This document shows positions 1 through 32,000 of a DNA stretch of 32,000 bases, piece by piece. The notes beneath the pieces are model-generated. The model was not told the DNA's origin and made no database searches. It worked only from the letters and a program-made list of their open reading frames with translations. Both the position numbers and the translations under genes were made by a program. Position 1 is the first letter of the stretch; every line of letters begins with the position of its first letter. This stretch comes from Candidatus Kuenenia stuttgartensis. Its GTDB lineage: Bacteria; Planctomycetota; Brocadiia; Brocadiales; Brocadiaceae. Location of the stretch: NCBI RefSeq assembly GCF_900232105.1, contig NZ_LT934425.1, forward strand, positions 3,330,001 through 3,362,000, in the 5' to 3' direction.

Positions 1-878
1 TCAACACGGTAAAAGCGGTTATCAATGCGGACATCGGCAAAGGTTCTGTCAACGGTTCTGGGGATGCGTTTCATGAAGAAGGCAAGAGCGGCGTCCATAT
101 CGACGTGTCGGATGACGGTAAGCCCCTCGTCGTAGCGTTGTTTTGGAGATTGATTGGTTTCGGAGTGGATTCTTGCGTGATAGACAACGGCAAGGTAAGC
201 GGAGAAGGCCTGGTTAATGGCATCAAGGGTGATAATGTCGCCGGAGCGGACTTCCGACTCGAACTGTGTCTGGCTGGTGCCGAAGAAACGTTCGACCAGT
301 CCGCCGGGAGCAGGGTCGCGTGGTGGTCTGTGGATGAGTTTAATGCCGAGGTTGTAACAGGCAGAGCGCAGGGCGTCAGAGTGGTAGACCTTGGCATTGT
401 CGAGGTAGAGTTCTTTGGGCGAGCCGTGGATAGTCCAGGCCCTGATGAGAGAATCGATAAGGATATCGAGGGTTTGTTTGAGATAATACCGTCCTTCGAC
501 CACATAACGGCTGTAGCAGTCGATAAAGAGACAGAGGTTTGTGGGAAGCGCCTCGCCGTCAACGAGCACGAAAGGGCCTTCCTGGAAGTCGCCAATCCAG
601 AGGTCGTGGGTATGCTCACGGCTAAGAGCGTATACGCACCTTTTGCTGTGAGACGCCGAGTTTGAGCCGGGTCGCCCCTGCGAGTCTGAGATGGCGGTAG
701 AGGGTGGATTTGGGGATCGTTTTCCCATAGTATTTCTCAAGAAAGCGGTTGAGGCAATCGTCGCTGCGGCGTGGTTGTTCTTTTTTGAGTTCAACGGCTT
801 TGTCGATAATTTCAGGAGAAAACCTTCTGGATGCGCCACGGTCGCTCCTCGCCTTTCTTGCAAGAGATTGAAATCCAT
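1..878 (-). CDS. Copy A transposase catalytic part (rve/DDE core), 3' end beyond the window; same frame break as copy B
   Basis: Mirror image of 8999-9876 in copy B. The ORF runs off the window edge, so it is absent from the ORF track. Confidence 0.7.
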   Translation of the reverse strand, partial: MDFNLLQERRGATVAHPEGFLLKLSTKPLNSKKNNHAAATIASTAFLRNTMGKRSPNPPSTAISDSQGRPGSNSASHSKRCVYALSREHTHDLWIGDFQEGPFVLVDGEALPTNLCLFIDCYSRYVVEGRYYLKQTLDILIDSLIRAWTIHGSPKELYLDNAKVYHSDALRSACYNLGIKLIHRPPRDPAPGGLVERFFGTSQTQFESEVRSGDIITLDAINQAFSAYLAVVYHARIHSETNQSPKQRYDEGLTVIRHVDMDAALAFFMKRIPRTVDRTFADVRIDNRFYRV

Positions 879-1074
879 CTTTGCGGTAGCGGTTGAGTTT
901 TCTCCTGAGGGTAGAGATAGTGGGTCTTTTCCGCTTTCCGTTGGGGAATACGACCTCCTGAAGGCAGAGTTTTTTCAGAAAAAGGTTGGTCTGCTCCTTC
1001 TCAATCTCACCGAAGATGACAGGATGCAGAAGATTGCACCAGAATAAAGCCCATTTTTCGTCTTTCGATTTCAT
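622..1074 (-). CDS. Copy A transposase N-terminal HTH segment (150 aa)
   Basis: Identical to ORF 8803-9255. Confidence 0.7.
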   Translation of the reverse strand: MKSKDEKWALFWCNLLHPVIFGEIEKEQTNLFLKKLCLQEVVFPNGKRKRPTISTLRRKLNRYRKDGFQSLARKARSDRGASRRFSPEIIDKAVELKKEQPRRSDDCLNRFLEKYYGKTIPKSTLYRHLRLAGATRLKLGVSQQKVRIRS

Positions 1075-1112
1075 AATTCACCTCCTTTTTTAAGTGTGGA
1101 GGTGATTGTAAC

Positions 1113-1751
1113 TCAAGACCAGCCGCTTTTTGTTGCCAGTTCGGGGAAAAATGAATGCCCAAAAATTCGGTGATATTCCGGCTCGGCGCTGAACAATTGA
1201 ATCGATTGATCGAGGGAGGTTTTTCGTTGTTTGCTTTTATACTTTCCGTGGTAAATGGGAAACATTTGGCGAAAAACCGGAGAGTTGGGGTCGGCCTGCC
1301 TGATGAGGTCAAAGGCGTTGCGGAGTGTGTATTTCAGTGAGCCAAAGAAACGCAGCCACCTCCAAACGGTTGACCAGGCAAGCATGCGGTTGTCTATTTC
1401 CTGTGTTCGGGTAGTATATCCGATGGCAGAGGAGACACTCCGGTAGGTTTCTGTATCATCTTTGACATAAGCCTGACTGAAGGAGAGACAGTGATCCTTT
1501 ACGTACCGCTTGTAAGGGAGCGCATACTCAGGATAGGAAGTAAACGTCTTCTTGCACAAGGAACATTTCCAACGTCCCAGGAAAGATTCTATCGTATGAA
1601 CAAGGGAGTCGATAATAACGTGAAACAACCGATATCTGCATTCATGAAGGGTGAAATTGACATGGGTACTCTTGCACTTTGGACAAAAGCATGGCTTCTG
1701 TTTTGTCGCAATAAGCTTTTCATGCTTGTGGATTTTTTCTATAATATTCAC
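1113..1751 (-). CDS. Copy A element-encoded zinc-ribbon protein (212 aa), function unknown
   Basis: Identical to ORF 8126-8764. Two CxxC pairs (CPKC ... CSLC). Confidence 0.7.
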   Translation of the reverse strand: MNIIEKIHKHEKLIATKQKPCFCPKCKSTHVNFTLHECRYRLFHVIIDSLVHTIESFLGRWKCSLCKKTFTSYPEYALPYKRYVKDHCLSFSQAYVKDDTETYRSVSSAIGYTTRTQEIDNRMLAWSTVWRWLRFFGSLKYTLRNAFDLIRQADPNSPVFRQMFPIYHGKYKSKQRKTSLDQSIQLFSAEPEYHRIFGHSFFPELATKSGWS

Positions 1752-2159
1752 GCACTGCCTCCTTTGTATAGGGGGGAAATGGGCAGGAGGATGAAGTTTC
1801 CCAACGTTCGGTCCTCCTGCCCTGAGTTTTTTATGTTCCGGAAAAATCTTACAAAACTTGTCCTCGTGAAAACGGGGAACTGGGAAGTAAACCGCCGTTA
1901 GGAAGTTTGGAAGTGGTTTTAACCCCTTCCAAACTATTTAATGAGGCTTTACTCCGCCTTACGGACGGAACTTCTTTCTAACGGGGTAAACGATGTATTT
2001 TTCTTAACGTGAACAAAAAATCAAGTGAAATACTTACGCAGGATAAAAAAAAGGCGGGGTAGCTGGGTAAGATTTTTCAAATCATTTGCTGGGTATTAGA
2101 CTCAAATATTCTGAGACTAATTGGGCATTTTTGGAGCATTTATTCTAAGACGTAGCAGC

Positions 2160-2566
2160 TGGGAACTGATGAGTCAGAAAAATACCGGCAAAGGTATAGG
2201 AAGATACTCCAAAACGCAGAAGCCGAAAGCCCTCCTCCTGATGAAACGAACCGTAAGGGAAAAAGGGGGAGGGTAAAAAGGACAAAGGCACGGAATCTTC
2301 TGGAACGATTGAGGACGTATGAGGGTGATGTGTTGAGGTTTATGGACAATAAAAATGTTCCCTTTACGAACAATTTGGCAGAAAACGATATCAGGATGAC
2401 GAAGGTTCAGCAGAAGATATCTGGCTGTTTTCGTTCTTTGGAGGGAGCGAAAATTTTCTGCCGCATTCGGAGTTATCTCTCGACCTGTCGAAAACAAGGT
2501 GTAAATTTGAGCCGGGCATTACAGATGCTATTCCGTGGCGAATTGCCTGATTTTGCTAGCTCGTAG
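2160..2566 (+). pseudogene. IS66-family transposase (TnpC) C-terminal remnant, truncated by insertion of transposon copy A
   Basis: Translation ...KRGRVKRTKARNLLERLRTYEGDVLRFMDNKNVPFTNNLAENDIRMTKVQQKISGCFRSLEGAKIFCRIRSYLSTCRKQG matches the conserved IS66 TnpC C-terminus. Homology starts exactly where copy A ends. Confidence 0.75.
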
Positions 2567-2780
2567 CGACAGTGGGTGAAAATACGCTGAATAGATACGA
2601 AAAAAGGGCGTATGATAAAGAAACAACAGTAATAGCATCTGGTCAATTTGAGCGAACACATGATTATCGAAATTCAAATCTATTAGATAGCACGATCGAG
2701 CTTTTAAAAGGGTTTTTCCGAAGTTAATCCAGGGAAGGTGTCTGGAGTTTTGATACCAAGAATTACGGAAAGAGAAGTCA

Positions 2781-3053
2781 TTGGATCACTCACTGCATTA
2801 TGTAAATAAACTTGGCGATGATATAAGAGTATTTCCTGAATACTCTATAGAATTAAAAGGAAGTAATGGCCAATATAGAGCAGATTTTTTATTTGAGAAA
2901 GCCGAGGAAAGGCTGTTAATTGAGAGCAAACAATGTAGCGATGTTTCAAAGCGTCATCTTAGTGATGGTTCTGACCAATTGTCAGCATATTATGGCTGCA
3001 TCTGGCATAGAAAAATGGTGTTCTTTATATTCCACCGCTTTCTCATGGAGTAG
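2781..3053 (+). pseudogene. Fragment with a PD-(D/E)xK / HsdR-N-terminal-like nuclease motif
   Basis: Motif RADFLFE...RLLIESK resembles the D...(D/E)xK core. The ORF is short, uses a non-ATG start and decays downstream. Confidence 0.3.
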
Positions 3054-3223
3054 AAATGGAAGTGGCTCGTATTGAGAGAATGGTTGAGAATAAAATATAT
3101 AACCTAAATCCTGCAAACAAGGCAAAGCCTTGTTGCAGGAATAGGATTGAAATGGTAGGATTTCCAAGGTATTCGGCGGTATATTGATAACAAAAAACAC
3201 CTGAAAGGAGATTCACCATTTCG

Positions 3224-4561
3224 ATGAAGAATATAGCAAAAAAATACAGCAAAAGACAACCGAAAATCAAGGCAGAGATGAGCGGGAAAGGCTTAACGGT
3301 ACATGCAGGGCTTTTACCGGTATTGAATTTTATGGGTAAGCTGATGTTCCGGGAGAGAGTCCATGAAGCGGTCCATAAGGATCGTGGAGCAAATGCCCGG
3401 TATCAGTTTGTCGATGCGGTACAAATGGTAGTGATAGGGTTGATAGCAGGGGCGACATCGATGGTAGAGGTGATGAAGGTGTGTACAGATGAGGTATTGA
3501 AGAAGATGTCCGGGTGGAAAGAGGTACCTGTAGATACTACGATAGGACGTATTATGAAGCTGGCGAGTCAGGGAGATATAGTGGAACTGACGGGGGTGAT
3601 CCACCGGTTTAGGGGAAAGATATGGAAGCGTGCGGTGAGATCAGGCCATAAACTCAGGAGTGCTCTTTGCGAAGTATGGATAGATGTTGATTCTACCGTA
3701 GATGGTGTATATGGGAAACAGGAGGGTGCAGAGGTAGGATATAATCCGCACAAGAAGGGGCAGAAGGCGTATCATTCCTTAATGGCATTTATTGCAGAAA
3801 CAAAGGAGGTATTACATAGTTGGTTCCGCTGTGGAAGCGCCTACACGAGTAACGGAGTAGTAGAGTTCATGAAGGAATGTATGGCGTACATGAATAAGGG
3901 GGTAAGGGTGGTATTTCGAGGAGACAGCGGTTTTTTTACCGGAGAATTACTTGAATACCTTGAGTCAATATTGGCGGGATATCTGATTAAGGTAAAGCTG
4001 AAGAATCTGGAAGGATTGCTTGAAGGGCAGAAATGGAATGAGGTGAAAGGGGAGCCAGGATGGGAACAGGCTGAATTTTGGTATCGATGTGCAGGGTGGG
4101 ATCGTGCGAGACGTTTTGTGGCAGTGCGGCAATTGGTCAAAAGAGAAAAGAAATTAGTAGAAGTGTCCGTGTATGAGTATTTTTGTTACGTTACAACGGA
4201 GCGGTTAAGTCCGATGGAAGCGCATCGTTGTTATGGAAAGAGGGCTACCTGCGAGACTTTGATAGAAGAGAGTAAAGGACAGATGAATGCGGGGCACATA
4301 CGTACGGGTGAATTTTTGGCCAATGCTGCGCTATTTCAGTGTGCGGTGTTAGCGTATAATCTTTTGAAGTGGATGGGATTGCTCAGTGGTGGAGTGATAC
4401 AAAAGTGGGAAGTAAAGACGATGAGACTGTGGTTAATCCGTGTGGCAGGGAAACTGGTGGAGAGAAGCCGGCAGATGACATTAAAATTGCCGGAGAAATT
4501 TCTCCATCAGGAGGAATGGGAAAAGTGGGAACGCATGTCACTGGATGTAGTTTTTCAGTAG
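3224..4561 (+). CDS. IS1380-family DDE transposase (445 aa)
   Basis: Motifs WIDVDSTVDGVYGKQEGAEVGYNPHKKGQKAYHSL, FRGDSGFF and the C-terminal ...ANAALFQCAVLAYNLLKW are typical of IS1380. A candidate imperfect IR is GGCGGTATATTGATAAC (about 3177) versus GTGGTAAGTATACCGCAG (about 4606-4623). Confidence 0.8.
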   Translation: MKNIAKKYSKRQPKIKAEMSGKGLTVHAGLLPVLNFMGKLMFRERVHEAVHKDRGANARYQFVDAVQMVVIGLIAGATSMVEVMKVCTDEVLKKMSGWKEVPVDTTIGRIMKLASQGDIVELTGVIHRFRGKIWKRAVRSGHKLRSALCEVWIDVDSTVDGVYGKQEGAEVGYNPHKKGQKAYHSLMAFIAETKEVLHSWFRCGSAYTSNGVVEFMKECMAYMNKGVRVVFRGDSGFFTGELLEYLESILAGYLIKVKLKNLEGLLEGQKWNEVKGEPGWEQAEFWYRCAGWDRARRFVAVRQLVKREKKLVEVSVYEYFCYVTTERLSPMEAHRCYGKRATCETLIEESKGQMNAGHIRTGEFLANAALFQCAVLAYNLLKWMGLLSGGVIQKWEVKTMRLWLIRVAGKLVERSRQMTLKLPEKFLHQEEWEKWERMSLDVVFQ

Positions 4562-4956
4562 AAAACCGACGTTGTATTTCGTTTTTTTAGTCTTTTGAGA
4601 GTGGTAAGTATACCGCAGATGGAGACAGTACATCCCTATCTTGATTTTCATTGCATCAGAGAGCACGTTTCCGACAATTTCCCATGTCTTTTTGTTTAAA
4701 GTAGTACAATAGCGCTACCACAATTGCTAAAAAACGGATATCTGTTATCGCTTTTTGCCAATCTTGGTAGTGGAAAATACTGATTTTCGCATTGCGAAAA
4801 TCGTTTGCAGGATTTAGGTATAAAATTATACAAACCTTTCCAAAAAAAATACCTAACACGTAGCATAAACATGGGGACAATTCCCATATTAGAAAACAAT
4901 ACGGGGGTTGTCCCCGTATTTCCGAACAGACGTAGTTAAAAAAGGGGAATAAGAAA

Positions 4957-5442
4957 ATGGATATATATGAATTTGCAATGCAGATGGAAAAAGACGGTGA
5001 AAAGTATTACCGTGATTCGGTCCAAAAAATTAACAACGCAGGGCTTAAAAACATACTGTGTCTACTGGCAGATGCTGAAGTGAAGCATTACAATATTCTT
5101 CAGAAAATGAAAGAAAATGAAAAAATTCACATGTCTGATACACAATTATTATCAAACGTAAAAAATATATTTATACAAATGAAAGAAGAGAAAGACACAT
5201 TCGGTGTTACTATCTCGCAAATAGATTTATATAAAAAGGCTCAGGATATTGAGAAAAAGAGCAAAGAATTTTATTTAGAAAAAGCGGAGGAAGTAAAAGA
5301 CCAATCTCGAAGATCACTATTTTTGAAGATTGCAGAGGAAGAAAAAAAACACTATTCAATACTGGAAAACATAATCAATTTCGTATCCCGACCGCAGAAT
5401 TGGCTTGAAAATGCCGAGTGGTTCCATTTGGAAGAATATTGA
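4957..5442 (+). CDS. Rubrerythrin/ferritin-like diiron-fold protein (161 aa, no rubredoxin domain)
   Basis: Two-fold repeat of E...(A)EE.KH helices (LADAEVKHY ... IAEEEKKHY). RBS-like aaggggaataagaaaATG. Confidence 0.7.
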   Translation: MDIYEFAMQMEKDGEKYYRDSVQKINNAGLKNILCLLADAEVKHYNILQKMKENEKIHMSDTQLLSNVKNIFIQMKEEKDTFGVTISQIDLYKKAQDIEKKSKEFYLEKAEEVKDQSRRSLFLKIAEEEKKHYSILENIINFVSRPQNWLENAEWFHLEEY

Positions 5443-5493
5443 AGAAGTTGGTAATTACTTTTGTCGGTCAGGTTCGTCAGCGTCCTTTTTTGC

Positions 5494-5694
5494 TTACGCA
5501 CCTATTTCTTTTAAATCTTTTAACACTTCCTTTGCGTGATCAGCAGGTTTTACCTTTTCATAAATTTTCGCGATGTTGCCCTTAGGATCGATTTAAAATG
5601 ACGTTCTAATGGCTCCCATATGTTCTTTCCTCATGAATTTTTTCGTTCTCCATTGAGATATACTGTAAGAGTTCATAAATAGGGATTTCCAGAA
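5494..5694 (-). pseudogene. Peroxiredoxin Bcp C-terminal remnant with an in-frame TAA
   Basis: Minus-strand translation ...SYSISQWRTKKFMRKEHMGAIRTSF*IDPKGNIAKIYEKVKPADHAKEVLKDLKEIGA*. The in-frame stop is at 5593-5595 and the N-terminal two thirds are missing. Confidence 0.55.
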
Positions 5695-5815
5695 TTAGGT
5701 TTAACTTCTGTCAGTACAAATAGCTATAGCATTTTTGTAATCACATTTTGTGGACACCTTGAGTATAGTTTCAACAGTTTAAAAATCAAATTCCAATACC
5801 GTTCACGAAAACTGC

Positions 5816-5861
5816 ATGCTTCTCGATGAGCGCCTTTATAAAGGCGCTCATCGAGAAGCAT
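5816..5861. repeat. Perfect 46-bp palindrome (23-bp arms, no spacer)
   Basis: ATGCTTCTCGATGAGCGCCTTTA|TAAAGGCGCTCATCGAGAAGCAT, checked base by base. Confidence 0.95.
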
Positions 5862-5880
5862 TTTCTCAGAGGTCGGACTT

Positions 5881-6150
5881 ATATTTCCTGCGAACTATGC
5901 AAGCATCGGAACTGGGTGCAGCCCAATGGCAAACATAAAGAATACGCAGCACTGGGAGTATCTCTTCCATCACTATCACTACCTCGGCAATCCCCGGCTT
6001 GTTGGCGAACACCTCAGACACATCGTACGTATCGGCAATCAGGTTGTTGCCTGCCTGGGGTGGGCAAGCGCCGTATGGAAGGTCAAAGACCGTGATCGTC
6101 TCATTGAATGGGATGAGACTACTAAACCGTACGCACTTAGGCACTGTCCA
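5881..6150 (+). pseudogene. DUF4338-like (DruA-type) domain fragment, truncated at both sides
   Basis: ...WEYLFHHYHYLGNPRLVGEHLRHIVRIGNQVVACLGWASAVWKVKDRDRLIEWDE parallels residues ...WRSMLEAHHYLGSGPLCGAQLRYLVRSEYYGWIGGLSYSACARRVESRDEWIGWTE of the 12872-15064 protein. Confidence 0.55.
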
Positions 6151-6175
6151 AAAATAATTTGGTATTTTTATTAAT

Positions 6176-6838
6176 TTAGTTAAGTGAAATTGTATAATTC
6201 CAATCTGGCAAGACACTGTGTTTGTTTATGTTTATTTCTTTCATTTGGTCATCAGTGATTTTGATTCCTTTTTGGTATTCTTTCTCGTTAAGAATGGTTT
6301 GTACGAGAAGACCCGCTGTTGTTGTAGTGCCAGCAATTAAACTTAGCATAACATCATAAGACCTCAAAGGATTCCCCTCCCAATTTTTACTGATAAAACT
6401 AAACAGACGATGTTCTACCGGATTCCATTTTGATGCTCCTGAGGGATAGTGGCAAATCCTGATGGAGAGTCCGTAAACTTTACAAATATTTTGATAAAGC
6501 GCATATTTCCACAACCGGGGACGAAATCCGTTGCTCCCTCCTGCGTCACAAAGAATAAGGAGTTCTTTTGCGCATGGATACCTCTTCCAACCAAATTCAT
6601 CCAGCCAAATCTTAATTGACTCGACTGCAAATTCCGGTGTGTCATAGGACGTACCAACAATAACTGTCCCTAAATTAGTCAGCAATTCATAGATACCAAA
6701 CGGACATCCAACACCAATTGCCTGAGAACGAAAATCATGGGCCAAAACTTCATTTACTATTTTTGTCCACGCCTTGCCCTCATTTCTGAAATTACCTATC
6801 AATTCCTTTTTCTTACTGTCAACACTGATTATTGGCAC
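6176..6838 (-). pseudogene. ISAzo13-family (Rhodopirellula-type DDE) transposase, C-terminal ~220 aa only
   Basis: ISVDSKKKELIGNFRNEGKAW ... CDAGGSNG ... HYPSGASKWNPVEHRLFS motifs. There is a stop just upstream of the first homologous residues, and the N-terminal half is absent. Confidence 0.75.
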
Positions 6839-7248
6839 GGCAACGTCAAAGTCACCCTACGAAAGACGCGGATCAAGAATTTGTGCCAAAAGCTCCCATC
6901 AATAAGTGGAGAAGAAAGTAAAAAACGATAGAATTCCCATATAAATCGGCAGAAATGAGCAAAACAAGCAAAATGTAACGGGAGTATCCCTGTGGTAACG
7001 AAAGAGATAGTAAAAAAATAAAGGCTTTTTTTTGTTCTCTACATTACAAGCGAAGCATTTGAAGTGCAAGAAAAGGTCTTGCCGCAAAATTTCTGAGCGT
7101 CTTTGCTCGCAGCCTATAATGCTGCATTGCTAAATGGGTGAAAGTCCCATATCGGAAATTGGTTGTTTGACCGATTAGCTATATCTGACATATTGTAACG
7201 GATGTTCACCCCAAGTCAAAAAACAAAAGTGCCGTAAAAGCCTTATAT

Positions 7249-7712
7249 TTATTGACTTTTACGCCGAACAGCAAGCTTTTTTCTAGTGACTACCCGTATG
7301 TTCCGGCTTGGCAATACTTCTGGCAACTTTATCTGTAATGCCTCTAATAATTCATGTGATTGTTGCCGCGGACACGGGATCTTCTGGCAACTAGCTTTTT
7401 GGCCTTTGATTGTTACTTCCATCGAACAAATGGTCGTCAATTGTGCGAGACCTTCCTCTACCGTCAAGTCAAAATTCTTCCACGCTCTGCGCAGCCTTCG
7501 AATTATCATGTACGCAAGCATTACCACAAACACATGTCCCCGTGTACTATCCTCCTTTCTTACATACACCGGACGAACCTCCAAATTCACCGTCTTACAG
7601 TCCCGAAACGCCTTCTCCACTTCCGTTAAATCCTTGTATCGTTCATGTACCAGATTGGTATCCGCCTCGTTCTCCTCAAGATCAGTCTTGATTGCGTAAC
7701 AACCATCAAGAT
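7249..7712 (-). pseudogene. IS1634 no. 1 transposase, C-terminal fragment
   Basis: Minus-strand translation YLDGCYAIKTDLEENEADTNLVHERYKDLTEVEKAFRDCKTVNLEVRPVYVRKEDSTRGHVFVVMLAYMI... Confidence 0.8.
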
Positions 7713-8054
7713 ATGATGCTGCTACGTCTTAGAATAAATGCTCCAAAAATGCCCAATTAGTCTCAGAATATTTGAGTCTAATACCCAGCAAATGATTTGA
7801 AAAATCTTACCCAGCTACCCCGCCTTTTTTTTATCCTGCGTAAGTATTTCACTTGATTTTTTGTTCACGTTAAGAAAAATACATCGTTTACCCCGTTAGA
7901 AAGAAGTTCCGTCCGTAAGGCGGAGTAAAGCCTCATTAAATAGTTTGGAAGGGGTTAAAACCACTTCCAAACTTCCTAACGGCGGTTTACTTCCCAGTTC
8001 CCCGTTTTCACGAGGACAAGTTTTGTAAGATTTTTCCGGAACATAAAAAACTCA

Positions 8055-8096
8055 GGGCAGGAGGACCGAACGTTGGGAAACTTCATCCTCCTGCCC
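8055..8096 (+). promoter_or_regulatory. 11-bp perfect stem hairpin (GGGCAGGAGGA / TCCTCCTGCCC, 20-nt loop) about 15 nt upstream of the RBS of the first transposon gene
   Basis: The stem contains an SD-like AGGAGG and an anti-SD-like CCUCCU. The true RBS AAGGAGG lies about 15 nt downstream, so alternative pairing is possible. Confidence 0.35.
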
Positions 8097-8125
8097 ATTT
8101 CCCCCCTATACAAAGGAGGCAGTGC

Positions 8126-8764
8126 GTGAATATTATAGAAAAAATCCACAAGCATGAAAAGCTTATTGCGACAAAACAGAAGCCATGCTTTTGTCCAAAG
8201 TGCAAGAGTACCCATGTCAATTTCACCCTTCATGAATGCAGATATCGGTTGTTTCACGTTATTATCGACTCCCTTGTTCATACGATAGAATCTTTCCTGG
8301 GACGTTGGAAATGTTCCTTGTGCAAGAAGACGTTTACTTCCTATCCTGAGTATGCGCTCCCTTACAAGCGGTACGTAAAGGATCACTGTCTCTCCTTCAG
8401 TCAGGCTTATGTCAAAGATGATACAGAAACCTACCGGAGTGTCTCCTCTGCCATCGGATATACTACCCGAACACAGGAAATAGACAACCGCATGCTTGCC
8501 TGGTCAACCGTTTGGAGGTGGCTGCGTTTCTTTGGCTCACTGAAATACACACTCCGCAACGCCTTTGACCTCATCAGGCAGGCCGACCCCAACTCTCCGG
8601 TTTTTCGCCAAATGTTTCCCATTTACCACGGAAAGTATAAAAGCAAACAACGAAAAACCTCCCTCGATCAATCGATTCAATTGTTCAGCGCCGAGCCGGA
8701 ATATCACCGAATTTTTGGGCATTCATTTTTCCCCGAACTGGCAACAAAAAGCGGCTGGTCTTGA
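8126..8764 (+). CDS. Transposon-encoded zinc-ribbon protein (212 aa, GTG start), function unknown
   Basis: CFCPKCKSTH...HEC and CSLCKK motifs. Preceded by caaaggaggcagtgcGTG. First gene of the element. Confidence 0.65.
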   Translation: MNIIEKIHKHEKLIATKQKPCFCPKCKSTHVNFTLHECRYRLFHVIIDSLVHTIESFLGRWKCSLCKKTFTSYPEYALPYKRYVKDHCLSFSQAYVKDDTETYRSVSSAIGYTTRTQEIDNRMLAWSTVWRWLRFFGSLKYTLRNAFDLIRQADPNSPVFRQMFPIYHGKYKSKQRKTSLDQSIQLFSAEPEYHRIFGHSFFPELATKSGWS

Positions 8765-8802
8765 GTTACAATCACCTCCACACTTAAAAAAGGAGGTGAA
8801 TT

Positions 8803-9255
8803 ATGAAATCGAAAGACGAAAAATGGGCTTTATTCTGGTGCAATCTTCTGCATCCTGTCATCTTCGGTGAGATTGAGAAGGAGCAGACCAACCTTTTTCT
8901 GAAAAAACTCTGCCTTCAGGAGGTCGTATTCCCCAACGGAAAGCGGAAAAGACCCACTATCTCTACCCTCAGGAGAAAACTCAACCGCTACCGCAAAGAT
9001 GGATTTCAATCTCTTGCAAGAAAGGCGAGGAGCGACCGTGGCGCATCCAGAAGGTTTTCTCCTGAAATTATCGACAAAGCCGTTGAACTCAAAAAAGAAC
9101 AACCACGCCGCAGCGACGATTGCCTCAACCGCTTTCTTGAGAAATACTATGGGAAAACGATCCCCAAATCCACCCTCTACCGCCATCTCAGACTCGCAGG
9201 GGCGACCCGGCTCAAACTCGGCGTCTCACAGCAAAAGGTGCGTATACGCTCTTAG
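8803..9255 (+). CDS. Transposase N-terminal HTH/DNA-binding segment (150 aa), ends at TAG 9253-9255
   Basis: RBS aaaggaggtgaattATG. RSDRGASRRFSPEIIDKAVELKKEQPRRS...IPKSTLYRHL resembles the MuA/TnsB/TniA N-terminal HTH region. Confidence 0.7.
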   Translation: MKSKDEKWALFWCNLLHPVIFGEIEKEQTNLFLKKLCLQEVVFPNGKRKRPTISTLRRKLNRYRKDGFQSLARKARSDRGASRRFSPEIIDKAVELKKEQPRRSDDCLNRFLEKYYGKTIPKSTLYRHLRLAGATRLKLGVSQQKVRIRS

Positions 9256-10363
9256 CCGTGAGCATACCCACGACCTCTGGATTGGCGACTTCCAGGAAGG
9301 CCCTTTCGTGCTCGTTGACGGCGAGGCGCTTCCCACAAACCTCTGTCTCTTTATCGACTGCTACAGCCGTTATGTGGTCGAAGGACGGTATTATCTCAAA
9401 CAAACCCTCGATATCCTTATCGATTCTCTCATCAGGGCCTGGACTATCCACGGCTCGCCCAAAGAACTCTACCTCGACAATGCCAAGGTCTACCACTCTG
9501 ACGCCCTGCGCTCTGCCTGTTACAACCTCGGCATTAAACTCATCCACAGACCACCACGCGACCCTGCTCCCGGCGGACTGGTCGAACGTTTCTTCGGCAC
9601 CAGCCAGACACAGTTCGAGTCGGAAGTCCGCTCCGGCGACATTATCACCCTTGATGCCATTAACCAGGCCTTCTCCGCTTACCTTGCCGTTGTCTATCAC
9701 GCAAGAATCCACTCCGAAACCAATCAATCTCCAAAACAACGCTACGACGAGGGGCTTACCGTCATCCGACACGTCGATATGGACGCCGCTCTTGCCTTCT
9801 TCATGAAACGCATCCCCAGAACCGTTGACAGAACCTTTGCCGATGTCCGCATTGATAACCGCTTTTACCGTGTTGACCCCAAACTCAGAGGCGATAAAGT
9901 AGAAGTCCGTTACGACCCATACGGCGATCTCAAAAAGGTCTTGATCTATTCCGCAAACGGTGAATACCTCGGCTCGGGAAATCTCTACCTGCGCGACCAG
10001 GGCGCTGAAACTCCAGCCGCCTCACCTTCAAAACCAAAACATAATTACCTCGACCTTATCACTCAGAAACACAAATCCATTCTCCAGGCTCAGGCCAAAG
10101 GCATTGATTACCACCAAATCATCTCCGAACGACCCTGGCCATTCATGGCATTCGTCCAGAAACTCGCACTCCTCATGGGACACAAAGGCTCTCTCTCCGC
10201 CTTCAGCTCTCATGAACTCGAATCGCTTAAAAAATGCTACAACCGTATCCCCGCTCTCAACGAATCATTGCTCACGGAGGCATTCCAAAATGCCTCCGTG
10301 AAAACCTTACCCTATATCATTCGTGAATTACAAATCGCTTACTCGAAAAAGGAGGTCTCTTAA
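8999..10363 (+). CDS. Transposase catalytic segment (rve DDE core plus Mu-transposase C-terminal domain); meaningful sequence starts at about 9240 in the +1 frame relative to 8803-9255
   Basis: DLWIGDF (D), LYLDNAKVYHS (D) and GGLVERFF (E), then ...IHSETNQSPKQRY and RIDNRFYRVD...VEVRYDP. The first ~80 codons of the listed ORF are low-complexity overlap with the HTH frame. Confidence 0.8.
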   Translation: MDFNLLQERRGATVAHPEGFLLKLSTKPLNSKKNNHAAATIASTAFLRNTMGKRSPNPPSTAISDSQGRPGSNSASHSKRCVYALSREHTHDLWIGDFQEGPFVLVDGEALPTNLCLFIDCYSRYVVEGRYYLKQTLDILIDSLIRAWTIHGSPKELYLDNAKVYHSDALRSACYNLGIKLIHRPPRDPAPGGLVERFFGTSQTQFESEVRSGDIITLDAINQAFSAYLAVVYHARIHSETNQSPKQRYDEGLTVIRHVDMDAALAFFMKRIPRTVDRTFADVRIDNRFYRVDPKLRGDKVEVRYDPYGDLKKVLIYSANGEYLGSGNLYLRDQGAETPAASPSKPKHNYLDLITQKHKSILQAQAKGIDYHQIISERPWPFMAFVQKLALLMGHKGSLSAFSSHELESLKKCYNRIPALNESLLTEAFQNASVKTLPYIIRELQIAYSKKEVS

Positions 10364-10365
10364 CC

Positions 10366-11157
10366 ATGTTTACTTCTCATTTTTCCATGACTACTCAGCC
10401 GTTCTCTGAAAGAATCAACACCAGCCTTATCATGAAAGACGAACGCTTTACCCAGGGGCTTGCACGACTCCAATACCTCTTACACTCAGGCTCTATCGCC
10501 GTCCTCTACGGACAGACGGGAGTCGGAAAATCCACACTCCTCAAACTCTTCCTCTCACAAATCCCCCAAAACCTGTTTCTCCCCATCTACCTCCATTTTA
10601 CCCACCTAAAATCATCCAGCCTTCTCTCCTTAATCGTCTCCCAGCTCGGTGAAATACCAAAACACACCAAAGACCGGCTCTTCCTCCAAATTATGGATAA
10701 ATCCTTGCGCTCAAATCTCACTCCCATTATCGTTATCGACGAGGCTCATCTCCTGAAAACCGACGCCATCACAGACCTCAGACTCCTTGTCAGCTCTCCG
10801 CTTGATTCTTCCACTCATCTCAAAATCATCCTCTCGGGACAGGAACACCTCAAATATATCCTCAAAAGAGACATCCATGCCGACTTCGCACAACGCATCT
10901 CGGTACATTACCACATTCATCCCCTTACTAAAACTCAAACCGCTGCATACATAGACTTCCATCTGAAATCTTCCGGCGCATCCGATAAAATCTTTGACTC
11001 AGACGTCAAAGACCTGATCCATGAGTTCTCCGCCGGCATCCCAAGGCAAATCAACGCCATTTCCACCGCCTGCCTGATTAACGCTTCCATCAGACAATCA
11101 CAGAAAATTACCCAGGATATCTTCCATCAGGCTCTTGCTGAAATTCAATCTTTTTAA
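10366..11157 (+). CDS. AAA+ ATPase, TniB/TnsC/MuB-like (ExeA-type) transposition regulator (263 aa)
   Basis: Walker A GQTGVGKST and Walker B IVIDEAH. Starts 2 nt after the transposase stop. Confidence 0.8.
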   Translation: MFTSHFSMTTQPFSERINTSLIMKDERFTQGLARLQYLLHSGSIAVLYGQTGVGKSTLLKLFLSQIPQNLFLPIYLHFTHLKSSSLLSLIVSQLGEIPKHTKDRLFLQIMDKSLRSNLTPIIVIDEAHLLKTDAITDLRLLVSSPLDSSTHLKIILSGQEHLKYILKRDIHADFAQRISVHYHIHPLTKTQTAAYIDFHLKSSGASDKIFDSDVKDLIHEFSAGIPRQINAISTACLINASIRQSQKITQDIFHQALAEIQSF

Positions 11158-11168
11158 GGAGGTCTACC

Positions 11169-11471
11169 ATGGCCCGTCTCTTTTCCCCTCAACTCTTGCG
11201 CTCATTACGAAACGATATCCCCATCGATCGACTCATCGCTGATGTCCTCTCCATACCTCATAAATACTCCGAAGGCTATTTCCGCTTCCTCTGCCCTCTC
11301 TGTTCTGAATTTAATTCCGCCACCAACCCAAATACGAACCTCGCCAGGTGTTTCCGTTGTAAAAAAAACTTTAATACCATCGACATCGTCATGGTAGATT
11401 CCAACTCCTCTTTCCCAGATGCTGTCTATCTGCTAAAATCCGTTTTACCTCAATATATTAATTCCACTTAA
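11169..11471 (+). CDS. Small zinc-finger protein (100 aa) with CHC2/primase-like cysteine spacing; possible target selector
   Basis: CPLCSEFNSATNPNTNLARCFRCKKNFNTIDIV has a C-x2-C ... C-x2-C layout. RBS aaggaggtctaccATG. Last gene; its stop is 38 nt from the element end. Confidence 0.6.
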   Translation: MARLFSPQLLRSLRNDIPIDRLIADVLSIPHKYSEGYFRFLCPLCSEFNSATNPNTNLARCFRCKKNFNTIDIVMVDSNSSFPDAVYLLKSVLPQYINST

Positions 11472-11509
11472 TCTGAGAATTCCAGGTTCATTTATTGTGG
11501 GGCTTAGCA

Positions 11510-12149
11510 ATGATGCCTCCTTTAATGCTTCCTCATCTCTCTCTATCTTTAGCGTCCTATCCTCTTCTTTTATCTGCACCCACCCATCAAGTTTCAATCT
11601 CGTTAGCCTTTCCCTTGTTGTTTCCAGGGCCTTCGATACTGACGACTTAGGATGTTCCTTCAGATAACTGTTCTTCTTCACGATGTATTTCTCTATACTC
11701 TGTAATTTTGATACACGGGTCTTTGACATCTCTTCCGCCCTTACCGGATTGCGCCTCAGAATATATCGAACCTCATCATCCTTTATCTCGCAGAGCTTTT
11801 CTTCGAACAATCCTAATTGCAGTATCCCTTTATTTATCAACGACTCTATCTGCGGCTTAGTTATCGCCGTTATGTAATGAAACCCTTCCGGTAAACTTTC
11901 GATTTGCACCGTCTTGATCATCCCACGATCTCCTACAATCGTTACATCTTTGCATCCAAACCGCTCTAATACCTTCTTTACCTGAGATTCAAAGGTCTTC
12001 GGATCCTGGGTGTTGCCCCTAAATACTTCTGTTGATACCGGCTCCCCGGATTCATCACAAAGCATACCGATCACTATCTGTTTTTTCCTCTTTTTGCCGT
12101 CACGATTATACCCGTACTCACCAAAATGATTCGACTTCCCCTCTAAATA
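11510..12149 (-). pseudogene. IS1634 no. 1 transposase, middle fragment
   Basis: YLEGKSNHFGEYGYNRDGKKRKKQIVIGMLCDESGEPVSTEVFRGNTQD...VGDRGMI...EALKEAS. Confidence 0.8.
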
Positions 12150-12161
12150 TAGTCAAACAAA

Positions 12162-12702
12162 TCAGGTTTTCGAAATTTGCTCGCCAATAATTTGAAAATT
12201 TTCAGTTAAAAGAGTAGACAATTCATCTGTATACTCGTTAATATTTTTGAAAAAACTTAAACATTTGTTTTTAAACTTCTCATAAGTATCATAATACTTG
12301 TTATACAATATTTTTTTGCGAAAGAATTTCCATAATCTTTCAATGAGATTTAAATTGGGTGAATAGGAAGGGAGAAATTTGATCTTTATTCTCGAATTTG
12401 CAAGGTATTCTTTGACCAACTTAGACCTGTAATATTTAGCATTATCAGAGATTATGTAAATAGTACCGGCTTGAGCATACCTTGACTCTATTTCATGGAA
12501 AAGCTTTATTGTTGATTGAGCATTGATGCTTTCATCTTCCCGGATTGTTACTTCAAAGGTTTCTATGTCAATAGCACCGTTTAAATTTATTCTTTTCCTG
12601 CCGGTATTAGAGGGTATTTCCTTCTTTTTGCCTTTCTCTATCCAGCAATATGCAGACGTAGAATTGTGCTGTGGATGAACTCCATCCATAAAAAGTATCT
12701 TA
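12162..12702 (-). pseudogene. IS630 copy 1 transposase, C-terminal half
   Basis: KILFMDGVHPQHNSTS... is identical to residues 168-345 of the intact copy except the last residue (T versus I). Confidence 0.85.
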
Positions 12703-12812
12703 TAGCCAAACAAATATGATTTTAGAGATTTGGCGATAAAATGGCTTTCTAAAAAACAGATTTATTTGACTAGGCATATTATCAAACACACCCCTAAATC
12801 CCCTCTTGATAG

Positions 12813-15113
12813 CTGGGGATGACCCATATTTTTTGCTGGACACCGTGTTAACCGTATGTTACACTGTGTACATGCTTAGAGTAGGAGGTCGAATATTTTC
12901 AGATGATGTAATAAAGCGTTTATCAGAAACTATCCAAAAGGAACCGTGCCTATCGCGTCGTAAACTGTCGCGTCTGGTATGCGAATGGATGGACTGGCGG
13001 AATCAAGCGGGCCGTTTGCAAGAGATGAGTTGTCGCAAGGCGTTGTTGGAATTGGATCGTCGTAAAGAGATCAATCTTCCAAAGGTGAACAGGCATTATG
13101 CATTTCAAAAAGTCAATAAACCTGCGGAGGCGCCTCCGATTGCGGAAGTGTCATGCGAGCTAGCGGAGTTGGGTGACGTAGAGATTATACGGGTTACAAC
13201 GAGATTCCATTCGAAACTTTGGCGTAGCATGTTAGAAGCGCATCATTATCTTGGAAGTGGGCCCCTATGCGGGGCGCAACTTCGGTATCTTGTACGCAGT
13301 GAATATTACGGATGGATAGGAGGGCTAAGTTATAGTGCCTGTGCCAGACGGGTGGAAAGTCGCGACGAGTGGATAGGATGGACGGAGGAAGCACGTAAGC
13401 GGAATCATACGTTTGTTATCAATAACAGTCGGTATTTAATAGCGCCTACGGTAAGAGTAAAATGTTTGGCATCGCATGTATTGGCAAAATGCCAAACACG
13501 TTTGGTAGATGATTGGGAAAGAGTGTATAAATATCGTCCTGTACTTTTAGAAACCTATGTGGAACGAGGACGGTTTTCCGGAAGCTGTTATCGGGCAGCT
13601 AACTGGAAGTATGTAGGAGGCACGGAAGGTCGAGGACGAAAAGGAACAGGTGCAACGGTCAAAGACGTTTATGTTATGCCGTTGCAAAAGAAATGGCAGG
13701 CGGTGTTGTGTTGTTGTGCCGATGGCAAAGTACATGTTCGCCAAAGAGTGGCACAAAAAGAGCCTCGGGATTGGATAGAAGCGGAACTTGGAGGAACAAA
13801 ATTGGGCGATGCACGATTGACCTCAAGACTTTTAGAAATGACAGGTATGTTTTATGACAAACCTTTGGCAAACATTCCGCAGGCGTGCGGCTCAGTCAGT
13901 GCGACTAAGGCTGCATACCGATTCCTTGACAATGAGAATGTAGATTGGAAGGCGATATTGCAAGCTCATTATGAGGCCACGGAAGAGCGTGTGAAGGAGA
14001 ATAGTTTGGTTTTGGTAGCGCAAGATACTACGACTCTGAATTATAGCACACATCCGAATACGCAGGGGTTAGGGCCGATAGGTACTAAGAGTAAAAAAGT
14101 TCGTGGACTGATGGTGCATGATACGATGGCGTTTACTGAAAGTGGCACACCCTTGGGACTTCTGAATGTGCAATGCTGGGCGCGGGACGGAATAGGCAGC
14201 AAACATAAACGACACAAGAAGCCTATCGAAGAGAAGGAAAGCTGGAAATGGGTGGAGAGTTACCATGCAGTATCGCAAGTACAGAAACGCTGTCGAAACA
14301 AATCTTTGCTGGTGGTTGTGGCAGATCGTGAGGCCGATATTCACGAGGTATTCGCTGAGCAGTATAATACGCCTGATGGCGCTCAGTTGCTGATCCGTGC
14401 AGAACGTTCGCGCAATAGAAAGGTTGTTGATGATAAAGAATCATGCGAGTTTTTGTGGACTAAACTGGAACAGCAACCGGCGATGCCTGTTACGCTACGC
14501 CCACCTATGCTAAAAAAGAATATGCCTGCGGTCAGGGTGTGGGCGGTGCTGGCGCAGGAAGTCAATCCGCCTATCGGAATTGATGGGTTAGAATGGATGC
14601 TGTTAACCACAGTTGCGGTTAAGCAAGAAAAAGATGCTTACGAACGTTTGGAATGGTATGCTCGCCGATGGGGTATTGAGTGTTATCATCGTATTATCAA
14701 GAGCGGTTGTCGTGTCGAGGCCCGGCAGTTGGAGAGTGCTCGTCGTCTATGCAACGCTTTGGCCATTGATATGATTATAGCTTGGCGTATCCATTACCTG
14801 ACTACTTTAGGACAAGAAACACCTGATGTCCCTTGTACTGTCTACTTCAGCGATTCTGAATGGAAAGCATTGACAACTTTTGCGAACAAGGTCAAGGAGC
14901 CTCCTGATTTACCTCCAAGCCTCAATGATGCCGTGCGGCTTTTAGGTAAACTTGGCGGTCATCTGGGTCGCCGTGGTGATGGCCATCCCGGAAGTGAAGT
15001 ACTTTGGCGAGGCATGTCACGTTTGGCTGATATTGAAGTTGCTTACGAACTTTACACCACTTAGCCTTCAGCTCAATTGGCCGTACAACTACGGTGCTCT
15101 TGAAATTTGTGGG
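12813..15113 (+). mobile_element. IS4/Tn5-like insertion sequence (2301 bp) with 8-bp duplication CTTGATAG
   Basis: CTTGATAG at 12805-12812 and 15114-15121. Weak IR CTGGGGATGACCCATATTT versus CTAATCTTTACCCACAAATTT. Confidence 0.7.
12872..15064 (+). CDS. Fusion protein: N-terminal DUF4338 (DruA-type) domain plus Tn5/IS4-type DDE transposase (730 aa from ATG 12872)
   Basis: N-terminal part: HHYLG, LRYLV, INNSRYLI, LLETYVERGRFSGSCYRAANWKYVGGTEGRGRKG. C-terminal part: LGDARLTSRL, AYRFLDN, LVAQDTTTLNY, VADREADI, YARRWGIECYHR, VLWRGMSRLADIE. The track ORF start (12806) lies outside the IS end, so ATG 12872 is preferred. Confidence 0.75.
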   Translation: MLRVGGRIFSDDVIKRLSETIQKEPCLSRRKLSRLVCEWMDWRNQAGRLQEMSCRKALLELDRRKEINLPKVNRHYAFQKVNKPAEAPPIAEVSCELAELGDVEIIRVTTRFHSKLWRSMLEAHHYLGSGPLCGAQLRYLVRSEYYGWIGGLSYSACARRVESRDEWIGWTEEARKRNHTFVINNSRYLIAPTVRVKCLASHVLAKCQTRLVDDWERVYKYRPVLLETYVERGRFSGSCYRAANWKYVGGTEGRGRKGTGATVKDVYVMPLQKKWQAVLCCCADGKVHVRQRVAQKEPRDWIEAELGGTKLGDARLTSRLLEMTGMFYDKPLANIPQACGSVSATKAAYRFLDNENVDWKAILQAHYEATEERVKENSLVLVAQDTTTLNYSTHPNTQGLGPIGTKSKKVRGLMVHDTMAFTESGTPLGLLNVQCWARDGIGSKHKRHKKPIEEKESWKWVESYHAVSQVQKRCRNKSLLVVVADREADIHEVFAEQYNTPDGAQLLIRAERSRNRKVVDDKESCEFLWTKLEQQPAMPVTLRPPMLKKNMPAVRVWAVLAQEVNPPIGIDGLEWMLLTTVAVKQEKDAYERLEWYARRWGIECYHRIIKSGCRVEARQLESARRLCNALAIDMIIAWRIHYLTTLGQETPDVPCTVYFSDSEWKALTTFANKVKEPPDLPPSLNDAVRLLGKLGGHLGRRGDGHPGSEVLWRGMSRLADIEVAYELYTT

Positions 15114-15210
15114 TAAAGATTAGCTTGATAGAGGGGACTTCTTATCTCCCCCCTAAAAAGAGGGGCCGGGGGTGTGTAAATTTTTCGAAAACCTTATTTG
15201 TTTGACTATA

Positions 15211-15707
15211 TCTCCAGGGGCTTTCTCTTCTTTGAGTTGTTTGTAGTTTTCGATAAATTCTTTTTGTTTTTCAGGGTTTGCTTTGCCTGGAACTATTGTG
15301 GTTTTCTTGTAAGTAAAGCCTAATCTATCGAGGGTATGTACCATTCCTTCGGGTGTATAGGTCTTATTGAATGTCTGTTTTACATATTCAACAATTTCTT
15401 TTGCCGCGCTATAGTTGTTTTTCCTGATATGATCTTTTAATTGTTCTTCTTGTTCGCAAGTGAGTTTTGGCATACAGCCAACATAATTGTCAGATAAAAG
15501 CCCGTCGAAACCTTTATCTTTGTATAGTTTTTCGTAATTCCTGATTGTTTGATCGTCTAACAAGAGCGCTTCTGCTACTTCTTCATAACTCCATCCTGAA
15601 TCAAGAAGAAGTATAGCTTTGATTCGGTCGGCATGACGTCTATGAGGCTCTTTCTTATGTGCTTTTTTAAATTCTATTCGGGTTTTTTCACTGAGAAATG
15701 GATTCAT
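15211..15707 (-). pseudogene. IS630 copy 1 transposase, N-terminal half
   Basis: MNPFLSEKTRIEFKKAHKKEPHRRHADRIKAILLLDSGWSYEEV... matches the intact copy up to ...EEKAPGD. Confidence 0.85.
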
Positions 15708-15783
15708 GCAGAATTTAATACTCTAGAAACAATTCAAATGCAAGAAAAAAACAGGTTCTTCTAAAAATAAATGCTTTTTGCTA

Positions 15784-16364
15784 TAACTGCTCGTCACGTC
15801 ATACAAAAACAACTTCGGCTTATTGCCTCCTCGTCTTAACTCAAACAGCTTTCGCTCTATCTTTGCCTGATTCTCTGACAACCATGACAAATTATCGTAC
15901 AGATTGTTCTCGTCAAACCCACGCTTCATATCCAGGACGTCACCCGCAGCATGTATCTGCGCCAGCCTTACTGCAGACAGTCTTGACCCCTGGCCTATTA
16001 CCCTTGCCATTACTTGCCAAAGCGCCAGCTTTCCTTCAAAGTCCTTTCCCAATGCCTCTTCTATCCCTAATTCCTTTGCCACTTGGTACACGCTCCACGC
16101 TGCTCCCACAGACAAACCCTCATGGAGTTTCACCGATTCTGACAATGCGCCCAATGCACAGAGATCGTCTTTATGTGCGAGTGCAAGTCTTATCGCTTCA
16201 ATCTCCAGGGGAGTGCAATTCGACAGATTCGCAATGGTGCGTTTCTTGACCTTCCCATCCTCACGGTACGATTCCCGCAGAAGGGTAGATCGATAGATTT
16301 TTTTACCGGATTTTGACTTGTTCTCTACAATATGCATGTCCACCATTGTACAGATAACAACCAT
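15784..16364 (-). pseudogene. IS1634 no. 1 transposase, N-terminal fragment
   Basis: ...MHIVENKSKSGKKIYRSTLLRESYREDGKVKKRTIANLSN...KLFLYDVTSSY, broken at the IS630 TA insertion site. Confidence 0.8.
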
Positions 16365-16681
16365 TATCCGTCAAGTATATTGTCGTATAATAACAATATA
16401 TTAGTGACTACATATTTATTAAAAATACAGCCTTAACAAACTATGTATTAAGCACTTATGCGTTTTGGCAGGGGTGAACATCCGCTATAAGGCCGCAGGA
16501 TGGATTTTTTTAGGACATTCAACCGGTTTTGCCAGATCATCACAAGGCTATCTTCTGCACAATAAGCCAAAGATGGTCTTTGTTCGCTCATTGAATGCAC
16601 AAGTCCAAAAACAACTTAACAACCTTAATCTTACCATACAATTAAGAAAGGAGACAAAGCCTATGAAATTATCTTTAAAAG

Positions 16682-17761
16682 ATGCGGAATTTCTTGACCG
16701 TTGATGAAGAGGGATTTCCCAAGCAGAGCAAGGTTTTTGAGGGCAATGTGTCGGAGCCTGGTACCCTAAAAGATATTTTGGATGGATTAAAAAAAGAAGA
16801 CGGTATGTTTTCAAATGATAGAACGATAGTTATGGACGCAGGGATAGCAACGGAAGAGAACATTGCGCTTATCAGGAAGAGTGGCTATAAATATGTGGTC
16901 GTCTCGCGCAAGAAATCTTTTGAAGATACTTTTTGGCCTGAAACGGACGAAGAGAAGATTATGTTATCAGACGGGAAAACAACGTTGGGCATGAAATTAG
17001 TCCGTACTGAAGAAGAGGCATTCCTTTTATGCCACAGCGAGGCAAAAGAGGCAAAAGAGGCAAAAGAGAAGTCCATCCTTTCCCTGAAAGAACAAAGGTT
17101 TGAAGAGGCGCTCTCGGCAATAAAAGAAGGATTAGAGAAGCCAAAAAGACAGAAAAAATATGATACGATCATAGAGAGGATAGGCCGGTTAAAAGAACGC
17201 TACAAGGTGGGCAATTTATATACGATCAAAGTGGAACAGACGGATGGCAAAGCGACCGATATCAAATTTAAGAAAAATGCTCAGGCGCAAGCAAAGGAAG
17301 AAGCCATAGGCACGTATGTATTACGGACAAACCGACTTGATCTTAGCGGGGAAGAGATATCAAAGCTCCATAGGTCGTTGAGTACTGTTGAGGAAAGTTT
17401 TAAAACAATGAAAGGCAACCTTGGTTTACGGCCAAACTTTCACCACACAGATACCCCAACCATTGCCCACGTGCATGTCACTGTATTGGCCTATCACATA
17501 CTTGCCGGGATATTAAAAAAGCTAAGAACCGCAGGGGTTCATTATAATTGGAATACGATTCGTAATATCCTTGCCACCCATATAAGGGTAACAACGACCA
17601 TGAACACAAAGGACGGCTGCGTTATTGACGTCAGAACCTGCACAGCGCCCACGGAAAAGCAGCACACGATTTACAATAAACTACAAATTAAACATACACC
17701 ATTAGGCAGAAAAAATATAAAATCACCCATGAAAACTCAAAGATGTAGTGCCGAAAAATGA
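16682..17761 (+). pseudogene. IS1634-family transposase no. 2, N-terminally truncated/decayed (C-terminal 359 aa open)
   Basis: LTVDEEGFPKQSKVFEGNVSEPGTLKDIL, VMDAGIATEENI and LGLRPNFHHTDTPTIAHVHVTVLAYHI motifs. Upstream sequence 16485-16681 has stops in the expected frame. Confidence 0.7.
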
Positions 17762-17789
17762 AGGACTAAAGTCGTATCACATTGGCAAT

Positions 17790-18145
17790 AAAAGAGATAC
17801 GATTTCTGCTTGTCGAAGTTGGGTTAAGAATGACCTTGTGTTTACCGGTGGCGCTGGGACCAAAATTGACAGTGACAATCTCCGAAGGGCACTTGACAGG
17901 GCATTGCAGAAGGCGGGTATTAGAGACGTACTCCGCATACATTCCGGCATACCTTTGCGACGCGTTTGGCGCAAAGAGGTGTGGATATTTACAAAATAGC
18001 AAAACTGCTGGGATATAAAGATATTCGTATGACACTGCGTTATGCCCATCACTGTCCTGATAGTCTGCGGGATGGTGTTCAGATTTTATGGACTGACTAC
18101 AATTTGACTACAGTTGAGGAAAAACAAGTAGTATCAAATTCCTGA
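17790..18145 (+). pseudogene. Tyrosine recombinase (phage-type integrase) C-terminal remnant, frameshifted, N-terminus replaced by IS DNA
   Basis: Frame a: ...NDLVFTGGAGTKIDSDNLRRALDRALQKAGIRDVLRIH. Frame b: FRHTFATRLAQRGVDIYKIAKLLGYKDIRMTLRYAHH (H-x-x-R ... Y catalytic box). The frame change falls inside the HDLRHT box. Confidence 0.7.
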
Positions 18146-18161
18146 AAACCATTGAAAATAA

Positions 18162-18237
<76 letters not shown>

Positions 18238-18659
18238 ACATAGAATAGGTGATAGTTTTTTTAGATGAAGTGTTGGTAAGTTTCAAATATCGATGAGATA
18301 AAAAGCTACCATGATACTTGCTGATTGTCAAGGTTTTTCAACAGAAATCAATGGTCTTTTCAATTGATTACGTATGAAATTCTGTTAGAATCTGAATCTG
18401 TTTTGTATCGTTGCGAAAGATGAAGAAAGGCACAGGGCTAGATTTACCCACTTGCGCCTTTTTTTAATGGGGAATACGGTACAGTTGGCAATCTGTAATC
18501 TGCAGATTGAGGATTGAGGAGGATAAAAATTATTATAAAAACCTCAACTTATTTAGAAGTTACGTTTGTTTTTATTGTCCTATCTATCCTGTGTATCCCT
18601 GTTAAAACTAAAAATTATTACTAATTTTTTTGCAATACCTCGCTTTTAAGGAGTAGCTA

Positions 18660-21161
18660 ATGGCGCAAAGGGAGTACAATTTTACCGGTATTGAAACGAA
18701 GTGGCAGGGATACTGGGAAGGCTGCGGCTTATTTTATACGGATGATACAAAGAAAAAGGACAAGTTCTATTGCCTGGTAATGTTTCCGTATCCATCCGGC
18801 ACATTGCATGTAGGACACGGCAGGAATTATATTATCGGAGACGTTGTCGCCCGGTACAAAATGATGAAGGGATACAATGTGCTTTCTCCCATCGGATGGG
18901 ATGCTTTCGGGCTGCCTGCTGAAAATGCCGCTATCAAAGGAGGTACGCATCCTGCCGCATGGACGCACAAAAATATAAAAGCCATGAAGCACCAGCTTCA
19001 CCGATGGGGAGTCGGATATGATTGGGACAGGGAAATTACGTCCTGCAATCCTGATTATTATAAATGGACGCAATGGATTTTTCTGAAACTGTATGAGAAT
19101 GACCTTGCATATAAAAAGAAGGCGGCGGTGAATTGGTGTCCCTCGTGCAGTACGGTATTGGCCAACGAGCAGGTGGTAGATGGATGCTGCGAACGGTGCG
19201 ACAGCCCTGTGCGGCAAAGGGATCTGGTGCAGTGGTTCTTTCGTATCAGCGACTATGCCCAGAAGCTTCTTGACGATCTTTCGTTGCTGGAAGGATGGCC
19301 GGAGCGGGTAAAAACAATGCAGGCGAACTGGATAGGGAGAAGCGAGGGGGTGCGCATTGATTTCCGGCTGGAAGGTTCGGGAGAGATATTGCCTTGTTTC
19401 ACCACACGGTCCGATACCCTTTATGGCGTTACTTTTGTCTCTTTGGCGCCGGAACATCCGGTAATTGAGCAACTAGTCATCGGTTCTCAGCGCGAGGGCG
19501 AGGTGATGGCGTTTGTTGAAAGAGCGAGAAACCAGGGGATGGTGGAACGTACGGCGGAAGATGCCGTAAAAGAGGGGATTTTTACCGGAATGTATGTTAT
19601 CAATCCGGTTAATAATACAAAAGTACCCCTGTGGGTAGGAAATTATGTGCTCATGGAATATGGTACGGGCGCTGTCATGGGCGTACCTGCGCATGACCAG
19701 CGGGATTTCCTTTTTGCAAAAAAATATCATTTGCCGGTTAAGGCCGTTATTCAACCGGAAGGGGAATCATTTGACGCCGAAGCGATGAAAGAGGCCTTTA
19801 CCTGTGAAGGCGTTCTGGTTAATTCTGAGGCATTTAACGGCATGCCCAATACGAGGGCAATGGTTGCGATTGCTGAGCATCTTGAAACGAAGGGGCTTGG
19901 GAAAAGGACGGTGACGTACCGGTTGCGCGACTGGCTAATATCGAGGCAGCGTTATTGGGGAACGCCTATTCCTATTATATATTGCGAGACGTGCGGAACG
20001 GTTCCTGTTCCGGAATCACAGCTTCCTGTACTTCTCCCGGAAGAAATCGAGTTTCTGCCACAAGGCATGAACCCCCTGGCAAAGATTGATTTGTTTGTCA
20101 ACACGACTTGCCCTAAATGTGCAGCGCCTGCAAAGCGCGAGGTTGATACGATGGATACTTTTGTTGATTCGAGCTGGTATTTCCTCCGATACCTTTCTCC
20201 TAAGGATAATAATCAGCCTTTCGATAAAAAAAAGGTAAATGTGTGGCTGCCGGTGGATCAGTATATTGGCGGTGTGGAACACGCCATTTTGCATCTTTTA
20301 TATTCACGGTTTATTACGAAGGCTCTTTATGATCTTGATTTCATCGGATGTAAAGAACCGTTTCACCATCTCTTTACACAGGGGATGATTATTAAGAATG
20401 GCGCGAAGATGTCGAAGTCAAAGGGGAATGTGGTAAGCCCTGATGTACTTATCGAAAAGTATGGCGCGGATACCCAGCGTCTTTACACCCTTTTTATAGG
20501 GCCGCCGCAGAAAGATGCAGAATGGAACGACCGGGGTGTGCCAGGAGCGCACCGGTTTCTGAACCGGCTCTGGCAAAAGGTTATAGAATTTGAAGAGAGT
20601 TATGCAAAGGTTGGGCGCACACAAATTGACATGCAAAAACTTCCCCCGAAGGCAAAGGCAATTTACCGTCAAACGAATCAGACGATTAAAAAGATTACGG
20701 ATGATTTAGACACTTCGTGGCATTTTAACACGGCGATTGCCTCGATTATGGAATTACTAAATAATATTGATTCATTTAAGGTTGTTGCGCCTCGCAATAC
20801 GGAAGAAGAATTGGAGTTCCGGGTTTTTAGGTATTCTATGGAAACGATTCTATTGCTCATGGCCCCGTTTGTTCCTCATATTTGTGAAGAATTATGGGAG
20901 GCGATGGGGCATAAACCCAGTATCTTCAATAATAAATGGCCAGAATACGACAAGGATGCGATTCAGGAAGAAGAGGTTGAGATTGTTATTCAGGTCAATA
21001 GTAAGGTAAGAAGCCACATTTCTGTACCGGTGGATATCAGCGATGAAAATTTAAAAGAACGTGTAATGATAGACGAAAGTGTTATTTTATGCATGAAAGG
21101 AAAGACAGAGGTCAAGACCATTATTATTCCCAAAAAACTGGTGAATATTGTGGTGAAATAG
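18660..21161 (+). CDS. leuS: Leucine--tRNA ligase (833 aa)
   Basis: Class I signatures HVGHGRNY (HIGH) and KMSKSKGN (KMSKS), the CP1 editing domain, and zinc-binding cysteines CPSC...CERC. RBS aaggagtagctaATG. Confidence 0.97.
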   Translation: MAQREYNFTGIETKWQGYWEGCGLFYTDDTKKKDKFYCLVMFPYPSGTLHVGHGRNYIIGDVVARYKMMKGYNVLSPIGWDAFGLPAENAAIKGGTHPAAWTHKNIKAMKHQLHRWGVGYDWDREITSCNPDYYKWTQWIFLKLYENDLAYKKKAAVNWCPSCSTVLANEQVVDGCCERCDSPVRQRDLVQWFFRISDYAQKLLDDLSLLEGWPERVKTMQANWIGRSEGVRIDFRLEGSGEILPCFTTRSDTLYGVTFVSLAPEHPVIEQLVIGSQREGEVMAFVERARNQGMVERTAEDAVKEGIFTGMYVINPVNNTKVPLWVGNYVLMEYGTGAVMGVPAHDQRDFLFAKKYHLPVKAVIQPEGESFDAEAMKEAFTCEGVLVNSEAFNGMPNTRAMVAIAEHLETKGLGKRTVTYRLRDWLISRQRYWGTPIPIIYCETCGTVPVPESQLPVLLPEEIEFLPQGMNPLAKIDLFVNTTCPKCAAPAKREVDTMDTFVDSSWYFLRYLSPKDNNQPFDKKKVNVWLPVDQYIGGVEHAILHLLYSRFITKALYDLDFIGCKEPFHHLFTQGMIIKNGAKMSKSKGNVVSPDVLIEKYGADTQRLYTLFIGPPQKDAEWNDRGVPGAHRFLNRLWQKVIEFEESYAKVGRTQIDMQKLPPKAKAIYRQTNQTIKKITDDLDTSWHFNTAIASIMELLNNIDSFKVVAPRNTEEELEFRVFRYSMETILLLMAPFVPHICEELWEAMGHKPSIFNNKWPEYDKDAIQEEEVEIVIQVNSKVRSHISVPVDISDENLKERVMIDESVILCMKGKTEVKTIIIPKKLVNIVVK

Positions 21162-21193
21162 GAAGTAGTTGTTGATACCGTGGATTCCTGAAT

Positions 21194-21220
21194 GTAGCGC
21201 GAAGTACAACTTCGCTCTAT
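21194..21220. repeat. REP-like palindrome GTAGCGCGAAGtacaaCTTCGCTCTAT
   Basis: 6-bp GCGAAG/CTTCGC stem extended by TAG/CTA. Starts with GTAG. Intergenic, just after leuS. Confidence 0.6.
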
Positions 21221-21263
21221 CTCAAAAAAAACGCCGAAGGCTTAACTCCATTCTCGTTCTCAA

Positions 21264-21291
21264 GTAGCGGCAAGGCATGCCTTGTCGCTAC
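21264..21291. repeat. REP-like 28-nt palindrome GTAGCGGCAAGGCATGCCTTGTCGCTAC
   Basis: Self-complementary except for one G.T pair. GTAG...CTAC ends. Confidence 0.7.
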
Positions 21292-21406
21292 TCGGGGGCA
21301 CACATGTCCTGGAAGCTCCTGCTTCCATTTAATAAGAAATATTGGGATCAAAAGACGCTTTCAAATATTTTGTAACGGTGTTCCGATCTTTTTTAATATT
21401 CAAAAC

Positions 21407-21434
21407 GTAGAGACGCACGGCCGTGCGTCTCTAC
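21407..21434 (-). terminator. 28-nt perfect palindrome GTAGAGACGCACGGCCGTGCGTCTCTAC abutting the HEPN stop; probable terminator and member of the GTAG...CTAC repeat family
   Basis: 13-bp GC-rich stem with a 2-nt GC centre, beginning 2 nt after the stop at 21436-21438. On the minus strand it is followed by GTTTTG. Confidence 0.55.
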
Positions 21435-21435
21435 T

Positions 21436-21897
21436 TCAGCATAGGAAACTATCCAGGAAGGTATTAATGTCTTTTCGATAGATATCCTTTCGTTTACTTG
21501 AATCCTCTATAACAATTCGTACCTTTCTGGCACCCAGTTCATAAGAGTAGGCATGTCTAAACAGATGCCTGAAGGATCGCAGGTTCTCTAATAGCGCATA
21601 GCTTTCCTGAGACATCAAAGAAGGTCTGATTCCTTCTATCGATATAGCCATGCGTTTCAATAATTCCACGTGGTATGAAGCTTTATTTGGAATATTGTTC
21701 TCGAAGGTATTTGCTACTATTTTGAAAAGATCTTCAAAAGCACAATAAAGATTGTGTAATTGATACGCGATACTTTCTATTCCTGTAGGTCTGTTTTCTT
21801 CCTGTCTTCGTTCCTCCAGTTTGGCATAGATGTTTTCTATCTCTCTTATTTGCGCATCTATATCGGCTTTCAATACTGTGAATTTTCCTTTATCCAT
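21436..21897 (-). CDS. HEPN-domain (HepT-like) ribonuclease toxin (153 aa)
   Basis: R-x4-H motif in LRSFRHLFRHAYSYEL. Start ATG 21897 has RBS-like ggggtgaa. The longer track ORF (to 22026) reads through intron and exon sequence and is rejected. Confidence 0.75.
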   Translation of the reverse strand: MDKGKFTVLKADIDAQIREIENIYAKLEERRQEENRPTGIESIAYQLHNLYCAFEDLFKIVANTFENNIPNKASYHVELLKRMAISIEGIRPSLMSQESYALLENLRSFRHLFRHAYSYELGARKVRIVIEDSSKRKDIYRKDINTFLDSFLC

Positions 21898-21953
21898 TTC
21901 ACCCCATTCTTCTTTATTTTTTCTATCAGCCTGTGTTCCTCTAGTTGTACCAC
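21870..21953 (-). CDS. MNT antitoxin gene, exon 2 (27 codons plus stop)
   Basis: VVQLEEHRLIEKIKKNGVKWIKENSQY* is in frame with exon 1 after removal of 21954-23988. It overlaps the HEPN start by 28 nt. Confidence 0.65.
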   Translation of the reverse strand: MVQLEEHRLIEKIKKNGVKWIKENSQY

Positions 21954-23988
21954 ATCTAGCTGGTAGGCTGGAGGCCATTAGCCTCCAACCCCCACTCGTC
22001 GCCAGATACTTTGGACAACGTGACAAAGCATCCTTTTTAAACCATACGTCTTTCTCGTAGTCAGCGACCCCGAAGTGTTGCTCTATAACAGAGAAAAGTC
22101 AAACATCATGCTTTAGCACACGCCTTAAGAAATTCTCTTTCGAATGAGAGTAACCCCATTTTAAAGAATCGGTGAACAGGGAAACGCTTGTTGTCTGTTC
22201 TCCATTTTCTTGAGAACTTGAAACATCTCAGTCTCATGCGTACCCAACAGTCTAATGAGCGATATACCTTTTGTACATTGCCCAGCCGAAAATAGTTGAC
22301 ATGCCCACGAATTACGGGGTTTAATGTATCAACGATGGCTTGCAGATTGACGCCCTGTGTACGTCTGGTGATGTCTCTGATGTTGTTCCTTCGGCAGGCT
22401 CAGGACAGGCTCTTGAGTTTGTTCAGTGATTTCGTGCTTATACCCTTATACTTGCCCTTGAAATCGTATCCGAGAAACCTGAAACCTCTTTTGAAGTTGG
22501 TGAGCTTGGTTTTATCCTCGCTCAGCTTCATTCCAAGTTTCCCTGCAATGATTTCTTTGACATAGCTGAGGGCGGCTGGGAGTTCATCTTTTGTTTTAGT
22601 CATGACAACGAAATCATCGGCGTATCGGACAAACTTATATCCAGCCTTTTCAAGTTCCTTGTCGATGATGTTACCGATAAGGTTTGCAAGCAAAGGGGAA
22701 ATTACACCTCCTTGCGGAGTGCCTTTGTTTGTCTCATGCACGATGCCGTCCTCCATGACCCCTGCCTTGAGCATGTTCTCAATACTGTTCAAAACCCATC
22801 CATCAGCAATTTTCTCACGTAAGGAGTCCATAATAAGCTTATGGGGTATGGTGTCATAGAATGCCATTATATCGGCATCAAGGACGCTGGTATACCCTTC
22901 CTGCTTATACTGTTCAAGCCGTTTGATAGCATCGTGACAGCATCTGTCAGGGCGAAATCCAAAGCTGTTATCTGAGAATCCTTTCTCAAATATTGGCTCT
23001 ATGATTTGCCTGAACGCCTGCTGTACAATCCTGTCCTTAACAATGGGAATGCCAAGAGGTCTCTTGTCATGCCTGCCTTTGGGGATGTATACCCGCAGGA
23101 CAGGCGCAGGGTTGTATATGGCAGTCTTGAGTTCCTGATGGATACTCATGATATTCACATCAAGATTGGACTCAAATTGCTTAATACTTACCCTGTCAAG
23201 ACCAGCTTTGCCTTTATTCTTCTTTACGTGTTTGAAAGCAGCATAAAGGTTTTTCAGACTAAACACCTTGTCTCTTAATGAATGATACTTAAGCATCTCT
23301 CGATATATTCCTTTCGATTGATTACGGATAATAGACTTGTCAATCGTGTTTCCTGGGTACGGATTCTCCCAAACATAGGCAAAAACAAGAGAGGCTCTTG
23401 TTACTGCTTACCTACGCAAAAGAGTTTCTTTTCTCATTGAACGTATTCAATCTGCCACTTTCATCAATTCCACTACGGTTATGCCCCTTTCATTTCCGAT
23501 TCACACCGGAAACTATTATGAGCAATGCTGACGACTTCAAAGATAGACTTGTGAGAGAAGCTTGTCTATCACCATCTCATACAGCTCGGACTTCGGAATT
23601 TCCTTATACCTTGCTGTTAGGGAATTTTGCCCAAGGCGTAAGTCCTCCCCCGGTCATATGGATTACCCCTTTTCCCTTCGTGATGTATGTTCAAACGCAT
23701 TAACCAGAGATGGTTTTACTTAATCTGTTTATCCATCTCCAACAAAGGACATTGTCAGTGCTTCGCTGAGAAATGGCAGTTGGCACGGAATAACACGCCA
23801 CACTCATACACCCCAAAAGGTCGTCTGTACCTCGTAACTCCGTCATACCCCTCACGGGTATATGCTATCTTTCTACGCATACGGATTGCTCCATTGTGTG
23901 CGCATAGGCACAAACTTCTCTACGAGGATTAGGCTCGCAGAGGTGGTATTTTCAACCACTCAGGTATTCCATACTTCAAGGCACACAC
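21954..23988 (-). mobile_element. Group II intron (2035 nt) with internal RT/maturase ORF
   Basis: 5' end GTGTG (GUGYG consensus) at 23988 and 3' end ...AGAT (AY) at 21954. AGATGTG is repeated at both junctions. Excision restores a 119-aa MNT ORF. A strong hairpin at 21966-21990 is positioned like domain VI. Domain V was not identified by eye. Confidence 0.7.
22106..23296 (-). pseudogene. Group II intron-encoded reverse transcriptase/maturase (395 codons, no endonuclease domain) with an in-frame TGA at 22400-22402
   Basis: RT motifs RPLGIPIVKDRIVQQA, FGFRP, TPQGGVISPLLAN, YADDFVV, and maturase X motif LNPVIRGHVNYF in the same frame after the TGA. Confidence 0.8.
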
Positions 23989-24264
23989 ATCTCTGCCAAT
24001 TTCTCTTGAAATGACGGACATTGCTTTAAAAAAATACTCATCCTTTAGCCCAATAAAACCAATATCAACATCAGAGTCTTTTTGAAACCTATATGGCTTC
24101 GTTATCGAACCAAAGAGATAGGCTTCTTTAATAGGTATTTCATGGCTCAGCATATCAAATGTTTTAAATAGTTTTTCTATCAACCGAAGTCGTAACTCTT
24201 CCCGTTCTTTTTTTTCTTGCTCAAGTATTCTATCAAGTAAAAATGTCGAAAATCTTTTACCCAT
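23989..24264 (-). CDS. MNT (minimal nucleotidyltransferase) antitoxin gene, exon 1 (92 codons); unspliced ORF runs to 23929
   Basis: AYLFGSITKPYRFQKDSDVDIGF is the G-S ... D-x-D nucleotidyltransferase motif. Confidence 0.75.
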
Positions 24265-24279
24265 TTTCTATCTGTTTTG

Positions 24280-25428
24280 TTAAATAATTGTCTCAATATA
24301 CCGTTTAAACTTTTCTTTAAATATAAGGCTATCAAAGCCTTCAGCATGTTTTCGAATCGAAAGCGGATCAAATATATTTTTATTATGTTCGAAAAACCTT
24401 ACAGCCTCCAGGAGAGATTCTGTTGTTTGTTCTGTAAAAAATACCCCTGTTGGTGTTTCTGGCTGTTTTTGTTTCATTTCGGGTCTGGATTCAGAGTCAG
24501 GATAAATTCCACGTACGGTTTCCAGCACACCTCCCTTAGCATAGGCAATTACCGGTTTCCCGCATGCCTGTACCTCAAGAGGCACAATGCCAAAATCTTC
24601 CACTCCGGGAAAGATCAGTGCCTTGCAATTTCTGTAAAAATCTTTCAATACTTCTCCCGGTTGCCAGCCGAGGCACTTAATGTTATTCTTTGCCATGTTT
24701 TTAATGAGTTGCTCTTCCTGTCCCCCTCCGATAATTACAAGAGGTAATCCCAATTCCCTGAATGCCTCAATGGCAATATCAATTCTTTTGTAAGGGGCAA
24801 ATGCGGATACGATAAGATAGTAGCCGCCTTCTTCATAGGTATCCGGTGGAGTAAATAATGAACAATCCACTGGAGGATGAATTACCTTTGCGGTTCTTCG
24901 GTAATATTTTTTAATGCGGTTTGCCACATTGTACGAGTTGGCGGTAAAATAATCCACCCGGTTTGAAGACGATACATCCCACATCCTCAGATAATGGGCA
25001 AAGATATTCATTGCCGTCCTTGTCATAAATCCCTTCTTGTTTTTCCCGAAATACGTATGGTAGTGTTCCCACACATACCTCATGGGGGTGTGGCTGTAAC
25101 ATACGTGAAGCGTGGAAGGGGGGGTAATTACCCCTTTTGCGACACAATGGCTGCTGGAGATTACCATGTCGTATGCATCGACAGAGAAACTCTCTATTGC
25201 AAGTGGAAACAAGGGCAAATATGTGCGGTAGTGTGTCTTTATCAGGGGTAATTTCTGTAAAAAGGAGGTGTAGATAGTCCTGTTTTCTATTAAGGGCGAT
25301 ACTGACCCTGGAATATGGAGCAAAGTAAATATATCTGATTGCGGGAAAAGCTCACAGAGACACTCCAGTACCTTTTCCCCCCCACGCATGCCGGTGAGCC
25401 AATCGTGAACAATAGCAATTTTTTTCAT
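24280..25428 (-). CDS. Glycosyltransferase, GT4 family (382 aa)
   Basis: N-terminal MKKIAIVHDWLTGMRGGEKV and C-terminal ...ALIFPGVEDFGIVPLEVQACGKPVIA (E-x7-E region). Confidence 0.85.
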   Translation of the reverse strand: MKKIAIVHDWLTGMRGGEKVLECLCELFPQSDIFTLLHIPGSVSPLIENRTIYTSFLQKLPLIKTHYRTYLPLFPLAIESFSVDAYDMVISSSHCVAKGVITPPSTLHVCYSHTPMRYVWEHYHTYFGKNKKGFMTRTAMNIFAHYLRMWDVSSSNRVDYFTANSYNVANRIKKYYRRTAKVIHPPVDCSLFTPPDTYEEGGYYLIVSAFAPYKRIDIAIEAFRELGLPLVIIGGGQEEQLIKNMAKNNIKCLGWQPGEVLKDFYRNCKALIFPGVEDFGIVPLEVQACGKPVIAYAKGGVLETVRGIYPDSESRPEMKQKQPETPTGVFFTEQTTESLLEAVRFFEHNKNIFDPLSIRKHAEGFDSLIFKEKFKRYIETII

Positions 25429-25613
25429 ATTATTTTACGTTCGATACTATTTTAAGAGACGTTAGTTCACCGCATAAGATGCCGGGAGTGCAGAGAAAGC
25501 GTGGTTTGAACGACTGGTTTTAGGTATCTTGAGTCCGTTGGGTCGTGAGGGTTAGTCGGGTCACCCCAACAAACCCTATAATAAATTAGGCCTTCGGCAA
25601 CTTTTTCGATGAT

Positions 25614-25663
25614 GTAGGGCGAAGTGCCACTTCGCCAGTGACGAAGCAATCGCTTCGTCCTAC
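25614..25663. repeat. Compound REP-like palindrome: outer GTAGG/CCTAC stem enclosing two CGAAG...CTTCG hairpins
   Basis: GTAGGGCGAAGTGCCACTTCGCCAGTGACGAAGCAATCGCTTCGTCCTAC. The flanking 25590-25637 is related in inverse orientation to 21198-21243. Confidence 0.7.
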
Positions 25664-25786
25664 AACTTTAAAATTCCTATACACCCAGGCAAACTCGACC
25701 AAAGCTGGGGTCTCTGTAATTTAAAACGTTTGTTATTATATTGAAACTATCTTCATGTTTTCAATGTAATAATGACGGTTTATAGG

Positions 25787-25815
25787 TTGACATCTGTCAT
25801 TTTACGAGATAGTAT
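25787..25815 (+). promoter_or_regulatory. Sigma70-like promoter candidate TTGACA-17 nt-TAGTAT
   Basis: -35 box at 25787-25792 and -10 box at 25810-25815. It points into the IS1634 no. 3 left end, in an AT-rich context. Confidence 0.3.
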
Positions 25816-25842
25816 GCTGAAAATTGAAGAGGAAAGATAAAA

Positions 25843-27917
25843 ATATATCCCCCTTTCCGGAAAGATTTCAACAAAATCCTTATTTTAAGCGGGTTTCCAC
25901 AAATTCAAAATAATATGTAGTCGCAGAATAAATGGCCTATTTATTAATACAAATCCTTTATAACCCTATAAATACTGACTTGACAAAATATTTTATTAAT
26001 GATAGTGTAGTCAAAGAATATTGGGACTACATTATGCACCTTACTTATAGCGATTCTAAATACAAAGGGAAAACCTATAAATCTTACTCTATTGCCGAAT
26101 CCTACAGGGATGGCAAAAAGGTCAGAAAAAGAATACTTTGGCCCATCGGGAAACTTTCCGATATTCAAGCCGAGCAAATCAAACTGATATGTAAAACAGT
26201 TGAAAACACAGATCAATTGCAGACTCAGCTCAAAGACGTTGCAGTCCTGGAAAGCAGGGCATATCTCGATATAGCCGTTGTTAATGAGTTGTGGAACCAG
26301 TGGCAGCTTGATCAGGCTTTTGACTACGATGTCACTGCAGGCGCCCTTCCTACCAATATGATTGCAAAGATACTGACTATTAACAGGTGCACCGATCCGT
26401 GTTCTCATTATTCCATTCCTCATTGGGCGAAAAAGAGCGCGCTGGAGGACATTCTTAAAATTGATCTTTCAGGCCTAAATGACGATAAAATCTATTATGA
26501 ATTAGATAAAATACACAAAAACAAAATATCTATAGAGAACCACCTTTTTAACCAAACCTTCTGGAAACGTCCGGAATCCTATAAATTTATCAACTACGAC
26601 CTAACTACTTCCTACTTTGTGGGATATAACTGTGATCTATCGGCATTTGGCAAGGGCAAAATAGAGTGTCATGGCAGGCGGCAGGTCTTACTGGGTGTTC
26701 TTATCAACTCTGAGGGATATCCTTTCAAATGGGATGTATTCCCCGGGAACACCGCTGAGGTAAAAACCCTCAAACAGAATATCAATGCCTGTAAAACCAG
26801 ATTCAAATTGACTGATAAAAACGTCACCCTTGTATTTGACAGAGGCATAATCTCTGAGGACAATGCCAATTTGATAGAAGAAGCCAAACTCAAATACATC
26901 TCGGCATTGGATAGAAATCAGATACCCTCTTGCGGTGTCAGTTTAAAGTCTCTTAATGGGTTATCCATAGAAGATAAGGACGCCTCCGATATACCTATCC
27001 CGCAAGGGTTTTTAAACTATGATGATGAATTATACTACCATGACAATGGCGTCATAGGAAACAAGCGTTTTATTACCGGTTTTAATCCCACTTTATTTAT
27101 AGAAGACCGCAATAATAGAGACGAGAAAATAACCTTTTTTAAGGATTATCTCAAAGAAGAGAATAAAAACCTTAAAAATGCCCAAAGAGACCGGCAATAT
27201 GACGCAACAAAGAGCCGCATTGTAGATGAGCTGAAAAGGTTAAAGATTCATAAATATTTCGAAGACCCTGTTCTGACGTCCATCACCGTTACCCATAGAC
27301 TGAAAAACGGGCAGGTCAAATCCGTCAAAAGTTTCAAAATAGAAATCAAGCTGTTAACTGATGTTATAGCCGCAGATAGATTGTTGGATGGCGTATGTGT
27401 TTTTATCACTAACCATACAGAACGGGAAGATGGAGGTGCGTTTAAAGCAAAACCCCAATCTATAGTTAGAGCCTATCGGGACAAGACAAAAATAGAAGAT
27501 GTCTTTAAAAATGTAAAATCGTTCTTAAAAATCAGGCCCTTCTTTGTCAATACCGAGGCACATGTTAAAGCCGTCTATACTATCTGCATCCTGGCATATT
27601 TTATAAACCGTTATCTATCAAACCAACGAAAGGCAATAGGAGAAAAAGATTTTTTAAACTCAAAGGAACTCTATGCGCCGTTCAAAGATATAGATATCGC
27701 CACTCTTGAGGCTAAAAATACCGGTGAAACCTTAAAGAAAGCCGTGAAACTTCCCGCCGTCACACAAATGCTATTGGAAAAACTTGGAATGTCCAATGTT
27801 GTTTTCGGCCAGTAATTAAAAGACTTCCAAAAGACATGTAGTCGCAGAATCAATGTTTATAAGTGTTTGCCAAATTTGACTTTAGTAATTTCTTTCCGGA
27901 ACATGGGATATATGGGG
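25843..27917 (+). mobile_element. IS1634-family element no. 3 (apparently intact, ~2.07 kb)
   Basis: Inverted terminal regions ATATATCCCCCTTTCCGGAAAGA (25843-) and its inverse TCTTTCCGGAACATGGGATATAT (-27917). Possible imperfect duplication GGAAAGATAA / GGAAAGACAA lies just outside. Confidence 0.55.
26034..27815 (+). CDS. IS1634-family DDE transposase (593 aa from ATG 26034; track ORF starts at 25932)
   Basis: MHLTYSDSKYKGKTYKSYSIAESYRDGKKVRKRILWPIGKLSD parallels the N-terminus of element no. 1. Also YDLTTSYF, VFDRGIISEDN and IRPFFVNTEAHVKAVYTICILAYF. Confidence 0.8.
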   Translation: MHLTYSDSKYKGKTYKSYSIAESYRDGKKVRKRILWPIGKLSDIQAEQIKLICKTVENTDQLQTQLKDVAVLESRAYLDIAVVNELWNQWQLDQAFDYDVTAGALPTNMIAKILTINRCTDPCSHYSIPHWAKKSALEDILKIDLSGLNDDKIYYELDKIHKNKISIENHLFNQTFWKRPESYKFINYDLTTSYFVGYNCDLSAFGKGKIECHGRRQVLLGVLINSEGYPFKWDVFPGNTAEVKTLKQNINACKTRFKLTDKNVTLVFDRGIISEDNANLIEEAKLKYISALDRNQIPSCGVSLKSLNGLSIEDKDASDIPIPQGFLNYDDELYYHDNGVIGNKRFITGFNPTLFIEDRNNRDEKITFFKDYLKEENKNLKNAQRDRQYDATKSRIVDELKRLKIHKYFEDPVLTSITVTHRLKNGQVKSVKSFKIEIKLLTDVIAADRLLDGVCVFITNHTEREDGGAFKAKPQSIVRAYRDKTKIEDVFKNVKSFLKIRPFFVNTEAHVKAVYTICILAYFINRYLSNQRKAIGEKDFLNSKELYAPFKDIDIATLEAKNTGETLKKAVKLPAVTQMLLEKLGMSNVVFGQ

Positions 27918-27972
27918 AAAGACAATTATAGCCATAGGGAAGTGGCCGATTATTTTGGGCGGCATTATTCTA

Positions 27973-29098
27973 TAGTCAAATAAATCAGATTTTCGAAATT
28001 TGCTCGCCAATAATTTGAAAATTTTCAGTTAAAAGAGTAGACAATTCATCTGTATACTCGTTAATATTTTTGAAAAAACTTAAACATTTGTTTTTAAACT
28101 TCTCATAAGTATCATAATACTTGTTATACAATATTTTTTTGCGAAAGAATTTCCATAATCTTTCAATGAGATTTAAATTGGGTGAATAGGAAGGGAGAAA
28201 TTTGATCTTTATTCTCGAATTTGCAAGGTATTCTTTGACCAACTTAGACCTGTAATATTTAGCATTATCAGAGATTATGTAAATAGTACCGGCTTGAGCA
28301 TACCTTGACTCTATTTCATGGAAAAGCTTTATTGTTGATTGAGCATTGATGCTTTCATCTTCCCGGATTGTTACTTCAAAGGTTTCTATGTCAATAGCAC
28401 CGTTTAAATTTATTCTTTTCCTGCCGGTATTAGAGGGTATTTCCTTCTTTTTGCCTTTCTCTATCCAGCAATATGCAGACGTAGAATTGTGCTGTGGATG
28501 AACTCCATCCATAAAAAGTATCTTATCTCCGGGGGCTTTCTCTTCTTTGAGTTGTTTGTATTTTTCGACAAATTCTTTTTGTTTTTCAGGGTTTGCCTTG
28601 CATGGAACTATTGTAGTTTTCTTGTAAGTAAAGCCTAATCTATCGAGGGTATGTACCATTCCTTCGGGTGTATAGATTTTATTGAATGTCTGTTTTACAT
28701 ATTCAACAATTTCTTTTGCCGCGCTATAGTTGTTTTTCCTGATATGATCTTTTAATTGTTCTTCTTGTTCGCAGGTGAGTTTTGGCACACAGCCAATATA
28801 ATTGTCAGATAAAAGCCCGTCAAAACCTTTATCTTTGTATAGTTTTTCGTAATTCCTGATTGTTTGATCGTCTAACAAGAGCGCCTCTGCTACTTCTTCA
28901 TAACTCCATCCTGAATCAAGAAGAAGTATAGCTTTGATTCGGTCGGCATGACGTCTATGAGGCTCTTTCTTATGTGCTTTTTTAAATTCTATTCGGGTTT
29001 TTTCACTGAGAAATGGATTCATGCAGAATTTAATACTCTAGAAACAATTCAAATGCAAGAAAAAAACAGATTTTTATAAAAATAAATGCTTTTTACTA
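27973..29098 (-). mobile_element. IS630-family element copy 2, intact (1126 bp), TA duplication
   Basis: TA at 27971-27972 and 29099-29100. Ends TAGTCAAATAAATCAG... and ...GCTTTTTACTA. Confidence 0.85.
27985..29022 (-). CDS. IS630-family transposase (345 aa)
   Basis: N-terminal HTH (ADRIKAILLLDSGWSYEEVAEALLLDDQTIRNY) and DDE region (LFMDGVHPQHN ... IISDNAKYY ... NLIERLW). Confidence 0.9.
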   Translation of the reverse strand: MNPFLSEKTRIEFKKAHKKEPHRRHADRIKAILLLDSGWSYEEVAEALLLDDQTIRNYEKLYKDKGFDGLLSDNYIGCVPKLTCEQEEQLKDHIRKNNYSAAKEIVEYVKQTFNKIYTPEGMVHTLDRLGFTYKKTTIVPCKANPEKQKEFVEKYKQLKEEKAPGDKILFMDGVHPQHNSTSAYCWIEKGKKKEIPSNTGRKRINLNGAIDIETFEVTIREDESINAQSTIKLFHEIESRYAQAGTIYIISDNAKYYRSKLVKEYLANSRIKIKFLPSYSPNLNLIERLWKFFRKKILYNKYYDTYEKFKNKCLSFFKNINEYTDELSTLLTENFQIIGEQISKI

Positions 29099-29324
29099 TA
29101 TCATAAGTAGATCGTTAAAAAGGAATCAACTTCAATAGCAAGAATAAAGACCCGACCCTAGGACTTAGTCTGTTCTATTTAAAGGTTATTTTGCGTTGCC
29201 TAGCATCAAAAAAGCCAAACCTTTTGTGGCAAAACAATGTACAAAATAATACCGGAAGTAATTATTTACTTTATGTTTGAATATTTGGGTATTCGATACC
29301 TCTGGCGAAAGATTCGGCCACTTA

Positions 29325-29756
29325 ATGAAAAAGAAGATGAACAACCCCCTTCCGTTTTTTTTTATTTTGGTAATAGGGATTTATTTTGCTATGTATGGTA
29401 TTGCTTCTCAAAGGTACGAAAATAGAAGAGATACCCTAGAAAATAAAGTTAACATTGTCATTGCACAGCTTGATACCCCTTATGCGAAAAAAATAATGAC
29501 GCGAATACCGTTGCTTCAAAAAAAACACTGTCCTGCAAAGCCAGAAGTTGTGAACCCGTTATCAATAATTCATTCTCTTTTTGGTAAAGAAGAATCAAAC
29601 TATGAAATAACAGATAAGGATAAACATTTGACGGCGCACTTTTATCACGTTACATTAAGAGGCAACGCAAATGAACCCATATTTATTACCGATACAAATC
29701 GTGTCCTGTTTATTGTTAAAAAAGAATCAGCTTTAATAGCAAGAGTAAAGACCTAA
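29325..29756 (+). CDS. Hypothetical protein with one N-terminal TM helix; its 3' part is a captured RayT-like fragment (chimeric ORF, doubtful)
   Basis: MKKKMNNPLPFFFILVIGIYFAMYGIA hydrophobic segment. No recognisable family for the middle part. Confidence 0.3.
   Translation: MKKKMNNPLPFFFILVIGIYFAMYGIASQRYENRRDTLENKVNIVIAQLDTPYAKKIMTRIPLLQKKHCPAKPEVVNPLSIIHSLFGKEESNYEITDKDKHLTAHFYHVTLRGNANEPIFITDTNRVLFIVKKESALIARVKT
29637..29711 (+). pseudogene. N-terminal remnant of a REP-associated tyrosine (Y1, IS200-like/RayT) transposase
   Basis: HFYHVTLRGNANEPIFITDTNRVLF matches the (Y)YHV..RGN....IF.dd.dr start of Y1 transposases. Homology stops after about 25 residues. Confidence 0.4.
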
Positions 29757-29790
29757 CATTGGGACTTGCTTTTATATAAAGCACACAATA

Positions 29791-30024
29791 ATGATTTTTG
29801 AAATTATAGGAAGGATTCGTGACGTTGAGACCTTTGCAATAGGAACCTCAATCCGCGAGATTAAGCGGTTGCAGAAACGTTTCGGTGCTGGTCGTTGGAG
29901 AAAGCGTAAAGGATTTGCAACAGTGCGTCTTTCTGATGGCACAATACATGAAGTTGAATTACATTGGTACGAGGCGCATGGTATAGGCAAAAAAGAAATT
30001 AAAATAAAACATTTCTTGGATTAA
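29791..30024 (+). CDS. Conserved small protein (77 aa), first gene of an uncharacterised two-gene cassette
   Basis: Compact ORF with a basic RWRKRKGFATVRL and HWYEAHGIGKKE signature. The next gene starts 6 nt after its stop. Confidence 0.6.
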   Translation: MIFEIIGRIRDVETFAIGTSIREIKRLQKRFGAGRWRKRKGFATVRLSDGTIHEVELHWYEAHGIGKKEIKIKHFLD

Positions 30025-30029
30025 AAATT

Positions 30030-30263
30030 ATGAAACACCACAAGGTCGAACCAATATTTGCTGTTTGCATTAACAACAAAGACTATGAAGTATCGCTGGA
30101 ATTGAGAAAAATTTACAAAGTTCTCCATGACGCTAAAGCGGCCGAACATCACTATATAAGAGTCATAGATGAATCAGGAGATGACTACCTATATCCTGAA
30201 GATTATTTTATTCCGATTGAGTTGCCCAAGGCTGTAGAAAAAGCGCTGCTGCTGGTATCTTAA
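30030..30263 (+). CDS. Conserved small acidic protein (77 aa), second gene of the cassette
   Basis: IRVIDESGDDYLYPEDYFIPIELP signature. Tightly coupled to 29791-30024. Confidence 0.6.
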   Translation: MKHHKVEPIFAVCINNKDYEVSLELRKIYKVLHDAKAAEHHYIRVIDESGDDYLYPEDYFIPIELPKAVEKALLLVS

Positions 30264-30326
30264 TCGTATCTGAAATATCACCCGGCAAGGAGGGGTTAGA
30301 GTGACCAATCTTTATCGTTGGCGAAC

Positions 30327-30364
30327 GATGTCATTTTGAAACTGTTCCATGACCCCGTTTTGAG
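30327..30364 (+). repeat. 38-nt relic of a glycosyltransferase 3' coding region, inverted relative to 31329-31366 (35/38 identical)
   Basis: GATGTCATTTTGAAACTGTTCCATGACCCCGTTTTGAG versus the reverse complement of 31329-31366, GATGTCATTTTAAAACTGTTCCATGACCCCGTCCTGAG. Confidence 0.85.
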
Positions 30365-30374
30365 GAGAAAATCT

Positions 30375-30680
30375 ATGGAAAAGAAGAGATTACAGTCGGT
30401 TCACCCCGGAGAGGTTCTTTTGGAGGAATTTCTCAAACCTATGGGCTTGAGTCAAAACAGAGTTGCACTTAATATCGGTGTTCCTCCCCGGAGAATCAAC
30501 GAGATTGTACTTCAAAAAAGACGGATAACCGCGGATACTGCTCTCAGACTGGCTCGTTTTTTTGGTACTTCCCCTGAGTTTTGGCTTGGATTACAGGCAC
30601 AGTACGATTTGGATGTTACTTCTGACGAACTTGGCGAACGCCTCGAACGCGAAGTAAAAGAGTATACAAAGATTGTATAA
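30375..30680 (+). CDS. higA: HigA-family XRE-type HTH antitoxin (101 aa), no adjacent HigB
   Basis: HPGEVLLEEFLKPMGLSQNRVALNIGVPPRRINEIVLQKRRITADTALRLARFFGTSPEFWLGLQAQYDL. Start chosen at ATG 30375, because the upstream part of the track ORF is a glycosyltransferase-gene relic. Confidence 0.85.
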   Translation: MEKKRLQSVHPGEVLLEEFLKPMGLSQNRVALNIGVPPRRINEIVLQKRRITADTALRLARFFGTSPEFWLGLQAQYDLDVTSDELGERLEREVKEYTKIV

Positions 30681-30716
30681 ATTAATATCATGCGAAGAGC
30701 ATTTCTCCTTGAATTA

Positions 30717-30956
30717 TTATGATAAAAGTCTTTCTATTTCATCATCGGTAAAACCAAATTGTCGGAAAATACGAAGCACATACGGGGGAGAAAGTTCCCC
30801 TGCTCCCATATCAATAGGAACAACCCTTTTCTTGCCTTGACAATAGCGAACATATATTCGATGATCTCCTTTGCCCTCCCTGTGAAACATACAGCCTCCA
30901 CGTTTTAATAGGCGAATTAATTCTTTTGGCTTGAGAGAAGGAACATTTTTAGGCAT
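30717..30956 (-). CDS. hicA: HicA-family (YcfA-like) toxin (79 aa)
   Basis: LKPKELIRLLKRGGCMFHREGKGDHRIY pattern. Overlaps the hicB stop by 8 nt. Confidence 0.7.
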   Translation of the reverse strand: MPKNVPSLKPKELIRLLKRGGCMFHREGKGDHRIYVRYCQGKKRVVPIDMGAGELSPPYVLRIFRQFGFTDDEIERLLS

Positions 30957-31215
30957 GTACAGCCCTTAATTCGTATGTTTCTGTGGTTGGTTCTACCCCT
31001 TCAACAGTTAAAAATTCGTGGAGTTCTTTAACAGATAATGGTGAAGTATAGATGTCGTTCTCTGTTTTGTGTACGGCATCAAAAGAATCAATGGCCTCTT
31101 TAAGTTTTTCAATCGCCTCTTCTTTTGTAATCCCCTGCCCTACAATACCATTTTCCAAACATAAAGCTACCCAATAGTTTCTACTCTTTCGTAACACCAT
31201 TGTATAAAATTCCAT
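30949..31215 (-). CDS. hicB: HicB-family antitoxin (88 aa)
   Basis: YWVALCLENGIVGQGITKEEAIEKLKEAI is the typical HicB/UPF0150 N-terminal fold signature. Confidence 0.7.
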   Translation of the reverse strand: MEFYTMVLRKSRNYWVALCLENGIVGQGITKEEAIEKLKEAIDSFDAVHKTENDIYTSPLSVKELHEFLTVEGVEPTTETYELRAVHA

Positions 31216-31228
31216 TCCTTTATTCTCC

Positions 31229-32000
31229 TTAAGTAAGCATAGACGAATATAGCGCTACATGCTGAAGTCCGATATTATCCCAGGAAAAACACTTTCCCAA
31301 CTCCATGGCGTTATCTGAGATTTTATTTCTCAGGACGGGGTCATGGAACAGTTTTAAAATGACATCGGACATGGCCTGATAATCGCCGATTGGCGTTAAA
31401 ATTACATTTTCCCAATTTTTTAATACCTCCGGGACATTTTCACCTATAGTGGTTACTACGGGGAGACCATGCCGAAGCGCAGTGAGAAATGTTCCCCGCC
31501 GCAAAGAGACTCCATCCTTAAATGGCAGAACGCAGGCCGTTGCATTCGTAAAATAAACAGATACCTGTTCAGGGGTACAATAGCCGGTAACCGTTATTGC
31601 ATGTTCAATGCCTAACTCTTTCATAACATGATGATCATCATCCGAAAGATAGGTTATCATTACCAATTTACATTTAACCCCATGTATGAGCAATTGTTTA
31701 AATGCATGGAATAAAGTAATAACGTCTTTTGACTTTGTGGCAAAACCAAAATAAACGATGTACGGTATTTCTGCTATGCGCCTGCTTGAAACAATGTTAG
31801 GAACCGGCTCAATGTTGGCGCCAATCGGGATGACCGTATATCGTCCTTTAAGCCAGGGAAACCACTTTAAAACGGCTGATGCTTCACGCTTGTCAGGGAA
31901 TATAATCTTATTTGAAAGGAGCAAGAAAAAGATCATTCCAATCTTGCGAAACTTATGTGCAATGCTAAATTCATGGATTGTAGCTATTCTACATAATTTG
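31229..32000 (-). CDS. Glycosyltransferase (GT4-like), 5' end beyond the window
   Basis: The frame stays open upstream of the listed ATG to position 32000. C-terminal domain motifs ...CVLPFKDGVSLRRGTFLTALRHGLPVVTT. Confidence 0.8.
   Translation of the reverse strand, partial: KLCRIATIHEFSIAHKFRKIGMIFFLLLSNKIIFPDKREASAVLKWFPWLKGRYTVIPIGANIEPVPNIVSSRRIAEIPYIVYFGFATKSKDVITLFHAFKQLLIHGVKCKLVMITYLSDDDHHVMKELGIEHAITVTGYCTPEQVSVYFTNATACVLPFKDGVSLRRGTFLTALRHGLPVVTTIGENVPEVLKNWENVILTPIGDYQAMSDVILKLFHDPVLRNKISDNAMELGKCFSWDNIGLQHVALYSSMLT

What the first reader, a model, noticed from the sequence alone, without database searches (positions are those of the whole stretch)
12872..15064. DUF4338 (Druantia DruA-type) domain fused to a Tn5/IS4 transposase inside a bounded IS
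The first ~270 residues (HHYLG, LRYLV, INNSRYLI, LLETYVERGRFSGSCYRAANWKYVGGTEGRGRKG) look like DUF4338, the domain that defines the Druantia marker protein DruA and whose function is unknown. The rest is a complete Tn5-type transposase, with the N-terminal DNA-binding LGDARL..RL / AYRFLDN region, a DDE core and a C-terminal dimerisation-like WRGMSRLADIE. The gene sits in a 2301-bp element with an 8-bp duplication (CTTGATAG), so the fusion is part of a mobile unit. A second, independent DUF4338 relic lies at 5881-6150. This suggests DUF4338 is a nucleic-acid-binding or end-recognition module shared between transposons and a defence system.
Basis: partly seen in the sequence, partly recalled or inferred. 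Interest (0 to 1): 0.65.

Follow-up and report, generated by a model that had tools for sequence, protein, structure and literature searches.

The report
Tn5-like transposase carrying a Mom-like domain
This is a slightly damaged copy of a widespread jumping gene whose Tn5-type transposase carries an extra enzyme-like domain at its N-terminus, related to the phage Mu DNA-modifying protein Mom and to Druantia DruA; the same domain turns up attached to several unrelated transposase families, and nobody has explained why.

Summary
ORF 12872-15064 (730 aa) hits Pfam DruA/DUF4338 (E 1e-35), Tnp_DNA_bind, DDE_Tnp_1 and Dimer_Tnp_Tn5. It lies in a bounded IS (12813-15123, 2311 bp) flanked by CTTGATAG. 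It is not a chimera: over 6000 homologs exist, and the 120 best all share the architecture.

Two corrections. The transposase is not complete. This copy alone among 121 lacks a conserved 25-aa segment (75 bp) between the second D and the E of the DDE triad, so it is probably inactive. It is also not a Druantia component: there are no dru neighbours and no PADLOC DruA hit.

DUF4338 is not simply a DNA-binding module. A confident model (pLDDT 90) shows a GNAT acyltransferase fold preceded by a small three-helix domain. The best solved match is phage Mu Mom, which modifies DNA adenine using Gly-tRNA. The proposed counterparts of Mom's essential residues are 98-100% conserved, though that alignment is weak. 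The GNAT domain is as conserved as the DDE core.

The domain is also fused to ISAs1, IS4_1-type and IS66 transposases, and abuts an ISKra4 gene.

Best reading: an active, Mom-like accessory enzyme of DDE transposases, substrate unknown. Interest is moderate. The instance is ordinary; the recurring association is undescribed in the literature I could search.

The parts
12805..12812 (.). Left copy of the target-site duplication, CTTGATAG
   Evidence: Read directly from the sequence. Boundaries were fixed by alignment to relatives and by the end-finding script.
12813..12846 (+). Left terminal inverted repeat, CTGGGGATGACCCATATTTTTTGCTGGACACCGT. It starts with CTG as in Tn5.
   Evidence: Conserved in L002, L004, L045 and L046. 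It matches the right end in the pattern CTGnnnnTTACCCnCAnnTTTT.
12837..12865 (+). Promoter-like site TGGACA-17 nt-TACACT (with TG before the second hexamer), ending 6 nt before the ATG. This suggests a leaderless or near-leaderless transposase mRNA.
   Evidence: Consensus scan, 9 of 12 matches. CTGGACAC and TA..CT are invariant columns in the left-end alignment of relatives. A similar TGGACA-17-TATGGA lies upstream of the separate DUF4338 genes in L013-L021. Function is inferred, not shown.
12872..15064 (+). Transposase ORF of 730 aa. The start Met agrees with the family (M-[IV]-T-[IV]-G-G).
12872..13066 (+). N-terminal small domain (aa 1-65) with two short strands and three helices, possibly HTH-like.
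   Evidence: AlphaFold models with pLDDT 88-90. The PDB fold search gave no significant hit; the best weak matches (E 0.4-3) are Lrp/AsnC winged-helix, paired and homeodomain proteins.
13142..13696 (+). GNAT-fold core of DUF4338 (aa ~91-275), related to Mom. Conserved residues include W117, H125, Y126, R187, S201 (nt 13472-13474), E231, R234, Y240 and N244.
   Evidence: Pfam. Model pLDDT 90.2. Foldseek against PDB. Mom cross-hits. hhalign. Residue conservation of 98-100%.
13769..13942 (+). Tn5-type N-terminal DNA-binding domain (aa 300-357).
   Evidence: PF14706 E 9e-18. In homolog P0007 the equivalent region aligns to Tn5 transposase from residue 10.
13943..14773 (+). DDE catalytic core. D385 is at nt 14024-14026, D485 at nt 14324-14326 and E603 at nt 14678-14680. 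The Y596-R599-E603-K610 motif is present.
   Evidence: Motif positions found. Homolog P0007 aligns to Tn5 transposase at E 1e-35. NCBIfam transpos_IS4_3.
14480..14481 (+). Junction of a 75-bp in-frame deletion that removes 25 conserved aa. The segment corresponds to about Tn5 residues 232-262, between the second D and the E.
   Evidence: It is the only one of 121 aligned proteins lacking the segment. The intact 75 bp are present in the 99.8%-identical L045 at 2032-2106. Tn5 correspondence.
14774..15028 (+). Tn5-type dimerisation domain (aa 635-719).
   Evidence: PF02281 E 1.7e-15.
15090..15123 (-). Right terminal inverted repeat, read on the minus strand as CTAATCTTTACCCACAAATTTCAAGAGCACCGTA. 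This lineage has CTA where the family has CTG.
   Evidence: L045 has the same CTA, so it is a lineage trait rather than decay of this copy.
15124..15131 (.). Right copy of the target-site duplication, CTTGATAG.
12704..15208 (.). A 194-nt MITE-like element (12704-12812 plus 15124-15208) that was the target of the IS. The insertion hit its central palindrome CCCCT-CTTGATAG-AGGGG.
   Evidence: Comparison with the intact IS630 copy at 27971-29100 gives the empty site and shows a TA(T) overlap at the MITE borders. Inverted repeats at 12701-12726 and 15185-15210.
12148..15785 (-). IS630-family element (12148-12703 plus 15209-15785) split by the MITE and therefore by the IS.
   Evidence: 97-99.6% identity to the intact copy at 27971-29100. 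The intact copy's ORF has DDE_3 plus HTH domains.
5881..6174 (+). Independent DUF4338 relic covering only the HHYLG...RD.W.GW part. It is cut at its 3' side by an ISAzo13-type transposase gene (6176-6838, minus strand).
   Evidence: PF14236 E 3.9e-10 and PF07592 E 3e-79. tblastn with L016-type DUF4338 gives E 5e-7.

Best explanation
SHOWN. The locus is one copy of a single-gene insertion sequence of the IS4 family, Tn5/IS50-like branch (NCBIfam transpos_IS4_3).
- Intact copies are about 2386 bp.
- They have imperfect terminal repeats of ~22-33 bp starting with CTG and make 9-bp target duplications.
- They carry a conserved promoter-like site inside the left end.
- Their ~753-aa transposase is a Tn5-type enzyme (DNA-binding domain, DDE/YREK core, dimerisation domain) preceded by a ~295-aa extension.
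- The extension is a small three-helix domain plus a GNAT-fold domain (Pfam DUF4338/'DruA').
- The copy in this window landed in the central palindrome of a MITE that had itself landed in an IS630 element. It later lost 75 bp in frame from the catalytic core.

INFERRED.
- This copy can no longer transpose by itself, though its ends could still be used in trans.
- The GNAT domain is a working part of the transposase rather than cargo or a fossil. It is as conserved as the DDE core, and the same domain has been joined independently to at least four other DDE transposase families (ISAs1, IS4_1-type, IS66, ISKra4-adjacent).
- It is most likely an active acyl- or aminoacyl-transferase of the Mom type. 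Its nearest solved relative is phage Mu Mom, which uses Gly-tRNA to modify adenine in double-stranded DNA. The residues at the positions of Mom's essential His-Tyr, Arg, Ser, Asp and Tyr are nearly invariant.
- My preferred mechanism is as follows. The domain is held next to the transposon ends by the transposase's own DNA-binding domains. There it covalently modifies DNA, or a DNA-bound partner, at or near the ends or the target. This would regulate or protect transposition, in the way Dam methylation of adenines regulates Tn5 and IS10.
- Substrate, donor and consequence are unknown.
For: Identity of the element.

Not a chimera: the 120 best of more than 6000 homologs share the architecture. 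Three apparently 'DruA-only' proteins turn out to be decayed fusions with DDE and Tn5-dimerisation fragments downstream.

Deletion.

GNAT fold: model pLDDT 90.2. There are 203 PDB matches at E<=1e-3; the 50 listed are almost all annotated acetyltransferases. The top is Mom 8bv8_B at E 7e-7, followed by RimI, SpeG and TmcA. This agrees with PMC10853773, which calls DUF4338 a GNAT.

Relation to Mom:
- Pfam Mom (PF25680) hits relatives at 27.3-27.6 bits against a cutoff of 27.1, and 12 of 40 aligned family members at E<0.1.
- hhalign of the DUF4338 alignment against a Mom alignment gives E 0.007, pairing NLASHVL with NSESRAIS and ETFVD..RF.GTCYRAANW with QSFADERCGR.GVVYQASNF.
- Mom's essential residues are taken from PMC13219725.
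- Their proposed counterparts W117, H125, Y126, R187, S201, E231, R234 and Y240 are 98-100% conserved in 121 fused transposases.

Selection: mean column conservation is 0.82 for the GNAT core, 0.81 for the DDE core and 0.845 for the dimerisation domain.

Recurrent association with transposases:
- ISAs1 fusion (L043).
- IS66 fusions with the domain at the C-terminus (P0440, P0471, P0420).
- IS4_1-type fusion (P0496).
- A DUF4338 gene whose stop abuts ISKra4 transposase remnants (L016).
- A separate DUF4338 gene with a Tn5-like transposase gene that lacks its own N-terminus, the two separated by a nested IS91 (L042).

Tn5-like relatives without the extension exist (L007 443 aa, L029 451 aa), so the domain was added to one branch.
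Against: - No experiment bears on the domain's activity.
- The window protein itself does not reach any threshold for the Pfam Mom model.
- The Mom alignments are low-confidence (hhalign probability 1-6%). A narrow Mu-type Mom HMM barely detects the family. The residue-by-residue mapping to Mom's catalytic residues is therefore inferred, not demonstrated.
- The canonical GNAT pyrophosphate loop Q/RxxGxG/A is not present in standard form. Here it reads R-V-K-C-L-A, and the wider family has x-V-P-N-L-A.
- Mom's essential HTH-like insertion (residues 175-209) has no obvious counterpart inside the domain.
- High conservation of polar residues would also fit a ligand-sensing or protein-binding role.
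- The Foldseek margin of Mom over ordinary GNATs is modest: E 7e-7 against ~2e-5, with TM-score 0.59 (by target length).
Confidence: 0.5

Rival explanations
1. DUF4338 is a non-catalytic nucleic-acid-binding or end-recognition module. It gives the transposase an extra grip on its ends or on particular targets, and does the same kind of job in DruA.
For: - The first ~65 aa form a three-helix domain whose best, though non-significant, structural neighbours are HTH DNA-binding domains.
- Mom itself binds double-stranded DNA in a positively charged cleft.
- The canonical cofactor loop of GNATs is degenerate in this domain.
- Insertions in the window, L003 and L047 sit in the centre of GC-rich palindromes, which could reflect a targeting module.
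- Engineered N-terminal fusions to Tn5, such as protein A-Tn5, redirect the enzyme (general knowledge).
Against: - The core is an enzyme fold, not a known DNA-binding fold.
- The most conserved residues are polar and sit at the positions of Mom's essential catalytic residues.
- The Tn5-type end-binding domain is already present and intact at aa 300-357.
- The domain works at either end of unrelated transposases that have different terminal repeats. That is hard to square with recognition of specific ends.
Confidence: 0.2
2. The GNAT domain is a protein acetyltransferase. It acetylates the transposase itself or a host nucleoid or repair protein to tune transposition.
For: Most solved GNATs that match the model are protein or small-molecule N-acetyltransferases such as RimI, SpeG and Naa60. 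Conservation equals that of the catalytic core.
Against: - The closest solved and sequence relative is Mom, which acts on DNA with a tRNA-borne donor.
- The acetyl-CoA pyrophosphate loop lacks its glycines.
- There is no evidence of any substrate.
Confidence: 0.2
3. The ORF is an accidental chimera made when a deletion joined a DUF4338 gene to a Tn5-type transposase gene in this genome.
For: The window is an IS graveyard with many broken genes, and this copy does carry an internal deletion.
Against: - The 120 best of more than 6000 homologs, from Planctomycetota, Chloroflexota, Acidobacteriota, Gamma- and Deltaproteobacteria, share the same architecture and length.
- Insertions are bounded and carry target duplications.
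- The deletion lies inside the transposase core, not at the domain junction.
Confidence: 0.01
4. The gene is a Druantia-type defence component (DruA), or a defence gene carried as cargo by the IS.
For: Pfam names the family 'Druantia protein DruA'. NCBI names one fragment of this IS family 'Druantia anti-phage system protein DruA, partial' (P0125).
Against: - There are no druB-E genes in the window or next to relatives.
- PADLOC's DruA models (407 and 675 positions) do not hit this protein. They hit other IS-linked DUF4338 proteins only weakly and partially.
- The domain is covalently part of the transposase.
Confidence: 0.03

Closest known systems
Tn5 / IS50 transposase (IS4 family; solved structures 1MUH, 1MM8, 4DM0)
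   Same: - Residues 299-667 of an intact family member align to Tn5 residues 10-366 at E 1e-35.
- It has the same N-terminal DNA-binding domain, DDE triad with the Y-R-E-K motif, and C-terminal dimerisation domain.
- The ends start with CTG and the family makes 9-bp target duplications.
   Different: - It has a ~295-aa N-terminal extension (three-helix domain plus GNAT domain) that Tn5 lacks.
- It is a single 2.39-kb IS, not a composite transposon.
- This copy has a 25-aa deletion in the region equivalent to about Tn5 residues 232-262, and an 8-bp rather than 9-bp flanking repeat.
Phage Mu Mom (PF25680; structure 8BV8), a GNAT-fold enzyme that uses Gly-tRNA(Gly) to modify N6 of adenine in dsDNA (PMC13219725)
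   Same: - It is the best solved structural match to the N-terminal model (E 7e-7).
- The Pfam Mom model cross-hits members of the DUF4338 family.
- The motif [EQ][ST]F[VA]D...G..Y.A.N[WF]..[VI]G and the N-x-x-S helix start are shared.
- Both belong to transposing elements, since Mu is a transposable phage.
   Different: - The window protein itself does not reach the Mom model's threshold.
- There is no counterpart of Mom's internal HTH-like insertion. It has an N-terminal helical domain instead.
- Here the domain is fused to a transposase, whereas Mom is free-standing.
- Activity is untested.
DruA of type I Druantia (PADLOC models PDLC00001 and PDLC00002)
   Same: It shares the Pfam PF14236 domain. 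Other IS-linked DUF4338 proteins give weak partial hits to the PADLOC DruA models, E 3e-8 to 9e-4.
   Different: - There is no hit of the window protein to either PADLOC DruA model.
- DruA models are 407-675 positions long, against ~280 aa here.
- No DruB-E neighbours are present. The context is an IS, not a defence operon.
Other GNAT enzymes acting with or on nucleic acids (TmcA tRNA cytidine acetyltransferase 2ZPA; FemX and TacT as discussed for Mom)
   Same: GNAT fold. TmcA is among the top matches, E 4e-5.
   Different: There is no sequence-level relationship, and the domain contexts differ.

Membership tests
IS4 family, Tn5/IS50-like transposase | DDE catalytic triad with the Y-(2)-R-(3)-E-(6)-K signature | tested here: met
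   D385, D485 and E603 are present, with Y596-R599-E603-K610. Aligns to Tn5 at E 1e-35. NCBIfam transpos_IS4_3 scores 360 bits against a cutoff of 160.
IS4 family, Tn5/IS50-like transposase | Tn5-type N-terminal DNA-binding domain and C-terminal dimerisation domain | tested here: met
   PF14706 E 9e-18 and PF02281 E 1.7e-15.
IS4 family, Tn5/IS50-like transposase | Complete catalytic core, able to transpose autonomously | tested here: not met
   This copy lacks 25 conserved aa between the second D and the E. It is the only one of 121 to do so. Whether this abolishes activity is inferred, not tested.
IS4 family, Tn5/IS50-like transposase | Terminal inverted repeats and a 9-bp target duplication | tested here: inconclusive
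   Imperfect repeats are present, CTG... on the left and CTA... on the right. Relatives show 9-bp duplications (L003, L046), but the window shows only an 8-bp perfect repeat.
Pfam PF14236 (DUF4338 / 'DruA') | HMM score above the gathering threshold | tested here: met
   123.7 bits against 27. The relic at 5926-6174 scores 39.8 bits.
Druantia type I DruA | Match to curated DruA models of a defence-system database | tested here: not met
   PADLOC gives no hit at E<=1 for the N-terminal domain, and none at E<=0.1 for the full protein.
Druantia type I DruA | Encoded in an operon with druB-druE, including the DruE helicase | tested here: not met
   The neighbours are IS630, MITE and other IS fragments. 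Relatives sit in unrelated contexts.
GNAT acyltransferase superfamily | GNAT fold | tested here: met
   Model pLDDT 90.2. There are 203 PDB matches at E<=1e-3, and the 50 listed are almost all annotated acetyltransferases.
GNAT acyltransferase superfamily | Pyrophosphate-binding loop Q/R-x-x-G-x-G/A at the start of helix 3 | tested here: not met
   By eye, the window reads R195-V-K-C-L-A200. The wider-family consensus is x-V-P-N-L-A. The glycine is replaced, and only the last Ala is kept.
GNAT acyltransferase superfamily | Binding of acyl-CoA or an aminoacyl-tRNA donor, with transferase activity | not testable with these tools
   Needs biochemistry.
Mom family (PF25680) | HMM score above the gathering threshold | tested here: not met
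   The window protein gives no hit at E<=0.1. Relatives are marginal: L016 27.3 bits and P0486 27.6 bits against a cutoff of 27.1.
Mom family (PF25680) | Essential residues H58, Y59, R111, S124, D149, R151 and Y159 (PMC13219725) | tested here: inconclusive
   The candidate counterparts H125, Y126, R187, S201, E231, R232/R234 and Y240 are 98-100% conserved. However, the alignment that pairs them is low-confidence, and the R111-R187 pair was made by eye.
Mom family (PF25680) | HTH-like insertion (residues ~175-209), essential for activity | not tested
   No residue-level structural superposition was available. The model shows no obvious insertion after the last GNAT strands.

The most novel reading that the evidence does not exclude
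The DUF4338 domain is an active, Mom-like nucleobase-modifying enzyme that uses an aminoacyl-tRNA or acyl-CoA donor. DDE transposases of several families carry it to place a covalent mark on their own ends, on the donor site or on the target. That would be a self-encoded epigenetic switch or anti-restriction coat for transposition, comparable to Dam control of Tn5 and IS10 but independent of the host. By extension, DruA would be the DNA-modifying (self-marking or sensing) module of type I Druantia, filling the place that the DruM methyltransferase has in type II.
Probability: 0.15. Interest if true: 0.85.

Novelty: new variant of a known kind. Interest (0 to 1): 0.55.

Why it matters
Transposases of the Tn5 type are among the best understood, and none is known to carry an enzyme of a second kind.

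Here a Mom/DruA-type GNAT domain is a conserved part of thousands of Tn5-like transposases. It has also been attached independently to ISAs1, IS4_1-type, IS66 and (as a neighbouring gene) ISKra4 transposases. That pattern says the domain does something useful for DDE transposition in general.

If it modifies DNA as Mom does, it would be a new layer of transposon self-regulation or protection. It would also give a concrete, testable hypothesis for DruA, whose role in Druantia I found no account of in the papers I could search.

There is a practical point too. The Pfam name 'Druantia protein DruA' is already being copied onto fragments of these insertion sequences (P0125). This will inflate counts of Druantia in genome surveys that rely on that name.

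Tried and rejected
1. Chimera by deletion. Rejected.
2. Defence cargo or Druantia membership. Rejected (and the contexts).
3. The upstream in-frame TTG starts at 12806 and 12833. The ~753-aa length of homologs at first suggested a longer ORF. The alignment showed that the family start is the ATG at 12872, and that the 23-aa length difference comes from the internal deletion.
4. The right-end CTA, instead of CTG, as a sign of decay. Rejected: the near-identical intact copy L045 has it too.
5. 'Standalone' DUF4338 proteins as a separate class. Three that I looked up are decayed fusions. The ~296-aa Desulfobacterales genes are real separate genes, linked at least in L015 and L016 to ISKra4 transposase remnants.
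6. The conserved CTGGACAC near the left end as a binding site for the extra domain. It is more simply the -35 box of a conserved promoter.
7. Sequence searches that led nowhere:
   - A DUF4338 profile against PDB sequences found nothing relevant.
   - A narrow Mu-type Mom HMM gave only a 25-residue motif match.
   - hhalign probabilities stayed at 1-6%.
8. The fold search of the 75-aa N-terminal domain gave no significant hit.
9. Look-ups of the exact deleted protein, with three start choices, found no other record.
10. Literature. 'DUF4338' occurs in 4 papers, none about transposases. No paper combines Druantia, Mom and GNAT. 'Mom-like' plus transposase gave one unrelated paper. The YprA/Druantia preprint does not discuss DruA.


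Full report
**1. What is at the coordinates**

The ORF 12872-15064 (+) encodes 730 aa. Its domain hits are:
- Pfam PF14236 'DruA'/DUF4338, aa 67-256, E 1.1e-35, 123.7 bits against a cutoff of 27.
- PF14706 Tnp_DNA_bind, aa 300-357, E 9e-18.
- PF02281 Dimer_Tnp_Tn5, aa 635-719, E 1.7e-15.
- A weak PF01609 DDE hit.
- NCBIfam transpos_IS4_3, 360 bits against a cutoff of 160.
- An intact homolog aligns to the solved Tn5 transposase over Tn5 residues 10-366 at E 1e-35.

The catalytic residues can be read off as D385, D485 and E603, with the Y596-R599-E603-K610 signature.

**2. The element and its setting**

I aligned the flanks with relatives from public genomes and metagenomes (L002, L003, L004, L045, L046). 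This fixes the ends:
- Left end: CTGGGGATGACCCATATTTTTTGCTGGACAC...
- Right end, read inward: CTAATCTTTACCCACAAATTTC....

The element is 12813-15123, which is 2311 bp rather than 2301 bp. It is flanked by CTTGATAG at 12805-12812 and 15124-15131. Relatives make 9-bp duplications: CCCACTGGG in L003, and GGAATCAGG in L046, where the IS splits an FtsX/MacB gene. The window shows 8 matching bases.

A promoter-like site, TGGACA-17-TACACT, sits at 12837-12865 and ends 6 nt before the ATG. Its hexamers are invariant among relatives.

An intact IS630 copy at 27971-29100 serves as an empty-site reference. The IS630 copy at 12148-12703 plus 15209-15785 was first split by a 194-nt MITE-like element with a TA overlap. 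The IS then landed in that MITE's central palindrome, CCCCT-CTTGATAG-AGGGG. So the unit is mobile, or was.

**3. Not a chimera, but not complete either**

A search of 5.8 billion proteins gave more than 6000 homologs. The 120 best (63-96% identity) all have the DUF4338 + Tnp_DNA_bind + Tn5-dimerisation architecture. They are about 753 aa long and come from many phyla. Where named, they are called 'IS4 family transposase'. This refutes the chimera idea.

Their start methionine matches 12872. The 23-aa length difference is internal. In an alignment of 121 proteins, the window copy is the only one lacking VIGTREILIPPSEKRAARQATLAVR after aa 536.

A metagenome contig, L045, carries the same element at 99.8% DNA identity with the 75 bp intact. 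The window's junction is after nt 14480. The lost segment corresponds to about Tn5 residues 232-262, between the second D and the E. I infer that this copy is catalytically dead. The exact protein is not on record anywhere else.

**4. What DUF4338 is**

An AlphaFold model of aa 1-295, built on 40 aligned relatives, is confident: pLDDT 90.2. Foldseek against the PDB gives 203 matches at E<=1e-3. The 50 listed are almost all annotated acetyltransferases. The best is phage Mu Mom (8bv8_B, E 7e-7), followed by RimI, SpeG and TmcA. This agrees with a remark by the Aravind group that DUF4338 is a GNAT domain (PMC10853773).

The first ~65 aa form a separate three-helix domain. A second model has pLDDT 88. 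Its fold matches are not significant, although the best ones are winged-helix and homeodomain proteins.

**5. Relation to Mom**

The evidence for a specific relationship is:
- The Pfam Mom family (PF25680) cross-hits DUF4338 proteins at or just above its threshold: L016 27.3 bits and P0486 27.6 bits against a cutoff of 27.1.
- 12 of 40 aligned family members hit at E<0.1, the best at 7e-6.
- A profile-profile comparison of the DUF4338 alignment with a Mom alignment gives E 0.007 over 49 columns. It pairs pNLASHVL with rNsESraiS, and ETfVD..RF.GTcYRAANW..vG with QSFADERCGr.GVVYQAsNF.YvG.

Mom was recently shown to be a GNAT that uses Gly-tRNA(Gly) to modify N6 of adenine in double-stranded DNA. 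Its essential residues are W48, H58, Y59, R111, S124, D149, R151 and Y159 (PMC13219725). That paper's numbering is my translation plus 10.

The proposed counterparts in the window protein are W117, H125, Y126, R187, S201, E231 (D in other clades), R232/R234 and Y240. All are 98-100% conserved in the 121 fused transposases.

This mapping rests on low-confidence alignments, and for R187 on my own reading, so it is an inference. Three further caveats apply:
- The window protein itself does not reach the Mom model.
- The classical GNAT cofactor loop is degenerate here (R-V-K-C-L-A).
- I could not test whether Mom's internal HTH-like insertion has a counterpart.

**6. Is the domain a working part?**

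Mean column conservation across the 121 fused proteins is:

| Region | Conservation |
|---|---|
| GNAT core | 0.82 |
| DDE core | 0.81 |
| DNA-binding domain | 0.89 |
| Dimerisation domain | 0.845 |
| Linkers | 0.63-0.66 |

Tn5-like relatives at 29-35% identity lack the extension: L007 is 443 aa and L029 is 451 aa. So the domain was gained by one branch and then kept.

**7. The domain recurs with other transposases**

An exhaustive HMMER scan of 1.84 billion cluster representatives finds 6761 relatives of the N-terminal 290 aa at E<=1e-3, and 3259 at E<=1e-10. Besides the Tn5-type fusions I found:
- IS66-family transposases with the domain at their C-terminus (P0440, P0471, P0420).
- A fusion to an IS4_1-type transposase (P0496).
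- An annotated 'ISAs1 family transposase' on a Thiodictyon plasmid, with the domain at its N-terminus (L043).
- A separate ~296-aa DUF4338 gene in Desulfobacterales whose stop abuts remnants of an ISKra4 transposase gene (L015 and L016; NF033572 E 5e-51).
- On another Thiodictyon plasmid, a separate DUF4338 gene and a Tn5-like transposase gene that lacks its own N-terminus, separated by a nested IS91 (L042).

Three 'DruA-only' proteins that I looked up are decayed fusions. The second DUF4338 fragment in this window (5881-6174) is real (E 3.9e-10). It belongs to the other clade and is cut by an ISAzo13 transposase gene.

Repeated capture, at either terminus, by transposases with different ends argues for a general service to DDE transposition. 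It argues against recognition of one particular end sequence.

**8. Relation to Druantia**

PADLOC's two DruA models do not hit the window protein at all. They hit other IS-linked DUF4338 proteins only weakly and partially, at E 3e-8 to 9e-4. No dru genes are nearby here or next to relatives. The relationship is distant homology of a domain. The element is not a Druantia component. NCBI nevertheless names one fragment of this IS family 'Druantia anti-phage system protein DruA, partial' (P0125), which looks like name propagation.

**9. How it most likely works**

Shown: this is a Tn5-like cut-and-paste IS whose transposase has an added, conserved GNAT domain of the Mom/DruA kind. This copy is bounded, nested and internally deleted.

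Inferred:
- The domain is catalytically active.
- It is held at the transposon ends by the transposase's own DNA-binding domains.
- It transfers an acyl or aminoacyl group to DNA, or to a DNA-bound partner, to regulate or protect transposition.

Adenine methylation by Dam is known to control Tn5 and IS10 (established knowledge), so an element-encoded adenine modifier would have an obvious use. That step is speculation. The rivals are a non-catalytic DNA-binding or targeting module and a protein acetyltransferase. Neither is excluded.

**10. Novelty and score**

The architecture is visible in domain databases, and thousands of copies are annotated as IS4 transposases. The instance itself is therefore ordinary, and a defective one.

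I found no paper describing the fusion, the recurrence across transposase families, or the Mom link to DruA. 'DUF4338' occurs in 4 papers, none on transposons. No paper combines Druantia, Mom and GNAT.

I rate it a new variant of a known kind, with interest 0.55. The interest lies in the family-level pattern, not in this copy.

Noticed in passing
window 12148-15785 and 27971-29100: Three-level nesting. An IS630-family element is split by a 194-nt MITE-like element (12704-12812 plus 15124-15208, with a TA overlap). That MITE is in turn split by the DUF4338-Tn5 IS. An intact IS630 copy at 27971-29100 (97-99.6% identical) gives the empty site.
   Followed up: yes
window 12800-12817 / 15124-15136; L003 around 1440-1500 and 3756-3800; L047 2890-2945 and 5325-5400: Several insertions of this IS family sit at the centre of GC-rich palindromes:
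- Window: CCCCT-CTTGATAG-AGGGG.
- L003: CCCTCG-CCCACTGGG-AGAGGG.
- L047: flanks that are ~60-nt inverted repeats of each other, with no clean duplication.
This may be a target preference for hairpin or cruciform centres, or for MITEs. There are only three or four cases, and L046 shows no obvious palindrome.
   Followed up: partly
window 1-2159 and 7718-9876: A perfect (100%) 2159-bp inverted duplication brackets the segment 2160-7717. That segment holds an IS4-type transposase gene, a small helical-protein gene, the DUF4338 relic and an ISAzo13 transposase gene. It could be a composite structure, an inversion intermediate or an assembly artefact.
   Followed up: no
window 8999-11157: A Mu/Tn7-like pair: a transposase with rve and Mu-transpos_C domains (8999-10363) followed by an AAA_22 ATPase (10366-11157). 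The 5' part of the first gene lies inside the 2159-bp inverted duplication.
   Followed up: no
P0125; Pfam PF14236 naming: NCBI names a 314-aa fragment that is 69% identical to this transposase's N-terminus 'Druantia anti-phage system protein DruA, partial'. PADLOC's DruA models do not hit the window protein, so surveys that rely on the Pfam name may count IS fragments as Druantia.
   Followed up: partly
P0440, P0471, P0420; L043 4001-5335; P0496; L016 1471-3500: The DUF4338 domain is fused to the C-terminus of IS66 transposases and to the N-terminus of ISAs1 and IS4_1-type transposases. It is also encoded directly upstream of an ISKra4 transposase gene.
   Followed up: partly
BFVD hits I7KLM9, A0A4Y5JUX8, A0A8S5QH23 and others: Phage proteins of 400-700 aa annotated 'homing endonuclease' or 'endonuclease-like' contain a domain that matches the DUF4338 model (E ~1e-5). 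This may be another case of a GNAT of this kind joined to a mobile-element nuclease.
   Followed up: no
P0459 and P0445: Further DUF4338 architectures of unknown meaning: DruA domain plus DUF6788, and DruA domain plus MORN repeats.
   Followed up: no
L045 330-365 and 2750-2762: The near-identical intact copy in metagenome contig L045 has no matching target duplication (left flank ...TATTTGGAG, right flank CACCAACGG...). This may result from recombination between copies or from a chimeric assembly across a repeat. Its left flank carries a palindromic repeat similar to the MITE in the window.
   Followed up: partly
L005 (Microthrixaceae MAG contig end); L048 (GCA_023384235.1): A 97%-identical fragment of the transposase lies at the end of a contig binned as Microthrixaceae. 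The window's LeuRS is found only on 2-5 kb contigs, in 55 index blocks of the assembly collection. That fits a host genome so rich in repeats that it assembles poorly. The host was not identified.
   Followed up: no

Follow-up and report, generated by a model that had tools for sequence, protein, structure and literature searches.

A group II intron with a hairpin inserted in domain V interrupts the antitoxin gene of a predicted HepT/MntA module in Candidatus Kuenenia stuttgartiensis

In type VII HepT/MntA toxin–antitoxin systems, of the Shewanella SO_3165/3166 type, the toxicity of HepT is neutralized by MntA-catalyzed AMPylation. Group II introns, for their part, reportedly occur within protein-coding genes in the case of Ll.LtrB, which lies in ltrB, and in that of introns in cyanobacterial housekeeping genes. 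In Azotobacter and E. coli, groEL likewise harbors group II introns (PMC12584367). Introns of class E/F carry a 5-nt domain V loop (GAAAN) in place of the GNRA tetraloop, together with a long domain VI (PMC3753933), and a Kuenenia intron, c-Ku.st.I1, has been placed with basal class F (PMC3552965, PMC4244168). A different departure is illustrated by the B.c.I4-type introns, in which a 3' extension, an extra segment after domain VI, shifts the 3' splice site (PMC1865049, PMC2691827). Literature searches returned nothing relevant on antitoxin genes that contain an intron or on an interrupted domain V.

The locus considered here lies in a window of 32,000 nt from Ca. Kuenenia stuttgartiensis (contig NZ_LT934425.1, positions 3,330,001 to 3,362,000); coordinates are window positions, and the intron, mntA and hepT all lie on the minus strand. 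A preliminary description had proposed that a group II intron interrupts the antitoxin gene of an MNT/HEPN operon, and our analysis supports that proposal, placing the intron in sense orientation within the MNT gene of an MNT/HepT-like bicistron. The features it quoted are all in the sequence: ...SREIGRD running into GTGTGTGCC, ...CCAGCTAGATGTGGTACAAC about 2 kb on, and AGATGTG at both junctions. Other assemblies of Ca. Kuenenia stuttgartiensis carry alleles without the intron, in which ...GGCAGAGATGT is followed directly by AGATGTGGTAC, and because eight intron-less contigs show the empty-site junction (GGCAGAGATGT joined to AGATGTGGTACAA), the insert can be set at 23986..21958, 2029 nt on the minus strand, with a 1-nt T ambiguity at the boundary. 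The junctions first suggested, 23988 and 21954, are off by 2 nt (5') and 4 nt (3') against these empty sites, relative to which the insert is precise and lacks a target-site duplication. Its ends (5' GUGUGCC ... CCUACCAGCU 3') recur at about 20 further insertion sites, spread over genomes of Brocadia, Kuenenia and others, and empty sites and shared ends together delimit a group II intron at 21958..23986. The 5' end, GUGUG, agrees with the GUGYG consensus, position 2 varying among copies (U, C or A). The 3' end had been read as AY; it is in fact ...GCU (...AGCU in full), which counts against the explanation we prefer, and canonical relatives deviate too (GC, AU, AC). The shared heptamer AGATGTG, considered as a splice signal, was rejected, the target site itself being a tandem AGATGT AGATGT with the intron between both copies.

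The consequences for the antitoxin can be read from the exons. Exon 1 of mntA (23987..24264; codons 1–92 plus 2 nt, the same as the intron-less allele up to ...GGCAGAGATGT) encodes the nucleotidyltransferase motif GS...DxD (G52 S53, D65 x D67), and empty-site comparison places exon 2, ending in ...VDVVQLEEHRLIEKIKKNGVKWIKENSQY and a stop codon, at 21870..21957. As had been claimed, precise removal of the insert restores the MNT ORF and its overlap with the toxin gene, the first 28 nt of hepT lying within the end of mntA. The restored protein differs from the 119-aa product envisaged earlier: correct excision gives a 121-aa MNT (GRDVDVVQLEE...), as shown by the intron-less alleles and by a public protein collection in which the 121-aa sequence is present and the 119-aa version absent. 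The suggested comparison with uninterrupted alleles found the exons joined as in a spliced form, with GRDVDVVQLEE at the junction instead of the earlier version. On the Pfam Polbeta model, the 121-aa product of the intron-less allele L001 (one substitution, D110N, separates it from the spliced product of the window) scores 37.8 bits, the 119-aa version 28.0 bits and the unspliced ORF 24.0 bits, and the spliced MNT aligns with PDB 2RFF across the junction. The unspliced ORF (24264..23929; 111 aa) is aberrant, as the preliminary description held, losing the conserved DVDV strand and the C-terminus. In GenBank, the mntA fragment appears as a 111-aa hypothetical protein.

The hepT-like toxin gene (21436..21897; 153 aa; Pfam HepT-like_2, 94.2 bits) encodes RHLFRH, an Rx4H motif, at residues 110–115 and has a terminator-like hairpin with a T-run directly 3' of it (21407..21434, minus strand). 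MNT with GSX10-11DXD and HEPN with Rx4-6H thus occur in the overlapping bicistron characteristic of type VII; the MntA equivalog model NF047752, queried with the 119-aa version, returned 23.7 bits against a cutoff of 60. Just 5' of the hepT AUG, within exon 2, lies a purine-rich GGGGUGA, and HepT translation therefore need not depend on splicing. Consensus scanning for a promoter inside the intron able to drive hepT yielded no more sites than chance.

The RT/maturase ORF ascribed to the insert is present, although not as a continuous frame. An RT ORF of 298 codons (22400..23296, minus strand; Pfam RVT_1, 136 bits) ends at an in-frame TGA (22400–22402), after which a maturase (X/GIIM) continuation follows in the same frame (22106..22399, minus strand; stop at 22106–22108; Pfam GIIM, 57.6 bits; alignment A2), its substitutions skewed to synonymous. 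The TGA is held in a 24-nt insertion at the RT/X-domain boundary (22389..22412, minus strand) that is absent from all 388-aa relatives and common to every K. stuttgartiensis copy examined. When read through the TGA, the protein scores 392 bits on TIGR04416 (cutoff 300) and comprises both RT and maturase (X) domains; it has no endonuclease (En) domain, and among solved structures the GsI-IIC RT (6AR1) is closest to it. The local fold around the UGA, examined for a SECIS-like element or a readthrough signal, is no better than shuffles (z = +1.25), and the interruption of the maturase frame by UGA counts against our preferred explanation.

An Rfam search had been recommended as a check on domains V and VI; it gave no match, and domain VI and a variant domain V emerge solely from comparative analysis. 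Searches were run at the gathering threshold and at E<=10: no Rfam group II model matched the whole window, the locus, the 3' 191 nt or the 5' 711 nt, and RF00029 (domain V/VI) had no match on the 3' 191 nt even at E<=10. Rfam likewise detects no group II element in the close relatives, and its silence both here and there counts against the favored explanation; its group II models do match relatives with an intron protein about 45% identical. A descriptor scan found no canonical 34-nt domain V (AGC/CGC triad, 2-nt bulge, tetraloop), and this non-canonical state also speaks against our preferred explanation. The domain V equivalent is a three-way junction (21998..22068, minus strand), supported by covariance model R1, covariation counts and an RNAalifold prediction of the same fold. 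At its base, GUCGC pairs with GCGAC in a helix that contains a CGC triad; hairpin H1 (22062..22040) bears a UG bulge and a GAAAG loop, and an extra hairpin, H2 (22033..22004), has a GUUGUC loop conserved in 17/20 family members. The CGC triad aligns with the AGC/CGC of canonical relatives, and triad, UG bulge and GAAAG loop all stand in canonical register. It is because of the hairpin inserted in domain V that the clade goes unseen by the Rfam domain V/VI and D1-D4 models. Domain VI (21962..21993, minus strand), also from comparative analysis, is a 13-bp helix in which the branch-point A (21964, position –7 relative to the 3' splice site) is bulged, and 7 of its 13 bp show changes on both sides. 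Over the domain V-like junction and domain VI taken together, 96% of cells are paired and 21 of 35 pairs have both-sided changes, a level of covariation equaled by none of 500 shuffles. An invariant AGAGCAAC was also considered as the triad, pseudoknotted with the H2 loop GUUGUC, and was given up, since AGAG forms a small hairpin with CUCU, with which it covaries (copy L052 has UUCC/GGAA), and the AGC there is not conserved.

Recognition of the exon can be followed in the same manner. A candidate EBS1, AUUUCU (23769..23774, minus strand), occupies the terminal loop of hairpin 23786..23758 and pairs at 5 of 6 positions with exon positions –6 to –1 (AGAUGU); the pairing includes one mismatch and one G-U pair, which counts against the preferred explanation. 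The loop tracks the exon across nine copies, with a mean of 4.6/6 pairs to a copy's own exon versus 2.9–3.2 in controls; individually, L015 and L012 pair 6/6 and L052 5/6, where controls pair about 3/6. For EBS2 and EBS3, a k-mer complementarity scan yielded no consistent second site, and the failure to find an EBS2 likewise weighs against the preferred explanation.

The element is one of a family. At least 10 near-identical copies occupy unrelated sites in Ca. Kuenenia stuttgartiensis; nine further full-length copies are 99.3–99.6% identical, and the private differences of the window copy all fall in the ORF, with zero in the ribozyme. One copy lies inside dinB, where excision at matching boundaries restores a 424-aa ORF. 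The in-frame UGA is common to all Kuenenia copies, yet the family has reached at least 10 sites, and its expansion in Ca. Kuenenia stuttgartiensis is recent. More widely, the clade ranges over anammox bacteria and Omnitrophica-, Chlamydiae- and Hyphomicrobiales-labelled MAGs. The mntA insertion is likewise recent and present in only some strains: the filled site is found in CP049055.1 and at least five other assemblies, a closed genome among them, and intron-less contigs of the same haplotype (L155 and L156), which most likely represent genomic DNA, have flanks 99.8% identical. Both mntA exons are intact in every filled allele. The toxin gene is intact in the window, where it is 97% identical to the empty-site allele, and in CP049055.1; in one filled lineage, L056 and L057 carry a hepT stop at codon 33 and a 272-nt duplication in the RT ORF, which fits locus decay and counts against the explanation we favor. 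The intron-linked HepT allele has four substitutions and scores 6.7 bits lower on Pfam. These were considered as attenuation of the toxin after insertion, a reading rejected on the shared haplotype of L155 and L156: since these intron-less contigs carry it, the four substitutions predate the insertion.

Taken together, these data make it likely that a full-length, mobile group II intron recently inserted in mntA, where it is tolerated as an opportunistic passenger whose splicing restores the antitoxin. By this account, the intron would have entered an IBS1-like site in mntA (AGAUGU/A, the slash marking the insertion point) in sense orientation, via reverse splicing and reverse transcription. 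Unspliced RNA would give the 111-aa MNT lacking the DVDV strand, and only splicing at GAUGU/...GCU/AGAUG would give the 121-aa MNT. Splicing could be carried out by the window copy's own ribozyme, free as it is of private mutations, with intron protein supplied either by this copy or by others in the genome. The comparisons above establish what the element is, where it begins and ends, its presence or absence by strain, its copy number and its RNA elements; we infer that the window intron still splices. Since the intron splits the antitoxin gene, full antitoxin requires its removal, and a splicing-dependent antitoxin supply would follow logically from the gene arrangement.

The more serious of the competing accounts is that the insertion is dead: the intron would no longer splice at mntA, mntA would be a pseudogene, and the module would be decaying or silent. 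The UGA that splits the intron protein and a non-canonical domain V with no Rfam match speak for such an account, as do the hepT stop and RT ORF duplication in L056/L057 and the state of relatives that keep the MNT gene with hepT reduced to a 37-aa remnant. We nevertheless regard it as unlikely. Because all copies of an evidently mobile family have both the UGA and the variant domain V, these are not lesions of the window copy, whose ribozyme parts lack private changes; moreover, exons and hepT are intact, and selection should act against a live toxin paired with a dead antitoxin.

Another account is that the intron serves as a regulator, the efficiency of splicing setting the balance of toxin and antitoxin. 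MntA would then be a splicing-gated antitoxin, its active form requiring exon ligation while HepT is translatable from precursor and spliced RNA alike, and the arrangement would be held by selection. If so, reduced splicing, whether through temperature, Mg2+ or the supply of the UGA-split intron protein, would release a HEPN RNase, and a retroelement whose ribozyme bears an unusual insert in domain V would, through its activity, be tied to a growth-arrest module. Exons intact in all filled alleles, intact hepT in the window and CP049055.1, and the GGGGUGA ahead of the hepT AUG inside exon 2 are each in keeping with such gating. Both the gated antitoxin and its maintenance by selection nonetheless strike us as distinctly improbable: the insertion is recent and confined to some strains, the same element sits at no fewer than 10 unrelated sites, and the target site matches IBS1 imperfectly, as is typical of ectopic retrotransposition. 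Furthermore, hepT has been lost to a nonsense codon in one filled lineage, and its remnant beside a retained MNT gene in relatives indicates that no strong selection acts on the two genes jointly. We find no evidence for an evolved coupling of the toxin–antitoxin pair to splicing, and the context argues for accident over device because copies are scattered over those many sites, strains are filled or empty, and one lineage has the hepT nonsense codon; the insertion is probably an opportunistic event that is tolerated, rather than a regulator that selection maintains to set the toxin/antitoxin ratio. Finally, that the insert is no intron at all, and instead an assembly chimera, another retroelement or an insertion sequence, is already refuted and has a negligible chance of being right, its sole point being the absent Rfam match, against a filled locus recovered independently in several assemblies, one of them a closed genome, precise insertion with no target duplication, a protein that passes the group II RT/maturase model, and the presence of domain VI, the domain V-like junction and EBS1.

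The accidental insertion that we favor offers a clean, naturally occurring example of a toxin–antitoxin gene interrupted by a bacterial group II intron. Because isogenic filled and empty alleles exist alongside a toxin-knockout lineage, a limit set by splicing on antitoxin supply is directly testable. The existence of a group II intron clade invisible to Rfam models and its spread despite a UGA between the RT and maturase domains both bear on the practice of intron surveys and on the change tolerated in catalytic core and intron protein.

How, then, does the locus compare with known systems? Like type VII HepT/MntA, the predicted pair has a GS...DxD MNT 5' of an Rx4H HEPN in overlapping genes, with Polbeta and HepT-like_2 matches; unlike the described pair, it falls far below the NF047752 cutoff, and its HepT belongs to the HepT-like_2 family. 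The intron resembles class E/F members such as Pe.th.I2 and Ge.ur.I1 in its En-less protein of about 388 aa, small ribozyme, 5-nt domain V loop and long domain VI, RNA traits compatible with class F, and differs in its roughly 37-nt hairpin inserted in the 3' strand of the domain V basal helix, its CGC triad, its GNGUG 5' end and its CU 3' end. B.c.I4-type introns provide a precedent for a group II ribozyme that is otherwise standard but has gained an extra RNA module at its domain V/VI end, whereas here domain V itself holds the extra hairpin and the spacing between branch A and 3' splice site is normal. The host gene sets the intron apart from Ll.LtrB and the groEL introns, being an antitoxin gene that is filled in some strains by one of many ectopic copies, with no conserved homing site. 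With those introns it shares sense orientation within an ORF, and expression of its host gene would therefore depend on splicing.

The mntA gene, which encodes the MNT-type nucleotidyltransferase antitoxin, is split by a mobile element that can be placed to the nucleotide using relatives that lack it. Along the minus strand run a glycosyltransferase gene (25428..24280), the nucleotidyltransferase ORF starting at 24264 (Pfam Polbeta/NTP_transf_2), about 2 kb with a reverse transcriptase (RT) ORF, the 153-aa ORF of the HEPN toxin gene hepT (21897..21436; Pfam HepT-like_2, 94 bits) and, last, a terminator-like hairpin (21434..21407). Eight contigs with the same neighborhood (glycosyltransferase, MNT, HepT) carry an uninterrupted mntA. 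Because all eight read GGCAGAGATGT joined to AGATGTGGTACAA, the insert spans 23986..21958: 2029 nt, GUGUGCC...CCUACCAGCU, with one T assignable to either side. The preliminary description, whose quoted strings are all present in the sequence, had correctly recognized an intron in mntA, but these uninterrupted homologs, which read GRDVDVVQLEE, shift its junctions (23988 and 21954) by 2 and 4 nt. The insertion target is a tandem AGATGT AGATGT with the element between the two copies, which accounts for both this displacement and the heptamer reported at both junctions.

Correct exon joining yields 366 nt encoding a 121-aa MNT, rather than the 119-aa product first proposed. A search with that shorter version returned a 98% identical Ca. 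Kuenenia stuttgartiensis protein of 121 aa, two residues longer; the extra DV is also kept in all more distant homologs. The exact 121-aa sequence occurs in the protein collection, from which the 119-aa form is absent. Pfam Polbeta scores run in the same direction: 37.8 bits for the intron-less allele, 28.0 for the 119-aa version and 24.0, below cutoff, for the unspliced 111-aa ORF. The correctly spliced protein also aligns with the solved nucleotidyltransferase 2RFF right across the exon junction.

Several lines of evidence establish the insert as a group II intron. Read through an internal stop, its protein scores 392 bits against TIGR04416, the group II RT/maturase equivalog (cutoff 300), and matches RVT_1 and GIIM; among solved structures, the GsI-IIC RT is its nearest relative. 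Copies at other sites, compared across Brocadia, other Kuenenia loci, a Hyphomicrobiales MAG and a Chlamydiae-labelled MAG, start G(U/C/A)GUGCCUUGAAGUA and end CCUACCAGCU, the same ends as those given by the empty-site comparison. Domain VI occupies the final 36 nt as a 13-bp helix with compensatory changes, a bulged A at 21964, 7 nt from the 3' splice site, and the last four nucleotides (AGCU) unpaired. A terminal loop at 23774..23769 (AUUUCU) forms five of six possible pairs with the last six exon nucleotides, and the differing loops of other copies fit their own exons (UCGUUC/GAAUGA and CUUUCU/AGGAGG, each 6/6); on average, loops form 4.6/6 pairs with the exon of their own copy, against about 3/6 in controls that were cross-paired or shifted. 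At the termini, the second nucleotide (window 23985) differs between otherwise almost identical copies, which start GUGUG, GCGUG or GAGUG (L141, L144-L146, L149, L010 and L012), and the 3' end is CU where AY is usual.

The internal stop, an in-frame TGA (22400-22402), lies in a 24-nt insertion (about 22389-22412) that sits at the RT/maturase boundary and is absent from all 388-aa relatives. This is not private damage to the window copy, because several distinct 298-aa variants in K. stuttgartiensis genomes and nine other full-length copies elsewhere (99.3-99.6% identical) share the insertion. Across at least 10 loci (L141-L149, L061), all K. stuttgartiensis copies examined have the insertion and its UGA, and the closest copy without them is L062, at 97%. 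Differences among copies, and between them and L062, fall mostly at third codon positions both before and after the UGA, a bias which suggests that both halves of the split protein are still used. No special fold was found around the UGA; readthrough, two polypeptides or help in trans are candidate ways in which such a protein could support expansion. The private changes of the window copy all lie within the ORF, and its ribozyme parts are intact to the same degree as those of other copies.

Such comparisons extend to the population. The closed genome CP049055.1, which is 99.7% identical to the window, and no fewer than five more assemblies also have the filled mntA site, while empty sites occur in at least eight. 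Since intron-less contigs of the very same haplotype exist (MntA N110; HepT G122/S133/S134/R136; flanks 99.8% identical), the insertion is recent and the HepT substitutions are older than it. Another copy splits dinB, a Y-family polymerase gene, in sense orientation (L146:1620-4925, GCA_048500235.1), and cutting it out at identical boundaries leaves an unbroken ORF of 424 aa. The element is a promiscuous, recently active retrotransposing intron, and in mntA it landed at an imperfect IBS1 site, the exon sequence that pairs with the intron.

The mntA neighborhood as a whole is a mobile-DNA hot spot. A perfect 2159-nt inverted repeat (1-2159 and 7718-9876, running off the window start) encloses 5.6 kb with a DDE_Tnp_1_4 transposase gene (3224-4561). 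The repeat unit resembles an insertion sequence, with an HTH_32 ORF (622-1074) and a weak, sub-threshold DUF6431 match (1113-1751), and it also borders an intron fragment in contig L150. Just upstream of the glycosyltransferase gene lie two more transposase genes, 25932-27815 (DDE_Tnp_1, 627 aa) and 27985-29022 (DDE_3, 345 aa); in their place CP049055.1 has small ORFs including a HicA-toxin/HTH pair.

What does the intron mean for the toxin–antitoxin pair? The MNT made from unspliced RNA is missing D94 and the 29 residues at its C-terminus, and full-length MntA can be obtained from spliced RNA only; as a matter of logic, the earlier argument that antitoxin supply needs splicing therefore stands. 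HepT, by contrast, could be made from precursor RNA, because the hepT start codon is preceded, inside exon 2, by a purine-rich stretch of its own. Having to transcribe and translate across 2 kb of structured intron may also reduce hepT expression. The interpretation is partly supported. There is no sign that the intron has been selected as a regulator. Two filled assemblies (GCA_048500235.1 and GCA_015075145.1) have a nonsense change, GAA to TAA, in codon 33 of hepT, together with a 272-nt tandem duplication within the intron RT ORF; the nonsense change could reflect either release from a shortage of antitoxin or simple decay. In distant relatives (about 75% MNT identity; L151:945-1058, L152, L153) hepT is cut down to a 37-aa ORF, residues 1-26 fused to the last 13, and the MNT gene is intact between glycosyltransferase and sugar transferase (Bac_transf) genes.

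The ribozyme itself is a variant. Rfam, named in the preliminary description as the check on domain V that could refute it, detects no group II element in this intron, even when the 3' 191 nt are searched at E<=10, or in its close relatives, yet the same models match relatives with about 45% protein identity; a descriptor scan likewise found no canonical 34-nt domain V. Comparative analysis instead reveals that the region between domains IV and VI is built on a basal helix, GUCGC/GCGAC. One hairpin has a GAAAG loop and, in its 3' strand, a UG bulge; a second, whose loop sequence GUUGUC is conserved in 17 of 20 family members examined, interrupts the basal helix in its 3' strand. This three-way junction (21998-22068) is shared by L010-L016, L052, L054 and L063-L083. 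A covariance model of junction plus domain VI retrieves about 30 family members at 78-125 bits, with pairing in 96% of cells and changes on both sides in 21 of 35 pairs; none of 500 shuffles matches these values, and slid controls drop to 35-45% paired. RNAalifold independently predicts the same fold from an alignment which, being fitted to the model, favors it; clear despite this are covariation in the inserted hairpin and a basal-helix A-U/G-C swap in L054, a 53%-identity member. Aligning canonical relatives to the model places their triad (AGC or CGC) on the family's CGC and their UG bulge on its UG. A domain V is therefore present, as a variant beyond the reach of the Rfam model.

The clade, which includes introns of anammox bacteria and of MAGs labelled Omnitrophica, Chlamydiae and Hyphomicrobiales, evades RF00029, and its 5' domains evade the D1-D4 models. 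Contig L053 (1-2129, 3301-3364) holds a truncated, 61% identical relative of the intron protein adjoining a Cas6-RT-Cas1 fusion gene; both hairpins are deleted from its RNA, leaving only the basal helix and domain VI. Neither an intron in an antitoxin gene nor an interrupted domain V turned up in the searchable literature, a negative that is weak evidence that none has been described. The novelty lies in the antitoxin-gene context and the family's ribozyme and protein variants; the kind of element is not itself new. A 5-nt domain V loop and a long domain VI have been reported as traits of class E/F introns (PMC3753933), which the window intron resembles in both respects, and a Kuenenia intron, c-Ku.st.I1, has been grouped with basal class F (PMC3552965, PMC4244168).
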